DNA of 62,410 nucleotides, filler included. It is 7 parts of 7 records of this genome, joined end to end, with 100 filler letters (N's around TTAATTAATTAA, not from the genome) between each part and the next. Parts side by side here need not be neighbours in the genome. Positions count along the whole stretch, not along the records: positions 24,812 to 38,941 come from SRR31147125_23532; 6 more parts are not named here. One strand, 5' to 3'. Made by a program: the position numbers and the translations under genes. A model generated the notes under the pieces. That model had not been told where the DNA came from. It saw nothing but the letters and a program-made list of their open reading frames with translations, and ran no database searches. How positions within the stretch are numbered: the first letter of the stretch is position 1; the number at the start of each line of letters is the position of its first letter. This document shows, piece by piece, positions 1 to 62,410 of the stretch.

Positions 1-144
1 TATAATATTATATGTTAAAAACCATACTGCTAATTTCTGTATGCTGTCTATGCCGTTTGACACTGTTGAAAACAGTATAAAAAAGCATGCAAAGTCTACA
101 GCGAAGTGTGCAAATGTGTAAATTGCTAGTGAGCGTTTGTGCAT
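1..144 (-). CDS. 5' part of a probable MFS-type membrane transporter (runs off window; one apparent frameshift in a T run)
   Basis: ATG at 144 behind AAGGGGA; reads MHKRSLAIYTFAHFAVDFACF and, after a one-base correction, FILFSTVSNGIDSIQKLAVWFLTYNII; the HFxVD...YN pattern resembles the start of Fsr-like MFS proteins. Confidence 0.5.
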   Translation of the reverse strand, partial: MHKRSLAIYTFAHFAVDFACFFILFSTVSNGIDSIQKLAVWFLTYNII

Positions 145-159
145 AATCGTCCCCTTAAT

Positions 160-738
160 CTAGTAAGTATTTTCCTTGATTTTTTTACCCCAATAGCTCT
201 CTATAATGTCAATATCCTCTTCATTACATTCAATAAAGCATCCACCAGAGAGCTTAATTTGTCTTTTTTCAATTTTATCAATTTGCTTATTCTTTTTATT
301 TATCCCCTTATAAAACTGTCCCTTGTTTAATATAATCATTAATCCAAATGACTTATTACCAATAAGTACATCTATTGCTTTATTAAAATTTAGTCTTTCT
401 ATATATGATACGTCTTTCCAACTATAGCTTTCCTCTATCTCTACGCCCTTTATTTCATCATATACTGTTATTTTTGTATCATTATACTCATGTTTTTGGT
501 TTAGGCTTACTAGATATATATTGTTACTATTGCTTAAAAATGATGAAAGTGTATATAACGCTAAATAAAATGTTAGGCTGGCAATCATTAAACACATTAC
601 GCTAAACATAGAATTACTATTAAAGGTTAGAATGCCCCCAATAAAAAATGTAACTAAAATTGAATGCCATACTATCATAAATACTAAAGATCTTTTATAA
701 CTTTTTTTATGCTTTTCTGATAATGAGCTATATTTCAT
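160..738 (-). CDS. Hypothetical membrane protein (2 N-terminal TM helices plus soluble domain)
   Basis: ORF 160..768; likely start ATG 738 (MKYSSLSEK) behind a G-rich RBS, overlapping the upstream stop; two hydrophobic segments. Confidence 0.65.
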   Translation of the reverse strand: MKYSSLSEKHKKSYKRSLVFMIVWHSILVTFFIGGILTFNSNSMFSVMCLMIASLTFYLALYTLSSFLSNSNNIYLVSLNQKHEYNDTKITVYDEIKGVEIEESYSWKDVSYIERLNFNKAIDVLIGNKSFGLMIILNKGQFYKGINKKNKQIDKIEKRQIKLSGGCFIECNEEDIDIIESYWGKKIKENTY

Positions 739-1276
739 ATTTCCCCCCAATTGCCAGTAAGTATTCACCTACTACTTCTTCTTTGTAGTATTTCTTTATT
801 TCATTATATAAATCAAAATAGTATCCTATAAATAAAAAGTCTTCAGTAATGTACTTTGTATATCCTCCTTTGGTTAGCATTGTTTTTACTTTATCTTGTT
901 TTTTATCTTCGCTCAATGATTTGTGAAAAATATAAATTATAGGAGACTTTGAACGCTTCCCCATAGCAATTGAGCCAATGTCTTGCCATTCCATTGTAAA
1001 GTTAAGCTTTGGACTTTTGTATTCTATTCCTGATTCATCAATTATTACTTTATGTTTTTTTGTACCCATATTTCTTATTACAACAATCCAAATGATTATC
1101 CATAATAATGATATCCCCACTAAAACACTTGTAAGTATAATCGCATCTGATTTTGATGCGAATCCATCGACTGAAAAAATAAACAACAAAAGTCCCATGC
1201 AAATCATAGGTACCATTGATATGGATAATAAATATCGCCACACTCTATGCTTTTCATTAAATAAATAAAACTCCAC
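728..1276 (-). CDS. Hypothetical membrane protein (2 TM plus PH-like tail), probable distant paralog of 160..738
   Basis: 182 aa; two TM segments then 'IDESGIEY...MEWQDI'; both proteins share a W-x-D-[IV] motif and end in 'I..Y[YW]'. Confidence 0.65.
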   Translation of the reverse strand: MEFYLFNEKHRVWRYLLSISMVPMICMGLLLFIFSVDGFASKSDAIILTSVLVGISLLWIIIWIVVIRNMGTKKHKVIIDESGIEYKSPKLNFTMEWQDIGSIAMGKRSKSPIIYIFHKSLSEDKKQDKVKTMLTKGGYTKYITEDFLFIGYYFDLYNEIKKYYKEEVVGEYLLAIGGKYEI

Positions 1277-1314
1277 TCTTCACTCCTCTTCTTAAGTTTC
1301 TCAAAATTAGCTTC

Positions 1315-2001
1315 TTACTTCCACATCTTTAATATCTCAAGCCTAGACCCCTTAGGGCTATCGCAATGTTCACCATCGCTGCAGGAATAGTCTTTTAGCA
1401 TATCGCAGGGCATAATGTCACATTGTCCGCAATGAGTAAGTCCTTTTTCTAAACAGCATTTAGCTATTTTACATTCACCATAGAAAGGATTGCCTTTGGT
1501 TGCTGTGCACCCTTTGCAGTTATGGTTTTTTACAAAGTCGCATGTAGTGCATAAAAGTCCGCAATAGGATACTGGGTTGATAAAAGTGTTAATATCAAAT
1601 TTAGCTATCTCTCTGTCTATCCATAAAGACACTCTTTCTGTAGCAAATTCTATTATACAGTACTCTGGGTCATCTACTCCTTTTGGATAGTGGTTTATAA
1701 ACCAGTCAAGCCACAGTTGCTTTTTAATCTTTTTATCCTCTATAATTTTAGCCGTACCAATTAGTGTAATATTATCATTTCCTTTTGTTACACATACACT
1801 TGCCTTATTGTTTTTACGTAATGATTGTGATAAGTTACCGCTTGTATTTGTACTGATATAGCCACCTAATATACTAGCAGGTTTACAAAATGTTCTGGTT
1901 GCTACGTGGGGATATCCTTCTGGTGTAATTATTGCAAAGCTTATATTTTGCGCTTCCTTTAATATGTCGTTTACCTTTTTAATAATATCATGTTGTTTCA
2001 T
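1315..2001 (-). CDS. Pyridoxamine-5'-phosphate-oxidase-like (general stress protein 26 type) domain fused to a Cys-rich DUF3795-like domain
   Basis: Start ATG 2001 behind GGAGG; 'KKQLWLDWFINHYPKGVDDPEYCIIEF' motif; C-terminal 'SYCGLLCTTC...CKGC...CKIAKCC...HCGQCDIMPC'. Confidence 0.8.
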   Translation of the reverse strand: MKQHDIIKKVNDILKEAQNISFAIITPEGYPHVATRTFCKPASILGGYISTNTSGNLSQSLRKNNKASVCVTKGNDNITLIGTAKIIEDKKIKKQLWLDWFINHYPKGVDDPEYCIIEFATERVSLWIDREIAKFDINTFINPVSYCGLLCTTCDFVKNHNCKGCTATKGNPFYGECKIAKCCLEKGLTHCGQCDIMPCDMLKDYSCSDGEHCDSPKGSRLEILKMWK

Positions 2002-2040
2002 ATCTGCCTCCAAATAGTTTATCTATATATTATCAAATAT

Positions 2041-2064
2041 AACACGACATCTATATGACATGTT
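2041..2064. promoter_or_regulatory. Imperfect inverted repeat, candidate WYL-regulator binding site
   Basis: AACACGACA-N6-TGACATGTT (7/9 arm symmetry) between the WYL gene stop and a GATAAT -10-like element of the next gene. Confidence 0.45.
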
Positions 2065-2069
2065 TGAAT

Positions 2070-2960
2070 TTACTTATACATATTATTAAGTTTGTTTGCA
2101 ATACCTTTTATTTCTGCTATCAATTCCTTTGGTTCTAATACTTTTACTTTATCGCCAAAACCAAGTATCCAATTAAGCATAAAGTCATAATTAGTAAAGT
2201 CCCTTTGGAATTGCAATTTACCATCGTCTAAAGTATTATAGGACTTATTTCCATATTCTTCTACCAGTTTATATTCCTCGCTATTATCAAAGATAGCTTT
2301 TAATTGGTAGTTGCTTGGAAATATATCTCCTATTATATCATCTTCATATTTTATTTCTCTCTTTGTAAATATCTCATCAGTTATTTTTATATCCCATAAT
2401 CTGTTTAGCTTATACAGCATAAAATCCGTAGAATAACCATACAAATACCAGTTATCCCATTTGAAAATAATATAGTATGGCTCAATTAGCTTTTGGCTCT
2501 TTTTCTTTTTGCTGTAGTATGTAAATTCTATACATTTTGAGTCTTCAACAGCATTTTTAATTATATCTATCTTTTCTGCGATGCTATCTTTATAAAACGA
2601 GCCTAATTCTATTTTTACTATGTTGTCATACGTTGTGCCTTCTGTAGGTATAATTTTTTTAATAAGTACTTCAATATCATTAGATTGACTTACACTTTTT
2701 AAAGCACTAAGTCCTGTAATAATTTCTGAGAGCTCTTTTTTCTTAAATATATTCTTATCTATCTTATAACCTTCATGAATGTAAATGCCTCCCTTATTTC
2801 CCTGCTTAGTAACAATAGGGATTCCTGACATGCACAGCGTTTCTATGTCCCTATTTATAGTTCTTTTAGAAACCTCAAAATGCTCAGCTAATTGAGGAGC
2901 TGTAACTATTTTATTTTTAGAAAGCAATACTAATATGCCAAGTAATCTATCAATTTTCAT
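2070..2960 (-). CDS. YafY-family HTH-WYL-WCX transcriptional regulator
   Basis: N-terminal 'MKIDRLLGIL...TAPQLAEHFEVSKRTINRDIETL...GGIY'; 'EPYYIIFKWDNWYLYGY'; C-terminal 'ILGFGDKVKVLEP'. Confidence 0.93.
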   Translation of the reverse strand: MKIDRLLGILVLLSKNKIVTAPQLAEHFEVSKRTINRDIETLCMSGIPIVTKQGNKGGIYIHEGYKIDKNIFKKKELSEIITGLSALKSVSQSNDIEVLIKKIIPTEGTTYDNIVKIELGSFYKDSIAEKIDIIKNAVEDSKCIEFTYYSKKKKSQKLIEPYYIIFKWDNWYLYGYSTDFMLYKLNRLWDIKITDEIFTKREIKYEDDIIGDIFPSNYQLKAIFDNSEEYKLVEEYGNKSYNTLDDGKLQFQRDFTNYDFMLNWILGFGDKVKVLEPKELIAEIKGIANKLNNMYK

Positions 2961-3171
2961 AATATATCCTTTTATAGAGAAATTATATCATACTATCTTG
3001 TCAAAATATAAAAAATGTAATCTATTATAGGTATAGGTGAATATCTTGTGGATTTTTAAGATATATGTTGTATTATTTTGCTATAATGCGTGAATCTTAA
3101 CACCTTTGTAATAAATATATGATATCTTTACAATATATAAACTACGTAACAATAGATATAGGATAAGAATT

Positions 3172-5883
3172 ATGAAGCGAAAATTATTTACTTTAGCACT
3201 TTTTGCATTTTTAATAGTGCTAATTTTACCATGTACGGCTATTGCCGCTGACTTTTCAGTATCTTCAGATACTGATTTGTCATCTCTATCTTTAACTTCA
3301 GGAGATACTATTACTGTCCAGAGCGGATCAGATATTAAATTATATTCATCAAATTCATCTTTTAATTATAACATAGGAATAATATGCGAAAGCAATGCAG
3401 CCATAACTATCGAAAATATAAATATAATTTCTACCACCCAATGTGCTCTTACTTTTCAAGGAGGCAATAATACTCTTGTTATTTCTGGTACAAATAATAT
3501 GCAGTCATCAGCTAGTAATCCAGGCATAAAGGTAGAAGATTCAACTATTTTAACCATATCGGGTACGGGCACGTTGACTGCTCGCGGCGGCTCACATGGC
3601 GCTGGTATTGGCGGCAGTGAAAACGTTGGGGCAGTTACTAGTGAAGCTAGTAGAATAAATGCAGGTACTATAAATATACTATCTGGTACTATTAATGCAT
3701 ATGGCGGCAGATACGCAGCTGGTATTGGCGGTGGTGAACAAGGGCACGGCGGTAACATCAACATTTCTGGCGGAACTATTTATGCACAAGGCAATACAAG
3801 CGGTGCAGGTATCGGCGGCGGTGCAGTAGCTAAAAGCGGTATAATAAACATATCAGGCGGTACTATTACTGCACAAGGCAGCACTAGCGGTGCTGGCATT
3901 GGTGCAGGCAGTTTATTTGCTGTAGAGGAGATAAATATATCAGGCGGTACTATTACAGCATATGGCGGCAGTTATTCTGCTGCTATTGGCGGAGGATCAC
4001 AAAGTGCAGGTGGCAAAATTAATATATCAGGCGGTACTATTACTGCACAAGGAAGATATAGAGGAACGGCCATAGGGGGAGGCTACTATACAGACTGCGG
4101 TACAATAAAAATAACCGACGGTAATATCAGAGCTACCATTTCATCCGGTGCATATTCAGCTGCCATAGGCACAAGCCAGTTTGGAAGAGGCGGGAATATA
4201 ATAATTGAGGGCGGAAACATTTATGCAAGCGGCGGCAGCTATGGCGGTGCTGGTATAGGAAGCGGTCGCCAAAGCAGTTCGACTGCTGATGAGCTAACAT
4301 CAATTGAAATTTCTGGCGGAACAGTAGAGGCTAGAGCACGGTATGCTGCTGCCATAGGCGGTGGGAGATATGTATCCAATGCAGGTGAAATAAAATTAAC
4401 AGGCGGATTAATTATAACAGATACATATCCATCAAGCTACAATGACATTGGTGCATGTACAAATAGCTATGCAGGGAGTGTAAATATAAGCGGAGATGCT
4501 GCATTGTTTATTCAAGACAATACATCTTCAACCATAGTTACAAGCACACACAGCTATTATAACGATGAAACTTATGTATCTGGCAGTGCATATGGCTACT
4601 CTTTGCCTTCATACTACTCTGGCAAAGCATATGCATGGCTTCCTGCTATTCCTGTAACTTATGTGGCTGGTGAGAATGGCAGTATTGTTGTGGACGATGT
4701 ATCAGCGAAAGATAGCTTTGCTGGAACGGATTATTCCAAGAAGAAAAAGGAAAAAGTATTGAAGGGATATTGCCCTAAAAATGCACCTGCAACTCTTGCT
4801 AATGAAGGTTATGTATTTAAAGGTTGGAGTAATGACACAATTACAACCAAAAATTTAAATAAGTTCATTATAGATGCTCCTACAACTTTAACCGCTGTTT
4901 TTGCACCTATTTCAGTAGATGGAGTTACAATAGATATTGATAGTGCAACATTAGTACTTGGGGATTTAAATCCTGCTAATAATATAATCCAACTAGCTGC
5001 AACAGTGACTCCTGATAATGCTGGTAATAAAAATATTACATGGTCTAGCAATGATACATCCATAGCTACAGTTGATAACACAGGATTAGTAACAGCGGTA
5101 TCATCAGGTGTTACAACAATTACTGTAACAACCGAAGATGGAGGACATACAGCTACTAGTACTATTACAGTTATTCAGCATGTTACTGATGTAACATTGG
5201 ATAAGCATAATGAAATATACTATAAAAATGATGTAGATACATTAACTTGTGATGTTGTTCCTTATGATGCATTTGATAGAACTGTAACATGGCATTGTGA
5301 TAACCCTAACGTGCTTACTTACACCGTAGTTGACGATTCAACAATTGAGTTTACAGCTGTTGAAGCCAGGTAGTGCTCATGTAACTGTTACAACCAATGA
5401 TATGGGTTATCAGGATACTTTTACTATCAATGTTCATAACCCAGATAACGACCCTAACTCAAGTAAGGCGGGATTGTCCTGCGAACTTGTAGACAGTACG
5501 GGTGCTGGTGTTCCTGACTATAAATTCACTTTATACTCTGACCCTATTTGGTATTAACAGATGCTGTAGGGAAAGTTACATTTGATAATATTGCATACGA
5601 TTATCATACACTTACAATAAAAGATAGTTCTGGAGTAGAGATTAGGCGATACGATTTAGTCTTTTCTGCTGGATCACAGACTGGGTATTCTATATCTGGC
5701 GGAGATATCAGCCTAACTTATACTGGGTATACAAAGAATATTCATTTGCTTTTTGATATTAGCGACCCAGGCAGTAATATCAGTTTGATAGATGCTGAAT
5801 TTACAGTAATTAATCCATCAACAGGTGATGATTCTACATGGTTTGAAAGAGTAATAAGATTTATAAAAGGGCTGTTTAGTTAG
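3172..5883 (+). CDS. Secreted/surface protein with Gly-rich repeats and Ig-like (Big_2) domains; one gene split by two apparent frameshifts (~5365, ~5549)
   Basis: Signal peptide (AIA-A); repeated 'AGIGGG...INISGGTITA.G'; Ig-like 'TVTPDNAGNKNITWSSNDTSIATVDNTGLVTAVSSG'; ORFs 3172-5373, 5330-5557 and 5548-5883 read continuously after single-base corrections. Confidence 0.8.
3560..4420 (+). repeat. Intragenic ~28-30 aa Gly-rich tandem repeats (probable beta-solenoid)
   Basis: ATATCAGGCGGTACTATTAC recurs at ~3850, ~3937 and ~4024 (87-nt period); roughly nine degenerate protein repeats. Confidence 0.8.
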
Positions 5884-5892
5884 CAGCCCTTT
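5866..5892. terminator. Probable bidirectional intrinsic terminator between convergent genes
   Basis: AAAGGGCTG-N9-CAGCCCTTT perfect 9-bp stem with A/T flanks. Confidence 0.65.
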
Positions 5893-5902
5893 GTTTAAAT
5901 GT

Positions 5903-7210
5903 TTATTTATATAAAGTTTTCTCAACAGCCTCTATTACTTCATCTTTACCTTTGTCCCCACGATAATAAATGTATATCAATTCGTTGTTGTTGCATAGAC
6001 ACAATTCAACGGTTCTTTCACCCATATACATAAAATCTTTGTATGCAATTTTATTAAAATACTCTGAACTTGTATATTGCGTATCTCCTAGGAATTGATA
6101 AGCACCGCTATTTAATCTTTGTGCTATACATGCATTACTTGAAATATAGGTTAAAAAAGGTATTAACGACTTACTGTATATAATTTCGTACTCTACCATT
6201 TTTGTACTACCATTTTCGCTTTTAGATAAACCTATTTCTTCGGCTCTATAAAATGTAGTGATAAAAGGACTGGGTATGTAATCGCCATATGTAGGCATTA
6301 TATCTTTTTTATATGCTTGCTGAACATCTTCTAGTCTAATAAAATTATTTACATTATCTAAATTTGATTCTACTATAAGAAAATATGGAGAGACAGCAAA
6401 AAGAATTGTATAAAATACTATAACCGCTTTTAGAAAAAAAGTAACTAATGACTTTGCAATATGTCTTGGGAAATATTCTTTATAATTTCCATACTCGCTT
6501 TTGTCTGCATTTTCATAACTATATATCCTTTGTTTTTCTTTGCTCTGCACTATTGCAAGCAAAGCAAAAACTGCAGAAAACGTAAGCAAAATACCCGAGA
6601 TATATAAAAAATAAGTAACAACATACCCTATTACAGCAACAATTGCAAATGTTATACTTGCAGCTTTATAAGTTCTGCAAAGCTTCTTTTCCTTAATACG
6701 CTTATTATTTATTCCTGTTTTATTATATAGTGCAACTAAAGATTTATCAGGCTTTTGTTCTTGATTTACTTTGAAAACATAGTATTTAATTTGTTTCGTT
6801 GTTGAACCAAATGCAATTGGAGAAACATCATTTTCAATAATCGTCCAACCTGCTCTTTCATACAATTTTATTACTTCGTGTTCAAAATAATCTCCATCGT
6901 ATGCCATAACACGATACTTAATGTCTTGCGAATCGCCTTTTTTAAAAATGGCAAAAGATACGCCAATTCTTTTTAAAATTAAACCTTGTTTTGCCATTTT
7001 GTTTAGCCAATACTCAATTTTTTCCGTATACATTATTCTGTCAGGAAGTAATTTAAAAGCTTTTTTTGTTAAAACAAGATATATTGCAAAGCAAAGGAAA
7101 AGCAAGAATAAAAGTATAAGTAAAACAATTGATAAAGCTACCAATATTTTAAATATCTGAAAATCGCCTGCTATTATATCTAATAAATTTTTAATTATAT
7201 TTGTTTCCAT
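5903..7210 (-). CDS. DUF2812-like membrane protein
   Basis: 'EYWLNKMAKQGLIL...FKKG...YR...LYERAGW' motif plus several TM helices. Confidence 0.7.
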   Translation of the reverse strand: METNIIKNLLDIIAGDFQIFKILVALSIVLLILLFLLFLCFAIYLVLTKKAFKLLPDRIMYTEKIEYWLNKMAKQGLILKRIGVSFAIFKKGDSQDIKYRVMAYDGDYFEHEVIKLYERAGWTIIENDVSPIAFGSTTKQIKYYVFKVNQEQKPDKSLVALYNKTGINNKRIKEKKLCRTYKAASITFAIVAVIGYVVTYFLYISGILLTFSAVFALLAIVQSKEKQRIYSYENADKSEYGNYKEYFPRHIAKSLVTFFLKAVIVFYTILFAVSPYFLIVESNLDNVNNFIRLEDVQQAYKKDIMPTYGDYIPSPFITTFYRAEEIGLSKSENGSTKMVEYEIIYSKSLIPFLTYISSNACIAQRLNSGAYQFLGDTQYTSSEYFNKIAYKDFMYMGERTVELCLCNNNELIYIYYRGDKGKDEVIEAVEKTLYK

Positions 7211-7239
7211 ATTAATCTCCTAATCCGCATTATATTATA

Positions 7240-7620
7240 CTACTGTGTTAATATCTTGTCTACTGCATCTATTATTTGCTGCGGCGTTTTGTTGCCTTTA
7301 TATTCGATATCTATTATGCTTATAAATGAGCTAACATTTTCTAAGTTAATATTAATTTTATTAATATCATCTGCATATTTAAATGGAATTGTTAATATGA
7401 AAAATATAGTAACTAATAGAAAATAGAGTAATCTAAAACGCCTTGTTGAGAAATGTTTTTTATTTGTAAGCTTTGGTTCTATGCCTATATTATACACTAT
7501 CTCATCTTTTAATGATGCTTGCCTGTAATTATTACAGACAATATCATTCCGCGAACAAAATAGCAAAGCACAAACGTTTAAGCCTCTGCTTTGCTATATA
7601 ATTTCTATCTTAAGATTGTT
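7240..7620 (-). pseudogene. Decayed, internally deleted duplicate of the DUF2812-like gene
   Basis: Fragments KLYSKAEA*, NLENVSSFISI.DI and YKGNKTPQQIIDAVDKIL match KLYERAGW, NLDNVNNFIRLEDV and YRGDKGKDEVIEAVEKTL of 5903..7210; no good start. Confidence 0.6.
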
Positions 7621-7626
7621 CTTATA

Positions 7627-8598
7627 TTATTCATTCAATTCTATTGCCATATGCAATTGGTTTTGCATTAATGCAAGTGAGAAGAAACACAATAGGAAAA
7701 ACCCTTGAACTGCATAAAGCACACTCATGTCAGCATCATTTGCAATCTTTGCCAATCTTTTACCATTTTTATATAGCCAATAAATTGCGTAGAAAGGCAC
7801 TATAAAGAACATTGCAGTTTCCAAAGATGAGTTAACTTGTTTGTTTTCTAGCTTTGCTATATCCTCTGAAATAGACTTAACCCAAAATACTGCATAAACA
7901 CCTAGAGTGATAATAGATAGAACAATACGCAATGCTATATTTTTCTTTACTACATCTTTGTCCTTTGACTTTGGAGGAAGTAGTGCACAGCATGACCAGA
8001 TTAACACTGAAATACCTAGCTTCAAAAATATTAATACCAAAGTTTGATATATATATATAGTTGATGCGGAAGCTTTTATATATATAATTAATTGTTCGAT
8101 ATTAAACCATAACGAAAACCCTGAGGCCAATGTTACAAATATTGATGCAAAAACTATTACTATGCTTTTTCTTATTGTATAAATACCAAACAAAATATAA
8201 GCAAGGGCTAAAGTTACGAAACTAAACACATAATACGTATCTTCAATGGTTATCGTGTTTTCTATGGCTACACTAACTATCCTATATATATTAAGTGCTC
8301 CAAGCAACATAAGCGGAATTGTTAAATACTTTATTCTGGAAGTCTTAAACACTGCAAGTATAGTTAATACTAACATCGCTGTAGCTACTAAAAAATCAAC
8401 TGCTGTAACAGAAAAACTCCAGTCAATCAGCTGATTCTTAATAGCATCAGGTAGGACTTTTATTAAATATACTGCATATATTGCTAAATAAATGAATAAT
8501 AATATACCAGCCACTAGAATAGGTATACTTATCTTTTTGTCATTTCTAATCTCTAGTGTATCTTTTGTTTCTATAGTTTCCATGGTTTCTCCTAACAT
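7627..8598 (-). CDS. Polytopic membrane protein with C-terminal DUF4234-like domain
   Basis: 'IVLSIITLGVYAVFW...PFYAIYWLYK.G.RL...LMQNQL' motif; multiple TM helices. Confidence 0.7.
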   Translation of the reverse strand: MLGETMETIETKDTLEIRNDKKISIPILVAGILLFIYLAIYAVYLIKVLPDAIKNQLIDWSFSVTAVDFLVATAMLVLTILAVFKTSRIKYLTIPLMLLGALNIYRIVSVAIENTITIEDTYYVFSFVTLALAYILFGIYTIRKSIVIVFASIFVTLASGFSLWFNIEQLIIYIKASASTIYIYQTLVLIFLKLGISVLIWSCCALLPPKSKDKDVVKKNIALRIVLSIITLGVYAVFWVKSISEDIAKLENKQVNSSLETAMFFIVPFYAIYWLYKNGKRLAKIANDADMSVLYAVQGFFLLCFFSLALMQNQLHMAIELNE

Positions 8599-8678
8599 TC
8601 TATTAATTTATTCTTAGTGGAATTTTTTCACATTATTATACCATATATTCTATGTAATATGAATTAAATTTATAAGAA

Positions 8679-8715
8679 GGTGTCCTAGATTGTTTGTATA
8701 ACAATTTAGCACACC
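8679..8715 (-). terminator. Hairpin downstream of ppk1, possible terminator
   Basis: GGTGTcCTAGATTGTT-tgtat-AACAATTTAGcACACC imperfect 16-bp stem. Confidence 0.45.
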
Positions 8716-8790
8716 CATCATTACTTATTAATCTGTAAATCAATTACGCTTACCATCCCCAATAATTATCAATACTCTATTGCATTTTAT

Positions 8791-10887
8791 CTATATTTTA
8801 GTTTTAGGCTTAAACATTACATCAGATGCTATTATGCTCTTTTTGTTTATATTTTTAATCTGTTTAAAAAATCTCTCTTGTGAATTTATTTTTTTACCTT
8901 TATGAGATACTCTATTGTATGTACCATCTTTTTGCTGCATGCGCATTTTCACATTGTCAGACAACATTAAATCCATTGATTCAATTATCCTTTGCTTAAT
9001 ATCATCCTGTTCTATTGGGAACAATGTTTCAACACGCCTATCCAAGTTTCTAGGCATCCAGTCAGCAGATGATAAGTAAACCTTATTTTCTCCTCCAGAT
9101 GTAAATATATAAATTCTATGATGCTCCAAATATCTTCCTATTATAGATATTACCTCGATATTCTCTGATAAGCCTTCAACCTGAGAACGCAAGCCATTAA
9201 TCCCACGAATAATCAGCTTTATTTTCACCCCTGCGTTTGATGCCTCATACAGTTTCTTGATTATATTTTGATCGATTAAAGAATTTACCTTGGCAGTTAT
9301 GCCGCTAGGCAGCATATTTTTTGCATTCTCTATTTCTTTATCTATCATCTCTATAAAGAAACTGCGAAGTCCTGTTGGTGCAACATGCAGCTTTTTGTAT
9401 TGCGGAGGCAAAGAAAACCCTGTTAATACATTAAATAATGCCGACATATCCGAAGTTATTGCAGGCTTTGCTGTAAATAAACCAAAATCTGTATATAACT
9501 TTGCAGTAGAGTCGTTATAATTGCCTGTACCAAGGTGAGCGTATCTGCGAATACCGTCCTCTTCCTTGCGGACTATCAATAATGCTTTGCAGTGTACTTT
9601 TAATCCTAGTAACCCATATATAACATGACAGCCTGACTGTTCTAGCCTTCTTGCCCAAGCAATGTTATTCTCTTCATCAAATCTTGCTTTAAGTTCTACA
9701 AGAACAGTAACCTGTTTTCCTGCTTGTGCAGCTCTAATTAATGCACTAACTATAGGGGAGTTGCCGCTGACTCTATATAGTGTTTGTTTTATAGCCAGCA
9801 CCTTTTCATCCGATGCTGCCTGCTCTATAAGATCGATAACAGGCTGGAATGATTCATAAGGTAGATGCAGCAAAATATCTCTTTCTCTGATTGCATCAAA
9901 AATATTTTCTCCTTGCTTTATGCCGATAGGTTCCTGTGGTGGATTGCTAGGATATTTATAGTGATTAAATTGGCTCTGTCCTGTAAATGAAAATAAGAAT
10001 GTTAAATCCAAAGGTGCGTCAACAGCAAAAACATCACTTTTGACAACCTTTAAATGATGGGTTAAAAACTCCATTAATTCATCACCCATACCACCCTCAG
10101 TGAAATTGTTCATTATTTCTAGCCTGCATGGTTCACCATGTTTTCTTTTCTTTAATGATTTTTCAATCTCCAACAGTAAATCCTGTGCATCCTCATCTAT
10201 AAACAAGTCACCATTTCTTGTTATTCTAAATAAGCCTACATCACCTATTGTATATCCGTTAAAGAAATTAGGAAGATGCATTAAAATAGCGTCTTCAATG
10301 AGTACGTATTTGTGGCTTTCGCCTAGTTTTATAAACCTTGGCAAAATAGATGGAATTTGTACTATTGCATGAACTATATCATCAGAACCGTTCTTTTGAA
10401 GACTTAGTGCTATGTTTATTTTTTTATTTGCAAGATGCGGAAACGGTCTAGATGCATCTACAGCTAATGGCGTTAGAACAGGCTGAATTGTATCAATATA
10501 ATATTTATCCACAAATGCTTTTTGAGTACTTGTTAGGTTCTTTCCTCTTAAGATTTGAATATCTTCTTTACTGCATTTTAACATTAGCTCTTTGTAGCAT
10601 TTATATTGATCCTTGCAAAAATCATGTGTTTTATTGCTGACTTGTTCTAATTGCTCATTTGGCATAATCCCTGCAATATCTAATGTGGTAACATTGTATG
10701 CTACCTGCTGTTTCAAGCCTGCAACACGCACCATAAAAAATTCATCTAAGTTAGATGATGTTATCGCTAGAAACTTTAATCTTTCAAATAGCGGAATGCT
10801 TTTATCCTGCGCTTCCTCTAGAACACGATAATTAAAATCCAACCATGAAAGTTCTCTATTTGTAAATAATATCTTCATGCTACTCAT
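8791..10887 (-). CDS. ppk1: Polyphosphate kinase 1
   Basis: 'NRELSWLDFNYRVL', 'SSNLDEFFMVRVAGL', 'ELKARFDEENNI', 'HLGTGNYN', 'SSADWMPRNLDRRVE'. Confidence 0.97.
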   Translation of the reverse strand: MSSMKILFTNRELSWLDFNYRVLEEAQDKSIPLFERLKFLAITSSNLDEFFMVRVAGLKQQVAYNVTTLDIAGIMPNEQLEQVSNKTHDFCKDQYKCYKELMLKCSKEDIQILRGKNLTSTQKAFVDKYYIDTIQPVLTPLAVDASRPFPHLANKKINIALSLQKNGSDDIVHAIVQIPSILPRFIKLGESHKYVLIEDAILMHLPNFFNGYTIGDVGLFRITRNGDLFIDEDAQDLLLEIEKSLKKRKHGEPCRLEIMNNFTEGGMGDELMEFLTHHLKVVKSDVFAVDAPLDLTFLFSFTGQSQFNHYKYPSNPPQEPIGIKQGENIFDAIRERDILLHLPYESFQPVIDLIEQAASDEKVLAIKQTLYRVSGNSPIVSALIRAAQAGKQVTVLVELKARFDEENNIAWARRLEQSGCHVIYGLLGLKVHCKALLIVRKEEDGIRRYAHLGTGNYNDSTAKLYTDFGLFTAKPAITSDMSALFNVLTGFSLPPQYKKLHVAPTGLRSFFIEMIDKEIENAKNMLPSGITAKVNSLIDQNIIKKLYEASNAGVKIKLIIRGINGLRSQVEGLSENIEVISIIGRYLEHHRIYIFTSGGENKVYLSSADWMPRNLDRRVETLFPIEQDDIKQRIIESMDLMLSDNVKMRMQQKDGTYNRVSHKGKKINSQERFFKQIKNINKKSIIASDVMFKPKTKI

Positions 10888-11144
10888 ATTTTCCCTCTTT
10901 ACTATTGCAATTATTATATCATATTTTTTTGCACAATTGATAAATTATAATAAAATCTATTCAAGTATTTACCTGTTTCTTACAAGGAAAATACATTATT
11001 CTACATTTACTTTCAAAAATATACATAATCTATTTTTCTATTTTTTTCGAATTTTAATAATATATATTGAAATAGATATATGTTAAGAGTAGAATATTAT
11101 TAGATATGACATTTAAGCGAGATATATGAAGACGGGGTAAAATT

Positions 11145-11246
11145 ATGAAAAACAAAATTAAATTGGCTATTGTTCATTTTATAGGAATGGCTGCTTCATT
11201 GCTTGCATCAACTGCAGCTCATTACGTTTATGATTACTATCCAGGC
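11145..11246 (+). CDS. 5' fragment of a hypothetical membrane/exported protein (cut by contig end)
   Basis: ATG 11145 behind GGGG; MKNKIKLAIVHFIGMAASLLASTAAHYVYDYYPG open to the gap. Confidence 0.5.
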
Positions 11247-11346
11247 NNNNNNNNNNNNNNNNNNNNNNNNNNNNNNNNNNNNNNNNNNNNTTAATTAATT
11301 AANNNNNNNNNNNNNNNNNNNNNNNNNNNNNNNNNNNNNNNNNNNN
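11247..11346. other. Artificial contig-joining spacer
   Basis: N44-TTAATTAATTAA-N44 (stops in all six frames). Confidence 0.98.
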
Positions 11347-11872
11347 ATTAGCTGAACAAAAGACTCAATCATTAAACATTATAATAAATAAAAATAAACA
11401 ATCACCACAAATACCGGATTATTTTACACATAAATCAAGCTAATAAAACGTGATATGCGCGCATCAATCCGGGTATACACTTTTTTGCAGCATTGAGTAT
11501 CTCAAAGGATGGGCAGAATGAAACAGATTATTTTAGTTAAAATTTCTAACCTTATTTTCACGCTTGACAATACAATTCTAAAAATCTTTTACTAAAAAAG
11601 ATACACATTAATAATTAGATTTAAAATCAAATATTACAAAATCTGCTAATAGCGTAAAAAATTTAACAGACAGTATAAGAAAAAGTCGAATATGCGGATG
11701 CTAGCTTACCAGAAATTCTATTTGCAGCATCAAATGTACCAATAGTGGAGTAAGCATAAACGACCTTATTATCAAATCCGCACATACTACTATAAAAGCA
11801 TATGGCTATGGTCAGCATTCTCCTTCTCACACAGATTAGTAACGAATTAGTGTTGTTTATATGAGGAGGTAA

Positions 11873-12454
11873 TCAATGGATATAATACCGCATAATCATT
11901 TTACTTTTTGATGGCCTCTTGCACTCAACAAAACCTTCCTTCTCAAACATGGCAGGAAATCCCATAAAACTCGAAACTGGTGGAACATCTCCGCTTTTGG
12001 GTACAGTTGGATAGGCCTCAATAACTTTTCCACCCTTATTTCGGACATAGTCTATGGCAGCTTGAATGAGAGATTGGGTCATGCCCTTATTGCGATGAGT
12101 TTTTGTTACATAAAAACAGACAATTGACCATACCGGAGTATCATCAATTGGTTTGAGTACATATGAACGATTCAGTGAGCCGTAATTTTCCCTCGGAGCT
12201 ACAGAACACCAGGCAACGGGTTCACCACCCTCATAACCCAGGATGCCGGGGATTTCCCCGGAAGAAACAATCGCTTTCATTGCTGCCTTATTGCCCTCTC
12301 CCTGTTGCGTCTCAAACTCACTGCGTTTTAACCGCCACCACATACACCAACAACCACCATAAGCACCGCTCTTACCAAACAGTGTCTCAAAATCAGACCA
12401 GCGTTCACTGGTTAATGGATGATATTCAAAAGATGCCGTATTCTCACGTTGCAT
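11873..12454 (-). CDS. GNAT-family N-acetyltransferase
   Basis: ATG 12454 behind GGGAGG; 'GCWCMWWR', 'WSIVCFYV...HRNKGMT..LI.AA', 'IEAYP'. Confidence 0.9.
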   Translation of the reverse strand: MQRENTASFEYHPLTSERWSDFETLFGKSGAYGGCWCMWWRLKRSEFETQQGEGNKAAMKAIVSSGEIPGILGYEGGEPVAWCSVAPRENYGSLNRSYVLKPIDDTPVWSIVCFYVTKTHRNKGMTQSLIQAAIDYVRNKGGKVIEAYPTVPKSGDVPPVSSFMGFPAMFEKEGFVECKRPSKSKMIMRYYIH

Positions 12455-12671
12455 AAGGGGCCTCCCTTTACTTGTCAAAACAGTTTTATTGGCGAAATCC
12501 CTTTTCTGCTAAATATGAAACTTATAACATCAGCAAGAACTCACTTTATTTAATTTTTCAGAAACAAGTAATGGCAGACGCGGCTACTAATAGTTTTCGA
12601 CGGCATATAAAACCTGGAGATAAACAGCTCTAATCCGATGATAATATTTAAAAATCTCATACAGAAAAAAA

Positions 12672-14153
12672 TTAAAGTAACGGCCTTATAGTCAGGGATT
12701 CGAAAGAAACAGATGCATTCTTGCTAAATAAAAAGAGATTCGTCCCGTTTTGTTCCGGACAACGATTTATGATACATCTCCTGTTATCGATACATACATC
12801 TATAATATCCCCTTTTAGAATAATCTCTAATTCGAAAGATCGATCTAATCCCTCAACAATTGAAATAAACTGATTCCCCAGTATAACCTTTTGTTCAAAT
12901 GGAAGAAAATGAAGCAGACAGGACGATTTTCGATCCTTCGATGCGCGAAGATTGAGTCCAAAGGATGCAGATTCTTTTTCCGGGCTGACCGTCAAAGTTA
13001 TATGTGCATCAAGTGGAACATCTTTCATTTTTGCACATCCAAATCCGTCCATAGAAGATATGTGAATATCATTGTCTATTATCTTCGCATCACCGATCAC
13101 AGTTTTGAAAGAATAAGTCCGTGGTTCACCAGACACAGGGATCATCTCCTGAGGAAATTTAATACCCAAAGTCCCGTTTTCATGTTGAATAATTTCGCGA
13201 AAAATAACATTTCCGGCATATTGTCCTCCACCATTATCTTTATTCCCTTTTCGGGTAGGAAGAAATGCTGCCCCAATACGCCTGTTATCAACAAATTCTG
13301 CTGTTTTCATTACTCTTGCCATTGAACCTTCAAATATATCTATTTTGGGACGCTTCCAGGGACCAAATGCATCACGTGACATACGATAACGGGCATTGCC
13401 ATCCGGGCTGTAAACAAGATAATACCAACCGTTCCAATAAAATAGTTCGGAGCACTCCGGGATTCCCTCTTCTGCCGGAAAAAGAAAAGGTTTTTCTAAA
13501 GTCCATTTTTTCAGATCGCTTGACGTCATGTGGGCCAGACATCCATCATGTCGATAAACAGGCATATTTTGTAAAGAGGCTGTTACCAGCATATGAAACA
13601 CGCCGCTTTCTTTATCAAGAAATACAAAAGGATCGCGGTAATTCATTAGATTATATCCCTCTACTGGTGAGGCAAATGGATTTGGATCCGATTTGATAAA
13701 ATGAATGCCATCCTTACTTGTAGCCACACTCAGGTGTTCTTCTTTTCGCAGATCACCATCTCTATCAGTACGCGTTGCATAAAAAGCATAATAGGTGCCA
13801 TCATGAAAAAAGACCGAACCCGTACACATGGATTTTTCCCAATCAGCAGTGATGGGCAAGGCCATCGGATGATGTTGCCAATGCACAAGATCTTTGGTAG
13901 AACTATGTTCCCACTGATGTCCTCCCAAACCATTCAATCCTTTATGGTGATTTTCATCTAAAAGCCAGAATAAATGAAAAACACCATCATGGTAAAACGG
14001 CATACAATCTCCGGCAAAATATTTTGGATTTTCCGGCCTGAAATATTGCATAGATGTATCTGATGTTCCGGTAACATTATTCTCGCTTAATAATTGAGCG
14101 TGACTCATACATGTGATCACACATAAAACTACGAACACAAAAAATCTCTTCAT
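12672..14153 (-). CDS. Secreted glycoside hydrolase family 32-like (five-bladed beta-propeller)
   Basis: Signal peptide; 'GDCMPFYHDGVFHLFWL', 'WEHSSTKDLVHW', 'TGS', 'YRDP' and 'PEC' catalytic motifs. Confidence 0.85.
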   Translation of the reverse strand: MKRFFVFVVLCVITCMSHAQLLSENNVTGTSDTSMQYFRPENPKYFAGDCMPFYHDGVFHLFWLLDENHHKGLNGLGGHQWEHSSTKDLVHWQHHPMALPITADWEKSMCTGSVFFHDGTYYAFYATRTDRDGDLRKEEHLSVATSKDGIHFIKSDPNPFASPVEGYNLMNYRDPFVFLDKESGVFHMLVTASLQNMPVYRHDGCLAHMTSSDLKKWTLEKPFLFPAEEGIPECSELFYWNGWYYLVYSPDGNARYRMSRDAFGPWKRPKIDIFEGSMARVMKTAEFVDNRRIGAAFLPTRKGNKDNGGGQYAGNVIFREIIQHENGTLGIKFPQEMIPVSGEPRTYSFKTVIGDAKIIDNDIHISSMDGFGCAKMKDVPLDAHITLTVSPEKESASFGLNLRASKDRKSSCLLHFLPFEQKVILGNQFISIVEGLDRSFELEIILKGDIIDVCIDNRRCIINRCPEQNGTNLFLFSKNASVSFESLTIRPLL

Positions 14154-14444
14154 ATTCTATTCCTCTTAATTGAATCCATTTGAGAACACCAGGATTTTGT
14201 GACCCTTACCTATATTATTAGGAATAACAAACAGATTTGATCATATCCATGTTAATTAGAGATACAAAAACAGATATGACTCAACATTGAAATAATAACA
14301 CTATCTGTAACAGGCACTTTAATCTAAAAAGAAAGGTAGCTATATTATAGCACAAAATCTAATACAGCAGAAAAAATAAGCCAGCAAACGTTGAACAAAA
14401 TTTTAAATTAATTTTTAAGAAAAGTAAATGAGAGAGAAAAAATC

Positions 14445-14480
14445 AAATAGGATCTCAATAATATCATTGAGATCCTATTT
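14445..14480. terminator. Intrinsic terminator-like hairpin downstream of nfnB
   Basis: AAATAGGATCTCAAT-aatatc-ATTGAGATCCTATTT perfect 15-bp stem. Confidence 0.7.
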
Positions 14481-14617
14481 GTTATATAGTATTAAGAAAA
14501 GTTAGGTCTAATGTCAGCAATACAGGTAACTAGTATTCTTTTTTTATAAAAAATCCCATTTTTTATCAAAAAGAATCCCAATTTCACAAAACAAGAGGAA
14601 ATCTATCCTTCTTCTAC

Positions 14618-16038
14618 TTACTCAACCTTGCCATTCATCATATAATCATGCATGGCTTTAGCCGCGCGTCGTCCTTCACCCATGGCCAGAATGACTGTCG
14701 CAGCGCCCAGGACAATGTCACCTCCAGCATAAACACCCTTTATTGACGTCTCACCGGTCTCCTCGTTGACAATGACACCTCCCCAGTTATTAACATCTAA
14801 CTCTGGCGTTTCTCGTGGCACTAGAGGATTAGGACTGTTTCCGATGGCAATAATAACCACATCCACATCGAGGATGAATTCAGATCCAGCTACAGGCATT
14901 GGTCGTCTCCGGCCAGACTCGTCAGGTTCACCCAGCTCCATTTTCAACAGTTCAAGACCTTTAACCCAGCCATCGTCCGTGCCTAAAATTTTTGTTGGAT
15001 TGACTAATAAATGAAATTCAACACCTTCCTCTTTGGCATGCTCTATTTCTTCACAACGAGCCGGCATTTCCTTTTCTGACCGACGGTAAACAATAATAGA
15101 TCGTTCCGCACCAAGACGCAATGCCGTTCTGGCTGCATCCATGGCCACATTACCGCCACCAATAACGGCAACGTTTTTACCAAGAAGGATAGGTGTATCT
15201 GCTTTGGGAAATTCATAGGCTTTCATGAGATTAGCCCGTGTCAAATACTCATTGGCGGAATATACGCCAAGCAAATTCTCACCAGGCAAGCGCATGAATT
15301 TGGGCAATCCGGCACCAGTACCAATAAAAATGGTATCATATTCCTGCAAAAGTTCATCAATTGTTTTTATCTTACCAATAATATAGTTTGGCTTGAATTC
15401 TACCCCTAAATCCTGCAAAAAATGTACTTCTGACTTTACGATTTCTTTAGGAAGACGGAATTCGGGAATACCATACAATAATACGCCACCGGGTTCATGC
15501 AGTGCTTCAAAAACAGTAACCTCATGCCCCTGTTTGATAAGATCGCCGGCAACCGTTAATCCAGCCGGTCCACCACCAACAACGGCAGCCCGTTTTCCTG
15601 TTTTCGCTGGTAACTCAGGCAAAGTAACATCTCCCGACTCTCTTTCCCAATCAGCAAGGAAGCGTTCCAGCCTGCCAACACTGACCGCTTTTTCCGGAGA
15701 TTTTGTTGCTTTAGCAACCATACAACTTGTTTGACACTGTTCCTCCTGTGGACAGACGCGCCCACAAATGGCAGGTAGAACATTGGTCTCTTTTATCTTG
15801 GCAATAGCACCCTTGAAATCACCTTCTGCTAATATAGATATAAAACCTGGAATATCCACGCCAACCGGACATCCTTTAATACACGGTGCCTTTTTACATT
15901 GCAAACATCTCTGAGCTTCAAGGATCGCTTCTTCCGGTGTATAACCCAGAGGAACTTCTTTTGATTGTGGATGCGTTCCTGAGCACTCTGTTCCTGCATC
16001 TTTACCGGCGGTATCTGTAATCTTTCTTTTGCTTTCAT
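14618..16038 (-). CDS. nfnB: NfnB / SudA (GltD-like FAD and Fe-S subunit of electron-bifurcating transhydrogenase); apparent frameshift near 15955
   Basis: 'RCLQCKKAPC..GCPV', 'CGRVCPQEEQC', 'GGGPAG', 'GGGNVAMDAAR', 'GGDIVLGAATVILAMG'; N-terminus MKAKERLQIP..HNQK continues EVPLGYTPEEA after a correction in an A run; adjacent to nfnA. Confidence 0.9.
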
Positions 16039-16069
16039 CTCAAAACCTCTATCTGGACGTTGGTATTTG

Positions 16070-16897
16070 CTATTTTTGTGTCTGACTTAATGCACGACAT
16101 TCATGTGCTTTATATGTACCCAAACGATTCATCATTTCATCCCAATCAACGAGATGGGCATCGAATTCAGGACCATCTACACAAACGAACTTTGTTTCAC
16201 CACCAACGGTTATACGACATCCGCCGCACATGCCTGTCCCATCGACCATGATCGTATTCAGACTTGCTACGGTTGGTATCTTGTGGGGTTCAGTCACTTT
16301 TGATACCATTTTCATCATGATAGATGGCCCAATGGTAACGACCTGGTTAATCTCCAGCCCGTCTGACAAAAGTTCACCCAGAGCATCGGTCACAAATCCT
16401 TTTTTTCCAGCACTGCCATCATCTGTTGTGACAATGATTGTATCAGAAAGTTTTTCCATTTCGTCTTTTAATATCATAAACTCTTTTGAACGCGCACCTA
16501 AAATGGTGATGATGCGATTGCCAGCAGCCTTCATTGCCTGAGCAATTGGATACAGCGGTGCGGCACCAATACCTCCGGCAACACAAACGACAGTACCAAA
16601 GTTCTCAATATGAGTCGCCATACCTAAAGGACCGGCAATATCTAAAATACGGTCACCTTCATTTAATTCAGCGAGTGCATTCGTGGTTTTCCCAACACTC
16701 TGCGAAATAAGTGTGATGGTTCCCTGCTCTGCATCTGCATCCGCGATCGTCAGTGGGATACGCTCGCCTCCATCGTAAACACGTAATATGATAAATTGTC
16801 CGGCTTTTCGCTTTTTAGCAATATCAGCCGCACTGACAATAAATTTGGTCACATTCGGAGCAATTACCGTCTTGTTAAGAATCGTTCCCGTTTCCAT
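16070..16897 (-). CDS. nfnA: NfnA / SudB (FAD/NAD-binding, 2Fe-2S subunit)
   Basis: 'GERIPLTIAD', 'GPLG', 'TDDGSAG', 'MVDGTGMCGGCR...FVCVDGPEFD'. Confidence 0.93.
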   Translation of the reverse strand: METGTILNKTVIAPNVTKFIVSAADIAKKRKAGQFIILRVYDGGERIPLTIADADAEQGTITLISQSVGKTTNALAELNEGDRILDIAGPLGMATHIENFGTVVCVAGGIGAAPLYPIAQAMKAAGNRIITILGARSKEFMILKDEMEKLSDTIIVTTDDGSAGKKGFVTDALGELLSDGLEINQVVTIGPSIMMKMVSKVTEPHKIPTVASLNTIMVDGTGMCGGCRITVGGETKFVCVDGPEFDAHLVDWDEMMNRLGTYKAHECRALSQTQK

Positions 16898-17028
16898 ATC
16901 GTTTCCTTTTTATTAATCTTTCAAATTCGTAACAGCTTTATACATACCTTATCATTAATGAATGTTTTCCAACACAAAACATTTTTTATTAAAAAACGAA
17001 CAATTCAATAATAAACTTTTCAAAAAAA

Positions 17029-17128
17029 NNNNNNNNNNNNNNNNNNNNNNNNNNNNNNNNNNNNNNNNNNNNTTAATTAATTAANNNNNNNNNNNNNNNN
17101 NNNNNNNNNNNNNNNNNNNNNNNNNNNN
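17029..17128. other. Artificial contig-joining spacer
   Basis: N44-TTAATTAATTAA-N44. Confidence 0.98.
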
Positions 17129-17466
17129 AAAAGCACGGCTCGACGGGTCGTTTGCAAAAATACCTAGTGCCGGTTCTTGAAAAATATAATGTCGATCTGG
17201 CATTTGCCGGACACGATCATAACTATGAAAGAAGCTGCGCTATTCGTGAAGAAAACTGCAAAGATGACGGCAACGGCATTGTATATGTTGTAGTCGGAGG
17301 TTTTTATTCGGATGGATACTCAAACGGTGAAGATTGGTGGACAGTAAAATCCGCTCATGGTGACCTTCATAACTACATGATGATAACTGTCGAAGATAAA
17401 AACTTGACTGCCATAGCTTATGATGGAGCGGGAACGGAACTGGATAAATTCATCTTAAAAAAATAA
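17129..17466 (+). CDS. C-terminal part of a purple-acid-phosphatase-like metallophosphoesterase
   Basis: 'PVLEKYNVDLAFAGHDHNYER...YVVVGG'; 5' end lost at contig edge. Confidence 0.85.
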
Positions 17467-17487
17467 GTACGTGATAAGCTCATTAAA

Positions 17488-17517
17488 AAAGGGTCACTCG
17501 ATATCGGGTGACCCTTT
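17488..17517. terminator. Bidirectional intrinsic terminator
   Basis: AAAGGGTCACTCGA-TA-TCGGGTGACCCTTT hairpin between convergent genes. Confidence 0.75.
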
Positions 17518-17542
17518 GATGTTTCATGGTGTGATGCTCACG

Positions 17543-20500
17543 CTATATTCTTTTGCGTCTCTTTCTTTTTGCAACCAAAGCACAAGCAAAGATCATTGCC
17601 AAAAGGATGTAAAGATTTATGTGGTTTGATTGAGTGCAACCACCGCCACCTCCATCATCATCTACATCTGGTCCAACAACTCCTCCACAAGTTCCGTCAC
17701 CAGGATTTTTCATCGGATCATTGTCGTCACAATCCTGTTTACCGGTACAATCAGCACCTACTCCGTAACCATCGGCATCGTTGTCTATGCAATCTTCACA
17801 AGGATTAGGATCAGGAACAGTCGCATCGTCATCATTGCAGTCTTCCTTTTCAGTTGTGCAATCAGAACCAACATAGTAGCCGTCACCATCATTATCCTTA
17901 CAATCCTTTTCGATACAGGTTTGTACTTCTATCCACACATAATCAGGATCGGAATCTGTGAATCCGTCATTGACTACGAGCTTGACCTTTACTCTTCCTG
18001 ATGAAATAGCATCGATTTCAGGCTTTGCAACTGTCGTATCCGAGAAATCAGCCACGGTAAAAGCAGTACCCTCTTCCACCGACCATTCATAGGTAATTTC
18101 ATGTCCATCAACATCTGTTGAAGCAGAACCATCCAGCTTTACTTGATCTTTCTTAAAGCAGAATTCGGCATCAGCTCCGGCTTGTGCAACTGGAGGAGTA
18201 TTTTCGGTTGCTGTTACTGTAATTTCTTTCGGCTCTTTGCAATAAGCTACTCCGTCGAAAGCAACATAGCTAAACTTGTACTCGCCTGTTTGCAGTGGCT
18301 TAAAGTTAACTACTCCCGGAGTTTCTGTTGGTGTCAAAGTTACTGTCTCGCCTTCAATCTGTTTCCAGACATGCTCTACAGCATCACCCTCATCGGAATC
18401 GAATGACTCAGAGGCATCGAGAGTTACCAGCAATCCCATAACTGTTGCTATGCTCGTTTCCTTGACAACGCAAACAGGAGCGGCATTCGAGTTTTTCAAC
18501 ACTCTTACATTGATATTCATCGGCAATGAAGGCGCGCCACCAACGTCTCTGACAACCAGACGGAAAACATAAGTCACATCATTGATGTCAGGCTGGAACG
18601 AAACTATGCTTTTATCCCAGCTTGATAAGACAATTGCAGGGCCACTGATTTGAGTCCATTCATAGGTAAGATCCGTTTTTTCAGGATCGATGCTATTTGA
18701 AGCGTCTATGATTACCGGCTCATTCGGGTTAACGATCAGAGATTGAGTGTACGGATCAAGGTTAGCGATTGACACAGAAGGAGCGGCATTGCCTTCCGGC
18801 GCAACAGATATCGCTACAATAGACGGCTTGGAAGCAAGTGTGTTGTCTCCATTAATTGCGCCATCATACACAGTCAGGCTGAACACGTAAATTCCGGAAT
18901 GGAACGCAATAAAACTTGGGGTTGCTGTTGCGTCATCGATAAGCGGCACATTAACACCTTCAAGCTGACTCCATCTGTAAACTAACTCTTCTCCTTCCGG
19001 ATCAAGAGAACCTGAACCGTTAAGAGTAACTTTTACGTAGTTTACATTTGATAGGCGTGTATCTGCCGGTGCATGAAGGTTGACTTTCTGGTTTGTTCCA
19101 GCACTTGCAACAGGCGGCATATCGACTTCCAGAGTATCCGTTTTTTCCTGACCGATGTAGATGGAATCCACAAACAAGTTGCTTGTATTATCCTCGCTGT
19201 CTTTAACCGTCAAGCTGAATTCGTATTTACCGGCTTCCGGCGGCGTGAAGAAAAGTTTTTCTTCTTCGTCCTGGTTGTAATACATACCAATACGATTTTC
19301 CGCTACTGGCCCATCTCTGAATATCCATTTGTAGGTTACAGCTTCTTCGTTGATTCTGCTTGATGATGCACTTGCATCCAGCATGATTTCCTTAGCTGTT
19401 ACGCCTGTGTCGAGCTTGGAGCAGTTATTTTCACTATCACATGTAATTGGTGTAAACGTGGCGTATGGAAGAGCTTTTTTACTATCAATATCAAGAATTT
19501 CGATTTTCAAACTGGTAGGATTCGATGCAAGTTCCTGATCGTCTACAGTCACTCGGAAGTTATAAACACCAAACTGAGTTGGCGTAAATTCAAGTTCACT
19601 TGCACTTAAATCAGGGCTTCCCGTCAATGCCTGATCTATATCTTCCCATGCAAACTGGAGGTAATCCTGAAGATCGTTTGAGTTGTAATCCATTGATCTG
19701 GTTGCATCAAGCGATACTGTTGTGCCCACATCGTAGTTCCTGTTACCTATTACGATTGCTGTCGGTTTTACGTTAAGAATGCTAATAGCTGCCGTGTCTT
19801 CCGGCCCTGTGGTCCATTCATTTTTGCAAGCAAGCCCGAATGAGAATTCTCCATGAGCGGAACTGGCAAAACACATACTTGGAGCAGGATCTCCTGGAGG
19901 AGTTTTGTATTCGCTAAGATTCTCAAGGATAACTTCTTCCGGTGTATCTCCTTTTTGTTCCCACAAATATTCAAGTTCTTTGTCTTGAGGATTTTTAGTA
20001 ACCGAGCCTGTCTGGCAAATCCATCCGGGATTTACATCTGTCTGGTCTGCACCGGCAGAACAAATCGCCATCGATTTCGGATCACCGACATCTATTACAT
20101 GCTGACAGCATATTTCCTCATCAGCATGATCCTTCACGCACAAATCAACTTCTGTTGTTCCTATTTGTGCTTCGGTCGGAGTCCATGTAAACACTCCCGT
20201 ATCATAACCGATCGACATGCCGGTTTTCTTGTTTTTGATAAAATATGAAACCTGTTTGTTACACTTGTCAGGATCGAAACCGACTATTGTTGTTGTGTAC
20301 TCAGACAAAGCAGCAGCTACACCTTTTGGATCACAGAACTTGATTTCCGGCGGATCATTCAAGTCAAGAACATCGATATAAAAAGCAAGTGTATCTTCGC
20401 CACCATCATCATCTTCAACTTTCAGGCTGACTTTGTGCTGCTTTTGTCCCGGAGTACAGGAAACGTCATCGGCACTTGGATACCATTCAAGACGCCCTGT

Positions 20501-22849
20501 GTTTGGGGAAATAAACTGCATTCCAGCAGGTTTTTCGATTATCGAATATGTAAGTGGATCATTGCTTCCACCAGGATCTTTTGGATTTGGCTGGAATGTG
20601 AACTTTGATCCTTCGTACACAGTTCTGTCATTTGTGTTTGCCTGAAATTCCGGAGCTTTGTTTTTGACAGGAACCTGCATAACGGCAAAATAGGGGCTTC
20701 CTTCCTTGCACAAATCCTCAAGAGTTGCATCGGCATCCCTGACAGGATCATCATTTTCGACATCTCCATCAACTTCAGTGAAAACTGCATCGTTATCAAT
20801 TATACAAAGTGCGACTTTAGGATGCTCGACAGTAGGTCCATCAGGATATGAGCGAGTCAAAGTTCCTTTTCCTCTGGGACAGGGATTTTCATAATCACAA
20901 GAAATCCAAGGAGCTCTGGAGCATCTGTTTACATCACATGTTGAAGTTATTTCGTAATGATCGCCGTTGAAGGTTCCATTATAATCTTCATCCCAACTGA
21001 TGATAACGAATCTGTCATCCGGCCCAATCTGTGTTCCCTGTGACGAAAACGTGATATCATCGCCTTCAAATACAGGCAATTCTTTATCGGCAGTAATTAT
21101 AGCTGTCGGAGCTTTATCAGTAATTACAATTTTATGGCTAATAACCGATGAAAAACCATCATCGTCAGTTATCCGAACTGCTATATAAGCATCCTGAGGT
21201 GTATTCCATTCTTTTTCTGCCGGTTCTGTACCGGTTGCATCAGGAGGATCTGCAAAATTGCTTGGATTGTTTGGATCATAATCCAGATCCCATTCGATTG
21301 TCGTAATTGGATCGACATTTTGACTAGTATCGCTAGCAGTAAACGATCCTTTCTCTCCTTCTTGCAAAGTGTCAGGTCCTGAAATATAGGCTTGCGGTTT
21401 TACCTCTGTGATAGTGATATCCGCCGGAACGATTTCTTCAGATGGAAAATCACCCAATGGATCATCATCATCATCGGAAACTCTTAGCGCAATATTTAAA
21501 ACAGTAGCATCTTCAAATTCAGCTTTTGTCCAGAACAATGTCGGCTTGACTGTCGAAGTAAAGGTATTGGTTTCCTCGCGGAAGTTTCCACTGACATATG
21601 TCCAATCCCATTGATATCGAACACTTACTCCTTGAACGGCACCTGGATTTGTTGTCGATGCACTAGCATCGAATTCGATCATATCGCCTTCTTTGATTGT
21701 ATACGGCTTGGTAATCTCCGAAACTCTCTGATCTGAAGAATCCAACAACCAGAGCTTCAAGTCAGCCACAGGGAGAACGTTTGCTGGTGATACCCCACCA
21801 ATGATTTCACGAATAACATGGCAATCTGAATTTGCTTCAAGGTCATAATCGCCATCAAGAGCTTCTGTTAGCTGAACTGTTCTAAGAGCAACTCTAAAAG
21901 GAACATCTGTGGATTGATTAGGTGTCGTATCGGGAAAAGCGTAGTCTACATCTTTTCCTGTTGCCATTGGATTAAATGTTTCTTCGTCACCGGAATAATT
22001 GAAATCCCATTCAAAAATGATATTTTCGGCATTTGCAGGAAAAAGGTCTTTAGCCGAGAAAAATGTTTGAGATCCCTCAATTGCCTGATTGTTTTGATTT
22101 GGAACCGCTGATGGACATTCAGGAATGACATGGACTATCATCGATTTATAATCGTAATTGCCTTCAGCAGGAACCTGCCCATCGAGAACATCATCATCAA
22201 GAACCCTTAAACCTATTCTGTAATCACCAAGCGTATCCCACACATGTGGTCTGGTGTCATAAGTATAATTTGCTTCCGCAGGAACAAAAGGTTCGCTCTC
22301 TTTCCAATCCCAATCCCAGGCATATTCATCAATACCTTTACCGGATGCCGGAGAATGATCAATTGAATCGACTCCGTAAAAAGTATAGATCTTATTTACA
22401 TAAACATAGATTTCTTCTGATTGATCTACACCCTGATAATCTGTTCCATAAAGCTCGGCTTTCGGTTTTTTGTTATTTATCGTAACGTAGATTTCATCAT
22501 AGGCATGAGAATTGTTGTTGTATCTAATGTCCAGAAGAACTGTAAAAACACCTGTTTTTTTAAAGGTATGATTGATATTTTGGGTCAAGGTGCCTGTTGT
22601 TCCAGTTTGACTATCACCAAAATCCCACGAAATGGAATGGATGGTTGTGTTACTACTGGTAGTGTCGGAACCTTCCGCATCGAATGCCAGGGCTACTCCC
22701 TCATCACCACCGCAAGGATCGCTAAGGCAATTCAATTTTGCTGTAGCTCCAAATGCTTCAGCCGAAAAAAGCAGTAAAAACATCAATAAAACGAACTGTG
22801 TCTTTTTTATCAACTTGCTTGAATCAATATTATTAAGAATGCGATTCAT
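17543..22849 (-). CDS. 1768-aa surface protein: PKD/Ig-like repeats, Asp/Cys-rich metal-binding repeats, C-terminal GGC-TM-basic sorting signal (MYXO-CTERM-like)
   Basis: Signal peptide; 'WDFGD', repeated 'LDGS.S.D.DG..L.Y.W.Q..G'; 'DNDGDGY...DCND'; tail GGGGGGCTQSNHINLYILLAMIFACALVAKRKRRKRI. Confidence 0.85.
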   Translation of the reverse strand: MNRILNNIDSSKLIKKTQFVLLMFLLLFSAEAFGATAKLNCLSDPCGGDEGVALAFDAEGSDTTSSNTTIHSISWDFGDSQTGTTGTLTQNINHTFKKTGVFTVLLDIRYNNNSHAYDEIYVTINNKKPKAELYGTDYQGVDQSEEIYVYVNKIYTFYGVDSIDHSPASGKGIDEYAWDWDWKESEPFVPAEANYTYDTRPHVWDTLGDYRIGLRVLDDDVLDGQVPAEGNYDYKSMIVHVIPECPSAVPNQNNQAIEGSQTFFSAKDLFPANAENIIFEWDFNYSGDEETFNPMATGKDVDYAFPDTTPNQSTDVPFRVALRTVQLTEALDGDYDLEANSDCHVIREIIGGVSPANVLPVADLKLWLLDSSDQRVSEITKPYTIKEGDMIEFDASASTTNPGAVQGVSVRYQWDWTYVSGNFREETNTFTSTVKPTLFWTKAEFEDATVLNIALRVSDDDDDPLGDFPSEEIVPADITITEVKPQAYISGPDTLQEGEKGSFTASDTSQNVDPITTIEWDLDYDPNNPSNFADPPDATGTEPAEKEWNTPQDAYIAVRITDDDGFSSVISHKIVITDKAPTAIITADKELPVFEGDDITFSSQGTQIGPDDRFVIISWDEDYNGTFNGDHYEITSTCDVNRCSRAPWISCDYENPCPRGKGTLTRSYPDGPTVEHPKVALCIIDNDAVFTEVDGDVENDDPVRDADATLEDLCKEGSPYFAVMQVPVKNKAPEFQANTNDRTVYEGSKFTFQPNPKDPGGSNDPLTYSIIEKPAGMQFISPNTGRLEWYPSADDVSCTPGQKQHKVSLKVEDDDGGEDTLAFYIDVLDLNDPPEIKFCDPKGVAAALSEYTTTIVGFDPDKCNKQVSYFIKNKKTGMSIGYDTGVFTWTPTEAQIGTTEVDLCVKDHADEEICCQHVIDVGDPKSMAICSAGADQTDVNPGWICQTGSVTKNPQDKELEYLWEQKGDTPEEVILENLSEYKTPPGDPAPSMCFASSAHGEFSFGLACKNEWTTGPEDTAAISILNVKPTAIVIGNRNYDVGTTVSLDATRSMDYNSNDLQDYLQFAWEDIDQALTGSPDLSASELEFTPTQFGVYNFRVTVDDQELASNPTSLKIEILDIDSKKALPYATFTPITCDSENNCSKLDTGVTAKEIMLDASASSSRINEEAVTYKWIFRDGPVAENRIGMYYNQDEEEKLFFTPPEAGKYEFSLTVKDSEDNTSNLFVDSIYIGQEKTDTLEVDMPPVASAGTNQKVNLHAPADTRLSNVNYVKVTLNGSGSLDPEGEELVYRWSQLEGVNVPLIDDATATPSFIAFHSGIYVFSLTVYDGAINGDNTLASKPSIVAISVAPEGNAAPSVSIANLDPYTQSLIVNPNEPVIIDASNSIDPEKTDLTYEWTQISGPAIVLSSWDKSIVSFQPDINDVTYVFRLVVRDVGGAPSLPMNINVRVLKNSNAAPVCVVKETSIATVMGLLVTLDASESFDSDEGDAVEHVWKQIEGETVTLTPTETPGVVNFKPLQTGEYKFSYVAFDGVAYCKEPKEITVTATENTPPVAQAGADAEFCFKKDQVKLDGSASTDVDGHEITYEWSVEEGTAFTVADFSDTTVAKPEIDAISSGRVKVKLVVNDGFTDSDPDYVWIEVQTCIEKDCKDNDGDGYYVGSDCTTEKEDCNDDDATVPDPNPCEDCIDNDADGYGVGADCTGKQDCDDNDPMKNPGDGTCGGVVGPDVDDDGGGGGCTQSNHINLYILLAMIFACALVAKRKRRKRI

Positions 22850-22939
22850 AAGGCGAACTCCTCATGTTGTTATTTCGATAAACTTTCGTAATTTTAATAG
22901 CTTGGGCGAGTCAAAACACACATGCTATTTAGACCATTT

Positions 22940-22968
22940 ATAATACTCCTTTGTTCAATCGAAGTCAA
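22940..22968 (-). promoter_or_regulatory. Sigma70-type promoter for the PKD protein gene
   Basis: TTGACT-17 nt-TATTAT on minus strand about 90 nt upstream of the ATG. Confidence 0.55.
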
Positions 22969-23257
22969 AAAAGCTGGAACAACCTGACCGATTGAATCGA
23001 AAAATCTCCCATATTTTCAAAGAAACTCACTGTTTTTGATATTTACATATTAGCAATTTAACGAAATCCTAACAAACTAGGGTTGCAATTGATCTTGCTC
23101 CTGTGTATTTATATAGCATTCTGATATTTCACATAGGGTAATGATTGGGAATCTGTGGAATACTCAGATTTTGTGATTGCTTGAATTTTTATATTTTGTA
23201 CAGATTTATCCATTTTTCAGCTAAAATTTGGCTTCTGTACTAATCATGGGGAGTTAT

Positions 23258-24682
23258 ATGCTTTTTCATAAAAACATTGTAATTTCAGTGTGTTACATTG
23301 CTTTTGTTTTGTCTTTTTTCTCTACTTCCACTCTTTTTGCAGAGGAAATAGCAGACGCTACAAACAGCGATAAACAGCAGGAAAATCCATCAAAAATGGA
23401 GGATCTTGAGAAAAGAATTGCTGATTTAGAAGCAAAATTAGCTGCAAAAAATGGTAATGAAGTACCTAAGAATGTTCCAGACAAGGATGAAAAAGATACT
23501 AAAAAAGTACAAACAAATGCTGCAAAATGGACACAATTCATTAAGCCCGATTTGAAGGCATTTTTGTATTACAAACTTGATGCTACAGATATAAATGAAC
23601 TATCAAATGAATTTGGAGTGGCAAGAGCTTATTTTGGTGCAAAAATCAAACCTATCAATCATCTGATGTTCAGACTCACTTTCGATGCCAAAGCAAGAAT
23701 CAAAACAGCAAAATCCGGAGACGATGATCCACAAGTGGTTGATGTTACAAATTCAAGTGGAAAAGTGATAGGAACAGCAGAAGTTCCAACCAAAAAGCTC
23801 GAAAATTCCGAGGGTGCATATGGTGCATATCTCAAATACGCATACGCCGAAATTTATGACATTGGAGTAAAAGGTTTATATGTTCGTTTGGGACAAAGCG
23901 GCTTTATCGGTATAACTCAGATTGAAGATTTTTGGGGATATCGCTATCAGGGACCGGTGCTTCTTGATCGTGAAAAATTCATGAGCTCCACTTACATCGG
24001 ATTTTCACTCGGATACAAAGCTCCAAACAAAAAGCTCAATATTCAGCTTTCTGCTGTGAATGGTGAAGGCTATTCGCATCCTGAAAATCAGCGATCAAAA
24101 GATGGACATTTATCAATATTTTCAAGACCTTGGGCGGGCTCAGGCAATTTTTTTAATAGTCTTGTTTTCGGCGCAACGGCAGTCTATGGAAAATATGACG
24201 ATATTAGCGGAACAGACCGTCGCGTAAGAGCCGGTGGAGTGTTTGGTTTTTCTGAAAAATTGTACTGCTTGTTTACAGAACTTGATTTCGTTCAAGATCC
24301 CACTTCTGAGGCAAATTCGAGAGCTGCCAAAGTTGCCGGTGTAGATGATACCGGGTTGGCATTAAGTTCTGATGAAATCACCAGCGGTTTTGTAACTGCT
24401 GTTTACGGATGGATTGATTTCGGGTTATTCTCTAATGTTATCAAAGGCTTACGTATTGTCGGTCGCTACGATCATGTCAATGCAAGTATTGATTTTGCAG
24501 ACGATGAACATGACCGTTTCATGATCGGAGCGGGTTATGTTTTCAACAAGCATTTCGAGTTCCTGCTTAACTATGAAACAACAATCTTTGGTGACAAAGC
24601 AGGATATGACAGCGATAAAAAAGCCTATTTCAAGCCGGATACAGACAAGATGATCTACTTGCATGTGCAAGCTAAGCTCTGA
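23258..24682 (+). CDS. Outer-membrane porin-like beta-barrel protein with N-terminal coiled coil
   Basis: Signal peptide; 'MEDLEKRIADLEAKL' coil; 'FGVARAYFG', 'YLKYAY', 'VNGEG', 'RYD'; amphipathic terminal strand 'IYLHVQAKL'. Confidence 0.7.
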   Translation: MLFHKNIVISVCYIAFVLSFFSTSTLFAEEIADATNSDKQQENPSKMEDLEKRIADLEAKLAAKNGNEVPKNVPDKDEKDTKKVQTNAAKWTQFIKPDLKAFLYYKLDATDINELSNEFGVARAYFGAKIKPINHLMFRLTFDAKARIKTAKSGDDDPQVVDVTNSSGKVIGTAEVPTKKLENSEGAYGAYLKYAYAEIYDIGVKGLYVRLGQSGFIGITQIEDFWGYRYQGPVLLDREKFMSSTYIGFSLGYKAPNKKLNIQLSAVNGEGYSHPENQRSKDGHLSIFSRPWAGSGNFFNSLVFGATAVYGKYDDISGTDRRVRAGGVFGFSEKLYCLFTELDFVQDPTSEANSRAAKVAGVDDTGLALSSDEITSGFVTAVYGWIDFGLFSNVIKGLRIVGRYDHVNASIDFADDEHDRFMIGAGYVFNKHFEFLLNYETTIFGDKAGYDSDKKAYFKPDTDKMIYLHVQAKL

Positions 24683-24711
24683 TAATCACATAAGTTTTTC
24701 ATAAAACAAAA

Positions 24712-24811
24712 NNNNNNNNNNNNNNNNNNNNNNNNNNNNNNNNNNNNNNNNNNNNTTAATTAATTAANNNNNNNNNNNNNNNNNNNNNNNNNNNNNNNNN
24801 NNNNNNNNNNN
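24712..24811. other. Artificial contig-joining spacer
   Basis: N44-TTAATTAATTAA-N44. Confidence 0.98.
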
Positions 24812-27095
24812 CATACCCTCTGGTATAAGGCACAAGCTCATTCCAGAAGACCTTACCATTGGCATGCGCCACCGCCTTACTGGTCGTGGTATTGACATAA
24901 CCATGATCCTTAGCCTGCATAGCCAGTTCTTCTTCAGTAATACCCAGAGACTTGAGCATAGTAGCCCTTGCAGCCGGATCACCTTCATAATGCTGATCAA
25001 GCAGCATACCCATAGCCTGAGCATCAATCTTGATTTCTTCCATCATAGTAGCACGCATTCTAGCATCTGTCTCTTCTGCCTCACGCTCTGTCAGCTTCTC
25101 TTCAAACTCCAGCTGCTGCTGTACATCAAGCTGTTTTTTATACTCCATCTCTATCTCAGCATCAATAAAGTCAGAGTTCTTCTTATAATATTCAACCACA
25201 TCAGCATTCTTATCAAACATGGTTGTATAGTTCTCGAGCTTCTCAGGATCACTGACAATACTCTCCTTGAAATCTTCAAGAGTAAGATCCTTACCCTCTA
25301 CCTCAAGATTCTCACGGATATCAAAATTCTCAACTGGATTACCATCCTCATCCCTGACCTGCAGATCCGGTGCCAGTGTAAGCACCACCGACTCCTTCGC
25401 CTGCGCAGAGAGTCCTGTCTTGTCAATTTCCTCTTTGGTCTTGATTAGATTCTTTGCCCTGTTATGAGCTTCAATAACCTCACCGATTGTAGAACCGGCA
25501 ATTGAGATAGAAGTGGGAACAAAGAGAAACGGAGCAATAGCAGCCTCTTCCAGACTACCGACAAGGCCTTCTTCAATAAGCATCTTCTGAATATTCTCAG
25601 GAGACATCTTTTCTGTAAGCCCCAAGGTAAGTGCCTCGATGCCAGTACCAACCGCATTCTGCCCACCTTCTGTCAGACCTTCTGCTGCTGAATGAGTCGC
25701 AATAGCTTTACCACCACTGAGTAGAGGAGTAGCAACCGCACTAGCATCACCAGTAGCCTTGGCCACACCCTGCAGAGACTTACCAACACCACTCCACAGC
25801 TTCATAGTCCATGCTTCTCCATATGCCTCTACTCCTGCTCTACCAGCAGCCCCTATAAATGCCGGCACCGGATCGACTTCATGCCTTCTCAGCTTCTCAT
25901 AGGAGTTACCGAAAGAAGTAACAGCCACAGAAGCAATGGCAGCCCCTCCGAAACCAGTACCGTACATAACAGCCTGCCCCAGTACCTGCGCCACTGCAGT
26001 AAACATTTTATCAAAGAAAGTTGCATCCCTGAAAGCATTCCTATTCATGAAAGAACTGGTATCAATCCATTCACGCACCTCATCAGTCGCCTTACGGAAT
26101 GTCTCAGAACTTGCAATGATCTTCTCAACCCTGCCTGCCTCTTCTTCCTGAACTCTCTTTTCGAAGAATTCTGTATTCTCTTTCTTGGACTGTTCAAGCA
26201 CTGCAATTTCACTTAAGATCTGCTCATTATCCGGGTAGTCCTCCAGCTGTAACTGCAACTGCTCAATCTTGGTATCAAGCTCTATATTCTGCTCTTTCAG
26301 GAAGTTTTCCTCCTCCTGAGCCTCCAACGACAATCCCCCATTATTCAGTTCTTCAACATAGTTATCATTGGCATGCGCCACCGCATCCATAGGCGCCCAC
26401 ACACTATCTGCAGCACCTCTGGCCATACTTCCTGCCCCAACCTTGAGATGGTGCCATTTACGACCAACAAACCCAGCATAACGCTCTTTGGTAAGATCAT
26501 ATATATTATTCCAAGTCATACTCCCTGCCAGCATATCTTCTGTCGCAGTCTTAAGAATAAAGCTACCAGAATCTGCCAGCCGCCTCATCATCTCAGGTTG
26601 CTCATTCAGCATTCGGTTCGCAAGACTGTACGCATTCGCATCACGGGCAGATCCCTCTGTATATTCAAGCAGCTGCTTACCGGTCTCTTCATCGAGATAA
26701 TCAGTAACCGGAATATTCGGAGCGATAACGCCAATTTCAGCAATCCGGGTCGCAGTCTCTCTATCCACATTCTTACTGACCATAATCGCCTCAATAGGAT
26801 CACGACCTGTAAAATTATGTTCAATCTGCGGCAACGTCTGTAAATCCCTAATCAGAGAAACAGCATACGGTGCTTCATCAACATCCACCCCACCCTCATT
26901 AACAGCCAGATCAACCAGCTCCAGCGGAGTCTCCTGAGCAAGTTCATCACCGATAACCTCCTGCTCCTGCGGCATAAAGCCATAATCCACAGCCGGAGTC
27001 TGCTCAGGCTGCACAGGCTGTGATTCTGTAACTGCTGAAACACTCTCAGTTCTTTCCTCTGAATTATTCCCTGCTACCGGTACTGTCATTGCCAT
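24812..27095 (-). CDS. Large internal virion/ejection protein (gp16-like position), truncated by contig end
   Basis: More than 760 aa open to the gap; Gly/Ala-rich hydrophobic core and 'AAEGLTEGGQ' motif typical of podoviral ejection proteins; synteny. Confidence 0.65.
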
Positions 27096-27110
27096 GATAT
27101 AGTCTTTCTA

Positions 27111-29261
27111 TTATTTAGGTTTGTGTGTGAATACAGGTTTTCCGCTACTGTCCTTCTTCCATGTTGCCTCTATCACTTTTCCTGTCGGAGTGGTATAACT
27201 GTATGAACCATCTTCTGGATTGAACTTTATATTGAATTCATTGGTAGTAAGCCCACGTCTTTCAAGATCTGAGACAAGCTTTTTCTTAATATCTTCATCC
27301 TCAACATACGCCCCCTTCTTACCTTCAACGTGAGCGTTCCGGTATTCCTCAATTTTATGTCTTGACAATTTTCCATTCAGTGGAACTCTTACACTTGTAC
27401 TTTCTCTTTCATCAATTCCCAGACCAGCCTCATAGGATTCTTTATCTTGCTTCTTCCTGAGTTCGGTTACTTTATATGGGATCGTATGTACATACTCCTG
27501 CTGAACCCATAGCTTGACACTCGGCAGGTCAACCGCCCCGGTTCCATTCGCTCTGATATCAGCAATAGCCTCTTTGACAATCTCACTACGTCCCTCCGGA
27601 AGGATTTCAGCTGTTGTAAAGACCGTATCCAGTGTACTTTTATTAGCTTCCGCAGTATAAAAAGACACCGCTTCATCATTGAGTTTCCTCACAGTCTGTC
27701 GTGCTGCAGTAACCTCTTTATTCACAGTATCCCACTGATCCTGTGTAAGATATTTCAGACTCGAGTGATTGAGGTCAACCTTGGCCATCCTCTCCGGATC
27801 ACCCTTGAGACTATTCACTGTAGTAAAGACCTCATCCCCTTCTGCTGAATGCGTATTGGTCTTGATCTTATAAAGCAGATCCCCAGCCTCTTTCATCTTC
27901 TTCCTGTCATAATAAACAGTCTGCCCAGTCTGCTTATCATCATACTTTACCGGCACACGCCCTTCCCGGAGATTATTCTGAAAATGCTCTTCTGCAGCGG
28001 TATCAACCCGTGCTATTTCTTCTTTATCTGCTTCCTGCAACCTGTCAACATACGCATCGATCTTAGACTGAGCCTCAAGACCCTGCAGCCCATAATCATC
28101 CATAGCCTTCTTCTTGAGTTTCTGATCACCGCTACTTAAAGCCATATACATATCATTACCGATACTCTTGATAACCCGTTCGCCCTGCAGCTTCCGTAAC
28201 TCTTCATCAAGACTCAGAGTGATATCATGCTTTGCTGCATCATCCAGTTGATCTGCACTGAAACCAAATATTTTGTTAGCTCCGACAATATCACCTTTTT
28301 TAATATGATCAGCTATAACACTCTCAACATACTCAGATGAAGAACGTTCAGCCAGAGCATCGACATCTGTCGGATTGCCATTCTTATCTACAGAATTCAA
28401 TGAACCATTTAGAAACAATTCAGACTTTTTCAAATCAACCATGTTCTCAAGAATATTCCTCAGATCCTCACCACCATCAGTATTGATACGCCCAAGAGCC
28501 TCTTTGAACTGGTTCTCTGCTGTAGCATATGAATTGTTAATATTTGACAGATGAGTCGCAGTCTCACGCTTACGCAATTTATTATTATGAGACTTAATCG
28601 CCCTCGCCCATTCATCAGCACGGGATTTCAATTTCTTCAACTTATCTGTATCTTTCATCCCGGATGAGGCCAGCTTCTCTTTAATCCTCTGCATATCTTC
28701 AGCAAAGACAGCACGAATCTTTTCGCTCTCATCATTCGGGTTATACCCGTCAAAGGCAAACCTTCTATTCAGTCGGTCAAGCTCTGTCTCACCCTCACCT
28801 GAATCTGCAGTATACCCCGAACCGGCAATCGCATAATCACTATCAACATACCCCATAGAGAGAGGCAAGCCAACATCCCCACTTTCACTTTCCGCTTCTC
28901 CAATATCAAGATCCAGTGAACTGTTAAACAACTTCTCAACATCACTGACAGCCATAGATGACTCCCATGCAGCTTTACTATAAGCCGCCTGTTTATTTGC
29001 AAACTTTTCCGCCTGACCCTGAGCCTTCTTAGCAGCAGCTTTACGCTCATTCTCCAGCCTCTTCTGCTCTGCCTCCTGCTCATTCTTCTGCTTGGTGGCA
29101 GTACTCATCATACTACCTGAAGCACTGAGCAGTCCATTCCCCATATCAGCCATTGCTGCAGCATCCCCACCGCCAAAGGCAGCTGCGGTAGCCCCTCCAT
29201 GATACTTACTCTGCCCCATAGGCCTCGACTCCACCTTCGGCACAATTATTTTTATTGCCAT
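27111..29261 (-). CDS. Internal virion/ejection protein (gp15-like position)
   Basis: 716 aa, helical; N-terminus 'IIVPKV...ATAAAFGGG...MGNGL'; synteny after gp14-like gene. Confidence 0.6.
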   Translation of the reverse strand: MAIKIIVPKVESRPMGQSKYHGGATAAAFGGGDAAAMADMGNGLLSASGSMMSTATKQKNEQEAEQKRLENERKAAAKKAQGQAEKFANKQAAYSKAAWESSMAVSDVEKLFNSSLDLDIGEAESESGDVGLPLSMGYVDSDYAIAGSGYTADSGEGETELDRLNRRFAFDGYNPNDESEKIRAVFAEDMQRIKEKLASSGMKDTDKLKKLKSRADEWARAIKSHNNKLRKRETATHLSNINNSYATAENQFKEALGRINTDGGEDLRNILENMVDLKKSELFLNGSLNSVDKNGNPTDVDALAERSSSEYVESVIADHIKKGDIVGANKIFGFSADQLDDAAKHDITLSLDEELRKLQGERVIKSIGNDMYMALSSGDQKLKKKAMDDYGLQGLEAQSKIDAYVDRLQEADKEEIARVDTAAEEHFQNNLREGRVPVKYDDKQTGQTVYYDRKKMKEAGDLLYKIKTNTHSAEGDEVFTTVNSLKGDPERMAKVDLNHSSLKYLTQDQWDTVNKEVTAARQTVRKLNDEAVSFYTAEANKSTLDTVFTTAEILPEGRSEIVKEAIADIRANGTGAVDLPSVKLWVQQEYVHTIPYKVTELRKKQDKESYEAGLGIDERESTSVRVPLNGKLSRHKIEEYRNAHVEGKKGAYVEDEDIKKKLVSDLERRGLTTNEFNIKFNPEDGSYSYTTPTGKVIEATWKKDSSGKPVFTHKPK

Positions 29262-29273
29262 TGTTAAATCTTT

Positions 29274-29774
29274 CTAAGCAAAGAATGAAAGTGCGTTCAT
29301 ACCGACACTTGCAAAATCCCCGAATACCGAGGCAGAACTTGAAGACTGTTTACTGCTCCGGAGCATGCGTGCCTGATTGAGGTAATTTGTCCTCTGAATG
29401 TCATAATCCTCAACCTCTTTATCACCATTCTCAAGTATCTTGTAATGATCCTCAAGCTTACCACGGGCATCCTGAGTAAGAATAGTCTCTGCAGTACCAG
29501 TCAATTCCACCCCACTATTTACCAGAGTACTTACATGATCCCCCATAATTAGATTAGCATCACGGTCACTCGTTTTCGCATCTTCATAGCTACGCTCTTT
29601 AGCATCCTGAATCTGCTTTGACATCTGAGCCGCATTAAGTTCAGCAACCTGAGCGTTATACTCCTTTGCCTGATTATCTGCCTGAATGGCCTGAGACTGC
29701 GCAGAAGCTTTGGCCGCAGATCCAGCAAACCCAGTCACAACCGCCCCAACAGCCAGAGCAACAGGACTACACAT
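29274..29774 (-). CDS. Internal virion protein (T7 gp14-like)
   Basis: MC start, Ala/Gly-rich N-terminus, 'YNAQVAELNA', 'SGVELTG' motif, hydrophobic C-terminus. Confidence 0.75.
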   Translation of the reverse strand: MCSPVALAVGAVVTGFAGSAAKASAQSQAIQADNQAKEYNAQVAELNAAQMSKQIQDAKERSYEDAKTSDRDANLIMGDHVSTLVNSGVELTGTAETILTQDARGKLEDHYKILENGDKEVEDYDIQRTNYLNQARMLRSSKQSSSSASVFGDFASVGMNALSFFA

Positions 29775-29785
29775 AACCCACCCCC

Positions 29786-30256
29786 TTATTTATCACGGAC
29801 ATCCTTATAGAAATGACAAAACAGCTCCCCATTACACCCCATCGCTACCGGCTCTTCGATAGTAAAACCAAGCCACTCCAGCCATTTTTTGCTGAATGTA
29901 TTGTCATTATCAACCCAATTTTCAAGATACGGATACTCTTTCATAAGCTTTCTAAGCTCCCGCCTTGTGTGACGAGCAACAATAATAGGAGATCTTTCAA
30001 TTACATCTGTTCCCAAAAGCCATGCAAAAGACTGATCCGAAAATACCGACGGTGCCCACACACCCCAGACAACCGCAATCTCCCCGTCAATAAGGCCGGC
30101 ATACGCTTCTGTCGATCTTCGATATGCATCTATAAGCCCAAAGTGAGGCTCTTGCAAGCCATACATCTTTCTTATTTCTTCCTGATCTTCTTTGCGAAGT
30201 TTACCCCTCAATGCTCTTATATCCTTCGCAGTACACCTTCTCACTTCATATTCCAT
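29786..30256 (-). CDS. T7 gp13-like protein (GNAT-fold internal virion protein A family)
   Basis: 'LRKEDQEEI', 'AWLLGT', 'LENWVDNDNTFSKKWLEWLGFTI'; ATG 30256 overlaps the adaptor stop (TGATG). Confidence 0.8.
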   Translation of the reverse strand: MEYEVRRCTAKDIRALRGKLRKEDQEEIRKMYGLQEPHFGLIDAYRRSTEAYAGLIDGEIAVVWGVWAPSVFSDQSFAWLLGTDVIERSPIIVARHTRRELRKLMKEYPYLENWVDNDNTFSKKWLEWLGFTIEEPVAMGCNGELFCHFYKDVRDK

Positions 30257-30864
30257 CAGCAATTCCTTGCAGTTAAAAAGTCATTATAAAAATGCTCCTC
30301 TTCAAAACTTTCATTGGAGGCATTTGCCTTAGCCTCTTCTTTTGCTTCATCATATAATGACTTGCAGATTTTGATTTTATTGGTATCACCAGTTAGCTTT
30401 GTCACTATCTTCGAAGCCAGCAGATATTCAAACATCTCGACAAAACTGTCATCATATACATTAGAATCCGCTATATAAGTAACATATTCCAGCACAGCCA
30501 TGTTCTCATTAGTAAGAATGACCTTACCGGTTCTGTTATTATTAACCCGTACTGTATACTCAATCGCCCTAGCCGAACGTCCTCTTGGATTGAGAACCTT
30601 CAACGGCTTGAGGCAGTCAAACGGGTACTGATATGCATACATGAAATCAGGGTGTGGATAAAGCTCCTGCTCTGCTTCAAGCGTCAAAGCTATTGTCGCT
30701 ACGGCAAAGCCCCAAGGGTGATCCCTCAGAGCTTTACGCAGCACAGAATCATAAAATCGCTTGCAGGCTACCGCACTGGCATCTTGACCGTCATCAATAT
30801 CCGAGATTGAAGCCAGCCCTATATGCAGCAATGCCCTGTTACAGATATCCAGTTCAATTGACAT
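30256..30864 (-). CDS. Head-tail adaptor (tail tubular protein A-like)
   Basis: 'LDICNRALLHIG...ACKRFY...LRDHPWGFA...YAYQYPFDCL...F...LA'. Confidence 0.85.
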   Translation of the reverse strand: MSIELDICNRALLHIGLASISDIDDGQDASAVACKRFYDSVLRKALRDHPWGFAVATIALTLEAEQELYPHPDFMYAYQYPFDCLKPLKVLNPRGRSARAIEYTVRVNNNRTGKVILTNENMAVLEYVTYIADSNVYDDSFVEMFEYLLASKIVTKLTGDTNKIKICKSLYDEAKEEAKANASNESFEEEHFYNDFLTARNC

Positions 30865-30883
30865 TATGATTCCCCTCCCCTGT

Positions 30884-31088
30884 TTACTTCTTCACTACCC
30901 TGACAAACTTCAGAAACTTCGGCACTTCTCTCTTTTTCAGCGTATGCCTGTCGCCACGCCGCCATGTAAACCCACCGAACTGCCCACCTCGAATAGCTTC
31001 AAACCGATACTCTTCACCCTCAACCTTTGTTTCATCCGGTTTGTCAGATTGAGGGCTTTCCTCTTGTGTACTCTTACGTCTGGGCCAT
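30884..31088 (-). CDS. Small phage protein (~67 aa) hidden by a one-base insertion
   Basis: Strong RBS AAGGAGGGGAG before ATG 31088; removing one C from ATGGCCCAGA gives MARRKSTQEESPQSDKPDETKVEGEEYRFEAIRGGQFGGFTWRRGDRHTLKKREVPKFLKFVRVVKK, stopping just before the adaptor RBS. Confidence 0.6.
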
Positions 31089-31120
31089 AATACTCCCCTC
31101 CTTCATTACTTACAAAGTCA

Positions 31121-31516
31121 CTACTTGAGATTATGAAAAGCGTACTGCTCACTCGGTGTCAACCCAGCCCAATACTTACCGGCTGTCGCTGTACCGCTCT
31201 TATCCACTTCAAGAATAAGATATCTCTTATCCAGCGCCGGAACTTCAAACATAGCAGTAAAGCCTTTCGTAAGCTTTGCCACGGCATACTCTGGAGTAAC
31301 AAGAATCTCAGTCTTGTTCTCAGTACCAGCCTCATCATCAGCCAGATAAAGCTTGAAGTTTGCCGAAGTCAGACCAGCCCCATCTTCCGACATCTCCATG
31401 AAAAAGTTCAGACCCTTTACCCTGCCAAGTCCTTTGCCTCCCATATCAATAACAGTAGGCACACCATCAACAAGGCTCAGAGTCTGTGCAAAAAGATTTG
31501 CAACATCCATCAACAT
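31121..31516 (-). CDS. Capsid cement/decoration protein (Bbp16-like)
   Basis: 131 aa right after capsid gene; 'MLMD..NLF', 'KRYL.L...GTATAGK..AGL'. Confidence 0.75.
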   Translation of the reverse strand: MLMDVANLFAQTLSLVDGVPTVIDMGGKGLGRVKGLNFFMEMSEDGAGLTSANFKLYLADDEAGTENKTEILVTPEYAVAKLTKGFTAMFEVPALDKRYLILEVDKSGTATAGKYWAGLTPSEQYAFHNLK

Positions 31517-31573
31517 AATATATCTCCCCTATAACTATCAATTAATTTTAACCTGATTCAAAAAGAGGGTAGA

Positions 31574-32590
31574 CTACTCTACCACTCTCTCTTCATCAGT
31601 AAGAATTGCATCACACTCCTTGATCTTGTACCCCCAGAAACTCTTGACAGGCGCACCCTGAGTCTTGGTAATATCAATCGGACTAGTCTTCTTCTGCGAC
31701 AACTTAGTCAGTGCTGCTGCTACAGGAGTAGAACAGTAGATAACCGGACTAACACCCTGAATTGCCCTCACTGCATTTGGAATCTTATAGTATGCGTCTG
31801 TCAGCAGATCAATAAGATCAACAGCCTCAGCATCACCCTGTATAGCCTCAACCGGAATATTGGCAATACGCACAGTAGAACGCCAGTCTTCAATGCAGAG
31901 ACCGAGCTTACGAGTATAATAATCACGATAGACTGGACGACCGTCACCATCCCCATTCGTATCAATACTCTTACCAAAATCCTCACGATTGATACCGAGT
32001 GTTCCACCCTTTGGATATAAACCATAAACCGTCTGTGGCGACCAGTTCACAATCCAGATAGAAGTATTATCATCACCAATACCACCCGCATCGATCACGT
32101 TATACCCAATAGATTCCTTATCACTCGAAAGTCTACTGTAACGTGGAGTCAAACCGTCAAAACCACGAGGATCCTCTGCCAGACTGGCATAAAGCATCAT
32201 ATGAGCCGAGGTATTACCAATACCCATAATAGTAGCCTTGGACTCATCCACACGGATTGACGCACCATTACCTTCTGCCGCACTGCCGTCAATAAACTCT
32301 GCATCGATCTCAGCCCACGTCTCAATAGAACCTGTGGTATCAATCTGCTTCTGAGTAGTCGAACGACCCTTTGGAATATAATCATTGACCATTCGGAAGT
32401 GTGCGGAAGGTAGAGATGTACGGTACTTCGACTCATGATTCTCACCAGAGTTGCACTGCACCCACCCCATATCCTCCATAAACGGATCAGACTGCTGCAA
32501 AAACTCCACAGTCCTACCCATAACCTTGTTATCACCCACCAGCCGTGTCTTAACATCGGCAACAGTGAAATACTGATTCTTTAAAGCCAT
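31574..32590 (-). CDS. Major capsid protein (BPP-1 Bbp17-like)
   Basis: 'RTSLPS..FR..N', 'FDGL.PRY', 'DAGG.GDDNTSIW.V.W', 'G.YPKG', 'GL...DWR..VRIANI', 'DAIL..E'. Confidence 0.9.
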   Translation of the reverse strand: MALKNQYFTVADVKTRLVGDNKVMGRTVEFLQQSDPFMEDMGWVQCNSGENHESKYRTSLPSAHFRMVNDYIPKGRSTTQKQIDTTGSIETWAEIDAEFIDGSAAEGNGASIRVDESKATIMGIGNTSAHMMLYASLAEDPRGFDGLTPRYSRLSSDKESIGYNVIDAGGIGDDNTSIWIVNWSPQTVYGLYPKGGTLGINREDFGKSIDTNGDGDGRPVYRDYYTRKLGLCIEDWRSTVRIANIPVEAIQGDAEAVDLIDLLTDAYYKIPNAVRAIQGVSPVIYCSTPVAAALTKLSQKKTSPIDITKTQGAPVKSFWGYKIKECDAILTDEERVVE

Positions 32591-32631
32591 AACTTCCCCC
32601 TTTACTTAAAATAATATTACTGCTTCCCCTA

Positions 32632-33426
32632 TCAACCTTCTTTGAGCATCCTGTCACGCTTTGCCTGTTCCGGGAAGAATGCCTCTTCATCTGACACTTC
32701 CTTAGGTGGGGCACTGTGTCGAGTCTGTTCAATACCATCCTCTGCCGTACCTTTATGAACACTATTCAGAAATCTGTTGACTGCTAGATTATTACTGATC
32801 TTGGTATCCATCAGCAGCTTTTTAAACTCTTCTCCACCGTCATATTGATCCAAGACCTCAAGACTCTTCTGAATAGTCTCCTTATACTTTGCTCCGCCAA
32901 GCTCCGTATCAGTCTTAAGTTCCTTCTTCCACTGGATTGTCTGATTATCCCACTGCTTCTGCATAGCGACTTCAGTACGCCTCTGAGCCTCCAGACCAAG
33001 CTTCATCAGATGCTTTGCCTTATCCTTGCCAATACCGAGTTCTTTAAACTGCGAAGTCGTCTTGCCAAGCATCTCCTCATCAACATCCATCTCATCTGGA
33101 AAATCAAACTCATACTCAAAATCATCCTGATTTACTTCATCTTCTTCAGGATTTTCAGAACCACCGTCCTCTTTCTCATCAAAGACACTCCCACTGTCTT
33201 CATCATCTTCAGCAGGTTTTTCACCTTCTTCAAAAACGCTTCCATCATCATCCGTGCCTTCTTGCCCCGACTCTCCTGCATCTTCATCCTCGGAGCCTTC
33301 CTGCTCACCACCTGCCCCGATAGAGTCATCAACCCCAGAGTCCATGTTTCCTTCTGTAGAAACCTGCTCAGTACCAGCACCGATAGAATTATTAACCCCA
33401 GAATCCATATTCCCTTTGCCTGCCAT
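32632..33426 (-). CDS. Scaffolding protein
   Basis: Acidic disordered N-terminus, 'YEFDFP', 'W...LK.D.ELGG'; immediately upstream of capsid gene. Confidence 0.75.
   Translation of the reverse strand: MAGKGNMDSGVNNSIGAGTEQVSTEGNMDSGVDDSIGAGGEQEGSEDEDAGESGQEGTDDDGSVFEEGEKPAEDDEDSGSVFDEKEDGGSENPEEDEVNQDDFEYEFDFPDEMDVDEEMLGKTTSQFKELGIGKDKAKHLMKLGLEAQRRTEVAMQKQWDNQTIQWKKELKTDTELGGAKYKETIQKSLEVLDQYDGGEEFKKLLMDTKISNNLAVNRFLNSVHKGTAEDGIEQTRHSAPPKEVSDEEAFFPEQAKRDRMLKEG
33301..33414 (-). repeat. 63-nt (21-aa) tandem duplication at the scaffold N-terminus
   Basis: GNMDSGVNNSIGAGTEQ / GNMDSGVDDSIGAGGEQ; DNA copies at 33301-33351 and 33364-33414. Confidence 0.85.
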
Positions 33427-33454
33427 ATTATCCCCTTCATATCTCTAATTTCTC

Positions 33455-33862
33455 TTATCCACCAATACAACTGAAAGCTTGTTCCAGATACTCAGCAAAC
33501 ATCACACATCCCCATACAAAAGCCGAAAAACTCAGCAAATTCAGCACCCATGAGATATACGCTAACAACTTCCCGAATTTGTTCATACTGACACTCTGGC
33601 AAAACTGACACAGATAGGTAACTGCACAGCCGCCAATAACCAATATAAATCCACTAAAGAAAAGCTTCAGGCAATACATCAATTCCATAGCAGGTGAATA
33701 CACAATACCTGTTGTAATCATGGAAATAACCACCAGCAACATTGCCAGATTAGCAATAAACCCCATCGTAATTGTCAGTGAACCATAGCTGATAACACTC
33801 TTATAGATCACTGATTTCTGTTCCAGATACTCATTTCCTTTTACCCAGTCAGCTGTTTCCAT
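33455..33862 (-). CDS. Hypothetical 3-TM membrane protein inside the head module
   Basis: Likely start ATG 33862 (METADWVKG) behind GGAG, overlapping the upstream stop; three hydrophobic helices. Confidence 0.65.
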   Translation of the reverse strand: METADWVKGNEYLEQKSVIYKSVISYGSLTITMGFIANLAMLLVVISMITTGIVYSPAMELMYCLKLFFSGFILVIGGCAVTYLCQFCQSVSMNKFGKLLAYISWVLNLLSFSAFVWGCVMFAEYLEQAFSCIGG

Positions 33863-34400
33863 CTTCTTCTCCAATTTCAAAATCTTCCACAAATTCATCC
33901 TCACATACATCCCTGTTCAAAGCCTGCTCAGGTAGCATCTCTACCTTCTCCGCCTCTGCCTCTTCCGGCTTCTGCTTCTTTTCTACAGATTCCAGTTCAA
34001 TAGGATCTGCACCAACAAACCAGTCCATGATAATCGCCTGAATTGACTTCTTACCTTCATGATCCGCCTCTTCATAAGCAGCACGTAAATCAAGCATCAT
34101 CTGGTTAAATTGATTAAACCTGCCAAGATTAAAAGCCATTACTTCCGGAGAAGCTACCGTATTACCTTCATAATTCTCAAGGTCAAAACCATCCTGTAAT
34201 TTTTCAACATACCAGTCTCGATATTCCTTCTGACTGCACAAACGCACCAACCGCATATTTATTTCACGATTCTTCGCCTCTTGTAATAAGTCAAAAAGTT
34301 GCTGCTTATACTTGGCTGTTTCATCATCTTCATAATCACCAACAATCTGCAGCTTCTTCTCTAACTCAACCTCGTCATGTGATTTCACGCTTATCTCCAT
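33849..34400 (-). CDS. Hypothetical phage protein downstream of portal (Bbp19-like position)
   Basis: 183 aa; 'MAFNLGR' resembles the 'AFNEG.R' motif of this family; synteny. Confidence 0.6.
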   Translation of the reverse strand: MEISVKSHDEVELEKKLQIVGDYEDDETAKYKQQLFDLLQEAKNREINMRLVRLCSQKEYRDWYVEKLQDGFDLENYEGNTVASPEVMAFNLGRFNQFNQMMLDLRAAYEEADHEGKKSIQAIIMDWFVGADPIELESVEKKQKPEEAEAEKVEMLPEQALNRDVCEDEFVEDFEIGEEDGNS

Positions 34401-36138
34401 CCATTTCCATCATCTTCTGCAACATATCAACATCAGTCTCCGAAGCCTCTTTTGCTGTAGACACAGTCTGTTGTACCTGATCAGCCATAGCCTGTTGCTG
34501 CTGCATCTTCTGCCTGTCCTTACGAACCTTGTCAACCTCTTTATTATCCTTGGCCAGATCCTCCTGACAGAGAATAACGCTGACCTTTCTCAAGGCCTTA
34601 TCCCAGTCAACAACATCATTAGAGGCTGGATTCATCTGAATGATCGGTGCTACCGAAGTAATATACTGATTGAGTGCATTGATCTCACTCATCTTCTGAG
34701 CCTGCGCCAGAATAGATACATAATCAATCCTCAGTTCTCCGCCCTGAAGATCCTGTGGTGCCTGTGGAATAATATTGCCAATATCCAGAAGAATACTGAA
34801 GCATCGTTCAAAGATGTAGTCGAGAGCTTCTTTCTCCAAAAGTTCAATAACCGGAGTGATTCTGCCCAGCTTCTCCGCATTAATAGAACTCACTTCCGTA
34901 GCCGACATAGATTTATCTTTATTCATGATCGGAGTAAATAAATTTGCATAGAAGACTTCTCGGATATCTGCAATAAGACGATCCTGCAAGATAGATGCTT
35001 CTTTAAATGCACCATTTGTCTGATAGATCGGTGCGATCTGAGAACTCTGATTGAGACCAGCCGCATAAGTTACCCCATTCGGTTGTAGCCTGATCTGACT
35101 GTTTTTCATCTTACCGTCAGCCACTACAGGAGGACTAACAGCCTTACGCAACCCTTTAAGACCTTCATGCATTATCTGGTACAGCATCTTAATATCAGGA
35201 AGAGCCACACGAGCTGGACATGAACCGTATACCCTACCGGTCAGCTTCTCCCAACGTGGAGCCACAAACGGCTTACTTTTAAACCCACCGACTCTCAGAA
35301 CGATGCTTTCATCAGAACTACTATTACCATCACCCTGCCTGAAGAGATGCACGCTCTCCCAAGGCATATTGGAAGGATCTTTCTTTTCATCATCATAATT
35401 CTGCCGAGGCCTTATAACCTGAATTACCTCATATTTCTTTTCAGAGGTTTTTGATTCCCTGGACTCTTCAAGAATATTATCAGGCAGACGAAGTTCACCA
35501 TACTTATCAACAAGGCCTCTTGCTGAGTAATATGACTTACGCATCAACGTATCAACTTCATCCTTATGATTGGTATCCAGCCAATAGTCACCACATGACA
35601 GAGTGGTAAACCTGAATGCAGTATCAGGATCTTTCTCTATCAGAATAACCCCCTGACCGAATAATGCCATTTCACTGAATAACTGATACATTGCCCCATA
35701 GATATCAGCCTCATTGAAATAATGACGCAGGGTATCCCGTACTCCGCCTAACCATTTTTTCGCGCGAGTAGACGTATTCCCTGCGTCACCTTTAAAACCT
35801 ACATCAAACCACATCCGGGAAGGCGACACCAGACCGCCCTGCATACCAGACGCAAGTGCTTTCACAGCCAACTGAGGACTCGATGTCATCACCTTGCCCT
35901 GCCTGTTCCTGCCGTTATTGATTGATTCCTTGCCGGATAATGCAGCTGCCACCTCTGGAGAGATATTATCTCTGACCTCAATCCAGAGTGACTCCCACGA
36001 AGATCTCTCCTGCTCAAGAGACTTGATCAGATTTAGGTAAACCTGCGTATCGACCTTCAATACAGGTTTACTCTTCTTCTCAATATGCTCTTTCGTATCC
36101 TGCATGGATTCAAATTCTGAATATACTGAAGCACTCAT
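34375..36138 (-). CDS. Portal (T7-type head-tail connector)
   Basis: 'ALASGMQGGLVSPSRMWF', 'PRW...G.VYG.CP', 'MSATEV...EKL...PV', 'YVS.LAQAQK'. Confidence 0.93.
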   Translation of the reverse strand: MSASVYSEFESMQDTKEHIEKKSKPVLKVDTQVYLNLIKSLEQERSSWESLWIEVRDNISPEVAAALSGKESINNGRNRQGKVMTSSPQLAVKALASGMQGGLVSPSRMWFDVGFKGDAGNTSTRAKKWLGGVRDTLRHYFNEADIYGAMYQLFSEMALFGQGVILIEKDPDTAFRFTTLSCGDYWLDTNHKDEVDTLMRKSYYSARGLVDKYGELRLPDNILEESRESKTSEKKYEVIQVIRPRQNYDDEKKDPSNMPWESVHLFRQGDGNSSSDESIVLRVGGFKSKPFVAPRWEKLTGRVYGSCPARVALPDIKMLYQIMHEGLKGLRKAVSPPVVADGKMKNSQIRLQPNGVTYAAGLNQSSQIAPIYQTNGAFKEASILQDRLIADIREVFYANLFTPIMNKDKSMSATEVSSINAEKLGRITPVIELLEKEALDYIFERCFSILLDIGNIIPQAPQDLQGGELRIDYVSILAQAQKMSEINALNQYITSVAPIIQMNPASNDVVDWDKALRKVSVILCQEDLAKDNKEVDKVRKDRQKMQQQQAMADQVQQTVSTAKEASETDVDMLQKMMEMDGDKREIT

Positions 36139-36157
36139 TTACTTTCCCACTCCCCCT

Positions 36158-36604
36158 TTAGAACGGCACATCGTCATCATCATTAGATAGTCCGTTCGGA
36201 TTATCAACGCAATAAGCGTTAGTCAGATCAGTCGACTCTTCAAATCCCTGACCATCTTCAGCAAATCCTGTACGTTCCCCACCAGAATCACGCTTTCCCA
36301 CAAAAGACATATGCTTAATCACAAATGTCATTTTATTGACCCAGCTGCCATCTTTCTTCTTATAGTTTTCTGACTTTGGTGTACATTCAAACAGAGCTTC
36401 AGATCCCTTTTTCAAGTACTTTTCTATAACCCTTGCAGTTCCATCCCATGCCTGAAGATTATAGAAATACGCAGTATTTGCACTTTTATAAGTCTTGGTA
36501 TTCACCGCTAAGGTGAAATTACAGACATCCTTCCCGTTCGGAGTCTGCGTTACTTCAACATCCTTGGTAAGTTTCCCCTCAAGAATTGCGATACAATATC
36601 CCAT
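36158..36604 (-). CDS. ssb: Single-stranded DNA-binding protein
   Basis: OB-fold motifs 'G.LTKD.E...TPNG..V.NFTLAV', 'YLKKGS'; acidic tip DDDDVPF. Confidence 0.92.
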   Translation of the reverse strand: MGYCIAILEGKLTKDVEVTQTPNGKDVCNFTLAVNTKTYKSANTAYFYNLQAWDGTARVIEKYLKKGSEALFECTPKSENYKKKDGSWVNKMTFVIKHMSFVGKRDSGGERTGFAEDGQGFEESTDLTNAYCVDNPNGLSNDDDDVPF

Positions 36605-36607
36605 TGA

Positions 36608-36832
36608 TTATCCCCCCAGAGTCAATGATTTATCCTGTGCCTCAGCTGTTCCATCAAGTCCTGTCGTACTTGTAGCTACCGTACCACCTGCTGAACTTGA
36701 AGCCAGTGCTGCTGCATTATTATGAGCAAACTCATTCACTTTTTTTACTTGCTTCGATGCTACAGCCTGAACAGACTCGGCTGGAGGTGTTGGTGTAGCT
36801 CCTCCCCCACCAGTTGGCGCAGATCCACACAT
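36608..36832 (-). CDS. Small virion-associated protein (T7 gp6.7/7.3-like position)
   Basis: 74 aa, MCG start, low complexity, ends 'TGL...KSLTLGG'. Confidence 0.7.
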   Translation of the reverse strand: MCGSAPTGGGGATPTPPAESVQAVASKQVKKVNEFAHNNAAALASSSAGGTVATSTTGLDGTAEAQDKSLTLGG

Positions 36833-36844
36833 AAGATCCCCTCT

Positions 36845-37081
36845 CTATCCAAGTGTTGACAGCTTAGTATTCTTACTGTCGGTCTCTTCAGTTAGCCCAG
36901 CACCACCATTCTTCACGTTATTTGCACCATTTGTATTGGCCGCAAGTATCGCCTTCTGGTTTGCAGCTTCCTGATCCAGATCTTTATCAGCCTGTACCGA
37001 ACTTGGCGCAGAGGCCTGAACCGAACTTGCCACAGGTGTTGTTGAACTGCCTGAACTACCACTATTTCCCAATAAACACAT
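36845..37081 (-). CDS. Small virion-associated protein, paralog of 36608..36832
   Basis: ATG 37081 behind GGGGAG; MCLLG start, shares 'TP.A.SVQA' and ends 'AGL...KLSTLG'. Confidence 0.7.
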   Translation of the reverse strand: MCLLGNSGSSGSSTTPVASSVQASAPSSVQADKDLDQEAANQKAILAANTNGANNVKNGGAGLTEETDSKNTKLSTLG

Positions 37082-37100
37082 AGTAAAAGCTCCCCTTCTT

Positions 37101-38551
37101 TTAACATGCTGAATAATAATCAAACAAATCAGTATCATCATCAGTAACTACATTTCCTTCTCCCTCTTCCCAACAGCTTTCATCATAATCAGCATAAATA
37201 ATAGTTTCATCTGCAAATGTAAGCGCAAAAGCATCACCGAGATCAGGGGAGTGCTTCAGCCTGCGTTTCAATTTATCCTTACTCTCAAGTTCTATCTGAA
37301 CCCGTGGTGTAAATGAGTACTCTGGAGAGACCAGATCTTCGATAAGACTCTCATTACTCTCAATGCCGCCTCTCTCCAACCACTCCTTCATTCTTGCCCA
37401 GATCTCAGTCCTGCGATACTTATACCTCTCAGTGTCATCAGCATTCTCACCGAAATTAACCGCCTCAACCGGCAACTTCAGATCCAGCAGATTATCAACC
37501 ACACCAGCACCAAGACCACCGACATCGACACAGATCCGCTTGAATTTTCTTTTTCGATGTTCCTTGACCACCAGCTTGGTAAGCTCTGTGAGCGAGTTCT
37601 TTGGTATTACATGCAAAATTTTAGAGTAAAGCCCCTGTCGCAATATCAGGCAAGTTTTATCATCACCGTACCGAGTACGTCAACGCCGAGAACCTTTGCC
37701 TTGGATTCATACAGCTCCGGATCCCGCACCAGCTCAATCCATCGCCTAGTTGCACAGTCGACCAGATCACGGCTGATAAACTGCATATTACCCTCATCAG
37801 GAAATTCGCCCAGGACACGTACCCGATATTCGTTACTCTCTTCGCCAAACTGAGTCGCAATCTCATCAGCAAAGCCCGGCTTCACATTCGCACTATCAAG
37901 ACATGAGAGAGTGAAGTTAATCCACTTCTTCTTCTCGCCTTTTTTCTTTGGTTTGAAAGTATCAAAAAAGAATCCGGTATTCTTGGTTGGGTTACCGGTA
38001 AGCAGAAAGCGTGCACCATCAGTAGTAAGCGCACCCATAGCCACCTCAAAGATCACCTTATCCACACCAGAAGCCTCATCCACCAAGAACAAAAGGTTCT
38101 TTGCATGAAACCCCTGCAATGCATCAGGATTCTCTTTACGGGCTGTTCTGGCCTGAATAAAGGAATTTTCACGACCAATAATGGTCACTCTTTCAATTGT
38201 AATTTCGATTTTATCTTTGAACGGGGATCTCATATGACCATGCCACTTGCGTAGCTCACCCCACATGGTAGATTTAAGCTGCTCTTTACTCGGAGAAGTA
38301 ACCGGCACCTTACAGTCATCAAAGCAGGAAATAAACCACAACGCCAGACAGGCCAGCAGTGAAGTCTTGCCAACACCATGACCACTCTTAACGCTAATCC
38401 ATGCGTTAGACTTGGCCACAGCCAGACATATTTCTTTCTGTTGATCAGTAGGAACAAATTTAGGAATGACATCCTTGAAGAATGCGATAGGATCACTGCG
38501 CCATACAGGCAGCATCCTTGCTATATATTCGCTGGTTAATGCCTTAGCCAC
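37101..38551 (-). CDS. terL: Large terminase subunit; single apparent frameshift at ~37675
   Basis: Walker A 'SGHGVGKT', Walker B 'LVDEASG', 'TGNPT', 'RVLGEFP'; adding one base restores 'LGVDVxRYGDDKT'; C-terminal 'SPDLGDAFALTFA'; probable GTG start 38551. Confidence 0.92.
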
Positions 38552-38697
38552 AACCTCTTCCCCTTCCCATGCATATAGCCTGCCATATAACAGCACAAAG
38601 CTATTAATATGATGGGAAAACAGAAGGTAGTGTACACTCTCCCCAGAACACCACTACCAAATGTGGAAGACATCAACCGCACCACTAGATATTGTGG

Positions 38698-38725
38698 ATT
38701 TTATTCAACTTCAACCGAAAGTCAA
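38698..38725 (-). promoter_or_regulatory. Sigma70-like promoter upstream of terL
   Basis: TTGACT-16 nt-TAAAAT preceded by an A/T-only UP-like tract, about 150 nt before the terL start. Confidence 0.5.
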
Positions 38726-38941
38726 TATTAATTATAATTTTTTTTTAAATAAAGCTTTCTAAGCCACCCAAATATGCTAATAGGTGTAACCACTACTGGA
38801 ACACAACAAGCTTACAGCAGAGAGTTATCTGAGGGAATAATATAAGAAAATAATTTCTACTGAGGGATGCGTATGTAAGATTGTGGAGTATTCTAAAATT
38901 TTTCTATGGAGTACCTTGGCGGTTTATGGAATAAAGCGCCG

Positions 38942-39041
38942 NNNNNNNNNNNNNNNNNNNNNNNNNNNNNNNNNNNNNNNNNNNNTTAATTAATTAANNN
39001 NNNNNNNNNNNNNNNNNNNNNNNNNNNNNNNNNNNNNNNNN
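38942..39041. other. Artificial contig-joining spacer
   Basis: N44-TTAATTAATTAA-N44. Confidence 0.98.
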
Positions 39042-39359
39042 TTTTATCTGCATATCAATCCCCAATCCGGCCTTGTCTATGTCACGGACGAGACCATGGA
39101 AGAGGCTGAAAAAATCGAGGCCGCAGAGAAAAATGGGACCTATTACAACGGATCCGTGGATATCCTGAACCTTGAATACCCAGGCCGGACAAATCCGGTC
39201 AGGCAATCCCGGGTCCTTTTATTTTCCGCTGGGGGATACTCTGACCGGGTTCTGGTTCATTTAAGGGAAAAAGGGGGCCAGGTCACCTTGAAGGTGGGCA
39301 TGTTTGACACCCGGGTCAGGCTGTTTGACAGGTATTTGTCATATGACGACTGTATCTGA
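39042..39359 (+). CDS. C-terminal part of probable T2SS minor pseudopilin GspH
   Basis: Directly upstream of and overlapping gspI; 'LFSAGGYSD..LVHL'; N-terminus missing. Confidence 0.55.
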   Translation, partial: FYLHINPQSGLVYVTDETMEEAEKIEAAEKNGTYYNGSVDILNLEYPGRTNPVRQSRVLLFSAGGYSDRVLVHLREKGGQVTLKVGMFDTRVRLFDRYLSYDDCI

Positions 39360-39753
39360 CAATTGCCAGGGGTTTACCTTTATTGAGGTGATGGTGGCCA
39401 TGGCCATTATCGCCATTGTCATGACCGCTTTGTTCAGGATGCAGTCCGGATCATTTGCACTGGCCTCAGCCCAGCAGTTCAAGCTTGAGGCCAGGCTGCT
39501 TGCCAGTGAGCAGCTGGCCCTCATAGAGCAGGCCCCGGACCAATGGGCAGACACCCGGGGAATGTTTGGAGATGACCATCCAAATTATGAATGGGAATGC
39601 TCAATTGAGCCGGTGGGGTTCAGCCGGGACAGCGGCCTGCCACAGGCAGATGCCGGCACATTGGAAAAAATCGGGTTGACCATCATCAACACCCGGGAAG
39701 CGCGCAGGTTTTATGTTGAAACCTTTAGATATGTATCTGCCGTGGGCAAATGA
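39343..39753 (+). CDS. gspI: T2SS minor pseudopilin GspI
   Basis: Prepilin site 'QG|FTFIEVMVAMAII'; 'G.F...Y.W'; operon order. Confidence 0.85.
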   Translation: MTTVSDNCQGFTFIEVMVAMAIIAIVMTALFRMQSGSFALASAQQFKLEARLLASEQLALIEQAPDQWADTRGMFGDDHPNYEWECSIEPVGFSRDSGLPQADAGTLEKIGLTIINTREARRFYVETFRYVSAVGK

Positions 39754-40428
39754 TCACGCCCGGGGCAACACGGGGTTTACCCTGGTGGAATTGATGATCG
39801 CCATAATGATTTTTTCAGGAATAATGCTCATGCTGTTTACCTCATTTGACGCATTTGTCTCTTCTGGCCAGGCCATTTCAGGGACATTGAACACCAACAA
39901 AAAGGCCATGATTGCCCTGGATCGCATGGCACAGGATCTTAAGCATATTTACCTGCTGCCCCAGGCCATGTATGGGGCCCTGGAAAAAAATGAAATGGAT
40001 GGGTTTGCCCTGAAAGGAGAGGTGGAGTACATGGGACAAAAATCTTTTTCCAGACTCTCGTTTTGCTCTCTTGAACTCATTGAGATGAAAGATGACCCGG
40101 CGCAATTGGCTGCCGTGACCTATTATGTGACCCGAAACAATGCCCTGGGCTATGATTTGATGCGCTCTGAAACCCGCCCGGATAACAATCAGGAGCGCAT
40201 GGACATTGATGATTGTCTGGACCCGGTTCTTGTCGCTGATATCAGCCGGTTTGACATTGAGTATTCAGGGGGGCTCTGGAAGGGGCAGATGCCTGGGATT
40301 CAGATGACAGCAATGTGTCGGCGCTTATGCCCCAAATGGTCAGCATTGTTTTGGGCATTAAGGACAATGACCGTGAACTTTTGTTTCGCACGGCCCTGTG
40401 TTTACCGGTGAACCGGGAGGTCCTTTGA
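39731..40428 (+). CDS. gspJ: T2SS minor pseudopilin GspJ (frameshift near 40270)
   Basis: 'TG|FTLVELMIAI', 'DRMAQDL'; alternate frame gives 'WDS...P..V.I.L' ending at 40428 overlapping the gspK start. Confidence 0.8.
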
Positions 40429-41548
40429 TCCGGTTGATTAAAGATGAAAAAGGGGTGGCCCTGATCGCCACTTTGGGGGTGGTGGCCATCCTTTTGGTTC
40501 TGGCCCTGGCCACAGGGAAAAAGGCCCGGGACACCGCGTCCCTGACCTGGGCCCGAACCCAGACCTTTGAGGCCGGCCAAGCGGCCTGGTCCGGCATTCA
40601 TCTGGCCCTTTATGTCCTGGCCCTGGACGGGGCCGGGGGACTCGGGATTCGGTTCAGGATATTTGGGCCCGGCCCGACGCCCTCAAGCCTCTCATGGAAG
40701 AGATGGGACTGGACACGGATCAGGTTCATCTGTCCATTACCGATGAAATGGGAAAGATCCAGATCAATGCCCTGCTGTCCTATTTCCCGGGCAACCAGAC
40801 CAATACGGTGCAGCGGGAATTGTTGCAGCAGTTTTTTTCCATTGCCCAATCAAATTTGGCAGCATCAAAAGATTCAGGGGCATCAGGCAATCCGGCTGAC
40901 CCGGCAGGCAAGGTCAATGCCCTTAAAGACTGGCTGGATTCCAGGGATAATGATGCTGTCACCGGCACCTCAGGGGCAGAGTCTGATTATTATCGTGCCT
41001 TAACCCCGGGCTATGACTGCGGCAACGGCCCCTTTCTCCGGCTTGGCCAGCTTGGCTTTGTTAAAGGGATGGAGAGCCTTTCGTGGTCTTTCAGCGATTT
41101 TGGCCAGGCCTTTAACAGGGTAACCCCGGATCAGGTCCTCACGGTATTCGGCCTTAAGGATGGGGCAAAAAAGAGCGAAAAGCGCTATTCTTTTTCTGGC
41201 CGGATCAATATCAACACCGCCCCTATACCTGTCTTGGCGGCCATGATGCCCCAGGGCCTTGAACGGCTGGCAGTGGATCTTGCCGAGTATAGAACAGCGC
41301 CCGGTCATGAAGAGGGCAGCTTTGCCCACGACCTTCATTCAGGATGGTACAAGGCCATTGCCCTTTTGGACTCCGATGCGATTTCATCCCTTTCAAGCCT
41401 TGTCACCTATTCCAGCAGTATTTACAGGGCTGACTGCCTGGTCCGCCAAAACGGGGTCAGGGTGCATTTGTCTGCGGTGATTCAACGGTCAAAGGATGAT
41501 GCCACCGGGGCATGGAGCGCTCGTCTTTTGAGGGTGGAACAGGTCTAA
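40425..41548 (+). CDS. gspK: T2SS minor pseudopilin GspK (frameshift near 40640)
   Basis: TTG behind GGAGG; 'KG|VALIATL', 'ITDEMGKIQINAL', 'DWLD', 'GAESDYY', 'RININTA'. Confidence 0.85.
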
Positions 41549-41551
41549 GCC

Positions 41552-42943
41552 ATGGCAGAAACCTGTTTAACTCTTCAGATTCAACACCAGGGGCTTGGGG
41601 CCTGGATAGGCAATGAGTCCCTGCTCATCCCCTGGCCCCAAGACAATGAACAAGAGACAGATTTGTTTGGCCGTGCCTTGGGGGTTTTGGCTGAACAATA
41701 CGATTTAAGTTCATGTTCCCGCGCAGTCATGCTGGTACCGGACCGGCAGTTTTTTTTCAGGCTTAACAGCTTTCCTTTTACCTCTTCTTCCAAGATTGGC
41801 AAGGTGCTTCCCATGGCCCTGCAATCGGGTTTCCCGGATGGCCAGGTCCCCATGCTCACTGATTTTTCAATGGTTGGCACCGGCATAGAAAAGGGCAGTT
41901 GCTGGGTGAGTTCAGCATCCATTGAAAAGGAGAAAATTCGCGCCTGGGCCCTGGGGGTAAAGGTCTTGAACATCAAACTTTTTGGAGTCCTTCCCCGGAC
42001 AGCAGCCCTGGCAGCCCTGTGGCTCAAACCAAAGAAATCCATCCAGGACCTGATATTTTTAGATATTTCCCAGGATCAGGTTACCCTCCTTGCCGCGGTG
42101 AATCGGCGGCCTGTGCTGGTCCGTCATTTTTCAAGGCAGGCCGCAGGGCCAAAGTCTCTGGCAGCGGCTGTGAATCAGACGGTTCTTGGGATCAATCAGC
42201 GCATGGCCTATTGGATTGATCCTGAACTGGTGATCACAGGCACCCAGAACGATCCTTTGGTCCAGGAGGCTGCCCGGGCAATGGAAGCTGGTGTCGCGCA
42301 AACGCTTTCAGACCTGCGCCTGACCCTGGAAAACCAAGCCGGGCTTGAGCAGATGCTGGCCCAGGAGGCCCAGATTCCAGACTGCTTTAACCTGTGCCAG
42401 GGGGTTTACGGCCAGGGTGCTTTTTTAAAGGCATACGGCCGGAGCATACTGGGCTCAGGCCTGCTTGCCGCCCTGGTCTTTATCGTGTTCATGGCAGGGA
42501 TCTGGTCGGAAAATGAAAGGCTTAACACCCAGGTTACCCACAAGCAGCAGATTATTTCAGAGATATTTAAACAGAGTTTTCCTTTAAAAAAGATGGGAGG
42601 CATCGATCCGCTGCTGCTTATGGAGGCCAGTGTCCGGGATTTGACCCGGAACACCCAAAGCACGCTTAAAGATCCATTGGCCAATCTGTCCGGGCTAAAG
42701 GCCGGGCAGATCATCCTTGAGCTGTCCCGGCAGATCCCCAAATCCGTGGATCTGGAAATCTCCCGGCTCATGCTGGATAAAGGGCGGCTGATGCTGTCAG
42801 GGTCTGCGGATAATTTTAATACGGTGGACCGGGCAAAGAATCTGATTGCCGCCTCCCCCCTGTTTAAAAAAGTCGAGATCAGCTCGGCTGTGGCCGGCAA
42901 AAATAATATCCGGGTGGATTTTAAACTTCATATTGAGATTTAA
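41552..42943 (+). CDS. gspL: T2SS inner-membrane platform protein GspL
   Basis: Actin-like cytoplasmic domain, one TM, PilN-like periplasmic end 'LSGSADNFNTVD'; position between K and M. Confidence 0.8.
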   Translation: MAETCLTLQIQHQGLGAWIGNESLLIPWPQDNEQETDLFGRALGVLAEQYDLSSCSRAVMLVPDRQFFFRLNSFPFTSSSKIGKVLPMALQSGFPDGQVPMLTDFSMVGTGIEKGSCWVSSASIEKEKIRAWALGVKVLNIKLFGVLPRTAALAALWLKPKKSIQDLIFLDISQDQVTLLAAVNRRPVLVRHFSRQAAGPKSLAAAVNQTVLGINQRMAYWIDPELVITGTQNDPLVQEAARAMEAGVAQTLSDLRLTLENQAGLEQMLAQEAQIPDCFNLCQGVYGQGAFLKAYGRSILGSGLLAALVFIVFMAGIWSENERLNTQVTHKQQIISEIFKQSFPLKKMGGIDPLLLMEASVRDLTRNTQSTLKDPLANLSGLKAGQIILELSRQIPKSVDLEISRLMLDKGRLMLSGSADNFNTVDRAKNLIAASPLFKKVEISSAVAGKNNIRVDFKLHIEI

Positions 42944-42956
42944 ATGGAAATATTAA

Positions 42957-43474
42957 ATGGAAATATCTGAGCGGGATAAAAAAATAATGATTGGCGGGGG
43001 TGTTTTTCTGTTTTTTTCAGCCTGCTTCAATTTGTTTATTTTCCGGCGGTGGATAAGCATGCTGCCCTGGAATCAAAGCTGGGATCTCTGGATAAGGGGA
43101 TTGAGCGCATGTACGCCTTGCAGCAGACCTACACAAAAAAGGTCGGACACTTGGACAAGGAATGGGAATTGTTCAAAAAACGGGACAAAACCTTTACCCT
43201 GTTTTCGTTTCTGGACGCCCAATGCCGGAAAAGCGGGGTAAAAAAGAATGTGGCCTATATGAAGCCTTTTTCCCAACCCATTGACAACAGCGAGTATGCC
43301 ATCTCCAAGGTCACGGTCAAGTTGCAGCAGGTCTACCTCAAAGGTCTGATGGACTTTTTATACCGGGTTGAAAACTCTGGCAATGGAATCAGTGTCACCT
43401 CCCTGTCCTTAAACCGGACCGGAGATGAGGACAATGTGCTTGACGCAGTGATTGAAACCCAGACCCTTTCCTAA
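42957..43474 (+). CDS. gspM: T2SS protein GspM (frameshift in T run near 43015)
   Basis: 'SERDKKIMIGGG' N-terminus; 'FTLFSFLD', 'L.DFLYRVE'. Confidence 0.8.
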
Positions 43475-43479
43475 AAGGA

Positions 43480-44355
43480 GCGTCCTAAAATCGGCCTGAG
43501 AGCTCCCCTATATTATCTGCTGTTTTTTGTGGCAGCCACCTTGTTTTTGCGGTAATCCATTTTCCCGTGCAGAAACTGTCCGACCAGCTGGTGGCCAGTG
43601 TCAACCACACCTGCCCCTTTTTGAATTTCACGCCGGGCCCAGCGTCATTTGTCCTGCCCATGGGCATTTCCTATGAGGAAGCCAGCGTTGGGGTGGGTAA
43701 AACAAATCACCTTGGGAACATCCATATCAATTTGGGGCTGCTTTCCCTGCTAAAATCCGGCAAATCCCTTGGGTTTAAAGCCGATCTTTCAGGGGGCACC
43801 ATTCAAGGAGACCTTTGGGGTCTTGTGTTACCGGAACATCGGTTCAGCCGGGCCACCTTCATGTTCAAGGGGGTTGAGGTCAGGAATTATACCCATACAG
43901 CTTCCAAAGAGACTATTGATCTGAACTTTGATCTGGACGGGACCTGCCGATTTGAACCCGGCCATGAAAACGCTTCAGGTGATTTGGTTCTCAAGGCCCT
44001 GTCCATTGATCTTAAACACTTGGACGGGTTCACGCGCATGGGGGTGGACACCCTCTCCTTTAATCGGGTGGATCTGTCCCTGGGCATTGAAAATGGGGTG
44101 GTTTCAGTTGAAAAAGCCGTTGCCAAAGGCCCCATGCTGGGGCTGACCCTCACAGGCAGGATCGGTGCTGACCGGTCCCTTGATTTAAAAGGCTGGATGA
44201 CCCCCACCCCGTCCATGGTATCCAAACTCAGCCGTGTGGCAGATGTGCGTGAGTTGTTCGGCAAGGCCAGCGGCAAGGGCATTGCCATCAGTTTTACCGG
44301 CACTTGGTCTGCACCTAAATTGGTCTTGCAAAGCAAAGGGGCAACGGCCAAATGA
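43480..44355 (+). CDS. gspN: T2SS protein GspN-like (5' end disturbed, start uncertain)
   Basis: TM then 'HFP'; beta-rich body ending 'GT..AP'; position after gspM. Confidence 0.6.
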
Positions 44356-44995
44356 TAAAATATCTGTTTATAACCATGAATCTGGTCTGCCTGACCCTGT
44401 GTGCCCACCTGGCCGTGAACGGGGTCTTGGGCAGCCTGTTGGGTGTACCAGGCGACCCGCCTCAGGCCCAGGGCCCAGCATTTTCTGCCCCCGGGCCTGC
44501 AGAAAATCCAAGGCCTTTGGCATTAAATTTTGACGGGCAATACCGTCATGTGGCCGGGCGCAACCTGTTCATGGTGAAAACTCAATCCCTTGCCCCCAAG
44601 CCCCGGAAAAAAAGATAAGTGCAGACCATGCAAAGCCAAGCACCCTGGATATCAAGCTCAAGGGGGTGGTCATGGGCATGTCCCCGGCCTGGGCCGTGAT
44701 CGAGGAGGGGCAAAAGAAAATCCAGACCTTGTATAAAATAGGGGATACAATCCAGGGGGGCAAATCACACAAATTTTAAAGGATCGGGTCATTTTTGTTA
44801 AAAACGGGGAAGCCTTTCGCCTGGAAATGGATATCCGGACCGGTGGCCTGGGGAAATCCGGGGCTGAATCCAGAACCCCTTCTGCCGGCAAAACAGCCTT
44901 GCGCCCTGAAAAGAACCAAGCCTCCCCGCCCTCCCCGAAAAAGGGTATTGAAAACCAGTTACCCCCGGACGGGTCCTCCCCGGCCAAGGGATAAT
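44352..44995 (+). CDS. gspC: T2SS protein GspC-like (multiple frameshifts, end uncertain)
   Basis: N-terminal TM, 'RNLF', then 'IKLKGVV.G....AVIE...Q.LYKIGD.I.G' in a shifted frame; upstream of gspD. Confidence 0.65.
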
Positions 44996-45014
44996 CAAAT
45001 AAAGGAGTTATTGA

Positions 45015-46988
45015 ATGCTGTCCAGCTGTGCCCAAAACCCTTTACGGATCACCTGTGCAATTTGTGCAATTTTTGTATTGATCTGTTTTTTAGTCTGCCC
45101 GGCAGGGGCAACACCGCCTGCAAAGGATGGACAATTTGTATCCATGGATTTCAACGATGTGGATATCACGGTGTTTATCAAGTTCATCAGCAAACTGACC
45201 CATAAAAATTTTGTGGTGGACAGCCAGATCAAGGGTAAGGTCACTATTATTTCCCCTGAAAAAATTACCGTAGACGAGGCGTACAAGGTTTTTTTATCGG
45301 TGTTGCACATCAATGGATACGCCACGGTGGACGCGGGTAATGTCACCAAGGTGGTGGCCCTGCCCAATGCTGTAGGGGACAATGTGGACACTGGAATCCC
45401 CCAGCCCCTTTCCAGCACCTCGGACAAAATCGTCACCCGGATCATCCAGCTCAAATACGCCAACAGCGAAGAGTTAAAAACCTTGTTAACCCCCCTTGTT
45501 CCCAAAGGCAATGTAATCTTGTCCTATGCGGACAGCAATATGCTTATTGTTACTGCGCCCCAGGCCAGTATCCGGCGGTTGATAAAGATCATTGACACCA
45601 TTGATATCAAAGGCACCGGACAGATCCTGAGCGTGTTACCCGTGGAGTATGCCGATGCCTCGGATCTTGTGACCACCTTTTCCTCCATTTACAATGCCAG
45701 GTCCGGAAAATCCAAGGGGAAAAACACCAATGACAGCCAGGTGAGCATGGTGGCGGACGAGAGAACCAACTCGATCATTGTTCTGGCCAGTGAGCAGGAG
45801 AGCCAGCGGGTGGAAAGCCTGGTCTCGATTCTGGACAAAAAGGTGCCCAAGGGCGAAGAGAGAATTCGGGTCTACTATCTGGAGCATTCCGATGCCGAGG
45901 AATTGGCCCAGGTGCTCCAGGAGATCCCGCAAAGTGAGGCTGCCTCGGATACTGAAAAGGGGAAAAAAACCAAGCCCCTGCTCTCTGACGATATCAAGAT
46001 CACGGCGGATGCCGGTACCAACAGTTTGATTATCATCGCCAACAAAGATGATTACGCCGTGCTCGAGGATGTGATTTCAAAGCTGGATATTCCCAGGGCC
46101 ATGGTCTACATGGAGTGTCTGCTCATGGAGGTTAATGCGGATAAAGGACTGGATCTGGGCACGGAATGGCAGGTCGGGCAAAGCGTTGGAAGTTCCAGTA
46201 TAATTTTGGGCGGTTTTGGCGGTACCACTGAGGATGACGGGTATTCCAACTTGAGCAGTGCTGCTTCAGCCACCCTGTCATCGGGATTTTCCTTTGGGGT
46301 GCTGGGGGACTCCATTGAGATCGGCGGGGTGAGTTTTCCTTCCATATCCGCCATTATCCAGGCCTATAAGAGCGATGACGATGTCCATATCCTGTCCACC
46401 CCCCAAATTCTGACCACTGAAAACCAGGAAGCCACCATCACCGTGGGCAAAAACGTGCCCTACCAGACCAGTTCATCAACGGACGACGATGACGACACCA
46501 CCACCTACTACGAATACAAGGATGTGGGTATCACCTTGAAAATTACCCCCTCCATCTCCCAGGACCGGCTGGTGCGCCTGGATTTTTACCAGGAGATCAC
46601 CAAGCTGGATTCAGCCTCCACCACCAATTCGGACCGTCCCACCACCTATAAAAGGGAGGTGCAGACCAATATTATTGTGGAAGACGGCAGTTCCGTTGTC
46701 ATTGGCGGACTCATTGACGAATCCATGTCCCAGTCTGTGACCAAGGCCCCTTGCCTGGGGGATGTCCCTTTTTTGGGCTATGCCTTTAAAAGTGAATCCT
46801 CCTCCAGCGAGAAAACCAACCTGTATTTCTTTTTAACCCCCAAAGTCATCAAAAATCCATTGGAAGCCACGCAATTGTATAAGAAAAAAAAAGAACATGT
46901 TGACAGCATGGGAAAAAGTCAGATCAAATTTTATGACGAGGATGATGATAAAAGTCTGAAGGGGTTTTTAACCGGTGACGACGACTGA
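45015..46988 (+). CDS. gspD: T2SS secretin GspD
   Basis: 'MDFNDVDI', 'DERTNSIIV', 'ILSTPQILT', 'DVGITLKITP', 'IGGLI', 'LGDVPFLG..F', 'FLTPKVI'. Confidence 0.95.
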   Translation: MLSSCAQNPLRITCAICAIFVLICFLVCPAGATPPAKDGQFVSMDFNDVDITVFIKFISKLTHKNFVVDSQIKGKVTIISPEKITVDEAYKVFLSVLHINGYATVDAGNVTKVVALPNAVGDNVDTGIPQPLSSTSDKIVTRIIQLKYANSEELKTLLTPLVPKGNVILSYADSNMLIVTAPQASIRRLIKIIDTIDIKGTGQILSVLPVEYADASDLVTTFSSIYNARSGKSKGKNTNDSQVSMVADERTNSIIVLASEQESQRVESLVSILDKKVPKGEERIRVYYLEHSDAEELAQVLQEIPQSEAASDTEKGKKTKPLLSDDIKITADAGTNSLIIIANKDDYAVLEDVISKLDIPRAMVYMECLLMEVNADKGLDLGTEWQVGQSVGSSSIILGGFGGTTEDDGYSNLSSAASATLSSGFSFGVLGDSIEIGGVSFPSISAIIQAYKSDDDVHILSTPQILTTENQEATITVGKNVPYQTSSSTDDDDDTTTYYEYKDVGITLKITPSISQDRLVRLDFYQEITKLDSASTTNSDRPTTYKREVQTNIIVEDGSSVVIGGLIDESMSQSVTKAPCLGDVPFLGYAFKSESSSSEKTNLYFFLTPKVIKNPLEATQLYKKKKEHVDSMGKSQIKFYDEDDDKSLKGFLTGDDD

Positions 46989-48680
46989 TATGCTTGATAT
47001 TTTTTTTAACGCCCTTTTTGAACAGGTGGATCTGAGTGCTGATCAGCAGGAAAAGATTAAAAGCGCCTGTTCAACGGACAAAACCCGATTTCAGGATCTG
47101 GCCCGGGAGACCAAACTGGTCACGGAAGTACAGGTGCTTACCGCCATGGGCGGTATTTACGGCATTGGCGTGGTCAAGGATTTGTCAGGATTTACCCCGG
47201 GGATCTCATCCACCCAGGAGATGTCCAGAAGTTTTTTAAGGCCCATTGCCTGGTGCCTTTAAAAAACGAGGACCAGAACATGGTAATTGCAATGAACGAC
47301 CCCAGCCTACTGGGCCTGGCCAGTGAGGCGGCAAGCCTGGCCGAAATTCAGTGCTGGCAGCCGGTGCTGGCACCGAGGGATCAGATCCTTTTGAAGGTCA
47401 ACCTTTTGTTCGATCATGCCGGCAGCGATGTCAGGCAGATGGTGGATGATATGCAAGAGGACGACTCCCTTCATATCGAGGACATGGACGAGACCGCAGA
47501 TCTTCTGGACGATGCCTCGGATGCCCCGGTCATTCGCCTGGTCAACCAGATGATTTCCCAGTCTGTCAAGGCCGGGGCGTCGGACATCCATGTGGAGCCT
47601 TTTCAGGATGAGTTGATGGTCCGGTACCGAATCGACGGCATCCTCTATGAAATGATGACCCCGGCCAAGGGATTTCAATCAGCTTTGATCTCCAGGATCA
47701 AGGTCATGGCCAAGATGAATATTGCGGAAAAACGCCTGCCCCAGGACGGGCGGGCCCAGGTCAGGCTGGGCAACCAGGAGGTGGATCTTAGAATTTCAAC
47801 TGTGCCCACCTCCTTTGGCGAGCGATTGGTCATCAGATTGTTAAACAAGTCCGGAACCTTTATGAGCTTTTCCGAGTTCGGGCTCTCCCAGGCCAATCAA
47901 ACCTGTATTCATGATATTTTCCGGCAGAACCACGGCATCGTCCTGGTTACAGGCCCCACGGGAAGCGGGAAAACCACCACCCTGTATGCCGGGCTGTCCG
48001 AGATCAACGCCCCGGATAAATCCATAATCACGGTTGAGGATCCTGTGGAGTACAACCTCAAGGGAATCGGTCAGATCCAGGTGAACCAGAAGACCGGCCT
48101 GACCTTTGCCCGGGGGCTAAGATCCATTGTCCGCCAGGACCCGGATATTATTCTCATCGGTGAGATCCGGGATATGGAGACCGCAGAGATCGCCATTCAA
48201 TCGGCCTTAACCGGGCATCTGGTGTTTTCCACCCTGCATACCAATGATGCGGCAGGCGCGGTCACCCGTCTGGTGGATCTTGGCATTGAACCCTATTTGA
48301 TATCCTCCTCGGTCAATCATGTCATGGCCCAGCGCCTGATCCGAGTCTTATGCGCCCATTGCAAAGAAGAATTTATCCTGGACGACAAAAAGATCCAAAG
48401 TTTGAGGTATCTGTCGGGATTGGTGCCGGGCCAGGTGGTCTATGGGCCCAAAGGCTGTCCCAAATGTTTTAACACAGGCTATTTGGGACGCCAGGCCATC
48501 ATGGAAATTTTCACCTTGGACGAGGAGATCAAAAACTTGATTCTTCAGACCTCCGATGCCAACCAGATCAAAGAGCTTGCCGTTAAAAAGGGCATGATCA
48601 CCCTGAGGCAGGACGGCATTGCCAAGGTGATCCAGGGCATTACATCCATCAGGGAGGTGCTGCGTGTTACCCAGGGCTAG
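46975..48680 (+). CDS. gspE: T2SS ATPase GspE (frameshift near 47240)
   Basis: 'ASDIHVEP', 'RLPQDG', 'GPTGSGKTTTLY', 'EDPVEY', 'RQDPDIILIGEIRD', 'TGHLVFSTLHTN', CxxC pairs. Confidence 0.95.
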
Positions 48681-48990
48681 GAAATTGTATATTCTTTGGG
48701 GGGTTATGCTGGTGTTTCTGGCATCTGGTGCCGGGGCACAAGAGCCTGGTGTATCGGTGTTAGGGTTTTATCAAAAAATCATCTCTCCTGTGGACGGGGA
48801 CCGCTGTCCCATGACCCCATCCTGCTCCCAGTATGCGGCCCAGGCCGTCAAAAAACACGGCCCTGTGGTCGGATATATCATGGCCATGGACAGAATTATG
48901 CGTTGCGGCAGGGATATCAAGCATATTGCCCCAAAGGTCAGTATGGGCAGTGACATTTATATCAGTGATCCGGTAAAGGACAATGATTTT
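48664..48990 (+). CDS. YidD-family protein with N-terminal signal-like segment (cut by contig end)
   Basis: 'YQKIISP..G.RCPMTPSCSQYA.QA..KHG...G......RI.RC'. Confidence 0.8.
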
Positions 48991-49090
48991 NNNNNNNNNN
49001 NNNNNNNNNNNNNNNNNNNNNNNNNNNNNNNNNNTTAATTAATTAANNNNNNNNNNNNNNNNNNNNNNNNNNNNNNNNNNNNNNNNNNNN
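48991..49090. other. Artificial contig-joining spacer
   Basis: N44-TTAATTAATTAA-N44. Confidence 0.98.
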
Positions 49091-49122
49091 ATAATCCGGT
49101 GGAGGCACTTCGATATGAGTAA
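49091..49122 (+). CDS. Last codons of an upstream FtsX/MacB-family permease
   Basis: NPVEALRYE-stop, same as the C-terminus of the next gene. Confidence 0.8.
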
Positions 49123-49196
49123 CAAAATCTTTTTTCAAAAAAAGTACAAGAATGTATAAAAACAAAAAATAAACTATAAAAAAATCATAATCAAAA

Positions 49197-51614
49197 ATGT
49201 TTCAACATTACCTAAAAATGGCCTTCAGAAACCAGGCTAAAAACAAACTATTCTCCATCATTAATCTTCTGGGATTATCAATTGGCCTGGCCGTTTCTGT
49301 TCTAATAATTAACTATGTCTCTTATGAATATAGTTTTGATAAATTCCATTCAAAAGAAGATAGAATTTACCGTGTTGAAAGTAAATTTTATGAAGGCGAA
49401 AAGATGACAGACGATTGGGCTACCAGCTCTTTTGGATATGGCAGTGCCATAAATTCTGAAATGACAGGTATTGAAGATTATGTGCGAATTGGCATTCAAA
49501 ATACGGAACAAACTGTAGCATATCGCGAAAAGCGTAGTCGTGAAGAGGGAATCGCTTTTGCCGGGAATTCGTTCTTCTCGGTTTTCGATTTTCAGCTAAA
49601 AAAAGGAGCCGAAAACGACCAGTTAATTAGGCCCAACACAGTTGTTATTACTGAAAATGTAGCTCAGCGTTTTTTTAAAGATGACGATCCCATCGGGAAA
49701 TTATTGACTTTTGCAAACGGTTCTATTTTTTATGAGTGTGAGGTTACCGGAATTCTGGAAGATTTCCCGCAAAATTCACACATCCGGTTTAATTACATAA
49801 TCTCATACGAAACTCTTCCAATTTATATGAAAGAATTTTGGTATTTACACGAAGCATATACCTATCTTTTATTATCGCCTGGTAAAAATCCAAAAGACAT
49901 TGAAAATCAGTTCCCGGCAATGGCTGAGAAATACAAAACTATGGATGCACTAAAAGATAAAACCTGGGCTGTTTCACTTGTTCCATTAAAAGACATCCAT
50001 ATAAATCCACAAAAACAATATGAAAAAGAAATAAAAGGAAACCGAAGTTCGCTGGTTACCTTACTCATAATTGCGTTTGTAATCTTGCTCACAGCCTGGA
50101 TTAATTACGTAAACTTAACCACTGCACGTTCTATGGAAAGAGCTAAAGATGTAGGAATTAGAAAAGTTTCAGGTGCATTTCGTTTTCAATTAATCAGGCA
50201 ATATATGATGGAATCGTGGATGGTTAATATTGCTTCAACTTTGCTGGCATTTATTTTGCTTTTTGCATTTAAACCAATTTTTAATCACCTTATTGAGATA
50301 AAACTTGATCTGTTATTATTGCACGATCCTAAATTCTGGCTTCTGGCAGTAGCCGTTCTTTTTCTTGGTATTGCTGCGTCCGGTTTTTACCCTGCTTTTA
50401 TAATGACCCGAGTTAAACCATCGGTTATTTTAAAAGGAAACTATTTAAAATCTACATCGGCCGGTACAACCCGACAAGTTCTTGTTGTATTTCAATTTGC
50501 AGCTTCACTGTTCTTAATTTGCGGAACTTTCATCGTTTTTCAACAGGTAAAATTTATGCAGAAACAATCTCTTGGTGTCAATATAGATCAAACTATTGTA
50601 TTAAAATACCCGGTAAGCAGAACAGATCTAAACCAGCGTGTCGATTTATTTGCAGAAAACCTGGAAGAAAAACCTTTTGTTCGTTCGGTAAGTCTTGCCG
50701 GATCGGTTCCGGGAATGGAAGTTGCATTTTTTGCTTCAAACCGCTTGCAGAGCGATAATCCGGGGCAAAGCCGTTTATACGAAATGCTAACCGTGGACGA
50801 CCATTTTATAAAAACCTTCGATTTTGAACTTGCCGCTGGCCGTTCGTTCCAGGAAGGATTTGGGAACGAACGCGAAAATTTATTGGTAAATGAAGCCGCA
50901 TTAAAAACACTGGGTATTGCAAGTGCTGAAGAGGCCATTGGGAAACTTGTATTTTTAGAAGGTGAGGCAGAACCTGTTAAAATTATCGGAGTAGTAAAAA
51001 ACTGGCACCAGCGTGGTTTAGGAAACGCATACACTCCCATTATGTTTGTTCTGAATGGAAGACTGGGCTGGATTAATCCAAGATTTATTGCCGTAAAAAC
51101 TGCCGGGACAAATTATGAAACAGCATTAAATTCAATTCGAGAACAGTGGAACAATTATTTCCCTGAAGCTAGTTTCGACTTTCTTTTCCTGGATCAGTTT
51201 TTTGATAATCAATACAAAAACGACCGCCGATTCGGGAGAATTGTAAGCATATTTACAGCACTGGCTTTTTTTATATCCATACTTGGATTATGGGCACTTG
51301 CAGCATTTACAGCATCGAAGAAAGTAAAAGAAGTTGGAGTAAGAAAAGTACTTGGAGCACAAATAAAAAGTATAGTCTATCTCTTTTCACGCGAGATTAT
51401 TGTTCTAATTCTCATCTCTCTGGTAATTGCAACACCAGTTTCAATTTTAGTGATGAAAAACTGGCTAAATAATTATGCTTTTCATACCGGAGTTAATTTT
51501 TGGATTTATATAACAGGAGGAATAGTAACTATTTCAATTGCAATTTTAACAGTAAGCTGGCAAAGTTGGAAAGCAGCTACCAAAAATCCGGTTGAAGCGC
51601 TACGATACGAATAG
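49197..51614 (+). CDS. ABC transporter permease, duplicated MacB_PCD/FtsX domains (Bacteroidota type)
   Basis: 'INLLGLSIG', 'NYVNLTTARS.ERAK.VGIRKV.GA', 'KEVGVRKVLGA', 'NPVEALRYE'. Confidence 0.93.
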   Translation: MFQHYLKMAFRNQAKNKLFSIINLLGLSIGLAVSVLIINYVSYEYSFDKFHSKEDRIYRVESKFYEGEKMTDDWATSSFGYGSAINSEMTGIEDYVRIGIQNTEQTVAYREKRSREEGIAFAGNSFFSVFDFQLKKGAENDQLIRPNTVVITENVAQRFFKDDDPIGKLLTFANGSIFYECEVTGILEDFPQNSHIRFNYIISYETLPIYMKEFWYLHEAYTYLLLSPGKNPKDIENQFPAMAEKYKTMDALKDKTWAVSLVPLKDIHINPQKQYEKEIKGNRSSLVTLLIIAFVILLTAWINYVNLTTARSMERAKDVGIRKVSGAFRFQLIRQYMMESWMVNIASTLLAFILLFAFKPIFNHLIEIKLDLLLLHDPKFWLLAVAVLFLGIAASGFYPAFIMTRVKPSVILKGNYLKSTSAGTTRQVLVVFQFAASLFLICGTFIVFQQVKFMQKQSLGVNIDQTIVLKYPVSRTDLNQRVDLFAENLEEKPFVRSVSLAGSVPGMEVAFFASNRLQSDNPGQSRLYEMLTVDDHFIKTFDFELAAGRSFQEGFGNERENLLVNEAALKTLGIASAEEAIGKLVFLEGEAEPVKIIGVVKNWHQRGLGNAYTPIMFVLNGRLGWINPRFIAVKTAGTNYETALNSIREQWNNYFPEASFDFLFLDQFFDNQYKNDRRFGRIVSIFTALAFFISILGLWALAAFTASKKVKEVGVRKVLGAQIKSIVYLFSREIIVLILISLVIATPVSILVMKNWLNNYAFHTGVNFWIYITGGIVTISIAILTVSWQSWKAATKNPVEALRYE

Positions 51615-51695
51615 AGAAAAACAGATCCAAAAATTCAAAGAATCTTGCACAATAAATATAGAATTATTGGTAAAAACAATACAAATCAGTAATAA

Positions 51696-54059
51696 ATGAT
51701 TAAAAATTACCTCACATCGGCACTTCGATTTTTACAAAGAAATAAACTCTTTGCCGTAATCAACATTCTAGGGCTATCGCTTGCACTGGCAGGTTCTTTT
51801 ATTATTCTGCTATTTGTTATTAATGAACTTAGCTACAATACCAGCTTTAAAAACCGAAAACAGATTTTCAGAGTTTTACACGAAAATACAGACATAAAAG
51901 TAATTGGTGACGATTCCCCCTATGTACTTTCAGGTAGTATTAAAAATGAATTTCCTCAAATTAAATATGTGACTCCAATAAAGAGTATGAGGGAATTTGG
52001 TTTAAAACTAAATGAAGATTTTATTCCGGCACAAAATGTAGTTGGTTCCAATTCTGATATATTTAAAATTTTTGATTTCGGTCTGATTGGAGAACAGGAA
52101 AATATTCTCGATGAACCAAATTCAATTGTTCTTTCGCAAAAACAGGCACAACTTTTTTTCCCGGACGAAAATCCGGTTGGAAAAGAACTAATTGCTTTGA
52201 TTAATGAGAAAGAAGAAATATTTGAAGTTAAAGGAGTTTTTAAAGATATCCCGGTTAACTCCACTTTGCAGGCCGACTTTTTTATCAATCCCAAATGGCT
52301 TTTGGAGGAAATAAACCAGAGATTTAAAGACAAAAATGCCGAAACAAGCTGGCGTTTCTCTGACTGGCAAACCTGGTTATTACTGGATAAAAATGCTGAT
52401 ATAGCTCCAATCGACAAGCAATTCAGAGCATTAGAAAAAAAGGTTTATGGCGAAGAAGATACACATGATTATTCAGTACAAAATTTAACTGATGTCTATC
52501 TACATTCACAAGAGATTAATAGCGGAGTACCAAAAGGAAACCTGAAAAATGTTCGCATTTTTTCTATAATCGCTATACTCATAATTAGTATAGCAGCACT
52601 CAATTATATTATTCTTTCAACAGCAGTTTCAACGGGAAGGGCAAAAGAAATCGGGATTAGAAAAACTAATGGCGCAAGTACAAAATCCATTCGACAACAG
52701 TTACTGAACGAATCTGTTTTTATGGCAATGTTGGTCTTACCTCTTGCCTTGTTTTTAGCCTACCTGGGAAAACCGTATGCCGAAGAATTATTCCAAACCA
52801 AATTGCTAATAATCGAATCAAATATTATAATTTATGTAGCGGCATATCTTGCACTTACTTTAACTATAGGATTAACATCAGGATTATACACCTCCTATTT
52901 CTTATCAAAATTAAGTGTAATAAATATTTTTAAAAATTCGGTTCAAACAGGAAAAAGTAAAACCAATATTCGCCATGCCCTGGTTGTTATGCAGTTGGTA
53001 CTTTTTTGCTCCTTTGTATCAAGTACATTAATAGTTCGGTCGCAATACAAATTTTCGCTTGAGCAAAATCCGGGATACTACAACAAAAATGTTTTGTTTG
53101 TTAACATGAGAGAAAATACACAAAATGCTGTTGCTTTTATAAATAATATTAAAAACTATCCGAATGTAATTTCAGCAGGAGGAGCAATTGAAGCTTTACC
53201 AATGATATCCACATTCGATTATCCCATGGAATTTCCCGATGATAAATCGAAAAGAATACCCATTGAGCTTTTGGCCGTTGACTTTGATTTTGTTGAAGCG
53301 ATGGGCTTACAAATAATTGAAGGAAGAAGTTTTCTCCGTGGTGACCCGGAAGATTCGTACATTCTTAACGAAAAAGCGGTGGAAGCTCTTGAATTAACAA
53401 ACCCAATTGGCAAAAAAATAGATGTGGTAGACGGAACAGTAATTGGGGTGGTGAAAGATTTTAACCTGCACTCTTTTCACAGCGAAATTCCGCCATTACT
53501 TATGATTGCATCAAATGACTTCGTGCAACAGGTGGCTATCCATTACAAAGCAGGAACCCTCGGAAGTGTGCTGCCACAGGTAAAAACCGAATGGAAAAAA
53601 GTCGTACCGAACCAACCTTTTAATTATAAAACTATTGATGAATTCAAAAAAGAAATTTATGCCGAAGAAAAGAATCTGAATGTAATTATTTCGGTATCAG
53701 CATTATTCTCGTTATTAATTGCATCGCTTGGTCTTTTTGGGCTGACACTTTTTTTGGTAAAATCGCAAACCAAAGAAATAGGAATAAAAAAAGTTTTCGG
53801 AAGCTCTGAAAAAGGAATAATATTTTCATTTCTACAAAAGAACTTTATTATGGTTGTACTTGCTACAATTATTTCAATTCCAATCACCATTTTTATGATG
53901 AACCGCTGGCTTGATACCTTTGCTTTTAAAACCGACATAAACTGGTGGCTGTTTGCCATTACCTTTATTTTGGCAGCTTTTGTTGTACTTGCCACTGTTT
54001 ACTTTCATTCGCACCGGGCTTCGCGTATTAACCCGGTAAAAGCCCTCAGGCATGAATAA
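51696..54059 (+). CDS. ABC transporter permease, duplicated MacB_PCD/FtsX domains
   Basis: 'INILGLS', 'RAKEIGIRK..GA', 'GVVKDFN..S.H', 'NPVKALRHE'. Confidence 0.93.
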   Translation: MIKNYLTSALRFLQRNKLFAVINILGLSLALAGSFIILLFVINELSYNTSFKNRKQIFRVLHENTDIKVIGDDSPYVLSGSIKNEFPQIKYVTPIKSMREFGLKLNEDFIPAQNVVGSNSDIFKIFDFGLIGEQENILDEPNSIVLSQKQAQLFFPDENPVGKELIALINEKEEIFEVKGVFKDIPVNSTLQADFFINPKWLLEEINQRFKDKNAETSWRFSDWQTWLLLDKNADIAPIDKQFRALEKKVYGEEDTHDYSVQNLTDVYLHSQEINSGVPKGNLKNVRIFSIIAILIISIAALNYIILSTAVSTGRAKEIGIRKTNGASTKSIRQQLLNESVFMAMLVLPLALFLAYLGKPYAEELFQTKLLIIESNIIIYVAAYLALTLTIGLTSGLYTSYFLSKLSVINIFKNSVQTGKSKTNIRHALVVMQLVLFCSFVSSTLIVRSQYKFSLEQNPGYYNKNVLFVNMRENTQNAVAFINNIKNYPNVISAGGAIEALPMISTFDYPMEFPDDKSKRIPIELLAVDFDFVEAMGLQIIEGRSFLRGDPEDSYILNEKAVEALELTNPIGKKIDVVDGTVIGVVKDFNLHSFHSEIPPLLMIASNDFVQQVAIHYKAGTLGSVLPQVKTEWKKVVPNQPFNYKTIDEFKKEIYAEEKNLNVIISVSALFSLLIASLGLFGLTLFLVKSQTKEIGIKKVFGSSEKGIIFSFLQKNFIMVVLATIISIPITIFMMNRWLDTFAFKTDINWWLFAITFILAAFVVLATVYFHSHRASRINPVKALRHE

Positions 54060-54203
54060 TAATTTTATATGATGTAAAAGAATTGGACAACACAATGCAT
54101 AAAAATTTTACACTTTTTTATGCTACAGGAAAACAACTATTTCTTTATCAACAATTTAAAACTTTGGTATGTTTTATGCCTAATTTTAATCCAAATATCC
54201 AGT

Positions 54204-54335
54204 ATGACCTACCATTTAAGAATTGCCATCAGAAATTTAAACCGCGAAAAGAAATATTCCATTTTCCTGTTTTCATCCATTTTTATCGGGTTAATCACTT
54301 TTATATTGGTTTCGGGTTATGTTTTTTATGAAAAA
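54204..54335 (+). CDS. 5' fragment of a further FtsX/MacB permease
   Basis: MTYHLRIAIRNLNREKKYSIF...IGL...YVFYE, same N-terminal pattern as its neighbours. Confidence 0.75.
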
Positions 54336-54435
54336 NNNNNNNNNNNNNNNNNNNNNNNNNNNNNNNNNNNNNNNNNNNNTTAATTAATTAANNNNNNNNN
54401 NNNNNNNNNNNNNNNNNNNNNNNNNNNNNNNNNNN
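54336..54435. other. Artificial contig-joining spacer
   Basis: N44-TTAATTAATTAA-N44. Confidence 0.98.
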
Positions 54436-54623
54436 AAAAAGAGAAGTTATGACTCTCGAGTTTCAAACATTCTCAGCAATACCCTTCTCTGGAGTTTTCT
54501 TTGATTATGGCAAATCTTCTCCATAAGACATTCGTCAAATTCGGTCTACCCCATGAGGGGGAATTTGAGTGTAGGACACAGCGGTCTCTTCTGCCCTACA
54601 ACTCATTGTTTGCTATAAACGGT

Positions 54624-56332
54624 TTAGCCCATTTTTACCTGAAAAGGCCAACCAACGATCCCTCCCTCAATGAACCGAACCCGATCAAATCCTGCCGATT
54701 CCAGAATCAACTGGGCCTCATATCCCCTCATACTCACCTTACAGAATGTCAGAATATCCTTGTCTTTGGGGAGCTCTGCCGCCTTTTCCCGCAGTGCCCC
54801 CAATGGGATATGAACCACATCATAGGGCAGTTGCATCTCTTTAAATTCATCCGGAGTTCGGACATCCAGTAAAATCAGATCGTCATGTCCATTCTCGATA
54901 CGTTCCTTGGCATCAAAGGAGAAATCCCCTTGGCCTGTCCATCCAATTTGTTGGTCAAGACATGGGCACAGGTGGCAAGGGGATCGATGGGCGGACTGAA
55001 CGGCGGGGCATAGGCAAAGTCGACATTGGCGACATCATCCAGTGTGGCATTCATATAGATGAGGGATGCGGCGGCATCCATCCGTTTGGCCACATCACCC
55101 ATACCGGCAATCTGAACGCCCAGCAGCTTTCGATCCCGGCGAGATGCGATCATCTTGATGACAATGGGAAGACCGGTCATGTAGTGGGGTTTGTCCGGAC
55201 CGGACCAGATGGCGGTCTCGATGTCCATGTTCAAGGTGCGGGCTTGGGTTTCCGAGAGGCCGGTTCGGCTGATGGTGATGTCAAACGCCCGGGCAATGCC
55301 GGTGCAGGTGATGCCGGGAAATGAGATGGGTTTTCCGGCAATGTGATCGGCAATGACCCGGCCGTGTTTGTTGGCCGTGGATCCCAACGCCACAAACAGC
55401 TGATTGCCGGCGCCGCCGGGGGCGTAATTGTTGACGACACAATCACCGCCGGCGTAAATATCGGGATCGCTGGTCTGACAATATTCGTTGATGACAATAC
55501 CGCCTTTTTCCATGCAGGTGAGCCCGGCCTCTCTTGCAAGCGCATCATTGGGGCGGGTTCCCACGGCAATGACCACCACATCTGCCGGAATCTCCTGCTT
55601 GTCGGTGGTGACGGCCGCAGCTTTGTCCGTACCTCCGATTCCAGTAACCCGTTCTCCAAGTACCAGATCGACACCGTTGCGTCGAAGGTGCTTGGCGGCC
55701 CAGGTGGCCATATCCTTGTCCATGAGACCCGGCATGATCTGGGGCATCATCTCCACCATGGTCACCTCGAGTCCCTGCTTTTTCAATGCTTCGGCCATCT
55801 CCATTCCAATGAATCCGGCTCCCACCATGACGGCCTTTTTCAAATCTTGCGATTTTATCTCATTCAGTAGGGATTCGGCATGGTCGGGGTGGGTCATGAA
55901 CCAGACATTTTTTAGGTCCACTCCCGGAATGGGAGGGTGGAACGGACTGCCGCCGGTGGCAATGACCAGTTTATCGTAATCCAGCGTACTCTTCTCTTTG
56001 GAATCGAGATTTTTTACATCGATACGTTTCTTCTCCCTATCGATGCGGAGCGCTTCAGTGCGGGTGAGGACGGTAAACCCTTTTGCTTTTTCAAAGAACA
56101 TGACATTTCTGGGGATCCCCACAGGCGTATTGATCAGCTCATCGATGTCACTGAATACACCTTCCACGTAATAGGGCAATCCGCATGCTCCATAGGATAG
56201 AATACTGTCTCTTTCAATCAGAGTCACATCGGCTTTGGGATTGTTTCGTTTCAATCTTGCCGCTGTTTTAGGCCCGGTTGCCACACCACCGATGATCAAA
56301 ATTTTTTCTTCCGACATAATTACTCCTTTCAT
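54624..56332 (-). CDS. CoA-disulfide reductase/NADH oxidase-family flavoprotein with C-terminal rhodanese domain (frameshift near 54915)
   Basis: 'GGVATG', 'SYGACGLPY', 'GAGFIG.E', 'AGGD', 'YAPPFS'; adding one T gives 'LLDVRTPDEF...HIPLG.LR....LPKDK.I..FC...RG'. Confidence 0.9.
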
Positions 56333-56712
56333 TTACGCGATGCTTTGTGTCACGCTTTTCTTAAAATTTGTAAAATTACCTCTTTAGGTGTCGATCGAAT
56401 TTAGTTGATGCCCTCGCTTATAGCAAAATATGGTCCAAAAGGCTTTAATGAAATTGCCCAATGCTCAAAAAAATATCTCACTATATTTGATTTGGAACCA
56501 TTTGACATTCAAAATGAGCAGAAAAAGTATGAAGAAAGATATTTTCTTGATTTAATCAAATTTTTAATTTATTTTCTGACACACCTGAGAAGCGTGATGA
56601 AAATAGTGACTTAGCATTGTGAAATAATTGAATCATGACTAAAAATTGAGGAGAAGGTAGGCTGTCCGTAAGCAGAGATCTTGGATTCGGATAGCCATCG
56701 GAATCAATCGGT

Positions 56713-57417
56713 ATGGCGAATAAAAAGAATAAAGAAAGCAGCAGAAAAGGCAGAGAAGATTTTACCCAGGAAGCGTACCAGGGGATCCGGAAAATGTTTT
56801 TCCACAACGAGATCGTTCCGGGGCAAAAAATCTCATATCGGGATCTGGCCGAACGGCTCGACATGAGCTCCACTCCGGTGATTCAGGCTCTCAAACGACT
56901 TGAATATCAAGGTTTTGTAAGGCATGAACCCAATCGGGGGTACTATACTGAAGATGTCACGGTTGAGGAAATAACGGAAATTTACGATTTCCGAGAGCTG
57001 ATCGAGGTCTCATTGCTGAAAAAGACGGTCTCTTTGATGACCGATGTTAAATTGGAACGATTGCATAACGCTCTGGAACGCCATCTAAACGCTGTAAGAG
57101 ATATCTACCTCAAAGAGCGTCTCATGAGAGACAGGGAGTTTCATCTCACCCTGGCTGAGCTTTCCGAATGCACCCTGCAAGTCAACACTTTACGTCATCT
57201 CTTTGATCTTCTTTACCTGAAATATCGAGGCAATATTCTATTTGTGACTCCAATGGAAACGGTGGATAACGAACATTCCCGTCTCTACGAACTCATTGCC
57301 GATGGTGATGCCGATGGTGCCGCCCTTGTTTTGGGGCAGCACATTGCCAATGTCAAAAAGCATGCGTTGATCAGTATCAAAAAGGTGATGGAACAAAAAT
57401 ACCCCAGTAATTTTTGA
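56713..57417 (+). CDS. GntR-family (FCD) transcriptional regulator
   Basis: 'PGQKI....LAERL.MS.TPV..AL.RL...G', 'EIYDFR..IE', 'DREFH', 'EH'. Confidence 0.9.
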   Translation: MANKKNKESSRKGREDFTQEAYQGIRKMFFHNEIVPGQKISYRDLAERLDMSSTPVIQALKRLEYQGFVRHEPNRGYYTEDVTVEEITEIYDFRELIEVSLLKKTVSLMTDVKLERLHNALERHLNAVRDIYLKERLMRDREFHLTLAELSECTLQVNTLRHLFDLLYLKYRGNILFVTPMETVDNEHSRLYELIADGDADGAALVLGQHIANVKKHALISIKKVMEQKYPSNF

Positions 57418-57625
57418 TTGAAGCGGGGAGAGTTAATTCACTGTGCATGATTCGATATCAGTACTGCAATGAATTAAATTCTTGGAGAGGACCCAAGTGG
57501 GGGACAGGCGGGTATTTGGCCGAAAATCAGTGGTGAAGCCAATATGACGGAATGTCATGATTTTATCTCAGAGCCAAATGATCCCATTAAAGAAGGATTT
57601 CAGCTCTGAATTGCGTTTAAAACAA

Positions 57626-57665
57626 CCTGTCGGGTAGACAACAAAGTCGTAGACGATCCGACAGG
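57626..57665. terminator. Hairpin between convergent genes, possible terminator
   Basis: CCTGTCGG...CCGACAGG 8-bp GC-rich stem with a long loop. Confidence 0.35.
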
Positions 57666-57698
57666 ACTATTTTGAATTCCCTGCCATCAACCACTTCG

Positions 57699-59015
57699 CT
57701 AGAGGAATTTTCTAAGATACTCGTAACCCGGGGTCAATTTCCCATTGTAGACAATCACCGCGTTTCGAATCTCCGGACACAATCCGGATGTCTCCAGTGA
57801 GGCATCGTAATCCGCCTCCAGAATATTGGAGATAAAGGGTTTTAGCTGATTGCTGAAAAAGGTGGATGCGTCATTGGGAAGCTCACACGGCAGATTGTCC
57901 ACCGCCAGCACCACAATCCCATCGCCTTTGTGGCCGTCGGTGACGGTTTGCGTCAAAGGATCCACCAGATAGGCGGGCATCCCCGAGTCGGTGGATTTCA
58001 CATTGCACTCGATGGATCCGGCCGTATCACAGGTGATGTCGGCGATACCGCACAATTTCGGTTCTGTCCCGGCATTCACCGTCGTTTCAAACAGGGATTT
58101 GAGTCCATCCCATGTGACGAATCGGGGATATTGCTTATCCCAGTAGACGGCATTGACCAGGACGGAACAGTAGGGCAGATACTGGTCAAAGATGCTTTCA
58201 TATCGCTCCGGCCGGGTGAAATAGTCGGTGAGATCAAATGAATTCCCTTCTTTGTTCTTCACCAGATCCTCTTCTTTGAAAACAGTGACATAGACTTTCT
58301 TTGAATCAAAGTTTCCTGATTTGATGAAAGTGTCAAGATCCGAAGCCGCCACTCTTTCAGTGGGCAGGCAGTCCAGAATATGCTGGGCACCTCCGGAGAC
58401 ATTCCCGTATCCCAATACGCCGAATACCATGGGTGACAGACTATCCGGAAATCCATCCTCGGCAATCACTCGACCGATTTTTTCAATCTCTTTTTTTGCC
58501 TCTTCCACAGAACTGTATCCATGGGCGGGTTTACATTGGGTAAAGGGAGTGGAAATGCCTTTGTGTTCCCAATACTCTCCCATGAGATGCAGAATATCGA
58601 TGGCTCCGGCATCACCGGCATAGCGGCCAAAGTAAATCAGGCGTCGATTGGCATCATCGGTGATTTTCTCATAATCGATAAGCGTTGAGCCGCCTTCCAT
58701 GATTTTTTTCAGGATGGGCATCCCGGAGGGCTGGCCTTTGATGGTGTGGGAGAAGAAGATATAGGTTTTATTATCCAGAAATTTTTCTATCGGAATCTCC
58801 TTGACCCCGAAAATAACATCTCCGGGGGCCATGCCGTCACACGATTCAGCGCCGGCAGCTTCATATTCGGCAGTCGGGAAAAACCGTTTGTCCGATGCTT
58901 CCACAAATGCCTTTGCTCCGCTTTCCTGAATGATTTTTTTCAGATCATCCGGCACAATGGGAGCACGTTTCTCCCAGATATTTTTGTCTTCCGCTCTGAT
59001 CAACAGTTTTTTCAT
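57699..59015 (-). CDS. Lysine-ketoglutarate reductase (LKR)-like protein, AlaDH/PNT fold
   Basis: 'IRAEDKNIWEKRAP', 'GVKE', 'FFSHTIKGQ', 'LIDYE', 'FGRYAG.AG', 'DITCD..GSIE', 'AVDNLPCELP.DAS..F'; likely ATG 59015. Confidence 0.85.
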   Translation of the reverse strand: MKKLLIRAEDKNIWEKRAPIVPDDLKKIIQESGAKAFVEASDKRFFPTAEYEAAGAESCDGMAPGDVIFGVKEIPIEKFLDNKTYIFFSHTIKGQPSGMPILKKIMEGGSTLIDYEKITDDANRRLIYFGRYAGDAGAIDILHLMGEYWEHKGISTPFTQCKPAHGYSSVEEAKKEIEKIGRVIAEDGFPDSLSPMVFGVLGYGNVSGGAQHILDCLPTERVAASDLDTFIKSGNFDSKKVYVTVFKEEDLVKNKEGNSFDLTDYFTRPERYESIFDQYLPYCSVLVNAVYWDKQYPRFVTWDGLKSLFETTVNAGTEPKLCGIADITCDTAGSIECNVKSTDSGMPAYLVDPLTQTVTDGHKGDGIVVLAVDNLPCELPNDASTFFSNQLKPFISNILEADYDASLETSGLCPEIRNAVIVYNGKLTPGYEYLRKFL

Positions 59016-59051
59016 AATCACGTCTCCTGTGTCATGCAACTTGTTGAGGCT

Positions 59052-60377
59052 TTAGAGTATACGCCTCTTTTCACAAAATTTGATGTTCATTCGCTCCAGC
59101 TCTGCCAGCACCGGGTTATATATCTGGGCATGGACAGGAATGCAAACACCTTTTAAATCGATTTTTCCCTCTGCAATGAGTTTGGCGGCAATGGCCGAAG
59201 GCAGCCCAACGGTTTTGGACATGGAGCTGTCCCCTCCCGGCGTTCCGGTATCCACCAGCGTGGAGAGAATCTCTTCCCGTCCGCCGTCCGGATATTTTCC
59301 CATGAACTCATGATGTTGCAGCAGCAGGTCCACCTCTCCGGTGTTGTAGGTGAGTTTCTTTTTCAAAACATGAGCAAACATATCAAACACGGAAACGGTA
59401 CCGCTTAAATCCAAACATTCGTTACTAAACATGCCCAGCCATTTCAATTTTTTGATGGTCAATGAATGGGTCGGAATTTTGAGATAGGCGGCTACATCTT
59501 TTTTAATATCGTTGCCGTCACTGTTGATCATATTGGCCAGCACATGGCAGGGAGGGGTGTTCTCCATGTTGAACATCATCTTTTGGTTGAGCATACCGAG
59601 CTTCTTGAAGAAGCCCCATGTCTCACAGTAGCCGACATTTCGGAGCGTCCCTCGAAAGATGGTTTCGGCCGACTCGATGCCGTAAAGTTCCAGATAGGGC
59701 AGGGCATCCCGATTGACATAGGCTTCAAATACCCCGGAACCGGGAATGTCCGTCAGCCAGTAGTGCTCAAACAGCTTACTGCCGGGCACGTCCACAATTT
59801 CGCCGTTTTCCAGGTATCTCCCATCGTTGTTGGCTGCCAGCATGGCCCCTTCCGGACTCCAGGAAAACTTGTAGCCCAGGGGATTGTTATTATTGGCCAT
59901 GGCCGGAAGACCGCCGCAGTAAGAGATAAAGTGTGTCACCGTTCCGCCGGCGGATCGGATCCGGTCGATCACTTTCATGGCTGCCATGTGATCGATACCG
60001 GGATCCACACCGATTTCGTTGAGAAAGATGAGTCCTCTCTTCCGGGCATCGTCGTCCATGGCCTGCATCTCATCCTTTACATAGGATGCGGTCACCAGGT
60101 GCTTTTTGTGCTCAAGACAGAATCGGGCCACTGTCGGGTGAAACGTCCACGGCAGTAAACTGACGACAATGTCGGAAGCAAAGATTGTATGGTTCAGCAT
60201 TTCGGTATTTCCCACATCCAAGGCGGTGGCCTCTCCCCTGGGGTGATCCCCGATGAGCTCACTGGCCTTCTCTACGATTTGATCGGCAACGGTGATGTGA
60301 AGATGCTCGAATTTCAATAAATAGTGGACGAGTGGTCCTGCGACAAGACCGGCGCCCAAAACAAGAATGCGTTTCAT
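59052..60377 (-). CDS. Saccharopine dehydrogenase (L-glutamate-forming) family
   Basis: ATG 60377 behind GGAGG; 'LGAGLV', 'TASY', 'NEIGVDPGIDHM', 'SYCGGLP', 'NPLGYKFSWSP.G', 'RGTLR', 'SMSKTVG'. Confidence 0.92.
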   Translation of the reverse strand: MKRILVLGAGLVAGPLVHYLLKFEHLHITVADQIVEKASELIGDHPRGEATALDVGNTEMLNHTIFASDIVVSLLPWTFHPTVARFCLEHKKHLVTASYVKDEMQAMDDDARKRGLIFLNEIGVDPGIDHMAAMKVIDRIRSAGGTVTHFISYCGGLPAMANNNNPLGYKFSWSPEGAMLAANNDGRYLENGEIVDVPGSKLFEHYWLTDIPGSGVFEAYVNRDALPYLELYGIESAETIFRGTLRNVGYCETWGFFKKLGMLNQKMMFNMENTPPCHVLANMINSDGNDIKKDVAAYLKIPTHSLTIKKLKWLGMFSNECLDLSGTVSVFDMFAHVLKKKLTYNTGEVDLLLQHHEFMGKYPDGGREEILSTLVDTGTPGGDSSMSKTVGLPSAIAAKLIAEGKIDLKGVCIPVHAQIYNPVLAELERMNIKFCEKRRIL

Positions 60378-60419
60378 GATCCCTCCCAAGGTCTCGGTGT
60401 CAACTGAATTTGGCAATTG

Positions 60420-60468
60420 TGTTGCTACCAACAGGGTGACACTATACTTGTCCCAATTTTGTTGTCAA
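60420..60468 (-). promoter_or_regulatory. Sigma70 promoter with downstream palindromic operator for the SDH-LKR operon
   Basis: TTGACA (60468-60463)-16 nt-TATAGT (60446-60441); palindrome TGTTGcTAcCAACA at 60420-60433. Confidence 0.6.
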
Positions 60469-60512
60469 CGAATTTTTTGAAGACTGTCCTTTTCTACTGT
60501 TAAGTTGGGATG

Positions 60513-61342
60513 TTAAGAATCCTTACAGATACGTTCATAGAGCATTTTCTCTGCATCGGACAGCGGGGTGTCGTTCATCAGTTTGTGAAGGAAGTAGTGG
60601 AAAAAATCGTGGCGTAAACTATCTCGAACAGAGGTCACGAACCATTGATTGGTACCCCAGTTGATGACTGCGTTTTTTTCATCGCCATCAATGAACATGC
60701 CGCACAGCACCTCTTTTCGGTCCATCACCAGATCAAAAAATCGGTGACTTCGTTGCGCGTCATTTTTAGTTGCATGGGATTCCGACGGGGGTGGATCACC
60801 TGCCATTCAAATATCAGCGGCACCGGTTTCAATGAGACATACTTGATAGTGACACCCCGTTCATCGGCCGTTTCAAGCAGTGGGTCAAGGTGCGCTCCCT
60901 CCTCCGGTGCCATGCGGACATAGATTTCAGTTTCCGCTTCCAGGATCATCTCTCTGGCTTTTTCCAGAATCATCTCATACCCTTTAATGTGCCAGATGAC
61001 ATCGCTTTGGATCTGCTGTTCAGCATTTAAAAGGCGCTCTTCAAGATCGGACAGGGCGCTTTCATGATCTTGGCGGAGCCGTCGGATGAGCTCCTTGGAG
61101 GGGATGGGGCTATACATGCCTTGACTTGATTCCACCACAAATCCTTTGGCTTTCAATGACCGCAGGACATCGTAAATCCGTGCCCTGGGGATGCCCGAAT
61201 GACGACTGAGCTGCGATCCGTTAATCGGATGGTGGGCCACAAGGGAGGTGAAAGCGGTGACGGCGTATTCAGACAATCCAATGGTGAGTTGGGCGTTTCG
61301 TTTGAGCATAACGGTGGTAATCCTTTTATCCTTATCCTTCAT
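60513..61342 (-). CDS. TrmB-family transcriptional regulator (frameshift in C run near 60790)
   Basis: 'GLSEY...A...L', 'S.HSGIPRARIYDVL.SL..KG', 'WHIKG', 'AETEIY'; C-terminus continues in ORF 60513..60806. Confidence 0.88.
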
Positions 61343-61659
61343 CTTTACTCTTCAGTCATAAGTGCTCAGATCCAAACATTACATATTGTGCGCGATGGAT
61401 ATGAGTCTTTCTCCATGCATATGAAAAATGAGACGTGATGACTCTCGAGATCTTTAATTTGGGTCAAATTTTTTACACCTTATCATGGCTTTTGGTTGGA
61501 AGAAAAGAGATGCGGTGATGAAAATGGAAACGAAAAGTAACTAATGTATTTGTGCCCTTGACATTACTTATTTATTCATTATCTTAAGTGTTTGTATTTA
61601 TGGGATTAGGCAAGATATTCGCCGAAAATGCTAAAAAATGAAAGAATAGAAGGATAACC

Positions 61660-61902
61660 ATGCCGATATTTGAGTTTAAGTGTTCGGATTGTGAAGCGTT
61701 TTTTGAAACCCTCTTTATGAGTGGCGATGATGAAAAAGAGATAAAATGTCCCAAATGCTCCTCGTATGCCGTAGAGCGGGTGGTCAGTGCAACCAACTAT
61801 GCCATGGGTGCTTCAGGTGCATCTAAAGGACAAGGGGTGTCGAAACAGGAACGAACCTGTTCCAGTGGGTCATGTTCCACCTATACCGTTCCAGGGGTTT
61901 AA
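61660..61902 (+). CDS. FmdB-family zinc-ribbon protein
   Basis: 'MPIFEFKCSDC...FE.L...CPKC.S..V.R..S' and terminal 'C..GSC'. Confidence 0.88.
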   Translation: MPIFEFKCSDCEAFFETLFMSGDDEKEIKCPKCSSYAVERVVSATNYAMGASGASKGQGVSKQERTCSSGSCSTYTVPGV

Positions 61903-62002
61903 ATTGCCGGGATAGTGGATATGGTCGGGTATTTATTGATGCGTGATCAAGGACCCGAGTCGATGGATTTAAAACAAAATAGATGTTAAGGAGGAGTCAT
62001 AG

Positions 62003-62410
62003 ATGACGGAATATGCAACTTTGACTGTTGACGGGAAGGAATACAAACTCCCGGTCATCGTCGGAAGTGAAGGGGAGAAAGGGATCGATATTCGAAAGCT
62101 GAGGCAAGATACCGGTTTGATTACCTTTGATCCCGGATTTGCCAATACAGGGAGCTGCCAAAGTGCCATTACCTTTATGAGTGGTGAAAAGGGGATTTTG
62201 CGACATCGGGGCTACTCCATCGAACAGCTGGCGGAAAAATCCAACTTTGTGGAAACCGCTTATCTGCTTATTAACGGTGAGCTGCCGGACGGGCCAACCC
62301 TGACGCGTACCACGGTCATGCTCAATGACTTCTCTTTACTTCATGAAGACATGAAGATGTTCTACCAGAGTTTCCCCAGTAAGGCCCATCCCATGGGGAT
62401 TCTCTCGGCC
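62003..62410 (+). CDS. gltA: Citrate synthase (type II), 5' part; absent from the ORF track because it runs off the window
   Basis: AAGGAGG RBS; MTEYATLTVDGKEYKLPV...DPGFANTGSCQSAITF..GEKGILRHRGY.IEQLA....F.E.AYLLI.GELP...AHPMGIL. Confidence 0.93.
   Translation, partial: MTEYATLTVDGKEYKLPVIVGSEGEKGIDIRKLRQDTGLITFDPGFANTGSCQSAITFMSGEKGILRHRGYSIEQLAEKSNFVETAYLLINGELPDGPTLTRTTVMLNDFSLLHEDMKMFYQSFPSKAHPMGILSA

Follow-up and report, generated by a model that had tools for sequence, protein, structure and literature searches.

A podovirus head and ejection-protein module whose nozzle gene probably lies outside the late operon

The contig at positions 24812-38941 is probably a fragment of an epsilon15/BPP-1-like podovirus that is temperate, most likely infects Planctomycetota and carries its nozzle gene outside the late operon, as judged from its gene order and from related prophages. 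The window (the whole stretch of DNA that was analysed, 62,410 nucleotides) consists of seven contigs separated by six N44-TTAATTAATTAA-N44 spacers, so that the ends of 24812-38941 are cut and the sequences on either side are not its true neighbours. The piece is one complete assembly contig (14,130 bp) that breaks off at either end and would make up roughly a quarter to a third of the phage genome. Its minus strand carries the genes from TerL through the start of the gp16-position protein, as called with PHROGs and Pfam profiles:

24812..38941, minus strand: whole contig, podovirus head and ejection-protein module, bounded by N44-TTAATTAATTAA-N44
37646..38596, minus strand: TerL, ATPase part (phrog_2, E 8e-34), premature stop after ...GVDVLGTVMIKLA
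37101..37679, minus strand: TerL, nuclease part, in the -1 frame (RYGDDKT...)
36845..37081, minus strand: mc1, 78 aa, starts MC, Gly/Ser/Ala-rich, C-terminal region LSTLG
36608..36832, minus strand: mc2, 74 aa, starts MC, ends LGG
36158..36604, minus strand: SSB (PF00436, E 1e-19)
34375..36138, minus strand: portal (PF12236, E 1e-115; phrog_332, E 1e-122)
33849..34400, minus strand: orf183, no family, kept in both Planctomycetota prophage types
33455..33910, minus strand: orf151, no family match
32632..33426, minus strand: scaffold/protease-like protein (phrog_458, E 3e-24)
31574..32590, minus strand: major capsid protein, epsilon15 GP7 type (PF20911, E 8e-89)
31121..31516, minus strand: cement, Bbp16 type (PF21190, E 1.5e-6, 28.9 bits against a cut-off of 27.1)
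30937..31152, minus strand: small ORF, 71 aa, ORF call only
30256..30864, minus strand: adaptor, tail tubular protein A type (phrog_394, E 2e-48), 35% identical to epsilon15 gp11
29786..30256, minus strand: gp13-like internal virion protein (phrog_308, E 2e-33)
29274..29774, minus strand: gp14-like internal virion protein (PF24072 and phrog_418)
27111..29261, minus strand: 716-aa protein at the gp15 position, predicted nearly all alpha-helical, not a nozzle
24812..27095, minus strand: gp16-position protein, N-terminal 761 aa, runs off the contig end

The profiles bear out the gene order from TerL to a gp16-like gene given by the original prediction, which had recorded neither that the piece is a whole contig, nor that its last gene runs off the contig end, nor the TerL frameshift near 37675. 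The contig contains a T7-type portal with a tail-tubular-A-type adaptor, a GP7-type HK97-fold capsid with a Bbp16-type cement, and gp13- and gp14-like proteins followed by large ejection proteins, all of which are features of epsilon15/BPP-1-like phages. All ORFs other than TerL are open, the last being ended only by the contig end. The two parts of TerL align with residues 1-289 (64% identity) and 290-476 (45% identity) of the intact 476-aa TerL of a related prophage (locus L008, see below). The mc1 and mc2 proteins are paralogues according to their alignment.

PHROGs searches at E up to 10 returned nothing usable for the 716-aa and 761-aa proteins, orf151, orf183, mc1, mc2 and the C-terminal part of TerL, and a PDB sequence search with the 716-aa and 779-aa ORFs gave best matches to unrelated proteins (E 0.04 and 0.037). 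A profile-free search of 1.84 billion representatives identified only four homologues of the 716-aa protein. Its AlphaFold model, based on a 6-row alignment, is poor (pLDDT 61, pTM 0.31), and Foldseek found no PDB match to it at E <= 0.001; the T7 ejectosome (7k5c_A) ranked 28th with E 0.4, which is not evidence. Among named Atlas clusters, the one closest to the 716-aa protein is T7 gp15 (0.91), which is a weak indication.

At the adaptor-gp13 junction (...AAT TGC TGA TGG AAT ATG...) the adaptor TGA shares its A with the ATG of the gp13-like gene (TGATG), and AAGGA lies 8 bases upstream of that ATG, as originally described. The gp13-like gene thus occupies the place directly after the adaptor where a nozzle gene is usually found, and the module is otherwise collinear with epsilon15, lacking only gp12. 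A tblastn search of all seven contigs with three nozzle proteins found no homologue, in agreement with the reported absence of the nozzle gene. Fibre, TerS and integrase genes were likewise not found within the 14.1 kb, although such absences say little for a contig that is cut at both ends.

The junction is rare. A total of 145 adaptor-bearing loci from three collections were surveyed; the nozzle gene follows the adaptor in 127 loci, many of which are near-identical gut prophages and therefore not independent, gp13 follows in 2, and 16 loci contain too little DNA, giving 2 out of 129 judgeable loci with gp13 next. A single-protein scan of viral_contigs with the adaptor returned 0 loci, and alignment scans of viral_contigs and metagenome_contigs returned distant relatives only (<=36% identity), with the usual order wherever it could be judged. 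A non-exhaustive literature search, PMC10386132 included, found no account of a relocated nozzle gene.

The same junction, which the original prediction had proposed to look for in related clusters, occurs in two loci of Planctomycetota metagenome-assembled genomes: L008 in genome G001 and L006 in genome G002. These were assembled separately, and one of the assemblies is a closed 3.56-Mb chromosome. Both loci share with the window the order TerL-mc1-mc2-SSB-portal-orf183-scaffold-capsid-cement-adaptor-gp13-gp14-gp15-like-giant protein, with about 30-63% identity to the window in the shared proteins. Both keep mc1 and mc2 and have an intact TerL. Their gp13 gene starts 10-16 bases past the adaptor, with a spacing of 6-12 bases in place of the overlap found in the window. 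At the gp16 position this lineage has a giant protein (3,120 aa with a ParB-like domain in G001), and the 761-aa fragment of the window is 32-44% identical to residues 5-650 of the whole G001 protein.

In both genomes the nozzle gene is intact and lies on the opposite strand, some 16-18 kb away from TerL. It stands between a gene for an HTH protein and the integrase, where the early region ends. The G001 nozzle (3306855-3308972, plus strand, 705 aa) matches phrog_376 over its full length (E 2.8e-153) and PF25675; it lies 15.7 kb from the TerL start, and next come a 100-aa ORF and the integrase (492 aa). The layout in G002 is the same, with 92-98% protein identity for most genes compared and 65% for the 100-aa ORF, so that the two genomes carry nearly the same prophage and represent about one independent case. 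A 21-bp direct repeat that occurs exactly twice in each genome (48.3 kb apart in G001, 52.8 kb apart in G002) brackets the operon, nozzle and integrase, and the flanks of the two prophages differ. The prophages further encode DNA methylases, a YqaJ exonuclease and a fibre whose N-terminal domain is of the podoviral fibre type (phrog_1640, E 9e-14). Their TerS-like protein matches phrog_51 (E 6e-7) and scores 23.2 bits with PF03592, where the cut-off is 26.1 bits. ARAGORN called a permuted tmRNA over the 3' end of the integrase in L031 and L032, which was not relied on.

A portal tree groups the window with the two nozzle-relocated elements (96/96), apart from six elements of the usual order. 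These six prophages of Planctomycetota metagenome-assembled genomes (L003, L004, L005, L007, L009, and L010) have a 690-960-aa nozzle between adaptor and gp13, lack mc1, mc2 and SSB, have an insertion of about 4 kb that separates portal from orf183, and differ from the window in the gp14-gp16 region. They are nevertheless the closest to the window in capsid (77-80%), cement and adaptor (55-57%), none of which is nearer to the relocated-nozzle type (capsid 70%). By these comparisons the window module is a mosaic. The nearest relative of the adaptor, P0001 (81% identity), and a 700-aa nozzle homologue, P0034, each come from an ENA contig that measures 53,048 bp; the equal size and source of the contigs suggest that the contig of P0001 probably encodes the nozzle homologue as well.

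Epsilon15 and its relatives (Uetakevirus; Enterobacter phage Tyrion) are temperate podoviruses, as the window's phage is read here. The window is collinear with epsilon15 in TerL, portal, scaffold/protease, GP7-type capsid, Bbp16-like cement, adaptor, gp13 and gp14 (26-38% identity), whereas in epsilon15 the nozzle gp12 (825 aa) separates adaptor gp11 from gp13, and no SSB, mc1 or mc2 lies between TerL and portal. Similarity between epsilon15 gp15, gp16 and gp17 and the 716-aa and 761-aa proteins of the window is undetectable.

The original prediction favoured a tail-incomplete, GTA-like or satellite-like particle and treated a simply rearranged phage as equally possible; the evidence favours the latter, and a GTA-like or satellite element is unlikely. 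Such an element would fill heads bearing an adaptor and ejection proteins and borrow nozzle and fibres from a co-resident phage. The absence of nozzle, fibre, TerS and integrase from the 14.1 kb would fit this, and a nozzle donor could exist, since G001 and G002 each hold two related podoviral elements at once. What the contig has in common with gene transfer agents and capsid-forming satellites, such as RcGTA and the cf-PICIs, is a head gene cluster that appears without the full set of tail genes. The cluster in the window, in contrast, is a cut fragment, and the sole elements that share its junction are full prophages of 48-53 kb, whose att repeats enclose the genes for nozzle, fibre, TerS-like protein and integrase. 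This nozzle gene elsewhere in a complete phage genome, which the original prediction had named as evidence against its own reading, was found in the relatives only, the phage of the window being known from 14.1 kb alone. Again in the relatives only, the 21-bp repeat, intact integrase and differing flanks do not fit a host-inherited gene transfer agent without integrase or att sites. A cf-PICI-like element would be small (about 10-15 kb), with integrase and replication genes of its own but no tail or ejection genes, whereas the contig encodes an adaptor and four ejection-type proteins, and its relatives exceed that size and have nozzle and fibre. The adaptor also keeps 36 invariant columns in 16 aligned homologues (the window and P0001-P0015, taken without regard to element type). 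A truly nozzle-less element is accordingly very improbable. In a weaker form of this idea, a nozzle gene placed under an HTH regulator beside the integrase may act as a checkpoint uncoupling tail completion from head assembly.

That the contig derives from a decaying prophage which has lost its nozzle, has a broken TerL and makes no particles is also improbable. The split TerL and the missing nozzle would fit such decay, and remnants of this phage type are known (in G003 an IS-truncated remnant retains the HTH-nozzle-orf-integrase end), but the other ORFs listed are all open and a public contig at depth 2.1 reads TerL in frame at the frameshift site (GVDVARYGDDKT). The nozzle-free junction itself is not a sign of decay, since intact prophages share it. 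An assembly artefact that dropped a 2-3 kb nozzle gene at 30256 is hardly credible. The source assembly is fragmented, and a search of public runs matched a single run, with 0.14 of sampled words, in which the sequence reaches a depth of only about 2 (18 out of 30 bins covered; no contig overran either end of 24812-38941). However, no joint or indel lies near 30256 among the pieces listed (8 of 23), the stop/start overlap is in frame with a ribosome-binding site, and the same gene order occurs in two other assemblies, including the closed chromosome. Of the proposal that the junction reflects evolved loss or relocation, not an assembly deletion, the relocation half was supported by the same junction in the two separately assembled genomes.

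The favoured reading is thus a complete phage represented by a short piece: in the lineage of the window, the nozzle gene would have left the late operon, and the nozzle and fibre would come from genes beyond the contig ends while the adaptor comes from the operon on the contig. Gene order has no bearing on how the virion assembles, so a normal short tail is expected, and a nozzle gene directly after the adaptor is a trait of gene order, not of the virion. From the comparison with the relatives, we infer that the phage of the window, of which only this piece is present, probably has a nozzle gene beyond the 14.1 kb; with relatives as distant as 30-63% identity the phage could differ from them. 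The other contigs of the window are uninformative on the host: proteins from two of them are not close to those of G001-G005, where GspE lacks an orthologue and PPK shows 45-46% identity.

That a short, cut contig lacks a gene does not mean that the phage lacks it. To our knowledge few phages of the Planctomycetota have been described, and the prophages point to a little-known lineage of temperate Planctomycetota podoviruses in which the nozzle gene lies about 16-18 kb off the late operon, beside the integrase. How the relocated gene is expressed could reveal whether these phages regulate the completion of their tails separately.

The window is interrupted by six N44-TTAATTAATTAA-N44 spacers (11247-11346, 17029-17128, 24712-24811, 38942-39041, 48991-49090, and 54336-54435) and is therefore made up of seven contigs placed end to end that are unrelated or unordered, with a G+C content ranging from 0.29 to 0.54. 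The podoviral module coincides exactly with one of these contigs (24812-38941; 14,130 bp). The genes that flank it in the window lie on other contigs and are no neighbors of the phage module: to one side, a 484-aa ORF and the gene of a 1,768-aa protein with PKD repeats; to the other, a type II secretion/pseudopilin operon. The 1,768-aa protein (17543-22849) carries many PKD/K319L-like and Ig-like domains on its separate contig and is unrelated to the phage. Proteins from two other contigs of the window had no close match in the genomes that hold relatives of the phage, and these contigs are thus uninformative on the host. Every gene of the phage contig is located on the minus strand, and genes were assigned based on PHROGs and Pfam.

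Genes of the contig 24812-38941, from TerL to the last ORF
minus strand, TerL (phrog_2)
36608-37081, minus strand, two small unassigned proteins after TerL (mc1 and mc2)
minus strand, SSB (PF00436)
minus strand, portal (PF12236, E 1e-115)
minus strand, two unassigned ORFs after the portal
minus strand, scaffold/protease-like protein (phrog_458)
minus strand, GP7-type capsid protein (PF20911, E 8e-89)
minus strand, Bbp16-type cement protein (PF21190)
minus strand, 71-aa ORF between cement and adaptor
minus strand, adaptor (phrog_394, E 2e-48)
minus strand, gp13-like protein (phrog_308, E 2e-33)
minus strand, gp14-like protein (PF24072, phrog_418)
minus strand, 716-aa protein after the gp14-like protein
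24812-27095, minus strand, last ORF, which leaves the contig end after 761 codons; N-terminal homolog of a 3,120-aa protein of genome G001

The last gene is only the beginning of a far longer gene. The adaptor gene ends with AAT TGC TGA, and the A of the stop codon is shared with the ATG of the gp13-like gene, just upstream of which lies an AAGGA motif, so that the overlap described in the original prediction is borne out by the sequence. The module is collinear with those of epsilon15 and phage Tyrion, but these encode a nozzle tail protein (825 aa and 819 aa, respectively) between adaptor and gp13 that the window lacks. When the epsilon15 nozzle and two nozzles from Planctomycetota were used as tblastn queries, no match appeared anywhere in the window; the nozzle is indeed missing from its usual place, and such a junction is unusual. 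Nozzles have a beta-rich fold. For the 716-aa protein and the last ORF, neither PHROGs and Pfam nor PDB sequences gave a match. Among named Atlas clusters, the 716-aa protein comes nearest to T7 gp15 (0.91), and its low-confidence model (pLDDT 61), which gave no significant match in a fold search, consists of nearly all long helices. Neither protein resembles a nozzle.

A protein search with the adaptor returned 19 matches. The best match (P0001, 81% identity) sits on a 53,048-bp contig; the remaining matches are 28-59% identical (P0002-P0016, 49-59%), and several of these come from contigs 3.8-4.0 Mb long. An alignment-based adaptor scan of one genome per species identified 24 loci, the eight closest of which (54-57%) all belong to MAGs of Planctomycetota, including five closed chromosomes. 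Window and epsilon15 proteins were mapped onto these eight loci to read their architectures. Six loci (L003, L004, L005, L007, L009, and L010) have the usual order with the nozzle between adaptor and gp13. The other two (L006 in genome G002 and L008 in G001) match the order of the window gene for gene: TerL, mc1, mc2, SSB, portal, orf183, scaffold, capsid, cement, adaptor, gp13 (10-16 bases after the adaptor), gp14, and the gp15-position protein, followed by a homolog of the last ORF of the window. The adaptor–gp13 junction recurs in these two related clusters. Among 145 adaptor loci from genomes, IMG/VR, and metagenomes, the nozzle comes next in 127 (many of them near-identical enterobacterial or gut prophages), 16 are too short, and gp13 comes next only in L006 and L008. 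The small proteins mc1 and mc2, encoded between TerL and SSB, are tandem paralogs (~75 aa) with a high content of Gly, Ser, and Ala and an LGG-type C-terminal region (LGG at the end of mc2, LSTLG at that of mc1); both are conserved only in the lineage of the window-order elements (L008 4633-5089). G001 and G002 each contain one usual-order and one window-order element, that is, two related podoviral prophages per genome (G001 C1 3273775-3294362 and 3362865-3383461, ~89 kb apart; G002 contigs 7 and 11).

A whole-genome search with the L003 nozzle revealed an intact second nozzle gene in both G001 and G002 (sharing ~61% identity with the query in the first ~525 residues and 54% in the C-terminal part), located on the opposite strand 15.7 kb and about 18 kb, respectively, from the TerL start. 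The relocated nozzle of G001 (705 aa) aligns with phrog_376 from end to end (E 2.8e-153) and also matches the Pfam family Phage_nozzle (PF25675). It is preceded by a YqaJ exonuclease, phrog_3657, a Lin1244_N protein, and an HTH protein and followed by ORFs of 100 aa and 153 aa and a 492-aa integrase, beyond which lie host genes (DHDPS and a TRAP transporter). Past the downstream end of the late operon, G001 carries in the gp16 position a single 3,120-aa ORF with a ddrB-ParB domain (L156 580-9942), similar in this to the polyvalent proteins that phages and conjugative elements encode. This ORF is followed by a 260-aa protein with a podoviral fiber N-terminal domain (phrog_1640; 8 out of 12 further families are tail, tail-fiber, or tail-spike), three further proteins (429, 156, and 118 aa), a 138-aa TerS-like protein, and an Mrr nuclease. 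A 21-bp direct repeat with exactly two copies per genome (3263256 and 3311572 in G001, 48.3 kb apart; 52.8 kb apart in G002) encloses late operon, nozzle, and integrase in both. The att-like repeat resembles a tRNA T-arm plus acceptor and sits inside a candidate permuted tmRNA called by ARAGORN over the integrase 3′ end (L031 5075-5661; L032 6397-6981). Both window-order elements are ordinary integrated prophages with a relocated nozzle gene. Genome G003 contains a prophage remnant (L033 14163-19540, L034 1-2043) cut by an IS3-family element/transposase. What is left of it comprises a partial phrog_3657 gene, genes for a Lin1244-like and an HTH protein, an intact nozzle of 696 aa with 89% identity to the G001 nozzle, the small ORF, and an integrase, a further instance of the HTH–nozzle–small ORF–integrase end.

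A portal tree (12 rows; loci with a match covering <45% of the query left out) groups the window with L006 and L008 (96/96), as sister to five usual-order elements with the portal inside the locus (99/97). A quick adaptor tree unites the six usual-order elements in one clade (SH-aLRT 96) and leaves the window, L006, and L008 outside, branching at its base without resolution. The capsid tree is without resolution, and the capsid is nearer to the usual-order type (77-80% vs. 70% identity). Among the loci mapped, gp14, the gp15-position protein, and the giant protein have homologs only in L006 and L008. The module is thus a mosaic, with the capsid nearer to the usual type and the portal and gp14-to-giant-protein region nearer to L006/L008; the junction and the regions on both its sides link the window with the lineage in which the nozzle is relocated. 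With the relocated nozzle of G001 as query, a search identified P0034 (700 aa, 52% identity) on an ENA contig of the same size and source as that of P0001, and the equal length of 53,048 bp suggests that this nozzle and the P0001 adaptor share one contig.

The contig 24812-38941 is most likely a fragment of a complete temperate podovirus whose nozzle gene would have moved away from the adaptor to elsewhere in the same phage genome. Of the evolved loss or relocation originally proposed, relocation is favored by the intact relocated nozzles of the L006/L008 relatives and loss is less likely. The tail-incomplete, GTA-like or satellite-like reading does not hold for these relatives, which are repeat-bounded prophages with their own intact nozzle, fiber, and integrase. 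Three alternatives retain some probability because the own nozzle gene of this phage is not in view. A decaying remnant is unlikely. TerL is split into two frames, the first ORF ending ...GVDVLGTVMIKLA at a stop and the nuclease part continuing in the -1 frame (RYGDDKT...), and both halves match the single TerL of epsilon15 and of L008. One Logan contig of a public run (depth 2.1) restores the frame as GVDVARYGDDKT by three closely spaced differences, all within three bases: A>G at 37674, a C inserted after 37675, and T>C at 37676 (window 37646-37700); the frameshift may be an assembly error of the window or a strain difference, which a depth of 2.1 cannot tell apart. A truly nozzle-less, helper-dependent element is more improbable still, and an assembly deletion of the nozzle is the least likely. 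In the same run, which contains 0.14 of the sampled words, the short Logan contigs (depth about 2) cover 18 out of 30 bins of 24812-38941, with 20 out of 22 pieces ≥99% identical; neither a joint nor an indel was reported for the junction (30256), where no bridging piece was among those listed, and no Logan contig extends past either end.

Full-text literature searches, along with a search for terms within a single paper, returned no report of such a nozzle relocation, which is not proof of absence. The gene order is rare, and the phage is otherwise of a known kind.
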